This document shows positions 1 through 32,000 of a DNA stretch of 32,000 nt, piece after piece. The position numbers and the translations under genes were made by a program. The stretch is from NCBI RefSeq assembly GCF_007748075.1, contig NZ_CP036280.1:480001-512000 (forward strand). The letters run 5' to 3'. Under the pieces are notes generated by a model. That model was not told the origin of the DNA. It did not search any database and saw only the letters and a program-made list of their open reading frames with translations. Each line of letters starts with the position of its first letter. Position 1 is the first letter of the stretch. The DNA comes from Mucisphaera calidilacus. GTDB taxonomy: Bacteria > Planctomycetota > Phycisphaerae > Phycisphaerales > Phycisphaeraceae.

Positions 1-1141
<1,141 letters not shown>

Positions 1142-1145
<4 letters not shown>

Positions 1146-2767
1146 GCCACCAGCCGACACACCGCGCAGCCGTAATCCTGCTCTGTCTCGCACTCGGCGG
1201 ATGCCTCCAGTCCGAGGACACACCCTTCCTGCAACCCGACTGGGAACAGGCCCTGCGTGAGGCGGACCGCGACGAGGACGCGACGCAGCAGCCGACGAGC
1301 ATCCGAAACGAGGAACAAACCAGACTCACCGCCACCTCGCTGCTCCGAGACGACGGGGTGCTGGGCCTCTCCATCGAACACGCCGCGATGCTCGCCCTGT
1401 CGGGCAACCGCGACCTCGCCGTGCAGCAGTTCCAGCCCGTCATCGTCGGCGCCAACGAGCGGATCGAGCGTGGCGTCTTCGACCCCGAATTCTTCGCCTC
1501 GGCCGACTTCTCCGAAGAACGCGCCTCCGAGGTCAACCGCGCCACCGGCACACGGTTCAACGTCGAAGGCGAGGACACCACCGCCCAGGCCGGCATCCGC
1601 CAGACGCTGCCAACCGGCACCGACATCGAACTCGACGCCAGCTTCGACCGCGAGGTCTCCAACCGGACGCCCAAGCAGCAGGAGACCCGTATCGGCCTGA
1701 CCGTCACCCAGCAACTGCTCCGCGACGCCGGCCCCGCCGTCAACCTCGCACGCATCCGACAGGCACGCATCGACACCCGAGCCTCGGTCTTCGAGCTCCG
1801 AGGCTACGCCGAGACCCTCCTCGCGGAGGTCGAGTCCGCCTACTGGCGATACGTCCTCGCACGCGAGCGCATCGCCATCTTCCAACGCTCCGTCGACGTG
1901 GCCCGACAGCAACGCGACGAGGTCGAGCAGCGTATCGAGGTCGGCGTCCTCGCCGAAACCCTCGGCGCCGCCGCCCGCGCCGAGGTCGCACTCCGCGAGC
2001 TCGCGCTCATCGACGCACGCAGCGACCTGAAACGCCAGCGCCTGCAACTGCTACGCCTCATCAACCCCGACGTCGAAAGCCCGCTCGCACCGTCCCTGGA
2101 CCTGATGACCAGTCCCGTCACCACGCCTGAACCGATCGACGACCTCCCCGATCGCATCGAACTGGCCGAATTCAGACGACCCGATCTGGCCGAGGCAAAG
2201 CTCCGACTCGAACAGGGACGACTCGAAACGCTTATCACCCGCAACGGCGTCCTGCCTCGGCTTGAAGTCTTCATAGCACTCGGCAAGAGCGGGTTCGGCG
2301 ACACCGCCAGCGACAGCGTCAGGCAACTCGACGAGGATAGCTACGACCTCGGCTTCGGCATCAGCCTCAGCCAGTCACTCGGAAACGACGCAGCCATCGG
2401 TCGACGCAATGCCGCCTACGCCACCCGCCGACAGTCCGCCGCCGCCGTCGAAAACCTCCGCCAACTGATTCGACTCGACGTCCTGATCGCCGCCAACGAG
2501 GTCGAACGCTCACGCGAACAGATCGATGCCACCACCACCGCACGCCAACTCCAGGAAGACACCGTCCGCGCCGAGGTGGAGCGCTTCGAGGCCGGCGCCA
2601 GCACCGCGCTGCTCGTCGCCCAGGCACAACGCGATCTCATCCAGGCGCAGGTCGCAGAGGTCGAAGCCGTGGTCGCCTACCGACTCGCGATCATCCAGCT
2701 CTACCTCGCCGAGGGCTCGCTCCTGGATCGACGGGGCTACGCCTTGGACACCGACCAGACGCTCTGA
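1142..2767 (+). CDS. Outer-membrane efflux factor, TolC/NodT-family lipoprotein
   Basis: 541 aa. Signal peptide with a lipobox-like 'LCLALGGC'. Long Ala/Arg/Glu/Leu-rich helical repeats typical of TolC-like proteins ('[19 protein letters not shown]', '[19 protein letters not shown]'). Translationally coupled to the RND gene, in the canonical position for the outer-membrane factor. Confidence 0.85.
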
Positions 2768-2785
2768 CAACACGGCATCTCGCGA

Positions 2786-3934
2786 TCAAACGACGCTGGC
2801 GTAATACGGCTCGACCCGCTCCAGAATCTTCTCGGCCTCCGCCTCAGTCTTGGTGTGACAGCAGATATACATCCCCTTGGGACCGACCGCGTCGAGCAGG
2901 GGAATCACCTCGTCAGGCTTGACGGTGATGGCCTGCACGCTCTTGCCGGCGGCCAGGATGCGCTTGTAAAGGTCGTACCACTTGGGGTGCCCGCCGCCCT
3001 CGTCGGCATAGGCGAACTTGGGTGTCCACTCCAGCGCCTGAAGGCTCTCGATGCTCAGGATGTGGTCGAGGTTGGGCCAGCACTCCTCGCCGTCGAGATG
3101 GTACATAGCGAAATCAAGGTAATCGCACTGCTGCGTGAGGGCGGGCAGCACGAAACGCTCGAACTGATCCGGCCCGAACATCGAGCAGGCGTCGCACTGC
3201 ACCTTCGCGGTCTTCCCCGGGCCGTAAGGCGAGAAGGCGCCGAAGAGGCTCCAGCCCTCATCGTCACGGACTAGACCGTAGAAATGATCGTACGCCTTGA
3301 AGTACGCCTCGTTGATCGCCATCACGCTGCGCTCGATCCACTCCGGGTTGTCGAACATGTCGAGCAGCAGCGTCTGCGGGTCACGCAGCGCCGCGAGGAT
3401 GTCGATGTTCTCGATGAGGTCCGGGATACCAACGAGATAACGGCCGTCAGCCAGCTCGATCTCGGCACGCACGATCTCGGTCAGTCGCCGGTAGGCAAAG
3501 CTCGTGGTATCCAGTTCCAGCGGCGGGTGGGTCTCCGGGTCGTCGATGCAGTGCTCGTACCAGACCGTGTTCTTGGAAAACTTCCATCGAGCACCCAGCA
3601 TCGCGGCCAGGTCGCCCGGCCCGATGCAACTGCACCACGATGCCGGCGGCGCTTCAGCGTAGAAACGCTTGCGGCTCATGCGGTACGCGTAGTGCCTGAT
3701 GCGCGTCGGCAGGCCGATCCACCAGTCCTCCGGATCCTTCGCCGGCGGCGGCTCGGGAAGATCATCGTCCGACGGATCGCGGTCCGCGGTCAGGCAGAAC
3801 ACCAACTCCTCCTGACGCCACCAGCGCTCGTGACGGGGCTTGACACGTGACCAGTCCTCGTGCCACGTCGGATGACTCGGATTGCCGGCGGGGGAGGGCT
3901 TGCTCATACGCGGCATTATGGTGCTATTCACCAA
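2786..3934 (-). CDS. Cytoplasmic protein of unknown function; tentatively uroporphyrinogen-decarboxylase-like (URO-D/MtaA-type TIM barrel) superfamily
   Basis: 382-aa ORF with gene-like composition and no signal peptide. 'DLIENIDILAALRDPQTLLLDMFDNPEWIE', 'CSMFGPDQFERFVLPAL' and 'MYHLDGEECWPNLDHILSIESLQALEW' resemble the conserved layout of URO-D-like proteins, from memory only. Start is ambiguous (ATG at 3934, 3916 or 3907). The CDS call is solid; the family call is weak. Confidence 0.6.
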   Translation of the reverse strand: MVNSTIMPRMSKPSPAGNPSHPTWHEDWSRVKPRHERWWRQEELVFCLTADRDPSDDDLPEPPPAKDPEDWWIGLPTRIRHYAYRMSRKRFYAEAPPASWCSCIGPGDLAAMLGARWKFSKNTVWYEHCIDDPETHPPLELDTTSFAYRRLTEIVRAEIELADGRYLVGIPDLIENIDILAALRDPQTLLLDMFDNPEWIERSVMAINEAYFKAYDHFYGLVRDDEGWSLFGAFSPYGPGKTAKVQCDACSMFGPDQFERFVLPALTQQCDYLDFAMYHLDGEECWPNLDHILSIESLQALEWTPKFAYADEGGGHPKWYDLYKRILAAGKSVQAITVKPDEVIPLLDAVGPKGMYICCHTKTEAEAEKILERVEPYYASVV

Positions 3935-3982
3935 GGCTGTCTGCGTGACTCCGTTGTTTCGTTGTAAGTTTCTTGTTCGCTG

Positions 3983-4001
3983 TCGTGTATCTCAAACACG
4001 A
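3983..4001. promoter_or_regulatory. Inverted repeat TCGTGT-N7-ACACGA in the divergent intergenic region between 2786..3934(-) and 4117..5934(+)
   Basis: Perfect 6-bp arms read directly from the sequence (tcgtgtatctcaaacacga). It lies in the only non-coding stretch between two divergent genes. Function is unproven. Confidence 0.25.
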
Positions 4002-4116
4002 TGACGTACCCGAGTGATCCGCATCGGGCCAGCAGGAACGCGAGGCACTGGTGAAACACCGATGATCCCCCTATCGTCTGCGCCCTCGCCATCAACCACA
4101 CCCCTCAGGAGTCGTC

Positions 4117-5934
4117 ATGCCGGCAGACAACGCGATCGAGACCCGCATCAGGAAGGGCCTGTTTGCGACGACAGACCCCTCGGCGAGCATCATCCTCTCA
4201 CCCAAACGTGTCGATGACCTTCGCGCCCTGCGTCGTCGCGACCCGCGCCTGGAACAGTACATCCGGCAGGTCCTGAACCGGGCCGAAGCCTGCCTGTCCG
4301 GCGATCCTCTGCCCGAGCAGTGGTACGGATCCGGCGATTACAGGCACATGCTCGAAACCAGCCGTGACGCGGTCCATCGCGTCACCCACCTCGGCCTGGC
4401 GTGGCAACTCACCGGCGAGCGTCGCTACAGCAACCGCCTCGCGGAAGTCGCACGCGCGGCATGCGCCATGGAATCATGGTGGCCGCGTCACTTCCTCGAC
4501 ACCGCCGAGATGATGACGGCCATGGCGCTCGCGCTGGCGTGGGGTGGCGACGGCCTGGACCCCTCCACACGCTCAAGGATCACCGAGGCACTGGTCGACA
4601 AGGGGCTGACGCAGGCTAGAGCGGCCTACCGCGACGACTGGCCCCACCTGCAATGGCCCACCGAAACCAGCAACTGGAACATCATCTGCAACACCGGCGT
4701 CATCCTCGCGAGCCTCGCCTGCCACCGCACGCACACCGACCTCGCCGTCGAACTGATCGCCAAGGCACGCCAGACACTCGTCAACGGGCTGAAGCCCTTT
4801 GCACCGCAGGGCAACTACCCCGAGGGCACCGTCTACTGGGCTTACGCAACACGCTACCTGGCCTTACTCGGCTCGGCGCTGCAAACCGCGCTGGGCGATG
4901 ACCTCGACGTACTCGCGATGCCCGGCGTTCGCCAGACCGCCGATTACCCCCGACGCATGCGCTCGCCAACGGGCCACACCGTCTGCTTCGGCGACCAGAT
5001 CTTCGAGGACACCGCCAGTCATCGTGGCGTCAGCCTCCTCTACTTCGCGCAGGCCTTCGACGACCCACGCCTCGCCGCCGCCGAGCACGAGCACCTGCAG
5101 AGCCACCCCCACGACGCCTCGCCGCTGCACGTCGCGTGGTTCACGCCCTACGAACCGGGTGCAACCAGCGGCCCGCTGCTCGACCTGCTCGAGGGAGAGA
5201 CCCCGCTCGCGATCATGCGCACGAACTGGTCCGACCCCAACGCGGCCTTCATGAGTGTCAAGGGCGGACGCAACCGTGCCAACCACAACAACCTCGACCT
5301 CGGCGTCATCGAGTACCACGCGCTCGGCGAACGCTGGGTCGTCGATCTCGGACGAGAGGACTACCGACTACCGGGCTACTGGGAGGTCGAAGACCCCGAC
5401 CATCCGGGACAACCGGGACGTCGCTTCGACTGGTTCCGTTGCTCGACCGCTGGGCACAGCCTGCCCACGATCGATGGCCGCCAGCAAGCGCTCGATGGCG
5501 AGGCCGCCTTGATCCCGCAAGCCGAGCAGGGGGGTATCGTCGGCTGCCGTGTTGACCTCACCGGCGCCTACGCGGGGCAGGCGCAACGGGTCGATCGCGC
5601 GGTGACCTTCGACACCGCGAGCGGGAGGGGCGAGGTGTGTGACACCGTCGTCTTGTCGGCTCCCGCAGAGGTGGTCTGGTGCCTCGTGATTGAAGCGGAG
5701 GTTCAGGTTCTATCCCAACGACGCCTGACCCTGAGTCAGAACGGCAAGCACATCACCCTCGATCTTGACCCGCCGGCCGGCGGAGAACTGCGGATTGAAT
5801 CGGCCCACCGGCAAGAGCCTGAGGCCCCGAACCACGGCGTCTCTCTTGTTCAGGTACGGCTCTGTGCCGAGGCAGGGGAATGGACTCTGCGATCGGCGCT
5901 CACGCCCAGCCCGCCCGATGTCAATCAGGGGTAA
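4117..5934 (+). CDS. Heparinase II/III-like polysaccharide lyase (alpha/alpha-toroid N-domain plus heparinase II/III C-domain); no signal peptide detected
   Basis: 605 aa. AGGAG sits 6 nt upstream of the ATG. The C-terminal block 'GGRNRANHNNLDLGVIEYHALGERWVVDLGREDY' matches the His/Asp-rich heparinase II/III-like signature. The N-terminal half is helical and Trp-rich. The N-terminus 'MPADNAIETRIRKGLFATTD' has no hydrophobic signal. Confidence 0.75.
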   Translation: MPADNAIETRIRKGLFATTDPSASIILSPKRVDDLRALRRRDPRLEQYIRQVLNRAEACLSGDPLPEQWYGSGDYRHMLETSRDAVHRVTHLGLAWQLTGERRYSNRLAEVARAACAMESWWPRHFLDTAEMMTAMALALAWGGDGLDPSTRSRITEALVDKGLTQARAAYRDDWPHLQWPTETSNWNIICNTGVILASLACHRTHTDLAVELIAKARQTLVNGLKPFAPQGNYPEGTVYWAYATRYLALLGSALQTALGDDLDVLAMPGVRQTADYPRRMRSPTGHTVCFGDQIFEDTASHRGVSLLYFAQAFDDPRLAAAEHEHLQSHPHDASPLHVAWFTPYEPGATSGPLLDLLEGETPLAIMRTNWSDPNAAFMSVKGGRNRANHNNLDLGVIEYHALGERWVVDLGREDYRLPGYWEVEDPDHPGQPGRRFDWFRCSTAGHSLPTIDGRQQALDGEAALIPQAEQGGIVGCRVDLTGAYAGQAQRVDRAVTFDTASGRGEVCDTVVLSAPAEVVWCLVIEAEVQVLSQRRLTLSQNGKHITLDLDPPAGGELRIESAHRQEPEAPNHGVSLVQVRLCAEAGEWTLRSALTPSPPDVNQG

Positions 5935-6043
5935 TCACCCCATTAATCGCCTTAATGAAGCATAAATGCATGTCATACATGCGAATAAGCGAATAATGGC
6001 CTTGTGGCCATGAAAAATCTGCGCAAATTCTCGTTCAGATCAC

Positions 6044-6071
6044 TTGACAAGAGGAGTTTCTGGTCTAGATT
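6044..6071 (+). promoter_or_regulatory. Candidate sigma70-type promoter (TTGACA-N16-TAGATT) for the LacI-family gene
   Basis: TTGACA at 6044-6049 and TAGATT at 6066-6071 with a 16-nt spacer, inside an AT-rich island in a high-GC genome, 84 nt upstream of the GTG start. Planctomycete promoter rules are poorly known. Confidence 0.4.
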
Positions 6072-6100
6072 ACACGGGTAATCAATTACGCGGGTAATCA
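6069..6100. promoter_or_regulatory. Tandem pair of 16-bp pseudo-palindromic operator-like sites (ATTACACGGGTAATCA / ATTACGCGGGTAATCA)
   Basis: Two adjacent 16-mers differ at one position. Each has ATTAC..GTAAT arms around a central CG, which is the architecture typical of LacI-family operators. They overlap the putative -10 box. A third half-site, GGGTAATCACC, occurs at 5928-5939. Confidence 0.45.
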
Positions 6101-6154
6101 CCCGATCGACGTCTCTCACCGTTTCGACTCCCGACCCCTGACCGAGTTTTTATC

Positions 6155-7216
6155 GTGGCCGTAACCGCATCCGACATCGCCCGAAAGCTAGGCATCTCAC
6201 GGCAGACCGTGAGCAAGGTGCTCGTCGGCGGCAAGACCAACGTCCGCGTCAGCGACCGCATGGCCACCCGAATCCAGAAGGTCGCCGACGAACTCGGATA
6301 CCGTCCCAACACCGCCGCCCGTCTCGTTTCCCAGGGCCGAAGAGGGTCGATCGACCTGCTGATGTCCACCGAACGCGGGTCCAGCGTGCTGCCCATCGCC
6401 CTGATCAACAGCATCCACGACAAGCTCATCGGCCTCGACCTCCAGCTGACCGTCACTAGGCTGCCCGACAGCCAACTCACCGACGCCAGCTACGTCCCCA
6501 AGATCCTGCGCGAGCACTGCGCCGACGGCATCCTGATCAACTACACGCACCACGTGCCCGTGGATCTGCCGCCCCTGCTCGACAAGCACAAGATCCCCGC
6601 CGTCTGGATCAACATCCGTCGCGAGAACAACTGCGTCTACCCCGACGAGGTCGCGGGGACGCGAAAAGCCACCGAGCACCTGCTCGGACTCGGACACACG
6701 AAGATCGCCTTCCACATCCTCTCCGAGCACGGTCACTTCAGCGAGTGCGACCGACGCCTCGGCTACGAGCTCGCCATGCGCGACGCGGGCCTGATGCCTC
6801 AGGTCGTTCGCGCCGGCGCACGCCCGCGTCAGGAGTGTGACGCCCACCCGCTTCAGGACGACCGGCTCGAGCGTGTTCTCGCCTGGCTCAAAAAACCCGA
6901 TCGCCCCACCGCCATCGTCGCCTACGCACCGATCGATACCGTCGTGATCGCCTACGCCGCCGCACAACTCGGCCTCACACTCGGACGCGATCTCTCACTC
7001 GTCGGCGTCAGCGACGACGGCGTCACCAACCCGCTGGGCATCGCGATGACCCAACTCGTCACGCCGCAGGCCGAACTGGGCGCCAACGGCATCCGGATGC
7101 TCATGCGGCAGATCGAAACACCGGCGCTGCCGCTGGACCCACGCCCCGTCGAGGTCCCGCTGACACTCGGGCACTCCACCGGTCGCCACGAATCAACCGT
7201 TCGGGGGGCACGATGA
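6155..7216 (+). CDS. LacI-family transcriptional regulator
   Basis: 353 aa with a GTG start. N-terminal HTH 'VTASDIARKLGISRQTVSKVLVG' is followed by a periplasmic-binding-protein-like sugar-binding fold ('ADGILINYTH', 'PTAIVAYAPIDTVVIAYAAAQLGLTLGRDLSLVGVSD'). Confidence 0.9.
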   Translation: MAVTASDIARKLGISRQTVSKVLVGGKTNVRVSDRMATRIQKVADELGYRPNTAARLVSQGRRGSIDLLMSTERGSSVLPIALINSIHDKLIGLDLQLTVTRLPDSQLTDASYVPKILREHCADGILINYTHHVPVDLPPLLDKHKIPAVWINIRRENNCVYPDEVAGTRKATEHLLGLGHTKIAFHILSEHGHFSECDRRLGYELAMRDAGLMPQVVRAGARPRQECDAHPLQDDRLERVLAWLKKPDRPTAIVAYAPIDTVVIAYAAAQLGLTLGRDLSLVGVSDDGVTNPLGIAMTQLVTPQAELGANGIRMLMRQIETPALPLDPRPVEVPLTLGHSTGRHESTVRGAR

Positions 7217-7280
7217 ACACACCGTCAGAGTCATTGTGTCCCGTGTCATCTCTGTTTACTCACGTTTTGGAGGATGAAAG

Positions 7281-8063
7281 ATGAAGACTCGCTCCGCCTC
7301 GTACCTGATCGCGGCCATCGCCGCACTCCCCGTCGCCTCGGCAACCGCCGGCGTTATCACCTTTGACCCCGCCGACGGATACACCCTCGGCAGCTCTCTC
7401 GTCGTCCATCCCGACTGGGCCGGCGACGGGTCGCTCTACAGCGTCACGTCACTCGGTGGCGGCAACGGCGCCGCCCAGAGCGCCGCCACCAACCAGACCA
7501 ACTTCGCCAACAACCGCTACACCCCCGACGCCGGCTTCCTCGGCACCCCCGACACCACCACCGCCGGCAATGTCTACGACTTCAGCTTCCAAATCCGCAA
7601 CGACGCCTCGCTCGGCTCGTTCGACTGGGGCGTGGCCCACCGCATCCGCATCGGCGGCAGCGACTCGGCCCCGATGATCCAGTTCCAGATCTTTGACCTC
7701 GGCGTCGTGCAGTACAACAACGGCGGCGGCTCCACCAGCGTCACCAATATCAACGACGCCCGCTTCGATATGGACGACGCCACCGGACGCTTCATCACCG
7801 TCGAGGGCTCCATCGACATCGATGCCGGCACCTACGACCTGAGCTTCGACGGCGTGGTCCAGGGAACCGGGCTGGGGCTCATGAACGTCCCGTCCGACTT
7901 CGGCCAGATCACCCTCCAGTGGGGACCGAGCAACCTCGCTCCCGACTACCGCCAGATCAGCCTCGACAACCTGGCGATCGACGCCGTACCCGTTCCCGAG
8001 CCCGCGAGCTTCGGCCTGGGACTCCTCGGCATGAGCATCGTCGCGCTGCGTCGCGCTCGCTGA
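7281..8063 (+). CDS. Secreted PEP-CTERM protein with a ~200-aa beta-sandwich/lectin-like domain of unknown function (paralog A)
   Basis: GGAGGA RBS 6 nt upstream of the ATG. Signal peptide 'MKTRSASYLIAAIAALPVASATA'. C-terminal 'VPVPEPASFGLGLLGMSIVALRRAR' is PEP, then a TM helix, then an Arg cluster. The body is paralogous to 8187..9332. Confidence 0.85.
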   Translation: MKTRSASYLIAAIAALPVASATAGVITFDPADGYTLGSSLVVHPDWAGDGSLYSVTSLGGGNGAAQSAATNQTNFANNRYTPDAGFLGTPDTTTAGNVYDFSFQIRNDASLGSFDWGVAHRIRIGGSDSAPMIQFQIFDLGVVQYNNGGGSTSVTNINDARFDMDDATGRFITVEGSIDIDAGTYDLSFDGVVQGTGLGLMNVPSDFGQITLQWGPSNLAPDYRQISLDNLAIDAVPVPEPASFGLGLLGMSIVALRRAR

Positions 8064-8186
8064 ACCAACAGCAGGGGGGTAAGGCCCAACGGCCTCGCCC
8101 CGCTTTGTGAGACACGTAATACGTTCGTCACCTCGTGTTCAGTCCCTCACTCGGATCCGATTCACCCCACAGGCTGGAGAACATCG

Positions 8187-9332
8187 ATGACCGCTAACGC
8201 CACACGCACCGCACTCGCCACCGTCGGAGCCTGCCTCGCCCTCGGCTCCAACGCGTCCGCCGGACTCGTCACCTTCGACCCCGTCGACTGGTACTTCCTC
8301 GGTACCTCGCTCGTCGTCCACCCCGAATGGGCCGGCGAGGGCACGCTCTACTCCATCGTCTCGCTCGGGAACGACAACGGCGCAGCCCAGAGCGCCGCGA
8401 CCAACCAGACCAACTTCGCCAACAACCGCTTCACCCCCGACGCCGCCTTCCTCGGCACCGACGACACGACCACAGCCGGCAATCTCTACAAGTTCGCGTT
8501 CCAACTCCGCAACGATCAGCAGGCCTCCACCGACGGCACCGATGACCAGTGGGGACTCGCCCACCGCATCCGCATCGGTGGCACTGATTCCGTGCCCATC
8601 GTCCAGTTCCAGATCTTCGACAACGGCCGCGTCCAGTACAACGACGGCGGCGGCTCGGTCAACGCCGTCAGCGAGAGCGGCAATAACTTCGACCTCGACG
8701 ACGCCACCGGACGCTTCATCGACGTCGAGGGATACATCGATATTGATGCCGGCACCTACCAGATCTCCTTCGACGGCGTCCTCCAGGGCACCGACCTCGG
8801 CCTCTACAGCAATCCCTCGGATTTTGGCCAGGTCACCTTCCAGTGGGGCCCCAGCAACAGCGCCCCCGACTACCGCCAGATCAGCATCGATAACCTCGAG
8901 ATCGCCGCCGTCGATGACCTCCCCGGACTCGCGGGCGACTTCAACATGAACGGCATCCTCGACGCGGGCGACATCGACCTGCTCGTCGAAAACCTCGGCG
9001 ACCCGGCCTACGACCTCAACGGCGACGACGTCGCCGACCAACTCGACATGGACCTACTCGTCACCGACGACGACTTCCTCGGCACGCTCTACGGCGACGC
9101 CAACCTCGACAAGAGTGTCGACCTGCTCGACCTCTCCGCGCTCGCCAGCAACTTCGACGCAGCATCCGGATGGGCCGGCGGCAACTTCAACACCGACACA
9201 CAGGTTGACCTGCTCGATCTCTCGATGCTCGCCTCCAACTTCGGCAACACCCCCGCGGCACCCGAACCGACCTCCGCCGCGATCGCCGCTTTGATCCTTG
9301 GTCTTGCCACGCTCCGCCGACGTATCGGCTGA
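8187..9332 (+). CDS. Secreted protein: lectin-like domain (paralog B) plus two dockerin-like Ca-binding repeat pairs plus PEP-CTERM
   Basis: GGAGAA RBS. Signal peptide 'MTANATRTALATVGACLALGSNASA'. The N-domain aligns with 7281..8063 ('NGAAQSAATNQTNFANNR[YF]TPDA'). C-terminal 'GDFNMNGILDAGDIDLLVENLG..DLNGDDVADQLDMDLLV' and 'GDANLDKSVDLLDLSALASNF...NFNTDTQVDLLDLSMLASNFG' are followed by 'APEPTSAAIAALILGLATLRRRIG'. Confidence 0.85.
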   Translation: MTANATRTALATVGACLALGSNASAGLVTFDPVDWYFLGTSLVVHPEWAGEGTLYSIVSLGNDNGAAQSAATNQTNFANNRFTPDAAFLGTDDTTTAGNLYKFAFQLRNDQQASTDGTDDQWGLAHRIRIGGTDSVPIVQFQIFDNGRVQYNDGGGSVNAVSESGNNFDLDDATGRFIDVEGYIDIDAGTYQISFDGVLQGTDLGLYSNPSDFGQVTFQWGPSNSAPDYRQISIDNLEIAAVDDLPGLAGDFNMNGILDAGDIDLLVENLGDPAYDLNGDDVADQLDMDLLVTDDDFLGTLYGDANLDKSVDLLDLSALASNFDAASGWAGGNFNTDTQVDLLDLSMLASNFGNTPAAPEPTSAAIAALILGLATLRRRIG

Positions 9333-9434
9333 TCCTCCTCCTGCCCGTGCGGTCTCGCGGCGTGTAAGCAGCGTCGCGGGACCGGGGGCTTACGCAAGAA
9401 GACCCGAATGCCAACCCAGCAAGGACACGCAACC

Positions 9435-10271
9435 ATGAACCATCAGCGACGCGCCTTCACGCTCATCGAACTCCTGGTCGTGATCTCGATTATCGCGTTG
9501 CTGATCGGGATCCTCCTGCCCGCGCTCGGCGCGGCCCGAGCCTCGGCACGCAACACCCAGTGCCTCTCCAACCTACGCCAGGTCGGCATCGGCATGTACG
9601 CCTACCTGACCGACAACAAAGACCAGATCGTCCCCGGACGATCCATCACACCCGGCACCGGCGGCGACGTCCTCGAGGTCCACTACGCCGCCATCCTCTC
9701 GCAGACCGGCTACGGCGTCGCCGACGACGTCCTCGACAACCCCGATGACCTCTCCGGAAACACCATGTTCCGATGCCCCGAGGGACTCGACGAGGTCAAG
9801 GTGCCCGGCGATCCCGCGGCGCCCCAAAGCCAGACGGACGAGGAGGGGCTCAAGGGCTGGCGGGCCTTCTTCGCCTACAGAGGCCAGACCCGCGCACGCG
9901 TCGATACCTGGTATGGCGTCAACACCATGCAGATGGACAACGCCGTCGGAGCCTACTACTTCGAGTCCTTCCCCATGTCCGACGTCACGCCCCAACAACC
10001 CATGACTCAGAAGATCACCAAAATCCACGAACCCTCCAAAACCGCGATGATCTACGACGGCATCGAGGTTCACAACGGCAACTTCAACCGACTCAGCCTC
10101 CGCCACGGCGGGCAGTCGTCCATGAATGTTCTGCTGGCAGACGGACACGTCGAGGGCTATCAGGAAAGCGAAGTCCCCGCGCCCGGCACCGGGATCGGAA
10201 GCCCCTGGCCAACCTCCATCGGCAACCTTGGCGACTTCCCGGCCCTCAACTGGCGCATCAACAAGCCCTGA
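9435..10271 (+). CDS. Prepilin-type N-terminal cleavage/methylation domain protein, DUF1559 / H-X9-DG family (type II secretion pseudopilin-like)
   Basis: '[35 protein letters not shown]' is the class III signal plus the hydrophobic pilin helix. C-terminal '[21 protein letters not shown]' resembles the H-X9-DG processing-associated motif. An alternative in-frame ATG lies at 9408. Confidence 0.9.
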
Positions 10272-10327
10272 CCCACTCCACCGACACAGCACGATCAACA
10301 CGCCGCACGCACCCGAAAGGTAGACCT

Positions 10328-12136
10328 GTGCCCGCCTATCGTCTCCTCGCACTGCTCCTCATCGTCGTCATGGCCGCACCGTCGTTCGCTCAGAACACGG
10401 CCGAAAACGCCCGTCACATCGGCATCGCCCGCCAGCCCATCCTTGGCGGCGAAGCCGCGAGCGATGCTCGCCTTGAGATGCTCAGAGATGACCAGACCGA
10501 CGGCCATGGCCACGGCTTCCGACTCACCACCGTCAAACAGCCCGCACACCACTACAGCATCGAGGTACGCTTCCTCCTCGACGCGGGCTTCAAGGCCGGC
10601 GACGTCGTCCACGCCACCTTCTGGGCACGCTCACGCGACGCCGCCCGCTACGAAACCTCCGAAGCCCTCACCCTCTTCCGCGTCCAACGCACCGGCCCGC
10701 CCTGGGAACGCACGCTCTACCGCGAGTGGAGCGTCGGACCGCACTGGCGAAAGTGCACGATCGCCAGCCGCGTCGACAAAGACATCCCCGCCGGCCAGAT
10801 CGCCGCCGTCTTCTCCGGCGGATACCCCAGACAGGCCATCGAGGTGGCCGGCCTCACGATCACCAACTACGGGCCCGACGCCGACCCCGACACGCTCGAG
10901 CAGTCCACCTTCGAATACGTCGGCATGGAACCCGATGCACCCTGGCGGCGAGACGCACTCGAACGCATCGAGAAACACCGCAAGGCCGAGATCCCGCTAC
11001 GCGTCGTGGACCGCGACGGACGCCCCGTGCCCAACGCACGCGTCGAAGCGATCCTCTCCCGACACGACTTCGACTTCGGCGTCGCCATCAGCGCGACTTG
11101 GCTCAATGAAAACTGGGACACGCCCGAAGGACGACGCTACCGCGAGGAACTCACACGCAACTTCAACGCCGTCGCCATCGAGAACGCACTGAAGTGGTCC
11201 TGGTGGGAACGCGAGCCGGAGACCGCACTACGCACCCTTGACTGGTTGCACAAGGAGACCGACCTCCGGATCCACGGCCACGTCCTCGTCTGGCCCGGTC
11301 TCGAGAAGTTCCGCACCACCGACGCCCAACCTCTCTGGGAGGCAGCCCAGAAAAACCCCGACATGCTCCGCGCACGCATCGACGCCCACATGCAGTCGGT
11401 CCTGCTCGCCACCCGGGGCATGATCGACGTCTGGGACGTCGTCAACGAGGCCTACAACCAGAACGAGATCATCCACTTGCTCGGCGACGAGATGATCGTC
11501 CACTGGTTCCAGCGTGCACGACGCTTCGCCCCCAAAGCGACCCTGATCTACAACGACTTCGCCCTGCTCGGCCAGAGCGGGAGAAACAAGATCAAGCAGC
11601 AGTTCGTCTACGACCTCGTGAAGAAGGCACGCGACGCCGGCGCACCGATCGACGCCATCGGCCTCCAGGCGCACCTCGGCAGCAGCTACACCCCACCCGA
11701 GCGCGTGCTCGCCATTATCGACAAGTTCGCCGAGCTGGACGTCAACATCCAGATCACCGAGTACGACATCTCGATCATCGATCCCGTCGTCGCCGAGCAG
11801 TACACCCGCGACCTCATGATCGCGGTCTTCAGCCACCCGGCGGTCACCACCTTCCAGGGCTGGAACTACTGGTCGGCCACGCCGACGTGGATGCCCGAAG
11901 CCGCCTACTTCGCCGATGACTGGTCTCTGCAACCGATCGGCCGCGCCTACGTCCAACTCGTTCAGAACGAGTGGCAGACCCACGAGAAGCTCCGGACCAA
12001 CCGCCAGGGCGTCGCGCGACTCCGAGGCTTCAAGGGCGACTACGACGTCCACGTTCTCACGCCAGACGGCAGACAATCGCTGCACGCCGTCCGGCTCAGT
12101 GATGACAACACCGCTATCGACCTCGTCGTGGAGTAA
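10328..12136 (+). CDS. Secreted GH10 endo-1,4-beta-xylanase with an N-terminal CBM4_9/CBM22-like module
   Basis: GTG start at 10328 preceded by GAAAGG. Signal peptide 'VPAYRLLALLLIVVMAAPSFAQ'. GH10 hallmarks: 'AIENALKWSWWE', 'IHGHVLVWPG', 'WDVVNEAYNQNE' (acid/base Glu), 'GLQAHL', 'IQITEYDIS' (nucleophile Glu). The ORF-track extension 9773..10327 overlaps the previous gene and is Arg/Pro-rich junk. Confidence 0.9.
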   Translation: MPAYRLLALLLIVVMAAPSFAQNTAENARHIGIARQPILGGEAASDARLEMLRDDQTDGHGHGFRLTTVKQPAHHYSIEVRFLLDAGFKAGDVVHATFWARSRDAARYETSEALTLFRVQRTGPPWERTLYREWSVGPHWRKCTIASRVDKDIPAGQIAAVFSGGYPRQAIEVAGLTITNYGPDADPDTLEQSTFEYVGMEPDAPWRRDALERIEKHRKAEIPLRVVDRDGRPVPNARVEAILSRHDFDFGVAISATWLNENWDTPEGRRYREELTRNFNAVAIENALKWSWWEREPETALRTLDWLHKETDLRIHGHVLVWPGLEKFRTTDAQPLWEAAQKNPDMLRARIDAHMQSVLLATRGMIDVWDVVNEAYNQNEIIHLLGDEMIVHWFQRARRFAPKATLIYNDFALLGQSGRNKIKQQFVYDLVKKARDAGAPIDAIGLQAHLGSSYTPPERVLAIIDKFAELDVNIQITEYDISIIDPVVAEQYTRDLMIAVFSHPAVTTFQGWNYWSATPTWMPEAAYFADDWSLQPIGRAYVQLVQNEWQTHEKLRTNRQGVARLRGFKGDYDVHVLTPDGRQSLHAVRLSDDNTAIDLVVE

Positions 12137-12142
12137 GACCGC

Positions 12143-14044
12143 ATGCCGTCCGTTCGCCGAGCTCTGATGATCATGACGCTGATGGCATGCAGCGGCGCAA
12201 CCGCCCACGCAGCCACCGGCTTCAGCGACGACTTCGAGCACGGCGGCCAGCTGCACATCACCGGCGACGGCTGGCGTGCCGAAACCTGGGAAGAGGTGCC
12301 CGGCTCGGATCGGCTACGCGTGACACACGCATCGCGTGCCGGCGACTACGGCGTGCGCTTCTCGCTCTTCCGCAACGACGAGTACGTCGAGACCAGCAAC
12401 CGCACCGAGCTCAAGAAAGACACACGCCCGGGCGACACGTTCGGCATGGGCAACAACGGCGACGAACGCTACTACCGCTGGAACATCTTTATCCCCAACG
12501 ACTACCAGGTCGATACCCACCCCGACGCCTTCGAGATCGTCGGCCAGCTCCACCGATCACCCGATGGCGGACAGGCGTGGAAGAGCCCGCCCATCGACCT
12601 CGCCATCAAGGGCGACCAGTGGCACATCAACATCAACAACGACGGAGCCGGCTACGACGCCGACCTCGGCACCATCCAGAAAGGCGTCTGGACCGAGTTC
12701 GTCCTCCACACGATCTGGTCGCCGGGCAGCGACGGCCAGACCACGCTCTACCGCAACGGCGCCGAGGTGTTCAGCCAGCAGGGCCCCAACACCTACGGCA
12801 GCCACTACAGCGACAACGACTTCTTTCTCAAGGTCGGCGTCTACAAGCCCTACTGGCGCGACACCGACACCCCCTACACCGTCAAGTCCAGTACCTGGCA
12901 ACGAACCTTCGTCTACGACGACGTCCTCGTCGGTGACGCCGGCGAATCCCCGCAGTCGATGCGCTCCGAACAACCCGCACGGCCCATCGAGATCCATCGC
13001 TACGGCACCCACGAGCACGGCGCCGACGCACGCGTCGTCGGCAACGGCTCCGATCGCCACCGCTACAACACCGGAGGATCAACACGCCTGGAGAGCCGCG
13101 GCAGCGACTGGAGCGGAGCGCAGTACGCCACCTACCTGCGCTTCGACCTCAGCGATTCGGCCCTCCCCATCGTCGCCGACGCCACCCTTCAACTCGTCCT
13201 CGAACTCGATCAGAACTACCCCCTCGACGTCTACGCCGTGCCCGACGCCTTCACCGGACGCGAGGACGGCTACGGCCTGCCCGAGTTCGGCGAAACCGAA
13301 TGGACCGAGGGCAACGGCTCTTGGAGCCTCGCGACCGGCACCGAGATCAATGGCGATCGCGCCCCGGGTTTTGACGAAACCACCGGCTTGCCCGACACCG
13401 CGGTTCTCGAGTTCATCGGGACCATCGCGACCACCGGCGGACTGCGCGATGATTCAATGGTCGAACTGACCTCCACAGCACTCATCGACGCCGTCGCCGC
13501 CGACACCAACGACCAGATCACCCTCGTGATCGTCGCCCGCGACACCAGCGGCAGCGGCACCTGGATCCACAGCAAGGAATCCGATACCGATCTCGCGCCG
13601 AGCCTCGAAATCATCACCCAGGCGCCCGAGCTGCCCAGCGACTTCAACCTCAACGGCGCCGTTGACGTCGACGACGTCGACATCCTCCTCGCCAACCTCG
13701 GCCACCCGGGCTTCGACCTCACCAACGACCGCCGCTCCGACCTCGCCGACTTCGACGCCATCGTCACCGGCGACGCTTTTCTCGGCAGCCTCCTCGGCGA
13801 TATCAACGGCGACCTGGCCATCGACCTGCTCGACCTGAGCATCCTCGCCGCCAACTTCGACACCAACGCCACCGGCACGCTGCCCTACACCCTGGGCAAT
13901 CTCAACGCCGATCACGCCATCGACCTGCTCGACCTGAGCATCCTCGCCGCCAACTTCGGCAGGACCGCTGTGCCCGAGCCCGCAGCCACGGCCCTGCTCG
14001 CCGCACTCCCCACTCTCCTCCGACGACGCCGGAGCCACGCCTGA
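12143..14044 (+). CDS. Secreted multidomain polysaccharide lyase: concanavalin-like lyase domain (PF14099-like, heparin lyase I / glucuronan lyase superfamily) plus DNRLRE-like beta-sandwich plus two dockerin-like pairs plus PEP-CTERM
   Basis: Signal peptide 'MPSVRRALMIMTLMACSGATAHA'. The lyase-like core is 'NRTELKKD...YYRWNIFIPNDY...FEIVGQLHRSPDG..SPPIDLAIKGDQWHININ...FFLKVGVYKPYW'. 'STRLESRGSDWSGAQYATYLRFDLSDS' resembles the DNRLRE domain motif. The C-terminal module runs from 'DFNLNGAVDVDDVDILLANLG' to 'AIDLLDLSILAANFGRTAVPEPAATALLAALPTLLRRRRSHA'. It starts 6 nt after the GH10 stop. Confidence 0.8.
   Translation: MPSVRRALMIMTLMACSGATAHAATGFSDDFEHGGQLHITGDGWRAETWEEVPGSDRLRVTHASRAGDYGVRFSLFRNDEYVETSNRTELKKDTRPGDTFGMGNNGDERYYRWNIFIPNDYQVDTHPDAFEIVGQLHRSPDGGQAWKSPPIDLAIKGDQWHININNDGAGYDADLGTIQKGVWTEFVLHTIWSPGSDGQTTLYRNGAEVFSQQGPNTYGSHYSDNDFFLKVGVYKPYWRDTDTPYTVKSSTWQRTFVYDDVLVGDAGESPQSMRSEQPARPIEIHRYGTHEHGADARVVGNGSDRHRYNTGGSTRLESRGSDWSGAQYATYLRFDLSDSALPIVADATLQLVLELDQNYPLDVYAVPDAFTGREDGYGLPEFGETEWTEGNGSWSLATGTEINGDRAPGFDETTGLPDTAVLEFIGTIATTGGLRDDSMVELTSTALIDAVAADTNDQITLVIVARDTSGSGTWIHSKESDTDLAPSLEIITQAPELPSDFNLNGAVDVDDVDILLANLGHPGFDLTNDRRSDLADFDAIVTGDAFLGSLLGDINGDLAIDLLDLSILAANFDTNATGTLPYTLGNLNADHAIDLLDLSILAANFGRTAVPEPAATALLAALPTLLRRRRSHA
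13817..13958 (+). repeat. Intragenic perfect 43-bp direct repeat (13817-13859 and 13916-13958), period 99 bp, encoding the two 'AIDLLDLSILAANF' half-dockerin segments
   Basis: gccatcgacctgctcgacctgagcatcctcgccgccaacttcg occurs twice, read directly from the sequence. Confidence 0.9.
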
Positions 14045-14048
14045 TTCC

Positions 14049-15698
14049 ATGAAGTACCTGTTCCTGACCATCGGCCTGCTGCTTCTTCTGTTCGGGTCCG
14101 CGCTGTGGTGGACCTCGCCTGACGCCAGCTCGGACGTCCCCGTGCTCTACTGGATCACCGACCGCAACCCCATGCGGACCGATCAGGTCAACCGATTCCA
14201 CCGCTGGCTCGTACGCGAGGGACACGGCCGGGAAGTGGTCATCGCGACCCCCCAGGACGCCCAGCGACTGCGCCACGGCATCGCGCCGACCCTCGCCGAC
14301 GACATCATCGCCGGTCAGCCCGAGACCGCACCCATCTTCGACGAGAACATCGACGCCTCGAAACTGCCCATCACCGTCCGTATCCCCGCCTTTGAACTCA
14401 GGCTCGACACCGCCAACAAGGACACCACCAAACAGAAAATCCAGTCGGTCTCAGGCGTCGCCAGCGACCTCATGGACATCTTCAACGGCGAGAACATGCG
14501 CATGTTCCAGGCCATGAACGTCCTCGCCGACGTCACCGATGCCGCCCACACCCACAACTTCGACCTGAGCCAGACCTACAGCAGCCTCGAGGCCGAGCTG
14601 TGCGTCGACGGCCGACAGTACATGTTCCCCTGCAACGCCGGAACCCTCTCCTACTGGGTCAACATCGACACATTCGAGCAGCACGGCATCCAGCCCCCGC
14701 CACGACGATGGACCGTCCAGGAGTTCGAACGCATCGGCGTCGCCTTCTGCGAAGCCGCCAACCGGGGCAAGCGCCGACGCGACGTCTTCTTCGCCGATTC
14801 CATCGACATGCCCACCCTCTACCGCGGGTACGGCGCTTCGGTCTACAACGAGACCCTCACCGCGGCCGCCATCGACAGCCCCGGCTACGTCGAGGCGCTC
14901 AAGACCATGAAACGCTGGATCTACGACCTCAACATCCTCCCCACACCCGACGACCAGGACTCCTTCTCGACCGGACAGGGCTTCAAGGGTGCTTCGCTCC
15001 AGCTCTTCGCCTCAGGCAACTACGCGATGATCTACGGCGGCCGCTACTTCCTGCTCCAGTTCCGCCAGATGAACGGACTCGGACGCATGACCGTCTCGGA
15101 AGTGCCCCACGCCGTCTTCCCCAACGGCACCATCGGCACTCGCGGCACCGCCGTCTACCGAGGCAGCCCGCACCAGGACCTGGCCGTCCTCTTCCTCGCC
15201 TACCTCAACAGCCCCGACTACAACATGCAGATCGTCCGCTCCGCCGACGCGCTGCCGCCCAACCCCCGATACCTCACGACCCCCGAATACCTGGCGCCGG
15301 CCGAGTATCCCAACGAGCACGACGTCCACCAGGGCTTCGCCGAGATCACCCGCAGCATCGCCGTCGCCGGCGAGTACAGCCCCTTCGTACTCCCCGACGT
15401 CGTCATGATCAAGGTGCGCTACTACGAGGAACAGTTTACGGTCGGCATGATCACCGCCGAGCAGGCCGCCAGACGGACCGCCGCCGCCATCAACCGCGAG
15501 ATCGCCCGCTTCCTCGACGAGAACCCCAACCGACGCGAGCTCTACGACCAACGATGCGAGCTCCAGCAAAAGATCGACCGTCTCAAGGCATCGGGTCAGC
15601 CCGTCCCGCGCGACTGGGTCGCCAACGCCTTCCACAAGGCCTACCTCGAGCACCTCGGCATGCTGACCGACTCCACCCCAACATCGGAGGAGGAGTAA
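14049..15698 (+). CDS. ABC transporter substrate-binding protein (family 1 / CUT1-like), N-terminal membrane anchor
   Basis: 549 aa. Starts 4 nt after the lyase stop. N-terminal 'MKYLFLTIGLLLLLFGSALWW' has no lipobox Cys. SBP-like segments: 'LSYWVNIDTFEQHGI', 'LFASGNYAMIYGGRYF'. Two permease genes follow directly. Confidence 0.8.
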   Translation: MKYLFLTIGLLLLLFGSALWWTSPDASSDVPVLYWITDRNPMRTDQVNRFHRWLVREGHGREVVIATPQDAQRLRHGIAPTLADDIIAGQPETAPIFDENIDASKLPITVRIPAFELRLDTANKDTTKQKIQSVSGVASDLMDIFNGENMRMFQAMNVLADVTDAAHTHNFDLSQTYSSLEAELCVDGRQYMFPCNAGTLSYWVNIDTFEQHGIQPPPRRWTVQEFERIGVAFCEAANRGKRRRDVFFADSIDMPTLYRGYGASVYNETLTAAAIDSPGYVEALKTMKRWIYDLNILPTPDDQDSFSTGQGFKGASLQLFASGNYAMIYGGRYFLLQFRQMNGLGRMTVSEVPHAVFPNGTIGTRGTAVYRGSPHQDLAVLFLAYLNSPDYNMQIVRSADALPPNPRYLTTPEYLAPAEYPNEHDVHQGFAEITRSIAVAGEYSPFVLPDVVMIKVRYYEEQFTVGMITAEQAARRTAAAINREIARFLDENPNRRELYDQRCELQQKIDRLKASGQPVPRDWVANAFHKAYLEHLGMLTDSTPTSEEE

Positions 15699-15702
15699 CG
15701 CC

Positions 15703-17217
15703 ATGCCCGCCACCCGCAACCAGAAAAACCAACGCGTCGCCCTCGCCTTCCTCGCGCCCAACCTCGCCGGTGTCCTCGTCTTTACCCTCTACCCCGTCGT
15801 CTTCAGCCTCGTCATGGCCTTCACCAACTGGGACCTCACCCGCCACAACCAGTTCCAGGACGAGAACAGCATCCGTTTCATCGGATTCAAGCACTTCCTC
15901 GACATGGTCGCGCCATCGGGCGAAGGCCTCTTCGCCGGCCCCTTCTGGCAGTACCTGGGCAACACCCTCTTCTTCATGATGGGCATCCCCCTCGCGGTCG
16001 TCGGCTCGCTCATGGCGGCGCTGCTCCTGACGCAGCAAGGCGTCGCGCCACGCTACGGCCGACTCATCGGTTTTATCATCGCCTCGGCCGGACTCATCGC
16101 TTCCGTCGCCATCATGGTCCTCTACGGATCTGCCGAGACCGGGACCACCCTCCTCTTCGTCGGCTTTATCTCACTCGTCCTCGTGGGCGGGCTGACCTTC
16201 GGGACCACCTGGTTCCGCACACTCTTCTACACCCCGCACTTCGTCGCCGGCGTCGCCACCTACATCCTCTGGAAGAAGCTCTACAGCCGAGACTCCGGGC
16301 CGATCAACCAGGTCCTCCAACCCGCCCTCGACGGCTTCGCCGCGACCGTCAACGCCGTTCCGCCCGCACTCGTCACCACCGCAGGCTGGGCACTCGCCCT
16401 CATCGCCATCATCCTCGGTTACCTCTGCTCCTCGGTACTCGCACGCAACGCGGCACGCCGTGTACTCCCACGCGTCACCCTCGCCGTCTGCCTGCTCCTG
16501 CTCGCCGGCCCGCTGCTGATCTGCCTCCTCATGGCCCTGAACCCCGCTAACCCGATCATCGGCATCGTCACCGCCACGGCCCTGATCCTGACCTACGCCG
16601 GCCGCCTGCTCCCCCATCTCGCCGGCACGCTCAGCGTCCGATCCACCCAGACCGGCGACCCCGGCCTGATGGTAATGCTCATCATCCTCACCGCCATCGG
16701 GCAGGCCCTGCTGCTGGGTCTTGCCCTGGTCTTTCTCAACCTCCCCGCCATGGCCGCCGACGGACTCGACGCCCCCAGCTGGCTCAACGACCCCAACTTC
16801 GCCAAGCCCGCCCTGATGATCATGGTCCTCTGGGCCGCCATCGGATCCAACAACATGCTCCTCTATCTCGCGGCACTCACCAACGTGCCCAAAGAACTCC
16901 ACGAAGCCGCCAGCATCGACGGAGCCTCGGCACTCCAGCGGTTCTGGAGCGTCACCCTCCCCGAACTCGCGCCGACCACCTTCTTCATCTTCGTCACCTC
17001 CACCATCTACGGCCTCCAAGGCGGCTTCGAGATGGCACGCGTCATGACCGAGGGCGGACCCGCAGGCGCCACCACCACCCTCAGCTACTTCATCTACCAG
17101 GAGGGCTTCCAGGCCGGACGACTCGGCTCCGCCTCCGCCATCGCTTGGATGCTCTTCCTCCTGATCTTTGGCGTCACCGTCATCAACTGGCGCTACGGAG
17201 GCCGATCCGATGCCTGA
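15703..17217 (+). CDS. Carbohydrate ABC transporter permease (MalF/UgpA-like) with extra transmembrane insertions
   Basis: 504 aa. EAA loop 'LHEAASIDGASALQRFWSVTLPELAP'. The N-terminal 'LAFLAPNLAGVLVFTLYPVVFSLVMAFTNW' is typical of CUT1 permeases. About 12 hydrophobic segments by eye, against the usual 6. Confidence 0.9.
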   Translation: MPATRNQKNQRVALAFLAPNLAGVLVFTLYPVVFSLVMAFTNWDLTRHNQFQDENSIRFIGFKHFLDMVAPSGEGLFAGPFWQYLGNTLFFMMGIPLAVVGSLMAALLLTQQGVAPRYGRLIGFIIASAGLIASVAIMVLYGSAETGTTLLFVGFISLVLVGGLTFGTTWFRTLFYTPHFVAGVATYILWKKLYSRDSGPINQVLQPALDGFAATVNAVPPALVTTAGWALALIAIILGYLCSSVLARNAARRVLPRVTLAVCLLLLAGPLLICLLMALNPANPIIGIVTATALILTYAGRLLPHLAGTLSVRSTQTGDPGLMVMLIILTAIGQALLLGLALVFLNLPAMAADGLDAPSWLNDPNFAKPALMIMVLWAAIGSNNMLLYLAALTNVPKELHEAASIDGASALQRFWSVTLPELAPTTFFIFVTSTIYGLQGGFEMARVMTEGGPAGATTTLSYFIYQEGFQAGRLGSASAIAWMLFLLIFGVTVINWRYGGRSDA

Positions 17218-18085
17218 ACCCGCCTCCACGACCCTCGTCCACCGCAAGTCGCTCGGGCTCCGCGCACGCCACGCCACGCTCTGGTCCCTGCGCCTCATCA
17301 CCCTCACCATCCTCGCCTTCACACTCACCCTCCCCTTCCTCTGGATGATCCTCACCAGCCTCAAGCACCTCTCCGAGGTTGGCGTCAACGCATGGCTGCC
17401 CGGCGAGATGGGCTGGCAGTGGTCCAACTACCCCGAGGTCTTCCGGCAGATCCCCTTCGCACGCTACTACCTCAACAGCATCTTCATCGCCGCCAGCGTC
17501 ACCTTCCTCAACGTCCTCACCTCCGCCTGCGCCGCCTTCGCCTTCGCACGCGTGCAGTGGGTCGGCCGCGACAAGATCTTCCTCGTCTACCTCGCCACCA
17601 TGATGATTCCCGGACTCGTCATCATGATCCCCAACTACCAGCTCATGATTCAGCTCGGACTCGTCGACTCGATGGTCGGCCTGATCCTCCCCGCCTCCTT
17701 CTCCACCTTCAGCACCTTCCTGCTCCGGCAGTTCATGCTCTCGATCCCACGATCCATCGACGAGGCCGCCGAGATCGACGGCGCCTCGCCCTGGCAGCTC
17801 TTCTGGGAGATCATCCTCCCCCTCGCACGGCCCGGACTGGTCACCGTCACCATCATCACCTTCATGGGCACCTACAGCTCCTTCTTCTGGCCGCTCGTCA
17901 TGCTCAAGAGCGACCACACGTACACCCTGCCCATCGGACTCCTCGCCTTCGACTCCACCGCCGGCCAGGCCACGCACCTGCTCATGGCAGGCGTCGCCAT
18001 GTCCGTCATCCCCATGATCATCGTCTTCGTCCTGATGCAGAAGCAGCTGATCGCCGGCATCCAGGTCGGCGCGGTCAAGGGATAA
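17210..18085 (+). CDS. Carbohydrate ABC transporter permease (MalG/UgpE-like)
   Basis: ATG at 17210 overlaps the upstream stop (ATGCCTGA). EAA loop 'IDEAAEIDGASPWQLFWEIILPLARPGL'. Size is canonical. The ORF-track start at 17168 is less likely. Confidence 0.9.
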   Translation: MPEPASTTLVHRKSLGLRARHATLWSLRLITLTILAFTLTLPFLWMILTSLKHLSEVGVNAWLPGEMGWQWSNYPEVFRQIPFARYYLNSIFIAASVTFLNVLTSACAAFAFARVQWVGRDKIFLVYLATMMIPGLVIMIPNYQLMIQLGLVDSMVGLILPASFSTFSTFLLRQFMLSIPRSIDEAAEIDGASPWQLFWEIILPLARPGLVTVTIITFMGTYSSFFWPLVMLKSDHTYTLPIGLLAFDSTAGQATHLLMAGVAMSVIPMIIVFVLMQKQLIAGIQVGAVKG

Positions 18086-18146
18086 GCCGGCACCACATTT
18101 CCACTAAACTCAGCCCCGCCAAACGACCCATACCGAGGATCCCCCC

Positions 18147-19439
18147 ATGACCACATGGATCTGCACTACACCCGACAAGCCCTGGCAGGACCACTCCGGC
18201 AGCCTCGCCAACGCCGCCGACAGCGACTCCAACCTCCAGCTCACCGACACCCGCGACCAGACCATCCTCGGCTTCGGCGGATGCTTCAACGAACTCGGCT
18301 GGGAAGCCCTCTCATGGCTCGATCCCGACCAACGCGACCAGATCATCCGCGACCTGTTCGACCCCGAGGACGGCTGCCGCTTCTCGTTCTGCCGCGTGCC
18401 CATCGGCGCCAGCGACTACGCCGTGAGCTGGTACAGCCACAACGAGACCGAAGGCGACCTCGACATGAACGCCTTCAACATCGACCGCGACCACCAGTAC
18501 CTCATCCCCTACATCAAGGCCGCCATCGCCCAGCAGCCCGACTTGCGCCTCTTCGCCTCGCCCTGGAGCCCGCCGACCTGGATGAAACAGCCCAAGGCGT
18601 ACAACTACGGCACCCTCGTCTGGAACGAGCAGAACCTCAAGGCCTACGCCCTCTACCTCCTGAAATTCGTCCAGGCCTACCAGCAACTCGGCCTCGACGT
18701 CCGACAGGTCCACGTCCAGAACGAACCCAACTCCGACCAGAAATTCCCCTCCTGCCTCTGGAAGCCCGAGCAGTTCGCCGAGTTCATCGGCGACTACCTC
18801 GGCCCGCTCTTCGAACGCGAAAACAACCCCTGCGAGATCTGGGCCGGCACCATCGAACGCCCGGGCTACGACACCTGGCCCAACCGGATCCTCAGCGACG
18901 CCAAGGCTCAACGCTACGTCGCCGGCCTCGGCTTCCAGTGGGCCGGCAAGGGAGCCGTGCAAACCACCCACCTCGCCTGGCCCGACGTCCCCATCATCCA
19001 GACCGAGAACGAGTGTGGCGACGGGCAGAACACCTGGGACTACGCCCGCTACGTCTTCAGCCTCATCCACCACTACATGATCAACGGCACCTGCGCCTAC
19101 ACCTACTGGAACATGGTCCTCCCCGCCGGCGGACGAAGCACCTGGGGATGGCTCCAGAACAGCATGATCACCGTCGACCCCGAAACCCGCGCCGTCACCT
19201 ACCAGCCCGAGTTCTACGTCATGAAGCACCTCACACGCTTCATCGACAACGGCGCCACGCGACGCGGCCTCGCAGGCCCCCTCGCCGGCAACGCCCTGGC
19301 CTTCGAGAACCCCGGCGGGTCCACCACGCTCCTCATCGCCAACCCCAGCGACAACCCGCGAACCCTCGCCGTGGACATCAACGGCCAGTCACTCAGCGCA
19401 ACCCTCCCCGCGCAGAGCTTCAACACAATCGTGGCCTGA
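18147..19439 (+). CDS. Glycoside hydrolase family 30 (glucosylceramidase/xylanase-type TIM barrel plus beta-sandwich); no signal peptide
   Basis: GAGGA sits 7 nt upstream of the ATG. 'ILGFGGCFNELGWEAL', 'VPIGASDYA', 'LFASPWSPPTWMK', 'VHVQNEPN' (acid/base region), 'IIQTENECGDG' (nucleophile region). The N-terminus 'MTTWICTTPDKPWQDH' has no signal. Confidence 0.85.
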   Translation: MTTWICTTPDKPWQDHSGSLANAADSDSNLQLTDTRDQTILGFGGCFNELGWEALSWLDPDQRDQIIRDLFDPEDGCRFSFCRVPIGASDYAVSWYSHNETEGDLDMNAFNIDRDHQYLIPYIKAAIAQQPDLRLFASPWSPPTWMKQPKAYNYGTLVWNEQNLKAYALYLLKFVQAYQQLGLDVRQVHVQNEPNSDQKFPSCLWKPEQFAEFIGDYLGPLFERENNPCEIWAGTIERPGYDTWPNRILSDAKAQRYVAGLGFQWAGKGAVQTTHLAWPDVPIIQTENECGDGQNTWDYARYVFSLIHHYMINGTCAYTYWNMVLPAGGRSTWGWLQNSMITVDPETRAVTYQPEFYVMKHLTRFIDNGATRRGLAGPLAGNALAFENPGGSTTLLIANPSDNPRTLAVDINGQSLSATLPAQSFNTIVA

Positions 19440-19444
19440 AACCT

Positions 19445-20578
19445 CTAATTCCCCTCACGCGCCTGCGCCACCACGCGGTTCATCAGGGTCTGCCACGAGA
19501 CCCCCGCCGATTCGCCACGCAACCGCTCCACAACCGCATCGAAGGCAGGCTCGAAATACGCCGCCTGCTCGAACATCTCCAGCGACGACCGCGGGTCATA
19601 GAGCATCCCGGGCTGATAACCCGGCAGACCCGCCGCCGCACGCTCATGATCCAGCCGAACCCGCGAGTGACGCCACTCACGACGTTCCTTCTCACCACGC
19701 GCGTAAGGCAGAACATAAAGCACCGACTTGCGGATCGAAGCGCCCTCAGGCGACGTCCACGCGTACAGATCATCCGCACCCTCACCCAGGAGCATCGCGA
19801 TCTCCAGCGGCGGCCTCAACGCACTGCAGTGGTACGTCAGCGTGTCACGCTCCTCAAGATCGTAACTCGTCCCGTCAGGCCGCAGGCCATGCACGACAAA
19901 ACGCTCAACCGACGCAACCACCTCATCCAGCCAGTCGTCACAATCCAGAATCCGCGCACACACCGTCAACAGCCTCAGACGCTTGACGTAGCGGTTGCTG
20001 AAACGAGTCGCCCCCTGAGCACGCTCAAGGTGCGTCAACGCGAGTTCCTCCACCCAGCGATCCACAGCAGCCCGATCCTCGTCATCAAACGCCGGCCGCA
20101 AGGCCTCGTACGCAACCAGCAGCGGGTACAGCTTGTTCTCATTGACGTCATTCCCCGTAATCACATACGCCCCCGACCACGCCACAACACAACGCCCAAG
20201 CGTCGCCGCAGACCGCTCATCACCCGTCAACTGCCAGTCACGCACCAGCCAGGCCACATCACCCATCTGGCTCAGCGAACGACACGTCGCAACGCGCCTC
20301 GGGTCCGTGTGCACCAGCCCCTCATAATGAATCACCCGCAACGGCGTCGGCGCCATCCCACGCAGCCGTTCCGCACGCTCCGCGACCTCGTCGATCACCC
20401 CCCGCGCCTCGGGAAGATCCGCCGCCACACCGCGCAGCGTCGCGACCTGTGCACCCGTCAAAGGCAGCACCACCGGGATGTCAAACTCGCCCACACCCTC
20501 GTCAGCGCCACCGACCCGAGTCACAGCAAGAACCACGGCCAGAACCATCAGTACACAGAGCCATCGGGAACACGTCAC
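19445..20578 (-). CDS. Secreted alginate-lyase-family-like (alpha/alpha-toroid polysaccharide lyase) protein
   Basis: The ORF reaches 20632 (GTG). The GTG at 20578, with GAGG 6 nt upstream, gives a good signal peptide, 'MTCSRWLCVLMVLAVVLAVTRVGGA'. 'LRVIHYEGLVHTDPRR...AWLVRDWQLTGDERSA...VVAWSGAY' resembles the alginate_lyase (PF05426-like) N-terminal layout. The family call is from memory and is moderate at best. Confidence 0.55.
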   Translation of the reverse strand: MTCSRWLCVLMVLAVVLAVTRVGGADEGVGEFDIPVVLPLTGAQVATLRGVAADLPEARGVIDEVAERAERLRGMAPTPLRVIHYEGLVHTDPRRVATCRSLSQMGDVAWLVRDWQLTGDERSAATLGRCVVAWSGAYVITGNDVNENKLYPLLVAYEALRPAFDDEDRAAVDRWVEELALTHLERAQGATRFSNRYVKRLRLLTVCARILDCDDWLDEVVASVERFVVHGLRPDGTSYDLEERDTLTYHCSALRPPLEIAMLLGEGADDLYAWTSPEGASIRKSVLYVLPYARGEKERREWRHSRVRLDHERAAAGLPGYQPGMLYDPRSSLEMFEQAAYFEPAFDAVVERLRGESAGVSWQTLMNRVVAQAREGN

Positions 20579-20644
20579 ACAGCACCTCACGCGTAAAACA
20601 GTCAGCAGAACACACATTCTACCGACCACCACGCGCGACCCGCT

Positions 20645-23600
20645 TCACGCCACCCGCCTGCCGCCGCGACGCAGCACCCACCCGCCGGCCAGCAGCACGG
20701 CCAGACCACCCGGCTCCGGGATCACCGTGTTGTCAAAACCGAACGTCGACGCCAGCACCGACAGGTCGAGCAGGTCCACAAAGCCGTCCGCGTTGAAGTC
20801 ACCTCCCTGATACGACGTCGCCACACCATTGAAGCCCCCCGCGAGAACCGACAGGTCCAGCAGATCCACACGCCCGTCGAGGTTTGCATCGCCCGACGCC
20901 GTCCCGAACAGACCCGTCAGCCACAACGCCAGATCCTGACCATCAACAGCGGCATCCTCGTCGAGGTCAAAAACCGGATCGCCCGAACCGATCGCCTGAT
21001 ACAGCAACTCAAGATCCGACGCCGCCAGCACGCCATCGCCATCAAAGTCACCCGTCAACGCCAACGCACGGATGATCCCGAGCGTCGCGAGGTCACTCAG
21101 GTCCCACAACGACGTGTCGATGCCCGACGTGTCAAACCACCCCGTCACGCTCGCGCCCGGGTCGATATTCAGGATCTGAAATTCAGTCCCCGCCGCCGGC
21201 CGGCCGCCGACTAACTCGATCGCGAGCGAGCCGTTGAGGATCAGCGTCGCCGTATCATCGGTCAGGAACCGGTCGTAAGGCTGGAAAGGTAACTCGTTCA
21301 CCTCGATCAGCAAGACCGCCTCCTCCAACATCTCGTAGGTGTACCCGTACGTCAGGAAGAACGAGCCCGCAAAGCTGTTCACAGAGTCACCCGGCCGACC
21401 GCCAGGCGACACCACACCACCCTCCTGCAGATACGTCAGCGGACTCTCATCATCCGCGATATCAATCGACCCGATGTTGATCCGACCGCCCGTGTGCACC
21501 AGCGTGTGAACGAGGGAACTGAAAGTACGAAACGACAACTGGCTGTCCGCGTGCGTGACATGGATCTCAAGCTCTGTCCGCGAGTCGTAATAGGAAGTAT
21601 CAAAGTCATCGATACTCACGTCCGCGTTGGCGGCGATCTCGATGATCCCGCTCATCGGCGCAACCTGGGAGATCACCGTCCGACCCGCGAGCGTCAGCGT
21701 GTCGTCACCCGCGTCCATGTACAGCGTGCTGAACAGCGTGACGTCTTCGAGGATGTTGAACCCGCTCCACGCGTAGACGTCGCCATCAACCTCGCCCCCG
21801 CGGATCTGGCCATCCTCGAGGTAGACCTCACCGAATCCGAGGTACCCCACCGGGCCCTCGCCATCCAGCGACCCGCCCAGGATCACCGCGTCATACAACT
21901 CCAGCGTGTCTCCTTCAAAGTAACCACCCCGGTTATCAAACGCCTCCCCCGAGACCTGCGTATACGAGGCAAATACCGACCCCCGATTGATGAACGCAAA
22001 GTCCGTGGCATAGACCGTATCGCTCTCAAGCGTCACGAAAGCGTTGTCCAGACTGCCCGTGAACGACCCCTCCTCACCCGGCTGGATGTTCCCCAACTCC
22101 GCGTAGACCGGGTCCGCTTCATTCGGGACGCTCGAACCCGCGGGCAGCGTCACCAGACCCGAGATACCCGATATCTCCAGGCTGCCGAAGACCTCCATCG
22201 AACCGAGATTCGTGATCGCCGCGCCCGTGTCGCTCAGCAGATACCCCGAACTGTCAAAGTCGAACGTCGACGACACGTTCTCACCCAGAACCAACCGGTC
22301 TCCGGAATTCAACGCCTCCACGCCATCACTCAGATCCACCGAACCCGTGCCCGAGATCACCACGCCACCCGGACCGAGCCGCAGAGGCCCGAAACCGCCC
22401 GTCGCGGAGATCGATCCCTGATCCAGTACGATCTCACCCACAAGCTCGAGCGTGCCGTCGATGCTGAAGACCGTGCCGTTGCGGACCGTCACGTCGACCA
22501 GCGTCACGTCCGTCGCCTCGATACTCCCCACCACGCCGCCACGCACCTCAACCCACTCCAGCACCGCGCTGAGATAACCGCCCTCGTTGTCGATGACCGT
22601 GTCCCTGATGTCCGGCTGCCCATCAGACAGACCCACCGTGCCCTCGATCGACCCGCGGTTGATGAGCCCCACCGCGCCGCCCGGGCCGCCACCAAACGCG
22701 TCGATCGTCCCCGCGTCCAGCCAGGACAGGCTCCCCTCATTCTCGAAGATGATCGAGTCCTCGCCCAGCGTCCCCGCGTCCAGACCCGACCCGATCTCCA
22801 CCGTAACACCGGCACCGAACGTCACCCGGCTGCCAGGATTGTCGGCAAACAATGTCACGTCATAAAACTCAATGAACGTACTCCCCCGGAAGTTCAGGTC
22901 GTTGTTGATGATGATCGTGCCACCCTCAAACGCCGTGTACCCGTTGTCCTCGATCTCCAGCACGCCGTCGATCACCAGCTCACCGAGCTGTGCGTAGGTG
23001 CTCGGCCCGAGCGTCACGTTCCGGAGCGTGCCGTCCAGGTAAGCATCAGACACAAGGTTCAGACGCGCGTTCTCAACCGTCGATGACGACATATCAAAAA
23101 GACCGTCGACCGTAATGTCACCCCCGCGGATCGTCGACTCGATCACCGTCAGGTCGAAGGCATTCCCCTGAGCCTGCCGGAAATCGAACGTCCCGTCGCT
23201 GAGAATCGCGTCGCCCTCGAAAGCCCCAATCAGCGTAAAACCGGCCTCCACATCATCCGACGAGCCCGAGGGATTGATCTCCCCGCCGCCCAGATAGACA
23301 TACGTCGCCTCGATCCGGGCCCGCAGATCGTCGCTACGAATATCGTACAGTTCCAACTCGTCCGAATCGCCCAGCATCCTGATCAGCACCGACGCGTCAC
23401 CCGAGCCGTCGGGCGTGCCACCCAACTCGTAGATCGAGGCATACGTCGATCCGCCCCCCGTGCTGCTGAACACGACCTCCGCCGATTCATCGATGTAGAG
23501 CGTATTGAACTCAACCGTATCCAGACCCTCCACACGCAAACGACCCGCCACCTCAAGGTCGCTCGTACTGAGCTGCGCGACACCACCCCCGCCCGGCTGC

Positions 23601-26600
23601 CCGTCACCCACGATCGTCACGTTCTCAAAGCGGCCGTCCACGCTCGCGTCCGCACCGATCCGCAAGACGCCGCCGAGCAGGGTCGTGTCGGTGATCAGGA
23701 TGCCCTTCGCCGAGCCGATCGACGCGTCATTCACGATCACACTGGAGAAAACCTCCAGACGATCCGACGTCCAGATCGGCGTCGTCAACGCCAGCTCGCT
23801 GTTCGTGACCGCTAAATTCGTGACATCGAAACTGCCACTGCCCCCGAGCATCCCCACACTGTTGCTGATGTTCAGATTCGTCGCCGTGAACGAGCCGTCG
23901 TTGTGCAGACGCACGCTCTCAAGATTGACCGTCCCGCCCGAGATCGTCCCGCCCGCACGGTTCAGCAGGAACGTGTCCCGGATCGTCAGCGGCGCAACAC
24001 CCAGGATCGCGCCCGCGTTATCCAATCCCGGCGTGTTCCGCTGCGCATCACCCGTCGGATCAATCACCAGCGCACCCAGCACCGCACCCGCGGCCAGCGG
24101 AGCGTTCGTGATTGTCCCCTCGTTCACGATCAGCAACGCGTTGTTACCCAACGCGCCATCGATCGAGATCGTGTGCCCCGCTCGCTGCGTCAGACGGTCG
24201 GTCGCACGCAGGCCCTGAAGCGACGTCAGCCCGCCGCCGTACGACGCCAGCAAACCGCTCCCCTCCAGCACGATGTCAGGACCCGTAAAACGCAGCGTCC
24301 CGTCGTTCCCTACGCCGCTGTTCAGGTAGATCGTCCCGTCATTGGTAATCAGACCGCTCCCCGAACGCTCGACAAACTGCTCGATCGTCAGCGACCGACC
24401 CGGCTGGATCGTGACCGACGACAGGTTCGCCACCCGAAGCTGATCAATCGCCACACTCACGTCCTGCGCAACCTGCGCGAACACAGGCGTCGCATCACGC
24501 CCCACCTCCACGTTGAACGCGTACCCGCCCAGCACGTTCTGCGGATAACCCGGCCAGCCAACCAGCTCGCCCGGCCCCGGAGCCTGCCCCGTCTCGGCGT
24601 CAGTCACCACCCAACGCAGCGGGTCCGACCACACCCCCGACCCACTGCTCGACCACACCGCGTCGTAGACCGGGTTGTCAGGCGACGCCGTCACATAAAT
24701 GAACTCACCCGGGGTCAGCACCTGCTGCTGCGCCGAATAAACATTCCCCGCCGTCTCGAACGAGAAGAAAAAGTCCTCCGCGTCCTCCGGGATCAGCGTC
24801 GCATAAACCCCAAAACTCTCCAGCCCCGAAAGAACCTGATCACTCGTGCCCCCGAACAGCGGGTCGTTGCCCGCACCGCCCAGCAACAGACGCTCGCCGA
24901 AACCTTCCTGCCCCACACCGAACCGCGGGTTCTCCAGCGTCTCAGGACGAGCGCTGTAGAGCACCAGCAGGTCATAGCCGATGAACGCCGAGAAGCCCTC
25001 CAGATCAAGGTCGTACCGCGCTATGCCCCCCAACGCATTCGCAGGCGTTTGACTCACCAGCGTCACGCCCGGCGACGTCTCGATCTGTGTCGCATCGAGT
25101 CCCGTCAGACCGAACGCCTCCGCACCCCCGACCAGGTTCGGCAGATTTGGGACGAGCGGAGCACCCGCGATAAACGGATTCGCCGACCGCGATCCCAAAC
25201 GCGTCGGGCTGTCCTGACCCGCCACACCGCCACCGAACGTGCCGATCGCCGACGACCCCTCAGCCACCGCGTTCGTCCCCAGCAGGAAACGCCCGCGCCC
25301 GCCATCATCGATCGAGGTACTGCTGTCACCACCCAGACCGCCCGACAGATCGACCGTCGCCCCCTGGCCCGATACACGCGTTCCCACCAACTTGATCGTG
25401 CCACCCGAACCGCCGCCCGCGTGCCCGCCCCGACCGCCGTCGCCGCCCGCTCCGCCAGCCCCGCCGATCGCGCCGTCCGCACCGGTCTGTCCCGGGAAGT
25501 TCGGGCCGATGAAAAAGATCGGCGTGAACGGGATCGAATACGTCTGAACACCCGGAAGGCCGATCGTCCCGTCCTGAAAAAACCCGCCACCCTGACCACC
25601 ACCACCCGCAGCGCCCGACGCGCCCGCAACACCCGACGCCCCGTCACCGCCGGTCGCGAGACCCGAACCCCGATACACAATCTCGCCCTGCGCCTCGATC
25701 GCGAACGCACCCCCGCCCGCGCCGCCGTCACGACCATCCGCCCCAAAGCCACCCGTCCCGCCAGCTCCGCCATCACCGCCCCGACCGCCGATGCCGCCCG
25801 TCCCGCCAAACGACCAGCCCGGCTTCGTCGCGTCAGGCACCGCCACGATCGCCCATGCTCCAGCTCCCGAAGCGCCACCACCACCACCGCCGCCACCGCC
25901 GCCACCCTGTGCACCACCCGCACCACCACCGCCGCCGCCGCCCGCACCCCCCGTCAGCCCGAACGCACCACTCAGGTTCTGCCCCCCCCGACCCGTCCCG
26001 CCGGCGTCACCATCATCGCCACCCGTTCCCGAGAGTCCCACCGTCCCGTCACCCGGCTTGAGGGCGTTGTTCGTCAGCGGGCCCGTAATGAACTCAAAGG
26101 GCAGCGAGATCCCAGGCGTGCCACCCACGCCACCCGATCCACCGCCACCCTGAAGACTCCCCACACCACCCGCCTGACCGGCCAAGCCACCCAGCCCACC
26201 GCCCGACAACTGCCCGAACCCGGCCGAGCCCGCCGTCCCGTCCACCCCGCCGTCCGCCACATCCGCCGCAAAACCCACCTGACCATCCTTGCCCCCGAAA
26301 CTCGGCACCGGAGGCGGATTGAACCCGAAGAAAAACGCGAACGCCCCGCCTCCCACGATCGGCTGCACACCCGCGCCGTCTCCGCCTCCACCGCCCACAC
26401 TCCCGCCGCCACCCGTGCCGCCGACCCCGCCCACGCCGCCACCCGGACCGGCTTGCGTCCCGATCGCCGAGAAGTCAATCACCGCCCCCGTATCGATCAG
26501 GACGTTGTTACCCACCAGGAACCGCGCCGGCGCCGAACCCGCACCCGTCAGCGTGTCGCCCGCACCCAGCATGAAATCATCCGAGAACGTAAACGTCGCC

Positions 26601-26800
26601 ACACCGTTCTGATCCGACGCACCCACCAGACCCTCTCCCGCACCCCACACCTGATTCGTCGTCAGGTTGGTGATCGTCAGCAGGTCCGTGTCCAGCAGCA
26701 GATCATCCGCCCGCGTCGGCGACACGAGAGAACCCGCCACAAACGCCGCGAGCAAAGCCCGTGTCGACACACCACACACCACAAGACGCGCCTCAAACAT
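20645..26800 (-). CDS. Giant (~2050 aa) secreted surface protein: signal peptide, polyglycine-rich region, long beta-solenoid-like repeat region, two dockerin-like pairs, PEP-CTERM
   Basis: ATG at 26800 preceded by GGAGAA. Signal peptide 'MFEARLVVCGVSTRALLAAFVAGSLVSPTRA'. The frame is uninterrupted for 6.2 kb. The central part is Gly/Asp/Thr/Asn/Val-rich with motifs such as 'ITNDGTIYLNSGVGNDGTLRFTGPDIVLEGSGLL'. C-terminal 'GDFDGDGVLAASDLELLYQAIG...GDANLDGRVDLLDLSVLAGGF...GDFNADGFVDLLDLSVLASTFGFDNTVIPEPGGLAVLLAGGWVLRRGGRRVA'. Confidence 0.85.
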   Translation of the reverse strand: MFEARLVVCGVSTRALLAAFVAGSLVSPTRADDLLLDTDLLTITNLTTNQVWGAGEGLVGASDQNGVATFTFSDDFMLGAGDTLTGAGSAPARFLVGNNVLIDTGAVIDFSAIGTQAGPGGGVGGVGGTGGGGSVGGGGGDGAGVQPIVGGGAFAFFFGFNPPPVPSFGGKDGQVGFAADVADGGVDGTAGSAGFGQLSGGGLGGLAGQAGGVGSLQGGGGSGGVGGTPGISLPFEFITGPLTNNALKPGDGTVGLSGTGGDDGDAGGTGRGGQNLSGAFGLTGGAGGGGGGGAGGAQGGGGGGGGGGGASGAGAWAIVAVPDATKPGWSFGGTGGIGGRGGDGGAGGTGGFGADGRDGGAGGGAFAIEAQGEIVYRGSGLATGGDGASGVAGASGAAGGGGQGGGFFQDGTIGLPGVQTYSIPFTPIFFIGPNFPGQTGADGAIGGAGGAGGDGGRGGHAGGGSGGTIKLVGTRVSGQGATVDLSGGLGGDSSTSIDDGGRGRFLLGTNAVAEGSSAIGTFGGGVAGQDSPTRLGSRSANPFIAGAPLVPNLPNLVGGAEAFGLTGLDATQIETSPGVTLVSQTPANALGGIARYDLDLEGFSAFIGYDLLVLYSARPETLENPRFGVGQEGFGERLLLGGAGNDPLFGGTSDQVLSGLESFGVYATLIPEDAEDFFFSFETAGNVYSAQQQVLTPGEFIYVTASPDNPVYDAVWSSSGSGVWSDPLRWVVTDAETGQAPGPGELVGWPGYPQNVLGGYAFNVEVGRDATPVFAQVAQDVSVAIDQLRVANLSSVTIQPGRSLTIEQFVERSGSGLITNDGTIYLNSGVGNDGTLRFTGPDIVLEGSGLLASYGGGLTSLQGLRATDRLTQRAGHTISIDGALGNNALLIVNEGTITNAPLAAGAVLGALVIDPTGDAQRNTPGLDNAGAILGVAPLTIRDTFLLNRAGGTISGGTVNLESVRLHNDGSFTATNLNISNSVGMLGGSGSFDVTNLAVTNSELALTTPIWTSDRLEVFSSVIVNDASIGSAKGILITDTTLLGGVLRIGADASVDGRFENVTIVGDGQPGGGGVAQLSTSDLEVAGRLRVEGLDTVEFNTLYIDESAEVVFSSTGGGSTYASIYELGGTPDGSGDASVLIRMLGDSDELELYDIRSDDLRARIEATYVYLGGGEINPSGSSDDVEAGFTLIGAFEGDAILSDGTFDFRQAQGNAFDLTVIESTIRGGDITVDGLFDMSSSTVENARLNLVSDAYLDGTLRNVTLGPSTYAQLGELVIDGVLEIEDNGYTAFEGGTIIINNDLNFRGSTFIEFYDVTLFADNPGSRVTFGAGVTVEIGSGLDAGTLGEDSIIFENEGSLSWLDAGTIDAFGGGPGGAVGLINRGSIEGTVGLSDGQPDIRDTVIDNEGGYLSAVLEWVEVRGGVVGSIEATDVTLVDVTVRNGTVFSIDGTLELVGEIVLDQGSISATGGFGPLRLGPGGVVISGTGSVDLSDGVEALNSGDRLVLGENVSSTFDFDSSGYLLSDTGAAITNLGSMEVFGSLEISGISGLVTLPAGSSVPNEADPVYAELGNIQPGEEGSFTGSLDNAFVTLESDTVYATDFAFINRGSVFASYTQVSGEAFDNRGGYFEGDTLELYDAVILGGSLDGEGPVGYLGFGEVYLEDGQIRGGEVDGDVYAWSGFNILEDVTLFSTLYMDAGDDTLTLAGRTVISQVAPMSGIIEIAANADVSIDDFDTSYYDSRTELEIHVTHADSQLSFRTFSSLVHTLVHTGGRINIGSIDIADDESPLTYLQEGGVVSPGGRPGDSVNSFAGSFFLTYGYTYEMLEEAVLLIEVNELPFQPYDRFLTDDTATLILNGSLAIELVGGRPAAGTEFQILNIDPGASVTGWFDTSGIDTSLWDLSDLATLGIIRALALTGDFDGDGVLAASDLELLYQAIGSGDPVFDLDEDAAVDGQDLALWLTGLFGTASGDANLDGRVDLLDLSVLAGGFNGVATSYQGGDFNADGFVDLLDLSVLASTFGFDNTVIPEPGGLAVLLAGGWVLRRGGRRVA
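25298..26452 (-). repeat. Glycine-rich low-complexity coding region (aa ~136-520 of the ORF) with four interspersed aromatic/Pro-rich spacers
   Basis: Runs such as 'GGGVGGVGGTGGGGSVGGGGGDGAG', 'GGAGGGGGGGAGGAQGGGGGGGGGGGASGAG', 'GGTGGIGGRGGDGGAGGTGGFGADGRDGGAGGG' and 'GGAGGAGGDGGRGGHAGGGSGG' are separated by 'AFAFFFGFNPPPVPSFGG', 'ISLPFEFITGP', 'WAIVAVPDATKPGWSFGG' and 'YSIPFTPIFFIGPNFPG'. Confidence 0.9.
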
Positions 26801-27020
26801 GCGCTTCTCCAATCGATTGAACGGTTGTTGATCCGACAGCCAATGCCCCCGTGCCACGCGTCACCGCACGACACGCCTACAGGATAGCCGCTCAGCACCG
26901 GTTCCCACCCATCTTCTCCCGATGATTCCACGAAAACCTCACCACGGCCTCTCTCATCTCACCAGACCACCCCGCTTCACACCCCATGCCCTCAGACACG
27001 CAACCTCGCCCGAAACATGC

Positions 27021-27048
27021 TTGTCCTCCTCTCCTGATCTGCTATAAA
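27021..27048 (+). promoter_or_regulatory. Candidate promoter TTGTCC-N16-TATAAA for the 27079 gene
   Basis: Hexamers at 27021-27026 and 27043-27048 with a 16-nt spacer, about 30 nt upstream of a strong RBS (GGAAAGGAG) and the ATG at 27079. Confidence 0.35.
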
Positions 27049-27078
27049 CAGTGTTCACCTGAGGAAAGGAGAAAACTC

Positions 27079-27747
27079 ATGAACACCCAATGTCTCTTCG
27101 CAACCGGCTGCCTCATCGCAGCCACAAGCCTCTCCGCCAACGCTGCCATCCAGGTCTTTGGCAACAACGGCGGAGGCGTCGACGGCACCGAGGCCGACTT
27201 CAACGCCGCCTACCCCGTCACCACACCCATCGACTTCGACGCCGTCGCCGCCGGCACCACCCTCGAAGTCCCAGGCGGAATCGACGACTCCGGCAACGGC
27301 ACGCCCCTCGAATCGCCCATCGCCTTCGATGACCTCACCCTCACCATCGACGGCCGCAACAACACCATCGACGACACCTACGTCTCCACCGCCACCGAAC
27401 TGAGCATCGGCCTCTTCGACGGCGAGCACGAATCCGTTGTCCTGACCTTCGACCAAGCCATCAAGGCCTTTGCCGCGACCTTTGAAACCCCCGCCTCCAC
27501 CAACGGCGTCTCCGTCACCATCGACGGACAGGAAATCGACACCTTCGGGTTCTTCCTGCCCGGCGGCGGCCAGGGACAGCAGTTCCTCGGCTTCATCAGC
27601 GACACCCCCTTCACCACCGTCGAGTTCACCTCGCCCTTCGGCGGCGAGACCTTCTTCCTCGACAACGTCGCCGTCGCCGTCCCCGAACCCGCCTCGGCCC
27701 TGCTCCTCGGCCTCGCGACCCTCGCCCTGCGTCGCCGATCCGCCTGA
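27079..27747 (+). CDS. Small secreted PEP-CTERM protein of unknown function
   Basis: Strong RBS GGAAAGGAG. Signal peptide 'MNTQCLFATGCLIAATSLSANA'. C-terminal 'VAVPEPASALLLGLATLALRRRSA'. The ORF-track start at 26986 adds an implausible leader. Confidence 0.85.
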   Translation: MNTQCLFATGCLIAATSLSANAAIQVFGNNGGGVDGTEADFNAAYPVTTPIDFDAVAAGTTLEVPGGIDDSGNGTPLESPIAFDDLTLTIDGRNNTIDDTYVSTATELSIGLFDGEHESVVLTFDQAIKAFAATFETPASTNGVSVTIDGQEIDTFGFFLPGGGQGQQFLGFISDTPFTTVEFTSPFGGETFFLDNVAVAVPEPASALLLGLATLALRRRSA

Positions 27748-27769
27748 GCCGACACCGCAACACAACCAC

Positions 27770-27800
27770 AAAAAAAGCCCGGCACTTCGCCGGGCTTTTT
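27770..27800. terminator. Bidirectional intrinsic terminator between convergent genes
   Basis: AAAAAAA-GCCCGGC-ACTTC-GCCGGGC-TTTTT: a perfect 7-bp GC stem (27777-27783 / 27789-27795) flanked by an A-run and a T-run. Confidence 0.8.
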
Positions 27801-27826
27801 CATATTCAGAGGCCGCGCCGATGCGC

Positions 27827-28801
27827 TCAGTTCGTGTACCGATACAGCGGATTCCCGTTGCGGTCCGTCTCGATCGAAACATCAGGGTAGAACGACTGCC
27901 ACCACGCCGTGTCCTCCGGCGGACCGTTGTAACTGTCCAACTGTGTGTCGATGAAATCACCGCTCGCCTGCACGAACGAAACATGCCCGTCAATAAAGCC
28001 CACGTTCGCGCCACCGCTGCCCGGCGGGTCATCGATATCACCCTTCAAACCCTTGACATGGTTGTCCGTCATGGCGTCGCTGCCCGCGCCGTCCGCGTCC
28101 GGGAACGAGTTCTTGCCCGCACCGTCACTGTCAAAGATCAGCATCACCTGGCTCGGGTTCGGCAGCCAACGCTCCGTCTTGATCCGGTCGTCACCATCCG
28201 GCGCACCGCCCGCCATCCGGATCGATAACGCGTCATTCGACCCGTCCACCGTCAGGCCGTTCGGATACGTCCCGCCGTCCGCCCACGCAAAAATCTCGTA
28301 GCTGTGACCCGACGCCTCATCCCCGTTACGCGGGGCCGTCTCCACCACAACACGCGGCGCTCGCAGGATGAACCGATCCGCCGGGTTCGACCCGAAGCCG
28401 CGCGACTGCTGAACCACATCATCCTCATCAACAAAATCCGTCGTCGATGGGCAGATCAACACGTCATACTGATCCCCGCCCAGATACCCCGAGACCTTGC
28501 CGAACCCTCCCCCGCCCGTGAAGCCCCGACGCTCATGGCTGTACAGGTGCAGGAAACTGTCCGTGCCGTCTTCCTCGGCATCCGAGACAAACACGCCGTC
28601 GCGATTGTCGAAGGCATAAGCCACCGACGCACCCATCAGCGTGCGCACGTTCGTCGAGCACTGCAGACGACGCGCCGTGTCTCGCGCCGCTCCCAGCGCG
28701 GGCAGCAGAATGCCGATCAGCAACGCGATGATCGAGATCACCACGAGCAACTCAATCAGCGTGAACCCACGCCGATCACGAGGCAAGGACAAAACCATCA
28801 T
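27827..28801 (-). CDS. Prepilin-type N-terminal cleavage/methylation domain protein, DUF1559 / H-X9-DG family (second copy)
   Basis: ATG at 28801 with GGAGA 4 nt upstream. '[39 protein letters not shown]' has a hydrophobic helix nearly identical to the 9435 gene. C-terminal '[15 protein letters not shown]' is the H-X9-DG-type motif. The ORF-track start at 28816 is a TTG. Confidence 0.9.
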
Positions 28802-28957
28802 GGGGTCTCCATACAAAGAGGCTCGGGCGCTGTTGGGGCAAAAGACGCAGACAGGCTGCCCACAAAAAAAGCCGGCCCAGAGCCAGCTTATGCTCAGCAG
28901 GCCCGCCCGTTGCAGCCGGACGGCGCATCTTTTACACGCAGATATTAACCTCAGACC

Positions 28958-30547
28958 ATGCGAAAGCCAACCCCCAACGAACGACGGTCACCTATTACGG
29001 CCATCCTCATCACCCTGATGCTCCTCCTCGCGCCCGCTCGCGCTCAGGACCTGCCGCCTTGGATCACCGCCGATCTCAACATAACCCGCTTCACAACGCT
29101 CGATGACGAGAACCGCATCCTCGCCAAACTGCCTCAGTCCCCCAGAATCACCGCCGTCGACCTCGGCACATCCGTCCAGGGACGCCCGCTCCGCGCTATC
29201 CGCTTCCTGCGCACCGGCAAAGACCTCGAAGCCAAACCCTGGACCGTCCTGCTCATCGGCGCCCAGCACGGCAACGAGCACGCCGGACGCGAAGCCCTCC
29301 TCACCCTCATCACCGACCTCGCCAACAACCCCGACCGCATCCCGCCCGACACCGACCTCTGGATCGTCCCCACCGCCAACCCCGACGGCACCCACGCCGA
29401 TCAGCGACGCAACGCCAACAACTTCGACCTCAACCGCGACCACGTCATCCTCTCCCAGCCCGAGACCCGCGCCCTCCACCGACTCGCTCGCACCATCGAG
29501 CCCGACGTCACGATCGACTGCCACGAGTTCGGACGCGACAGCTCCGACTACACCACGCAGGGCTGGACCGAGTGGCCCCTCGTCATGATGGACACCACCA
29601 ACACACCGCTGCTCCCGCAACCCATCTACAAGAACGGCCTCGAACAGGTCGAACGCCTGCGAAAACCGATGCGCGACCTGGGCATCAACTACACCCGCTA
29701 CATGGTGGGCGACGCACCCCCCGCAGGCGAACGACGCTTCAGCACACTCGACATCGACGACGCACGCAACGGCCTCGCCATGCACGCCGGCTACGGCTTC
29801 ATCATCGAGTCAGGCGTCTACCGCAACCACCCCAGGCCCCAGCACAACCTCGGCGAACGCGCCCGCGCCCACAAGGCCCTCGTCTGGTCGCTCATCAGCC
29901 TCGACACCGCCGAACGCCAACAGCTGCGCGCCGACCACCAGCGCCGCGCCACACCACGCTTCATCCCCGTCAACTTCTTCTGGGCTCAGCACCTCGACAC
30001 GAAACGCTCCCCGCAAAGCGACCGCATCGCCGTGGTCGACGCCCGGACCGGGCGCACCCTCTCCTACGACGCCCCCAACACGCAGACCGAACGCGTCGTC
30101 AAGCTCAGCGTCTTCCGACCCGACGCCTACGTCATCCCGGCAAAACACGCCGACACCTACCGCCAACTGCTCGACCACCACGACATCGCGCACGAACCCT
30201 ACGACCCCAAACAACTGCGCAACAGGTCACTCGAAGTCACCCGGCTGCGCTCCGTCAGCGACAACTACGACCCGACCTACCACCGCTACGCCGGCATGCA
30301 GCACGTCGAAACCCTCCAGGACCCGCCCGCCGAACTCGGACTCGACCAGCCCGGCGCAATCTGGATCGACGCCTCCCACGACAACCGCGCCATCGGCATC
30401 CTCGAACCCCACATGGCCTTCGGCCTCTACCAGTGGCCGCACTACCGGGCCACCGTCGGCGACAACGGCATCATCCCCGTCTACCGCGTCATGCCCCCGC
30501 TCACACCAGCCACGACGCAGGCCCCAGCGTCACCACAACCAGAATGA
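28958..30547 (+). CDS. Secreted M14-family zinc carboxypeptidase
   Basis: Signal peptide '[21 protein letters not shown]'. Zinc and substrate motifs '[15 protein letters not shown]' (HxxE), 'TANPDG', '[11 protein letters not shown]' and 'IDCHEFG' (third His ligand). Confidence 0.85.
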
Positions 30548-32000
30548 TCGCCGCCACAACGTGCAACAGGATCACAAACGGCAGCACCCAACGCACCCAC
30601 ACCGCCCAGTCCACACGCGCCGCACCCAGCACACCCATCAGCACCGCCGACGTCGGGATCAGCGTGTTCCCCAGGCCGTCACCAAACTGAAACGACAACA
30701 CACCCACCTGACGCTCAACACCGATCAGGTCACACAAAGGCGTGATGATCGGCATCGTCATCGCCGCCTGACCCGATCCCGAGGGCACGAAGAAATTCAC
30801 CACCGCCTGCACAAACATCAGCACCACCGGGGCCAGCCACTCAGGCAGCGCTCCCAGCGGATCGGCCAACGCATGCAGCAGCGTGTCCAGCACCTCGCCC
30901 TGACGCAGCACGATCACGATCCCCGCCGAAACCGCGATGATCAGACACGCCTCCACCATCAGCCCCGCACCCGCCACAAACTTCCTCGCCACCACGCCCG
31001 GCCCCATCCCGCCGACCACGCCCGCCAGTAACCCGCAACCCACAAACAACCCCGCCATCTCGTCGATGTACCAGCCCCACGACGACACACCCCACGCCGC
31101 CACCACCATCGACCCGAGCGTCACCAGCAGCACCCCGCCGTCACGCCAGGTCAAAGTCCCCTCATGCTCGTTCGTCGTCTCCGCCTCCGCCCGCCGCTGC
31201 GCATCCAGCGCCGCCGTCGGCGAACGCATCGGATCACTCCGAACACGCTCCGCGTGCCACAGCACGAACGCGATCCCCAGCGACGTCAGCAGACACCAGA
31301 TCACCACACGCAGACCAAAGCCCGACAGATAAGGCAGCTCCGCGATCGACTGACCGATCCCCAGCGTGAACGGGTTCATAAACGCCGCCGCGAACCCCAC
31401 CTGCGACGCGAAGTAACACATCGCCACACCCGTCACCGTGTCGTAACCCAGACGGATCGCAAGCGGGATCGTCACCAGCACAAACGCGATCGTCGACTCG
31501 CCCATCCCGAACACCGAGCCGCCCAGCGAAAACAATGCAAAACTCACCGGGATCACCAGCCAACGCAGACGCGCCGACTCCAGACCCAGCACCGCGTCAC
31601 GCAGCCCGCGATCGATCGCGCCCGTACCCAGCATGATCCCGAAAGCACCCCCGATCAGCAGCACAAATCCAATGATCTGCGCCTTGTCCTGTAAACCCAG
31701 GATCGGCGCCAGCACCATTCGACCCACCACCGTCGGCAACGACCACACACGAGACGCCCCGTCACCCTCCAGACGCTCGTACGAACCCGGGATCACCACC
31801 GTGCGGTTCCAGCCATCCGATCCCGCCAGCAGCACGTCACGACCCCTGTACGCAGCGAGATCCTCAATCGCCTCACGCGTCTCAGGGTCCAACGCCCTCC
31901 AGGCCTGCTCCGGATCCAGACCGTTCGTGAAGGCCAGCACCGTAGGCGTCGGGTCCTCGTTCGCCACCGTCACCCGGTGCAGCGTCGGGAAAAAACGCTC
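30501..32000 (-). CDS. yfcC: YfcC-family membrane transporter (C4-dicarboxylate anaerobic carrier-like / putative basic amino acid antiporter family); the 5' end runs off the window
   Basis: Blocks match E. coli YfcC as I recall it: 'LLIGGAFGIMLGTGAIDRGL', 'LFSLGGSVFGMGESTIAFVLVTIPLAIRLGYD', 'FMNPFTLGIGQSIAELPYLSGFGLRVVIW', 'FVQAVVNFFVPSGSGQAAMTMPIITPLCDLIGVERQVGVLSFQFGDG'. The frame stays open upstream of the GTG at 31973 to the window edge. Confidence 0.9.
   Translation of the reverse strand, partial: ERFFPTLHRVTVANEDPTPTVLAFTNGLDPEQAWRALDPETREAIEDLAAYRGRDVLLAGSDGWNRTVVIPGSYERLEGDGASRVWSLPTVVGRMVLAPILGLQDKAQIIGFVLLIGGAFGIMLGTGAIDRGLRDAVLGLESARLRWLVIPVSFALFSLGGSVFGMGESTIAFVLVTIPLAIRLGYDTVTGVAMCYFASQVGFAAAFMNPFTLGIGQSIAELPYLSGFGLRVVIWCLLTSLGIAFVLWHAERVRSDPMRSPTAALDAQRRAEAETTNEHEGTLTWRDGGVLLVTLGSMVVAAWGVSSWGWYIDEMAGLFVGCGLLAGVVGGMGPGVVARKFVAGAGLMVEACLIIAVSAGIVIVLRQGEVLDTLLHALADPLGALPEWLAPVVLMFVQAVVNFFVPSGSGQAAMTMPIITPLCDLIGVERQVGVLSFQFGDGLGNTLIPTSAVLMGVLGAARVDWAVWVRWVLPFVILLHVVAAIILVVVTLGPASWLV

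Follow-up and report, generated by a model that had tools for sequence, protein, structure and literature searches.

In Gram-positive-type polysaccharide utilization loci (PULs) and CAZyme gene clusters, such as those of Streptomyces and Bifidobacterium, a LacI regulator heads the locus, a GH10 enzyme is secreted, a binding protein and two permeases serve a CUT1 ABC importer that has no ATPase gene in the locus and shares an MsiK-type ATPase, and signal-less glycosidases and a lyase are available for intracellular finishing. The locus described here resembles them in each of these features. It differs in its host, which is a diderm planctomycete, in a permease 1 that is expanded to 504 aa, and in having lectin-fold proteins with PEP-CTERM sorting signals and a private pilin-like gene of the DUF1559 type; to our knowledge, Gram-positive-type PULs have neither. 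With the SusC/SusD PULs of Bacteroidota it would share the general plan: a substrate-specific regulon through which glycans are bound at the surface, cut by an endo-enzyme, taken up and finished inside the cell. However, an inner-membrane ABC system appears to do the importing here, LacI stands in place of a hybrid two-component or ECF system as the regulator, and a scan of 20 products of the window (the whole 32,000-nucleotide stretch of DNA analysed) found neither a SusC/TonB-dependent transporter nor SusD.

The ten plus-strand genes that a first-pass annotation had placed between 6155 and 19439 are all present in the sequence, and the families claimed for them were matched by Pfam (coordinates below refer to the plus strand unless the minus strand is named). 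Judged by these genes, the locus is a genuine sugar-polymer utilization gene cluster of a Phycisphaeraceae planctomycete. The claimed order was borne out, as was the close spacing of the genes running from GH10 through permease 2: the gaps are 6 nt, 4 nt and 4 nt, followed by an 8-nt overlap with the ATG of permease 2 at 17210 and the TGA of permease 1 at 17215-17217. The remaining intergenic gaps are 64, 123, 75, 56 and 61 nt, and the genes are presumably co-transcribed. We think it somewhat better than an even chance that this is a LacI-autoregulated accessory glycan-utilization locus, in which a core cassette, a lyase/ABC extension and a GH30 gene work as proposed below.

The first gene of the unit encodes a LacI-family repressor (6155-7216; PF00356 E 1.8e-9, PF13377 E 3e-20). 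It is preceded by a control region (5929-6108) with a distal GGGTAATCA site, a promoter and two tandem operator-like sites. The distal site (5929-5937) overlaps the stop codon of the upstream PL35 gene. The promoter, TTGACA-16-TAGATT at 6044-6071 just upstream of lacI, is the top-scoring sigma-70-like promoter in the 17 kb scanned (3800-21000), with 10 of 12 matches. The tandem sites follow 3' of it at 6076-6084 and 6092-6100, 16 nt apart, and the first lies inside the near-palindrome GTAATCAATTAC. Three of the nine copies of GGGTAATCA in the 3.49-Mb genome fall in this control region, within 170 nt. The LacI-headed layout holds in another genus (G014), where the promoter and tandem operator are conserved as TTGACG-17-TAGATT followed by CGGGTAATCGATTTCGCGGGTAATCACCCG; in L034, TTGACA-17-TAAATT is followed by two ATTACCCAYGCAATCAG units, with the operator in inverted form. 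Without inducer, LacI would occupy the tandem GGGTAATC sites just 3' of the -10 hexamer and block the sole strong promoter, and with inducer the envelope proteins would be made.

A core cassette of LacI, a ConA-fold PEP-CTERM protein, a DUF1559 pilin and GH10 recurs in 11 other Phycisphaeraceae genomes (G014, G005, which is Phycisphaera mikurensis, G049, G076, G078, G130, G132, G053, G050, G084 and G055) and also on MAG contigs. In G014, G049, G076, G053 and G050, the gene at the head of this cassette is a LacI orthologue with 57-67% identity. In G014, genes for PL35, LacI, the two PEP-CTERM proteins (PEPA and PEPB), the pilin, GH10, the lyase, the solute-binding protein, both permeases and a PF05426 protein lie on one strand at 47-69% identity. 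Synteny is conserved as the first-pass annotation had expected, for the whole locus bar GH30 in G014 and for the core cassette more widely. The gene content of its 13-kb unit is real, but the conserved unit is the 4-5-gene cassette of LacI, PEPA/B, pilin and GH10. On this distribution, the lyase, the ABC genes and GH30 extend that unit. The lyase and ABC genes together are shared by G014 alone among the 11 cassette-bearing genomes, GH30 was found at the cassette in none of them (the G014 locus included), and GH30 and the two flanking lyase-type genes (PL35 and PF05426) are not uniformly conserved.

Because most cassette copies have neither importer nor lyase, the parts of the extended locus could act independently of one another, as a mosaic. 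Only LacI, PEPA/B, the pilin and GH10 would then function together, on neutral xylan, and the other genes (the lyase-ABC block, GH30, PL35 and PF05426) would have been acquired and regulated separately, for other substrates. We hold this to be unlikely. It agrees with the cassette standing alone in most genomes and lying within a flagellar operon in G132/L035, with the lack of GH30 in G014, and with a paralogous ABC system at 1.56 Mb that serves an unrelated GH4/PfkB locus. RNA folding also gave stable hairpins 3' of both PEPA and PEPB, which could divide the unit into separate transcripts; the one after PEPB (9350-9384, from the fold of 9333-9434) is a perfect 14 bp with no U-tract and may be an intra-operon attenuator or an RNA-stabilizing element. 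However, the short gaps and the overlap tightly couple GH10, lyase and importer, the same fused order occurs in G014 at about 50-69% identity, and in the G078 cassette GH10 is followed by the lyase. CBM96-like modules and PF05426 genes also adjoin the minimal cassette in other genomes, and the scan of 3800-21000 gave no further sigma-70-like promoter within the unit. We favour a single LacI-controlled locus, whose core of LacI, one or two PEP-CTERM-sorted ConA-fold proteins, a private DUF1559 pilin and a signal-peptide GH10 endo-xylanase would be co-inherited; a cytoplasmic PL35 upstream and an exported PL5/PL38-like protein downstream would travel with the extended form.

PEPA (7281-8063) has a signal peptide, a ConA-like jelly-roll domain and a PEP-CTERM anchor, matched at 21.6 bits against a cut-off of 20.7. 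The lectin-like character given earlier to these PEP-CTERM proteins is supported by the AF2 model (pLDDT 90.5) and by Foldseek matches to lectin-like domains of sialidase and galactocerebrosidase, PL7 lyases and legume lectin (TM-score 0.4-0.52, normalised to query length). With 41 clusters among 1.84 billion representatives, the PEPA family is small; it is also patchy, with members in 14 of 144 family genomes (8 of 70 genera). PEPB (8187-9332) is a paralogue with 68% identity over 238 aa and has extra dockerin-like repeats (weak Dockerin_1 match, E 0.0021) before its PEP-CTERM anchor, which ends in APEP, a hydrophobic stretch and RRR.

The DUF1559-type prepilin-like gene was read at 9408-10271 (N_methyl E 1.1e-7, 31.5 bits; SBP_bac_10 E 1.5e-6, 28.9 bits over the first 27 profile positions only); the public gene call begins at 9435, the probable start. 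The protein consists of a leader, FTLIELLVV, an alpha-1 helix of roughly 50 residues and a globular head. Its AF2 model has a pLDDT of 93.9, and the head gave no fold match in the PDB (best Foldseek E 1.4). Cassette pilin orthologues are 43-62% identical, versus at most 37% for paralogues of the same genome, and by this measure the cassette pilin is a distinct orthologous lineage, private to the cassette. In the genome as a whole, 12 of 14 LacI genes are followed on their own strand, at a distance of no more than 5 kb, by a pilin-like gene; with random placement, 2000 trials averaged 0.55 such pairs and never gave more than 4. No link of pilin-like genes with CAZyme loci was found in the published papers searched.

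From these features, the lectin-fold proteins and the pilin would capture or present the polymer. Binding at the surface and cutting outside, as the first-pass annotation had them, are predictions from sorting signals, and in a diderm cell a signal peptide shows export to the periplasm and no further. It is also conceivable, but quite unlikely, that these proteins are export or anchoring helpers and not glycan binders: GH10 and the lyase would leave through a shared type II secretion/type IV pilus machine, adapted by the private pseudopilin to carry these cognate enzymes across the outer membrane, and the ConA-fold proteins would be structural surface components. The pilin does have a canonical class III leader, the alpha-1 helix and weak GspG/ComGC similarity, GH10 has a Sec signal only with no other outer-membrane route evident in the locus, and a prepilin peptidase is encoded elsewhere in the genome. 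Such a helper role is opposed by the lectin-type fold of PEPA and by L031 and L033, in which a PEPA-like domain is fused in frame directly to GH10 in the fashion of a carbohydrate-binding module.

The enzymes of the locus were assigned to CAZy families at most, and none to a subfamily. The secreted GH10 (10328-12136; PF00331 E 1.4e-41) carries the motifs WDVVNEA and ITEYD, and its true start is the GTG at 10328, which yields the signal peptide MPAYRLLALLLIVVMAAPSFA. In addition, it has an N-terminal domain of about 200 aa without known family and a C-terminal beta-sandwich; the top PDB match is XynA of Bacillus sp. (7d88, E 2.7e-36). The next gene encodes a beta-jelly-roll, PL7/PL20-like lyase (12143-14044; PF14099 Polysacc_lyase E 7.7e-32), for which only four homologue clusters are known. 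Its jelly-roll is like that of the PL20 endo-beta-1,4-glucuronan lyase (2ZZJ) and the PL7 alginate/glucuronan lyases, and the homologue profile matches 2zzj, but the similarity is remote (E 1.3e-4) and the domain is fused to a CBM96/DNRLRE-like domain (DNRLRE 34 bits), dockerin-like repeats and a VPEP-TM-RRRR PEP-CTERM anchor. RTELK (87-91), GQLH (134-137) and FLKVGVYKP (228-236) are invariant in all four homologues, and we take them to resemble the R-x-E-L-R, Q-I-H and Y-F-K-A-G-x-Y motifs of PL7.

Directly 5' of lacI, the heparinase II/III-like protein noted at 4117 proved to be a lyase of that fold class and, more precisely by its PDB matches, of family PL35 (4117-5934, 605 aa; 8khv E 3.9e-70, 9o3q 'PL35 chondroitinase' E 7.1e-68, 8khw E 6.3e-62). 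It matches the GAG lyases GAGase II (8KHV) and GAGase VII (8KHW) over the full length and retains the equivalents of the catalytic Asn192, Tyr246 and His401, leaving the triad intact (aligned per PMC12088678). Of the Mn ligands, Asp405, Asp421 and His457 are retained, but His403 is replaced by Asn; in GAGase II the Ala mutant of His403 is inactive (PMC12088678), and the replacement counts against the explanation that we favour. GAGase II has an N-terminal signal peptide, which was left off when the enzyme was cloned (PMC12088678); the present protein has neither a signal peptide nor a hydrophobic N-terminus and is predicted to be cytoplasmic. Its G014 orthologue, 48% identical, has the same position upstream of lacI.

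GH30 (18147-19439; PF02055 E 9e-46) has no N-terminal hydrophobic segment. Its PDB matches to 2wnw, 1ogs and 5ngk (about 1e-36 to 3e-35) are far stronger than those to GH30 xylanases (1e-7 to 1e-13), which led us to reject the xylanase clade; the nearest relatives are SrfJ, human glucosylceramidase and the endo-beta-1,6-glucanase BT3312. By sequence it is a cytoplasmic member of the glucosylceramidase/beta-1,6-glucanase clade and a lineage-specific addition. Convergent with it after a 5-nt gap, a minus-strand gene (19445-20632; PF05426 E 1.7e-12) encodes an exported protein of alginate-lyase fold, remote to PL5/PL38. In G014 its orthologue follows permease 2 on the same strand as the cassette, and in G053/L034 the orthologue adjoins the cassette divergently from lacI. 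The profile weakly matches 3nfv, 7fhu and 8bdq (PL38), 7fhu being listed among PL5 structures (PMC12088678); this weak resemblance to characterised lyases also counts against the favoured explanation.

The first-pass annotation had taken GH10, GH30 and uronate-type lyases to indicate an acidic substrate like (glucurono)xylan. This could not be upheld, because GH30 lies outside the xylanase clade and is missing from the G014 locus. Furthermore, polysaccharide lyases cut at O-4 of a uronate by beta-elimination, and the (Me)GlcA of glucuronoxylan, which is carried as terminal alpha-1,2-linked side chains, does not serve as such a substrate. Since the lyases need 4-linked uronates, the side chains of classical glucuronoxylan were rejected as their target. 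The presence of three lyase-type genes speaks for 4-linked uronate within the polymer chain, and xylan together with an in-chain polyuronate fits better as the putative substrate than classical glucuronoxylan. GH10 would cut the beta-1,4-xylan-type backbone, and the jelly-roll lyase and the PF05426 protein would cut a co-occurring 4-linked-uronate polymer, glucuronan- or alginate-like. That GH10 and the lyases attack one polymer, with this GH10 clade acting on a heteropolymer of beta-1,4-xylosyl and 4-linked uronate units instead of ordinary xylan, we regard as very improbable. CBM96-like, PF05426, PF14099 and PL35 modules, all uronate-related, do repeatedly accompany the clade, and the founding member of CBM96 binds alginate (PMC9971899). 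However, the closest solved GH10 relatives (7d88 and others) are ordinary xylanases, the GH10 catalytic motifs are canonical, and most cassettes have no lyase.

For the importer, the CUT1-type solute-binding protein (14049-15698; SBP_bac_1 E 3.2e-15) has an N-terminal membrane anchor, with residues 4-22 hydrophobic and no lipobox Cys. Permease 1 (15703-17217; BPD_transp_1) is UgpA/MalF-like in its C-terminal part and has at least 10 hydrophobic segments by hydropathy scan, and permease 2 (17210-18085; BPD_transp_1 E 4.6e-17) has 6. An ATPase-less locus served by a shared MsiK-like ATPase had been proposed, and it agrees with our scan: no ABC_tran domain occurs in the window or beside any of the seven CUT1 permease pairs of the genome, and a single MalK/MsiK-type (OB_MalK) ATPase is encoded outside the locus. 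In the two-polymer reading that we prefer, the anchored binding protein and the two permeases would import the oligomers with this borrowed ATPase, and GH30 and PL35 would finish them in the cytoplasm. Genes outside the locus that fit this proposal encode two exosortases and the prepilin peptidase; xylA and a GH88-type gene are also present elsewhere in the genome, and their products, xylose isomerase and a GH88-type hydrolase, would feed central metabolism.

In the planctomycete 'fishing-rod' model, attributed to Boedeker et al. 2017, dextran is reportedly taken up into the periplasm, and crateriform structures and fibres are reported. This model would let polymers enter without SusC/D, through fibres and an enlarged periplasm, and the present locus offers candidate genes for such 'fishing-rod' uptake.

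In the present study, ORF listing and translation recovered ten co-directional genes at 6155-19439 of the window, which spans G000:C1:480001-512000 in a complete Phycisphaeraceae genome of 3.49 Mb and about 65% G+C, and each assignment was backed by Pfam and NCBIfam; the gene content and order of the first-pass annotation were thereby confirmed. All on the plus strand, these genes encode a LacI-family regulator (6155-7216), the PEP-CTERM protein PEPA (7281-8063), its PEP-CTERM paralogue PEPB (8187-9332; 68% identity to PEPA over 238 aa), a prepilin-type DUF1559 protein (9408-10271, with the start at 9435 in the public gene call), a GH10 enzyme, a lyase-like PF14099 protein (12143-14044) that also bears modules of CBM96/DNRLRE-like, dockerin-like and PEP-CTERM type, a solute-binding protein of family 1 (14049-15698) with a membrane anchor at its N-terminus, permease 1 (15703-17217; 504 aa), permease 2 (17210-18085; BPD_transp_1) and a signal-less GH30 enzyme (18147-19439). 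The true start of GH10 was placed at GTG 10328, a choice that yields a Sec signal peptide. The spacing claimed from GH10 to the second permease, with gaps of 6, 4 and 4 nt and an overlap of 8 nt, was exact in the sequence. An 813-aa ORF at 18155-20596 and other long overlapping ORFs were discarded as Arg/Pro-rich, out-of-frame artefacts of the 65% G+C genome. In addition, the minus-strand ORF at 2786-3934 (382 aa, signal-less, single copy in the genome) had been named URO-D-like; it has no Pfam family and no PDB sequence match, and it was kept outside the system without that name. GC skew inside the window was between -0.07 and -0.34 throughout, and in 50-kb bins over the whole genome it swung locally from about -0.28 to +0.35 with no replichore-wide pattern.

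The best sigma-70-like promoter between 3800 and 21000 lies directly upstream of lacI (TTGACA-16-TAGATT, 6044-6071). It is followed by two GGGTAATCA sites at 6076 and 6092, which are 16 nt apart, and a third GGGTAATCA site at 5929 overlaps the stop codon of the upstream lyase gene. The candidate operator sites GGGTAATC fall within 5925-6110, and the operator-like 9-mer has only nine copies in the whole genome. In G014, a genome of another genus, the proteins of the orthologous locus are only 47-69% identical, and the non-coding region retains TTGACG-17-TAGATT and CGGGTAATCGATTTCGCGGGTAATCACCCG. The sites of the window and of G014 combined gave the consensus GTAATCGATTAC, a CG-centred palindrome just downstream of the -10 hexamer, and such palindromes are the kind of site bound by LacI-family repressors. 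In the locus of another genome, G053 (L034), TTGACA-17-TAAATT precedes two units in which ATTACCC occurs, or GGGTAAT in reverse complement. The regulator itself has the PF00356 HTH and the PF13377 effector domain of the LacI/GalR family, with the palindromic candidate operator near its own promoter. We read this arrangement as an autoregulated LacI-headed unit with a candidate operator at the transcription start, and infer from the sequence that LacI binds there. A scan of 3800-21000 found neither further promoter-like sites nor plus-strand terminators inside the unit. RNA folding placed a GC-rich hairpin with a weak U-tract behind PEPA and, behind PEPB, a perfect hairpin of 14 bp that has no U-tract, so that expression of the promoter-proximal structural genes may differ in level from that of the enzymes further downstream. 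At the other end, the stop codons of GH30 and of the minus-strand PF05426 gene (19445-20632) are convergent and 5 nt apart (19439-19445), which leaves no room for a terminator, and hence the two transcripts overlap or end within coding sequence.

The GH10 assignment is supported by PF00331 (143.2 bits against a cut-off of 22.1) and by 136 PDB GH10 chains matching at E<=1e-5. Both catalytic glutamate motifs are present in the translation (WDVVNEAYN and NIQITEYDIS), in which we take WDVVNE to be the acid/base and ITE-x-D the nucleophile. The nearest solved relatives are ordinary xylanases, among them 7d88 (E 2.7e-36), identified as XynA (PMC13444322). The N-terminal domain of GH10 was also considered as a PEPA relative and rejected (hhalign probability 0.1). 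GH30 is clear at the family level, with 156.9 bits to PF02055 for the TIM barrel and 30.9 bits to PF17189 for the C-terminal beta-sandwich. However, it scored 38.7 bits with the XynC model against 158.1 bits with that of the endo-1,6-beta-glucanase BT3312, and in the PDB it matched xylanases at E 1e-7 to 1e-13 against about 1e-36 for SrfJ and glucosylceramidase. Membership of the xylanase subfamilies GH30_7/_8 was therefore rejected, as the scores are far nearer to SrfJ, human glucosylceramidase and BT3312. The enzyme, which is outside the conserved locus and missing from that of G014, can thus no longer serve as the pointer to glucuronoxylan that it had been taken for; from its sequence relatives it is probably an exo-acting cytoplasmic beta-glycosidase.

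Three further proteins resemble lyases. The 605-aa protein at 4117-5934, which has no signal peptide, had been described as heparinase-like; the lyase fold class was retained, but the annotation was refined to PL35 by its matches to 8khv (E 3.9e-70 over residues 63-597) and 9o3q (E 7.1e-68). Asn192, Tyr246 and His401 form the catalytic triad of GAGase II (PMC12088678), and under a +22 numbering offset inferred from the alignment their equivalents are kept here as the N of SNWN, the Y of TVYW and the H of ANHNNLD. At the Mn2+ site (His403, Asp405, Asp421, His457), three of the four ligands are conserved and His403 is replaced by Asn. The PF14099 domain scored 111.3 bits against a cut-off of 29.9; R87, Q135, H137 and Y234 are invariant in four homologues, the motifs RTELK, GQLH and FLKVGVYKP occur in all four known homologues, and the homologue profile reaches the PL20 glucuronan lyase 2zzj at E 1.3e-4. 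By these sequence features the protein qualifies as a PL20/PL7-like lyase. The PF05426 protein has remote likeness to PL5 and PL38 lyases, and its gene recurs beside the cassette in G014 and G053; the G014 orthologue is co-directional and directly follows permease 2. CBM96-like modules also recur in the cassette as stand-alone genes, and the founding CBM96 binds alginate (PMC9971899).

These enzymes bear on the substrate, for which an acidic (glucurono)xylan-like type had been deduced from GH10, GH30 and the uronate-type lyases together. Lyases act only on O-4-substituted uronates, and the GlcA side chains of glucuronoxylan are terminal and hence not lyase substrates. Xylan together with a co-occurring in-chain polyuronate (glucuronan- or alginate-like), or a mixed polymer, would fit better. 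At other sites, the genome also has genes for xylose isomerase and for a hydrolase of GH88 type. The paralogous ABC locus at 1.56 Mb was tried as a substrate clue; it sits in a GH4/PfkB/GH38/DUF2961 neighbourhood and was uninformative.

The importer has the composition of a CUT1 system, namely SBP_bac_1 and two BPD_transp_1 domains, with a MalK-type ATPase outside the locus. Permease 1 has at least ten hydrophobic segments, and its extra length is kept in G014 and in the paralogue at 1.562 Mb. As had been noticed, no ABC ATPase domain occurs anywhere in the window. Genome-wide there are seven CUT1 permease pairs, none of them with an adjacent ABC_tran domain, and exactly one ATPase with the MalK-type OB domain (OB_MalK; G000:C1:128741-129544). 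This supports the predicted MsiK-like ATPase shared among the CUT1 systems, as earlier proposed.

Sorting signals are present in PEPA, PEPB and the lyase, each of which has a signal peptide and a PEP-CTERM tail made up of VPEP or APEP, a hydrophobic stretch and RRR; PEPA also matches PF07589, and two PF09721 exosortase genes in the genome complete a PEP-CTERM/exosortase system. GH10 has a Sec signal only and is predicted to be exported, to the outside or the periplasm, and a prepilin peptidase is encoded elsewhere in the genome. PEPB, the lyase and a giant protein of 2070 aa (20645-26857, minus strand) all terminate in dockerin-like repeats combined with PEP-CTERM, a module with about 97 tblastn loci in the genome. 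Another PEP-CTERM protein, PEPC (26986-27747), was rejected as a PEPA relative, the tail alone being in common.

AF2 models PEPA with confidence (pLDDT 90.5) as a ConA-like jelly roll. Among solved structures, the closest in fold are lectin-like domains (those of a sialidase and of galactocerebrosidase), PL7 lyases and a legume lectin, at TM-scores of 0.4-0.52 normalised to query length, and the term lectin-like is supported by the model at the fold level only. The similarity of fold also raised the possibility of a PL7-type enzyme, but the conserved columns of PEPA are without the PL7-type motifs of the PF14099 lyase, and for this reason we treat PEPA as a binding protein. The pilin-like protein counts as a DUF1559 (PF07596) prepilin-like member by its class III signal and model match (PF07963, 31.5 bits; PF07596, 28.9 bits, the latter only over the N-terminal 27 profile positions), although residue -1, before the FTLIE motif, is Ala and not the usual Gly. 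TIGR04294 (H-X9-DG) gave no match in it at E<=0.01. Its AF2 model (pLDDT 93.9) has a 50-residue alpha-1 helix and a globular head, and a Foldseek search of the head against the PDB gave no match (best E 1.4) and no functional clue. The pilins of different cassettes share 43-62% identity, and none of about 55 paralogues in the genome exceeds 37% identity to the cassette pilin, which by this comparison of sequences is an orthologous lineage of its own.

The arrangement is conserved in relatives, as had been expected. In G014 the one-strand order is PL35, LacI, PEPA, PEPB, pilin, GH10, lyase, SBP, permease 1, permease 2 and the PF05426 gene; GH30 is absent from this locus. PEPA-type proteins are rare, with 41 clusters at E<=1e-3 in a set of 1.84 billion representatives, and patchy, being present in 14 of 144 genomes and 8 of 70 genera of the Phycisphaeraceae. 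The order LacI, PEPA (with or without PEPB), DUF1559 pilin and GH10 was found in G005 (Phycisphaera mikurensis), G049, G076, G078, G130, G132 and G055, that is, in most PEPA-bearing genomes on contigs long enough to judge, and in G078 the lyase is included. G053, G050 and G084 keep the order LacI, PEPA, GH10, and tblastn found no pilin between PEPA and GH10 in these three genomes; despite this, the gene call of the same contig in G053 places an N_methyl protein there. Contigs of MAGs gave further cassettes, one with the pilin first. PEPA and GH10 orthologues are absent from both same-genus genomes (G001 and G002), in which the paralogous ABC system alone is present. Both genomes are strongly diverged (69% identity for TolC, 52-54% for M14) and synteny is lacking in the flanks, so that no insertion boundary could be drawn against them and the view of the locus as a clean island relative to its genus was abandoned.

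Several variants point to modularity. In G132 (L035, G132:C6, 8908-13547), LacI-PEPA-pilin-GH10 lies between flgE and flbD/motA in a flagellar operon, and thus the cassette behaves as a portable module. Two MAG contigs (L031, 3793-6423, 876 aa; L033, 12821-15334, 837 aa) encode a GH10 with a PEPA-like ConA-fold domain fused in frame at its N-terminus, a fusion that links the lectin-fold domain functionally to the enzyme, as judged from these fused reading frames. The genus g63 variant (L045 of G120, 238-6502; L046 of G121, 1625-7650) comprises LacI, a distant relative of PEPA and a pilin of DUF1559 type, and the place of GH10 is taken by a protein of about 1030-1070 aa in which a GH39-like domain is weakly matched; this replacement makes the architecture modular. 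Furthermore, 12 of the 14 LacI genes in the genome have a pilin-like gene within 5 kb downstream on the same strand, whereas 2000 trials of random placement averaged 0.55 such pairs and never exceeded 4. A dockerin/PEP-CTERM gene is also near most LacI loci of this genome, which contains two more GH10 cassettes, at about 455.7-462 kb and at 2297-2305 kb.

In comparison with known systems, the locus resembles Gram-positive-type PULs in having LacI, a CUT1 ABC importer, a secreted endo-enzyme and a putatively shared ATPase. It differs from the SusC/SusD PUL of Bacteroidota, having no SusC-like TonB-dependent transporter and no SusD-like lipoprotein; a Pfam scan of 20 window products found neither, in agreement with the earlier designation of a non-SusC/D locus. 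Literature searches gave no description of a locus constantly accompanied by a lectin-fold protein of PEP-CTERM type and by its own private pilin of the DUF1559 family. To our knowledge, DUF1559 is among the largest protein families of unknown function in Planctomycetota. It is conceivable, though we consider it rather doubtful, that the private pilin acts together with the ConA-fold PEP-CTERM proteins as a module for the capture of one specific glycan substrate. A pilus or pseudopilus machine shared by the LacI regulons would then receive from each of them a pilin subunit of its own and would fish the matching polymer to the envelope, for the matching endo-enzyme to act on there.

According to a 2024 survey, no planctomycete CAZyme cluster has been functionally characterised (PMC11131199). 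The present analysis corrects two annotations, from heparinase-like to PL35 and of GH30 as not of the xylanase clade. It also joins a GH10 clade, a lectin-fold family that is small and new, and a single lineage of DUF1559 as parts of one cassette, which is inherited together, is predicted to be under LacI control, and has a promoter and a candidate operator that can be read from the sequence. The value of the copy in this window is that it is the extended version, in which the importer, lyases and intracellular enzymes are added to the readable candidate operator. These findings bear on how Planctomycetota take up polysaccharides without SusC/D. If the proposed capture module is real, it would be the planctomycete functional counterpart of SusC/SusD and surface glycan-binding proteins, and its most complete worked example would be the present locus, in which an importer and cytoplasmic enzymes are included.

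Follow-up and report, generated by a model that had tools for sequence, protein, structure and literature searches.

In the window analysed here (the whole stretch of 32,000 nucleotides), which comes from Mucisphaera calidilacus Pan265 (Phycisphaerae), three genes for secreted proteins lie inside or beside a locus for polysaccharide utilisation. An ABC importer and glycosidases of intracellular type are also encoded there; the Planctomycetota play a major part in the degradation of algal polysaccharides. Translation of positions 8934-9332, 13637-14044 and 20645-21052 (the last on the minus strand) yields three collinear C-terminal modules of about 135 residues, carried by a lectin-like protein, a polysaccharide lyase and a giant secreted protein, respectively. 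In every module, four 12-residue EF-type loops are followed by a [VAI]PEP motif, 13-15 hydrophobic residues and an Arg cluster. The original prediction for this DNA had described three such modules, each with two dockerin-like EF-hand pairs and a PEP-CTERM signal, on unrelated proteins. Their collinearity was borne out by translation, BLASTP and profile search; two of the predicted ranges were correct, while the start of the lyase module is shifted upstream by one codon (13637 instead of 13640).

Results

The lyase (633 aa; 12143..14044, plus strand) is composed of a signal peptide, a PF14099 lyase domain, a DNRLRE/CBM96 domain and the C-terminal cassette (Pfam Polysacc_lyase 7.7e-32, CBM96 3.6e-5; NCBIfam DNRLRE 2.9e-8), and is identical to QDU70552.1, a 'heparin lyase I family protein' of M. 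calidilacus. Its dockerin-like domain 1 (13637..13771) contains EF loops at 13640-13675 and 13715-13750 with a helix after each, and domain 2 (13793..13957) contains loops at 13799-13834 and 13898-13933 with duplicated IDLLDLSILAANF helices. The PEP-CTERM-type signal (13970..14044) consists of VPEP, 13 hydrophobic residues, RRRR, SHA and the stop codon. Lectin-like paralogue B (381 aa; 8187..9332, plus strand) has a signal peptide, a ConA-like jelly-roll cargo and the cassette (8934..9332: dockerin-like domain 1 8934-9068, domain 2 9090-9245, PEP-CTERM 9258-9329). It is identical to QDU70549.1 and labelled 'PEP-CTERM protein-sorting domain-containing protein' in UniRef. The AF2 model of its cargo (pLDDT 86.5) matched lectin-like jelly rolls in Foldseek (a BT_1020 domain at 7e-9, BoNT Hc and PL7). 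The giant protein (20645..26857, minus strand) is a 2070-codon ORF from GTG with a likelier start at Met20, in agreement with the predicted length of about 2050 aa. Its sole Pfam match is Dockerin_1, it ends in the cassette (20645..21052, minus strand: dockerin-like domain 1 20912-21052, domain 2 20741-20899, PEP-CTERM 20648-20722), and its orthologue P0172 (2034 aa; 59% identity over 1919 aa) carries the same terminal cassette. By inspection, the N-termini of B (MTANATRTALATVGACLALGSNASA), the lyase (MPSVRRALMIMTLMACSGATAHA) and the giant protein from Met20 (MFEARLVVCGVSTRALLAAFVAGSLVSPTRA) are signal-peptide-like.

Two more window proteins carry the sorting signal without dockerins, bringing the PEP-CTERM-type proteins of the window to five. 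In lectin-like paralogue A (260 aa; 7281..8063, plus strand), a B-type cargo is fused straight to PEP-CTERM (PF07589 21.6 bits, above the 20.7 cut-off; NCBI name 'PEP-CTERM sorting domain-containing protein'). Its cargo shares 68.5% identity with that of B over 238 aa (BLASTP, E 9e-115), and paralogue A is a natural control for the dockerin-bearing paralogue. The fifth protein (253 aa; 26986..27747, plus strand) has the tail AVAVPEPASALLLGLATLALRRRSA and, at 20.5 bits, falls just below the PF07589 cut-off. Five such tails in 32 kb fit the tendency of the PEP-CTERM domain to recur many times per genome (Haft et al. 2006, PMC1569441). A further Mucisphaera protein of this type, beyond the window five, is P0009.

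The three modules are 42-54% identical to each other (BLASTP with composition correction: B and lyase 54%, E 6e-34; B and giant protein 48%, E 1e-29; lyase and giant protein 42%, E 5e-24), with 47 invariant columns in the three-way alignment and collinearity over about 132 residues. Searched in six-frame translation with an HMM built from them, the window proved to contain exactly these three copies (199-209 bits) and no others. The cargo parts showed no significant mutual similarity (best E 0.12-2.1), so that the description of the carriers as unrelated holds. At the DNA level, mean column identity in the three-way comparison is 72% and long identical tracts are absent; we thus rule out recent gene conversion, and the three copies are old duplicates.

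Both halves of the upstream region turned out to be dockerin-like. The loop pattern D/N-x-D/N/T-x-D/N-x3-D/N/A-x2-D occurs four times per module and twice per domain in all three copies, and AF2 places a helix after each loop. Used as a profile against the PDB, domain 1 retrieved dockerins first (2y3n_B 2.2e-8; NagH dockerin 1.7e-6); calmodulin, calbindin and centrin ranked after them at E>=0.006, and we rejected a generic EF-hand or calmodulin-like identity for this domain. Domain 2 matched 2y3n_B at 7.6e-6 over positions 50-108, and profile-profile comparison identified the two domains as homologous (95.8%, E 7.8e-9). Modelling with AlphaFold, which had been proposed alongside the original prediction, gave a model of pLDDT 92.1 and pTM 0.77 with helices at lyase module residues 11-19 and 36-44 (pLDDT 95-97) and, in the PEP-CTERM tail, at 117-132. 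All 25 Foldseek matches in the PDB were dockerins, with 2y3n_B at the top (TM 0.81, target-normalised; rmsd 1.9 A; 38% identity). The Dockerin_1 model (PF00404, gathering cut-off 22.9 bits) gave a divided result on the three C-termini: the giant protein reached 36.4 bits over three stretches, but B stayed 0.1 short at 22.8 bits and the lyase, matching over module residues 52-104, scored 15.1 bits. Among cassette-bearing representatives, 29 of 91 matched Dockerin_1 at E<=1e-5. Of 98 such representatives, 94-98 retain the Asp at the individual loop positions, and binding of Ca2+ by the pair is predicted from these conserved ligand residues. In the same 98 sequences, the two symmetric helices of dockerin 2 each show an LLDLSxLAxNF face that is almost invariant and could be a binding surface.

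The second dockerin-like domain is followed after 5-7 residues by VPEP, APEP or IPEP in the window copies, then by 13-15 hydrophobic residues and RRRR, RRR or RRGGRR, the Arg cluster ending 2-3 residues ahead of the stop codon. This is the architecture of PEP-CTERM signals, but the three tails score only 11-13 bits and stay under the curated cut-offs (TIGR02595 16 bits; PF07589 20.7 bits). B reached 13.0 bits with TIGR02595 and 12.9 bits with PF07589, and the giant protein 11.4 bits with TIGR02595. The lyase tail did not match TIGR02595 and gave weak matches to the tails of PEP-CTERM protein families. Homologous tails are closer to the models: 57 of 77 match TIGR02595 at E<=0.1 (best 5.6e-8), and the remaining top families are PEP-CTERM proteins matched via their tails. 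Matches of the tail family to MYXO-CTERM, Synerg-CTERM, CGP-CTERM, LPXTG and IPTL-CTERM were weaker and rarer. The P, E and P positions are kept in 98, 87 and 95 of 98 representatives, the distance from the last dockerin helix to PEP is 5-8 residues in 61 of 85, and the hydrophobic stretch after PEP spans 12-16 residues in 84 of 86. The predicted PEP-CTERM identity is thus upheld by motif architecture and by the homologous tails, though not by the curated cut-offs for the window copies; by these sequence features, the tail is assigned to the PEP-CTERM class.

To assess the distribution of the cassette, we relied on an exhaustive profile search over representatives of 50%-identity clusters. This was more informative than a word-indexed protein search with the module, which gave short fragments for the most part and failed to retrieve the best relatives. 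The module profile was matched by 5190 representatives at E<=1e-10; in the 150 best, which were examined for the cassette, it was complete at the C-terminus in 98, in proteins of 139-2141 aa. A hydrophobic N-terminal stretch was present in 74 of these 98. Cargoes included chondroitinase B, GH10, GH16, GH25, sulfatase, S8 and trypsin-like peptidases, SASA esterase, amidase, BNR and FG-GAP domains. The profile also led to 48 genome loci (about 750 kb), almost all from Planctomycetota and none from Mucisphaera; the neighbourhood of P0003 held nothing relevant. By these counts the architecture is common in public databases, which was among the outcomes set out in advance as refuting the original prediction. 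Its suggested novelty does not hold: database pipelines already label the parts 'dockerin type I domain-containing protein' and 'PEP-CTERM sorting domain-containing protein', whereas the unit as such carries no name, and the literature searched yielded neither a paper naming dockerins and PEP-CTERM together nor an experimental study of dockerin/PEP-CTERM proteins in any organism. The cassette is thus widespread in Planctomycetota, with its parts labelled and the whole unnamed. Nor is the fusion a fixed one, as had been proposed. The lectin-like cargo has orthologues with no dockerin-like unit, with one, with two or with divergent ones, PEP-CTERM coming next in every case, and many proteins in related genomes have the second dockerin and PEP-CTERM only.

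As predicted, the window contains neither a cohesin gene (no Pfam match in the scanned ORFs) nor an exosortase gene. For the latter, an exosortase encoded on the D. vulgaris plasmid pDV served as seed and led via tblastn to four planctomycete plasmid exosortases; the HMM built from these had no match in the window or among the 48 related loci. On the plasmids of these four Planctomycetota, the exosortase gene lies beside EpsI and a tyrosine autokinase. The only yield of a multi-pass membrane/C[SAT]G screen of the loci was an O-antigen-polymerase-like protein, which we rejected; the planctomycete exosortases carry a CNG motif. A database search with the four exosortases returned only close Isosphaeraceae-type relatives. 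In Rhodopirellula baltica, 12 PEP-CTERM proteins and an EpsH homologue have been described, and PF07589 was originally built from R. baltica paralogues (PMC1569441). From the R. baltica proteins and the plasmid exosortases we conclude that the exosortase system exists in the phylum. Strain Pan265 grows surrounded by a dense extracellular matrix, and a single N-acyl amino acid cluster has been described for it (PMC8882080); PMC7293339, citing Craig 2011, reports this gene class beside PEP-CTERM/exosortase genes.

Discussion

We lean towards reading the module as a C-terminal sorting and anchoring cassette, in which one or two dockerin-like Ca2+-binding domains are followed, 5-8 residues on, by a PEP-CTERM signal. 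The most likely function combines Sec export, PEP-CTERM/exosortase-type sorting to the surface or matrix, and a dockerin pair acting as Ca2+-stabilised adaptor. The N-terminal signal peptides would direct the proteins to Sec export. By the definition of PEP-CTERM, the C-terminal helix and Arg cluster would then hold them in the cytoplasmic membrane, the cargo facing outwards, and an exosortase-family enzyme would process them at the PEP motif and hand them on to the cell surface or into the polysaccharide matrix. Outside the cytoplasm, the pair may take up as many as four Ca2+ with its conserved ligand residues and form a compact, rigid adaptor beside the anchor, which would space and orient the cargo and may bind a partner. 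In the window, the proteins equipped in this way would be the lyase, lectin-like paralogue B and the giant, adhesin-like protein, and surface display of cassette proteins can reasonably be inferred. The adaptor or spacer role is the weakest step; it leaves the invariant LLDLSxLAxNF face in dockerin 2 unexplained.

The tails agree with PEP-CTERM/exosortase systems (TIGR02595, PF07589; PMC1569441) in PEP motif, hydrophobic helix, basic cluster and signal peptide, and M. calidilacus resembles their hosts as an exopolysaccharide-rich organism with several copies per genome. They differ in that the window tails are sub-threshold and a dockerin lies directly upstream, an arrangement not discussed in the literature searched. 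Could the tail then be a plain membrane anchor, left unprocessed, which tethers the enzymes via a dockerin pedestal to the outer face of the cytoplasmic membrane in the periplasm? Periplasmic digestion of imported polysaccharide, as suggested for planctomycetes (PMC8882080), would suit such tethering, as would the ABC importer and intracellular-type glycosidases of the locus, the low scores of the window tails and the lack of an exosortase hit in the window and the 48 loci. However, a mere hydrophobic anchor needs no P-E-P, which is almost invariant in 98 diverged representatives. In addition, the 12-16 hydrophobic residues are short for a stable anchor and typical of PEP-CTERM, homologous tails match PEP-CTERM models specifically, and a giant adhesin-like protein is more sensible outside the cell. 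We consider an unprocessed anchor unlikely.

The dockerin-like pair invites comparison with cellulosomes. Cellulosomal dockerins (PF00404; Bacteroides cellulosolvens 2y3n_B, C. thermocellum Xyn10B 1ohz/2ccl) likewise comprise about 50-60 residues with two duplicated Ca2+ loop-helix segments, sit C-terminally on secreted carbohydrate-active enzymes and match the cassette with profile E 2e-8 to 8e-6. In contrast to these, the cassette has tandem domains, the first of them compact (about 45 residues), and a membrane sorting signal in place of the protein end; two of its three window copies fall under the Pfam cut-off, its host is an aerobic marine planctomycete and not a cellulosome-forming Firmicute, and no cohesin partner was seen in the window ORFs. 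In Firmicutes, the cellulosome components that are anchored by sortase/LPXTG or SLH bear cohesins, and the enzymes bear dockerins. There, too, a C-terminal sorting signal and cohesin/dockerin-type modules place enzymes on the surface, but in the cassette the dockerin-bearing enzyme itself has the sorting signal. A closer parallel in domain number is dDoc_0689 of C. thermocellum (PDB 8x39; Chen et al. 2024 via PMC12484212), a tandem dockerin on a non-cellulase cargo, an S8 protease, which is proposed to attach its enzyme to the cell surface. The same source calls such modules rare among cellulosomal bacteria; in the Planctomycetota cassette, by contrast, the tandem is common. No PEP-CTERM follows dDoc_0689, and it superposes poorly on the module (rmsd 11.6 A over 136 columns), from which we conclude that the mutual domain arrangement differs. 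Within the phylum, the 'planctosome' of freshwater Nemodlikiaceae, a hypothetical surface enzyme complex, also places non-cellulosomal dockerins on hydrolases; in that model cohesin modules were identified, the anchor is a lamin-tail-domain protein, the cargo consists of peptidases, and PEP-CTERM does not feature (Andrei et al. 2019, PMC6461901).

We find it rather improbable, on balance, that scaffold or anchor proteins with cohesins, their genes lying in other parts of the genome, receive the dockerins and so bring lyase, lectin-like and giant protein together in a surface complex of 'planctosome'-like design that PEP-CTERM anchors or for which it serves in transit. Such a true cohesin-dockerin assembly draws on the fact that functional cohesin-binding dockerins are nearest in fold and sequence, and on the internal two-fold duplication of dockerin 2, which is typical of dual-binding-mode dockerins and has a nearly invariant helix face. 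Paralogue pairs with and without dockerin would fit docked and free forms. Precedents are the C. thermocellum tandem double dockerin, which binds a cell-surface cohesin according to PMC12484212, and the cohesin/dockerin pairs proposed for another planctomycete family (PMC6461901). Yet a covalently or membrane-anchored protein has no obvious need to dock, and a dockerin only 5-8 residues from its anchor leaves little space for a cohesin; dockerin number and type vary among orthologues, which is unexpected for a lock-and-key pair, and no Pfam cohesin was detected in the scanned window ORFs. Non-cellulosomal dockerins, moreover, far outnumber cohesins. Chance similarity between Asp/Leu-rich, internally repetitive sequences of a GC-rich genome is refuted by the composition-corrected E-values, the collinearity of the copies, the thousands of profile matches and the confident AF2 model, and can be dismissed as virtually impossible.

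The sorting and anchoring reading allows for a bolder extension, which we regard as speculative and improbable: exosortase-anchored dockerins might be the docking half of a Planctomycetota-wide surface-assembly system, recruiting cohesin-like or other partners or binding the acidic exopolysaccharide matrix via Ca2+. If so, a cell-bound layer for capturing polysaccharide would be built up from lyases, lectin-like binders and giant fibres, and gene pairs with and without dockerin would represent two functional states of one machine. The window by itself adds little new; its relevance lies in a cassette used by very many secreted enzymes of the phylum and present in no fewer than 98 of the 150 best-matching 50%-identity clusters. 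Paralogues A and B, 68% identical and encoded in a conserved operon, B with the double dockerin and A without, offer a clean test system for the role of a non-cellulosomal dockerin. Such pairs of one cargo with and without dockerin are conserved in related genomes together with the operon, and have genes for a DUF1559 pseudopilin and a GH10 protein as neighbours.

Results and discussion

Translation of the window revealed collinear C-terminal tails of 132-135 residues in three proteins: the lectin-like paralogue B (8934-9332), the polysaccharide lyase (13637-14044) and, on the minus strand, the giant protein (20645-21052). The tails are 42-54% identical (pairwise BLASTP, E 5e-24 to 6e-34) with 47 invariant columns in their alignment, and a three-tail HMM retrieved exactly these copies from the six-frame translation of the window. 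As the cargo parts ahead of the tails showed no significant similarity when compared with one another, the original prediction of one module on three unrelated proteins was borne out. Exact look-up assigned the proteins to Mucisphaera calidilacus Pan265, a member of the class Phycisphaerae with a 3.49-Mb genome, under accessions QDU70548-QDU70553. The lyase (12143-14044) contains a PF14099 and a DNRLRE/CBM96 domain; the cargo of B (8187-9332) is a predicted concanavalin-like jelly roll (pLDDT 86.5), matched by Foldseek to the lectin-like domains present in sialidase BT_1020, in clostridial neurotoxins and in PL7 lyases. The giant protein (20645-26857, minus strand, ~2050 residues) has a Pfam match only in its tail, and an orthologue, P0172 (2034 aa; 59% identity over 1919 aa), ends in this cassette too. 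A Gly-rich stretch lies close to the N-terminus of the giant protein.

Each copy contains four EF-type loops of 12 residues, every one followed by a helix. Loops 1 and 2 form a compact first domain of ~45 residues and loops 3 and 4 a second one of ~52 residues with two near-identical helices (VDLLDLSxLAxNF), downstream of which 5-7 residues lead to [VAI]PEP. This motif is followed by a hydrophobic stretch of 13-15 residues and by an Arg cluster that lies 2-3 residues ahead of the stop codon. The AlphaFold2 model of the lyase tail (mean pLDDT 92.1, pTM 0.77; 67 aligned sequences) matched dockerins in 25/25 cases when compared with the PDB by Foldseek, led by 2y3n_B (target-normalised TM 0.81, rmsd 1.9 Å, 38% identity). 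Profile searches against PDB sequences placed dockerins first for both the first half (2y3n_B, 2.2e-8; NagH dockerin, 1.7e-6) and the second half (2y3n_B, 7.6e-6), with calmodulin-type EF-hands ranking behind, and hhalign showed the two halves to be homologous (95.8%, E 7.8e-9). Tandem dockerins are known and termed rare in cellulosomal bacteria (PMC12484212); the double dockerin 8x39 from the PDB superposed poorly on the module model as a whole (rmsd 11.6 Å).

The original prediction also held the fusion to be fixed, a claim that the lectin-like paralogues contradict. Paralogue A (7281-8063), which shares 68% identity with the B cargo, is joined directly to PEP-CTERM without dockerins; B therefore corresponds to A with a double-dockerin insert. 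Among 26 database homologues of this cargo, dockerin number and type vary, giving four tail types: PEP-CTERM stands alone or is preceded by one canonical dockerin, by a divergent 'GDYDDSG...NNWG' dockerin-like pair or, in B only, by two dockerins. Two related Planctomycetota MAGs retain the gene set found at 6155-12136 of the window, which runs from LacI through the short and then the long form to a DUF1559 pseudopilin-like gene and GH10. Its order in L055 (2813-8687) is that of the window; in L056 (7840-14444), the pseudopilin-like gene stands ahead of the pair and the long form ahead of the short. The insert of the long paralogue differs per genome, being two dockerins, one dockerin or the divergent pair. 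Tail types and conserved gene set thus identify PEP-CTERM as the constant element, and what is conserved is one dockerin-bearing and one dockerin-free copy rather than a particular dockerin. Such a pair with and without dockerin constitutes a test system, which is the main ground of the cassette's interest. Directly upstream of the conserved locus in L056 (1-5973), Zot and Rep_trans genes resemble an integrated filamentous-phage-like element.

Searched exhaustively with the profile, a set of 1.84 billion cluster representatives contained 35,684 matching sequences at E ≤ 1e-3, a number that fell to 5190 at E ≤ 1e-10 and to 61 at E ≤ 1e-30; the looser counts take in any dockerin-like repeat. Among the 150 best representatives, 91 have [VIAT]PEP in the tail and 98 (139-2141 residues long) carry the complete cassette at the C-terminus; of the latter, 94-98 retain the first and last Asp of each loop, and 98, 87 and 95 retain P, E and P, respectively. 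Cargoes, examined in 91 of these 98, include chondroitinase B, GH10, GH16, GH25, GHL10, sulfatase and SASA esterase, as well as S8 and trypsin-like peptidases, beta-lactamase-fold proteins, amidase_2, BNR and FG-GAP. Domain composition, tight spacing and use on many cargoes are established features of the cassette. A pattern scan covering a single genome for each species identified 48 loci, nearly all from Planctomycetota (Pirellulales, Planctomycetales, Phycisphaerae, Tepidisphaeraceae), with partial matches outside the phylum in one Gemmatimonadota and one Verrucomicrobiota. These loci hold 73 module-matching ORFs, 50 of them ending in a PEP-CTERM-like tail and 18 having the full two-dockerin form, while many carry the second dockerin plus PEP-CTERM alone; such genes are often adjacent, e.g. 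four each in loci L008 and L029. Existing source names read 'dockerin type I domain-containing protein' or 'PEP-CTERM sorting domain-containing protein', and NCBIfam has no model covering the cassette as a unit. Across some 8 million papers and preprints with open access, 'dockerin' and 'PEP-CTERM' never occur together, the sole text with 'dockerin' and 'exosortase' being on methanotrophic archaea. The combination is therefore unnamed, yet abundant and annotated piecewise, its parts being two known families.

None of the window ORFs scanned matched cohesin or exosortase models and a planctomycete-exosortase HMM found nothing in the six frames of the window, in agreement with the first reading. 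PEP-CTERM has been reported in Planctomycetes, with 12 copies and the EpsH homologue RB2461 in R. baltica, from whose paralogues Pfam PF07589 was originally built (Haft et al. 2006, PMC1569441). Plasmids of Aquisphaera giovannonii, Isosphaera pallida, Planctomyces sp. SH-PL62 and Paludisphaera borealis have an exopolysaccharide locus in common (L050-L053), in which the exosortase gene neighbours EpsI and a tyrosine autokinase; in SH-PL62, the autokinase is annotated only as 'AAA family ATPase'. These four exosortases have the conserved cysteine in ACNGLSML (CNG, not CSG), and replicon cluster 171 is common to three of the plasmids. Pan265 grows as a viscous colloid within a dense extracellular matrix and has one 'N-acyl amino acid' cluster (PMC8882080), a gene class reported adjacent to PEP-CTERM/exosortase genes (PMC7293339). 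The reports from the phylum, the plasmid exosortases and the N-acyl cluster lend indirect support to the proposed sorting step. We suggest that the proteins would be exported by Sec via N-terminal signal peptides, retained by the C-terminal helix and processed by an exosortase-family enzyme for transfer to the surface or matrix, while the dockerin pair may fold Ca2+-dependently into a rigid adaptor beside the anchor. True cohesin docking is possible as well: the duplicated, conserved helix face of the second dockerin might serve for binding, attachment to a surface cohesin has been described for a double dockerin of C. thermocellum (PMC12484212) and a cohesin/dockerin 'planctosome' was proposed for another family (PMC6461901). 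Against docking speak the varying dockerins among orthologues, the spacing of only 5-8 residues between dockerin and anchor and the lack of a cohesin among the window ORFs.

Scored against Pfam Dockerin_1, the giant tail exceeded the cut-off (36.4 bits), whereas the B tail fell 0.1 bit short and the lyase tail (15.1 bits) remained below; at 11-13 bits, all three tails stayed below the cut-off of PEP-CTERM models, which A passes (21.6 bits). At family level, the PEP-CTERM assignment is clear: TIGR02595 matches 57/77 homologous tails at E ≤ 0.1 (best 5.6e-8), and other families often matched by such tails are mostly PEP-CTERM proteins, matched via the tails. The sub-threshold scores would fit an unprocessed membrane anchor within the periplasm, which, however, leaves the near-invariant PEP motif and the shortness of the hydrophobic stretch unaccounted for. 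Chance similarity is excluded by the pairwise E-values, the HMM and profile searches and the AlphaFold2 confidence.

The locus is a polysaccharide-utilisation region with genes for a LacI regulator, A, B, DUF1559, GH10, the lyase, an ABC binding protein, two permeases and GH30 (18147-19439), followed by an alginate-lyase-like gene (19445-20632, minus strand), the giant protein, a fifth PEP-CTERM protein and a second DUF1559. The fifth PEP-CTERM-type protein (26986-27747, plus strand, 253 aa; tail AVAVPEPASALLLGLATLALRRRSA; PF07589 20.5 bits, slightly below cut-off) is unrelated to A and B, and its gene starts ~130 bp from the start of the divergently transcribed giant gene. At the head of the locus, a 605-aa protein (4117-5934, plus strand) lacks any Pfam match at E ≤ 0.001, and on reading its sequence no signal peptide was evident at the N-terminus. 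Long ORFs typical of GC-rich DNA are misleading at two sites. The 787-codon ORF at 9773-12136 (plus strand) overlaps a DUF1559 gene and begins with an Arg/Pro-rich segment of ~190 residues; since the GH10 domain lies further downstream, as does a signal-peptide-like stretch (LLALLLIVVMAAPSFA), the GH10 gene probably starts near 10.3 kb. The 813-codon ORF at 18155-20596 (plus strand), without family match, overlaps the GH30 gene and the opposite-strand alginate-lyase-like gene. Both DUF1559 prepilin-type genes (9408-10271, plus strand; 27827-28816, minus strand) encode N_methyl and SBP_bac_10. In related loci, 10/16 DUF1559 genes lie <700 bp from a cassette gene and in every case share its strand, a modest enrichment over random placement (mean 5.9; 10 reached in 223/10,000 trials). 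DUF1559 genes directly adjoin dockerin/PEP-CTERM genes in the window and in L005, L007, L011, L017, L024, L025, L026, L030 and L045.
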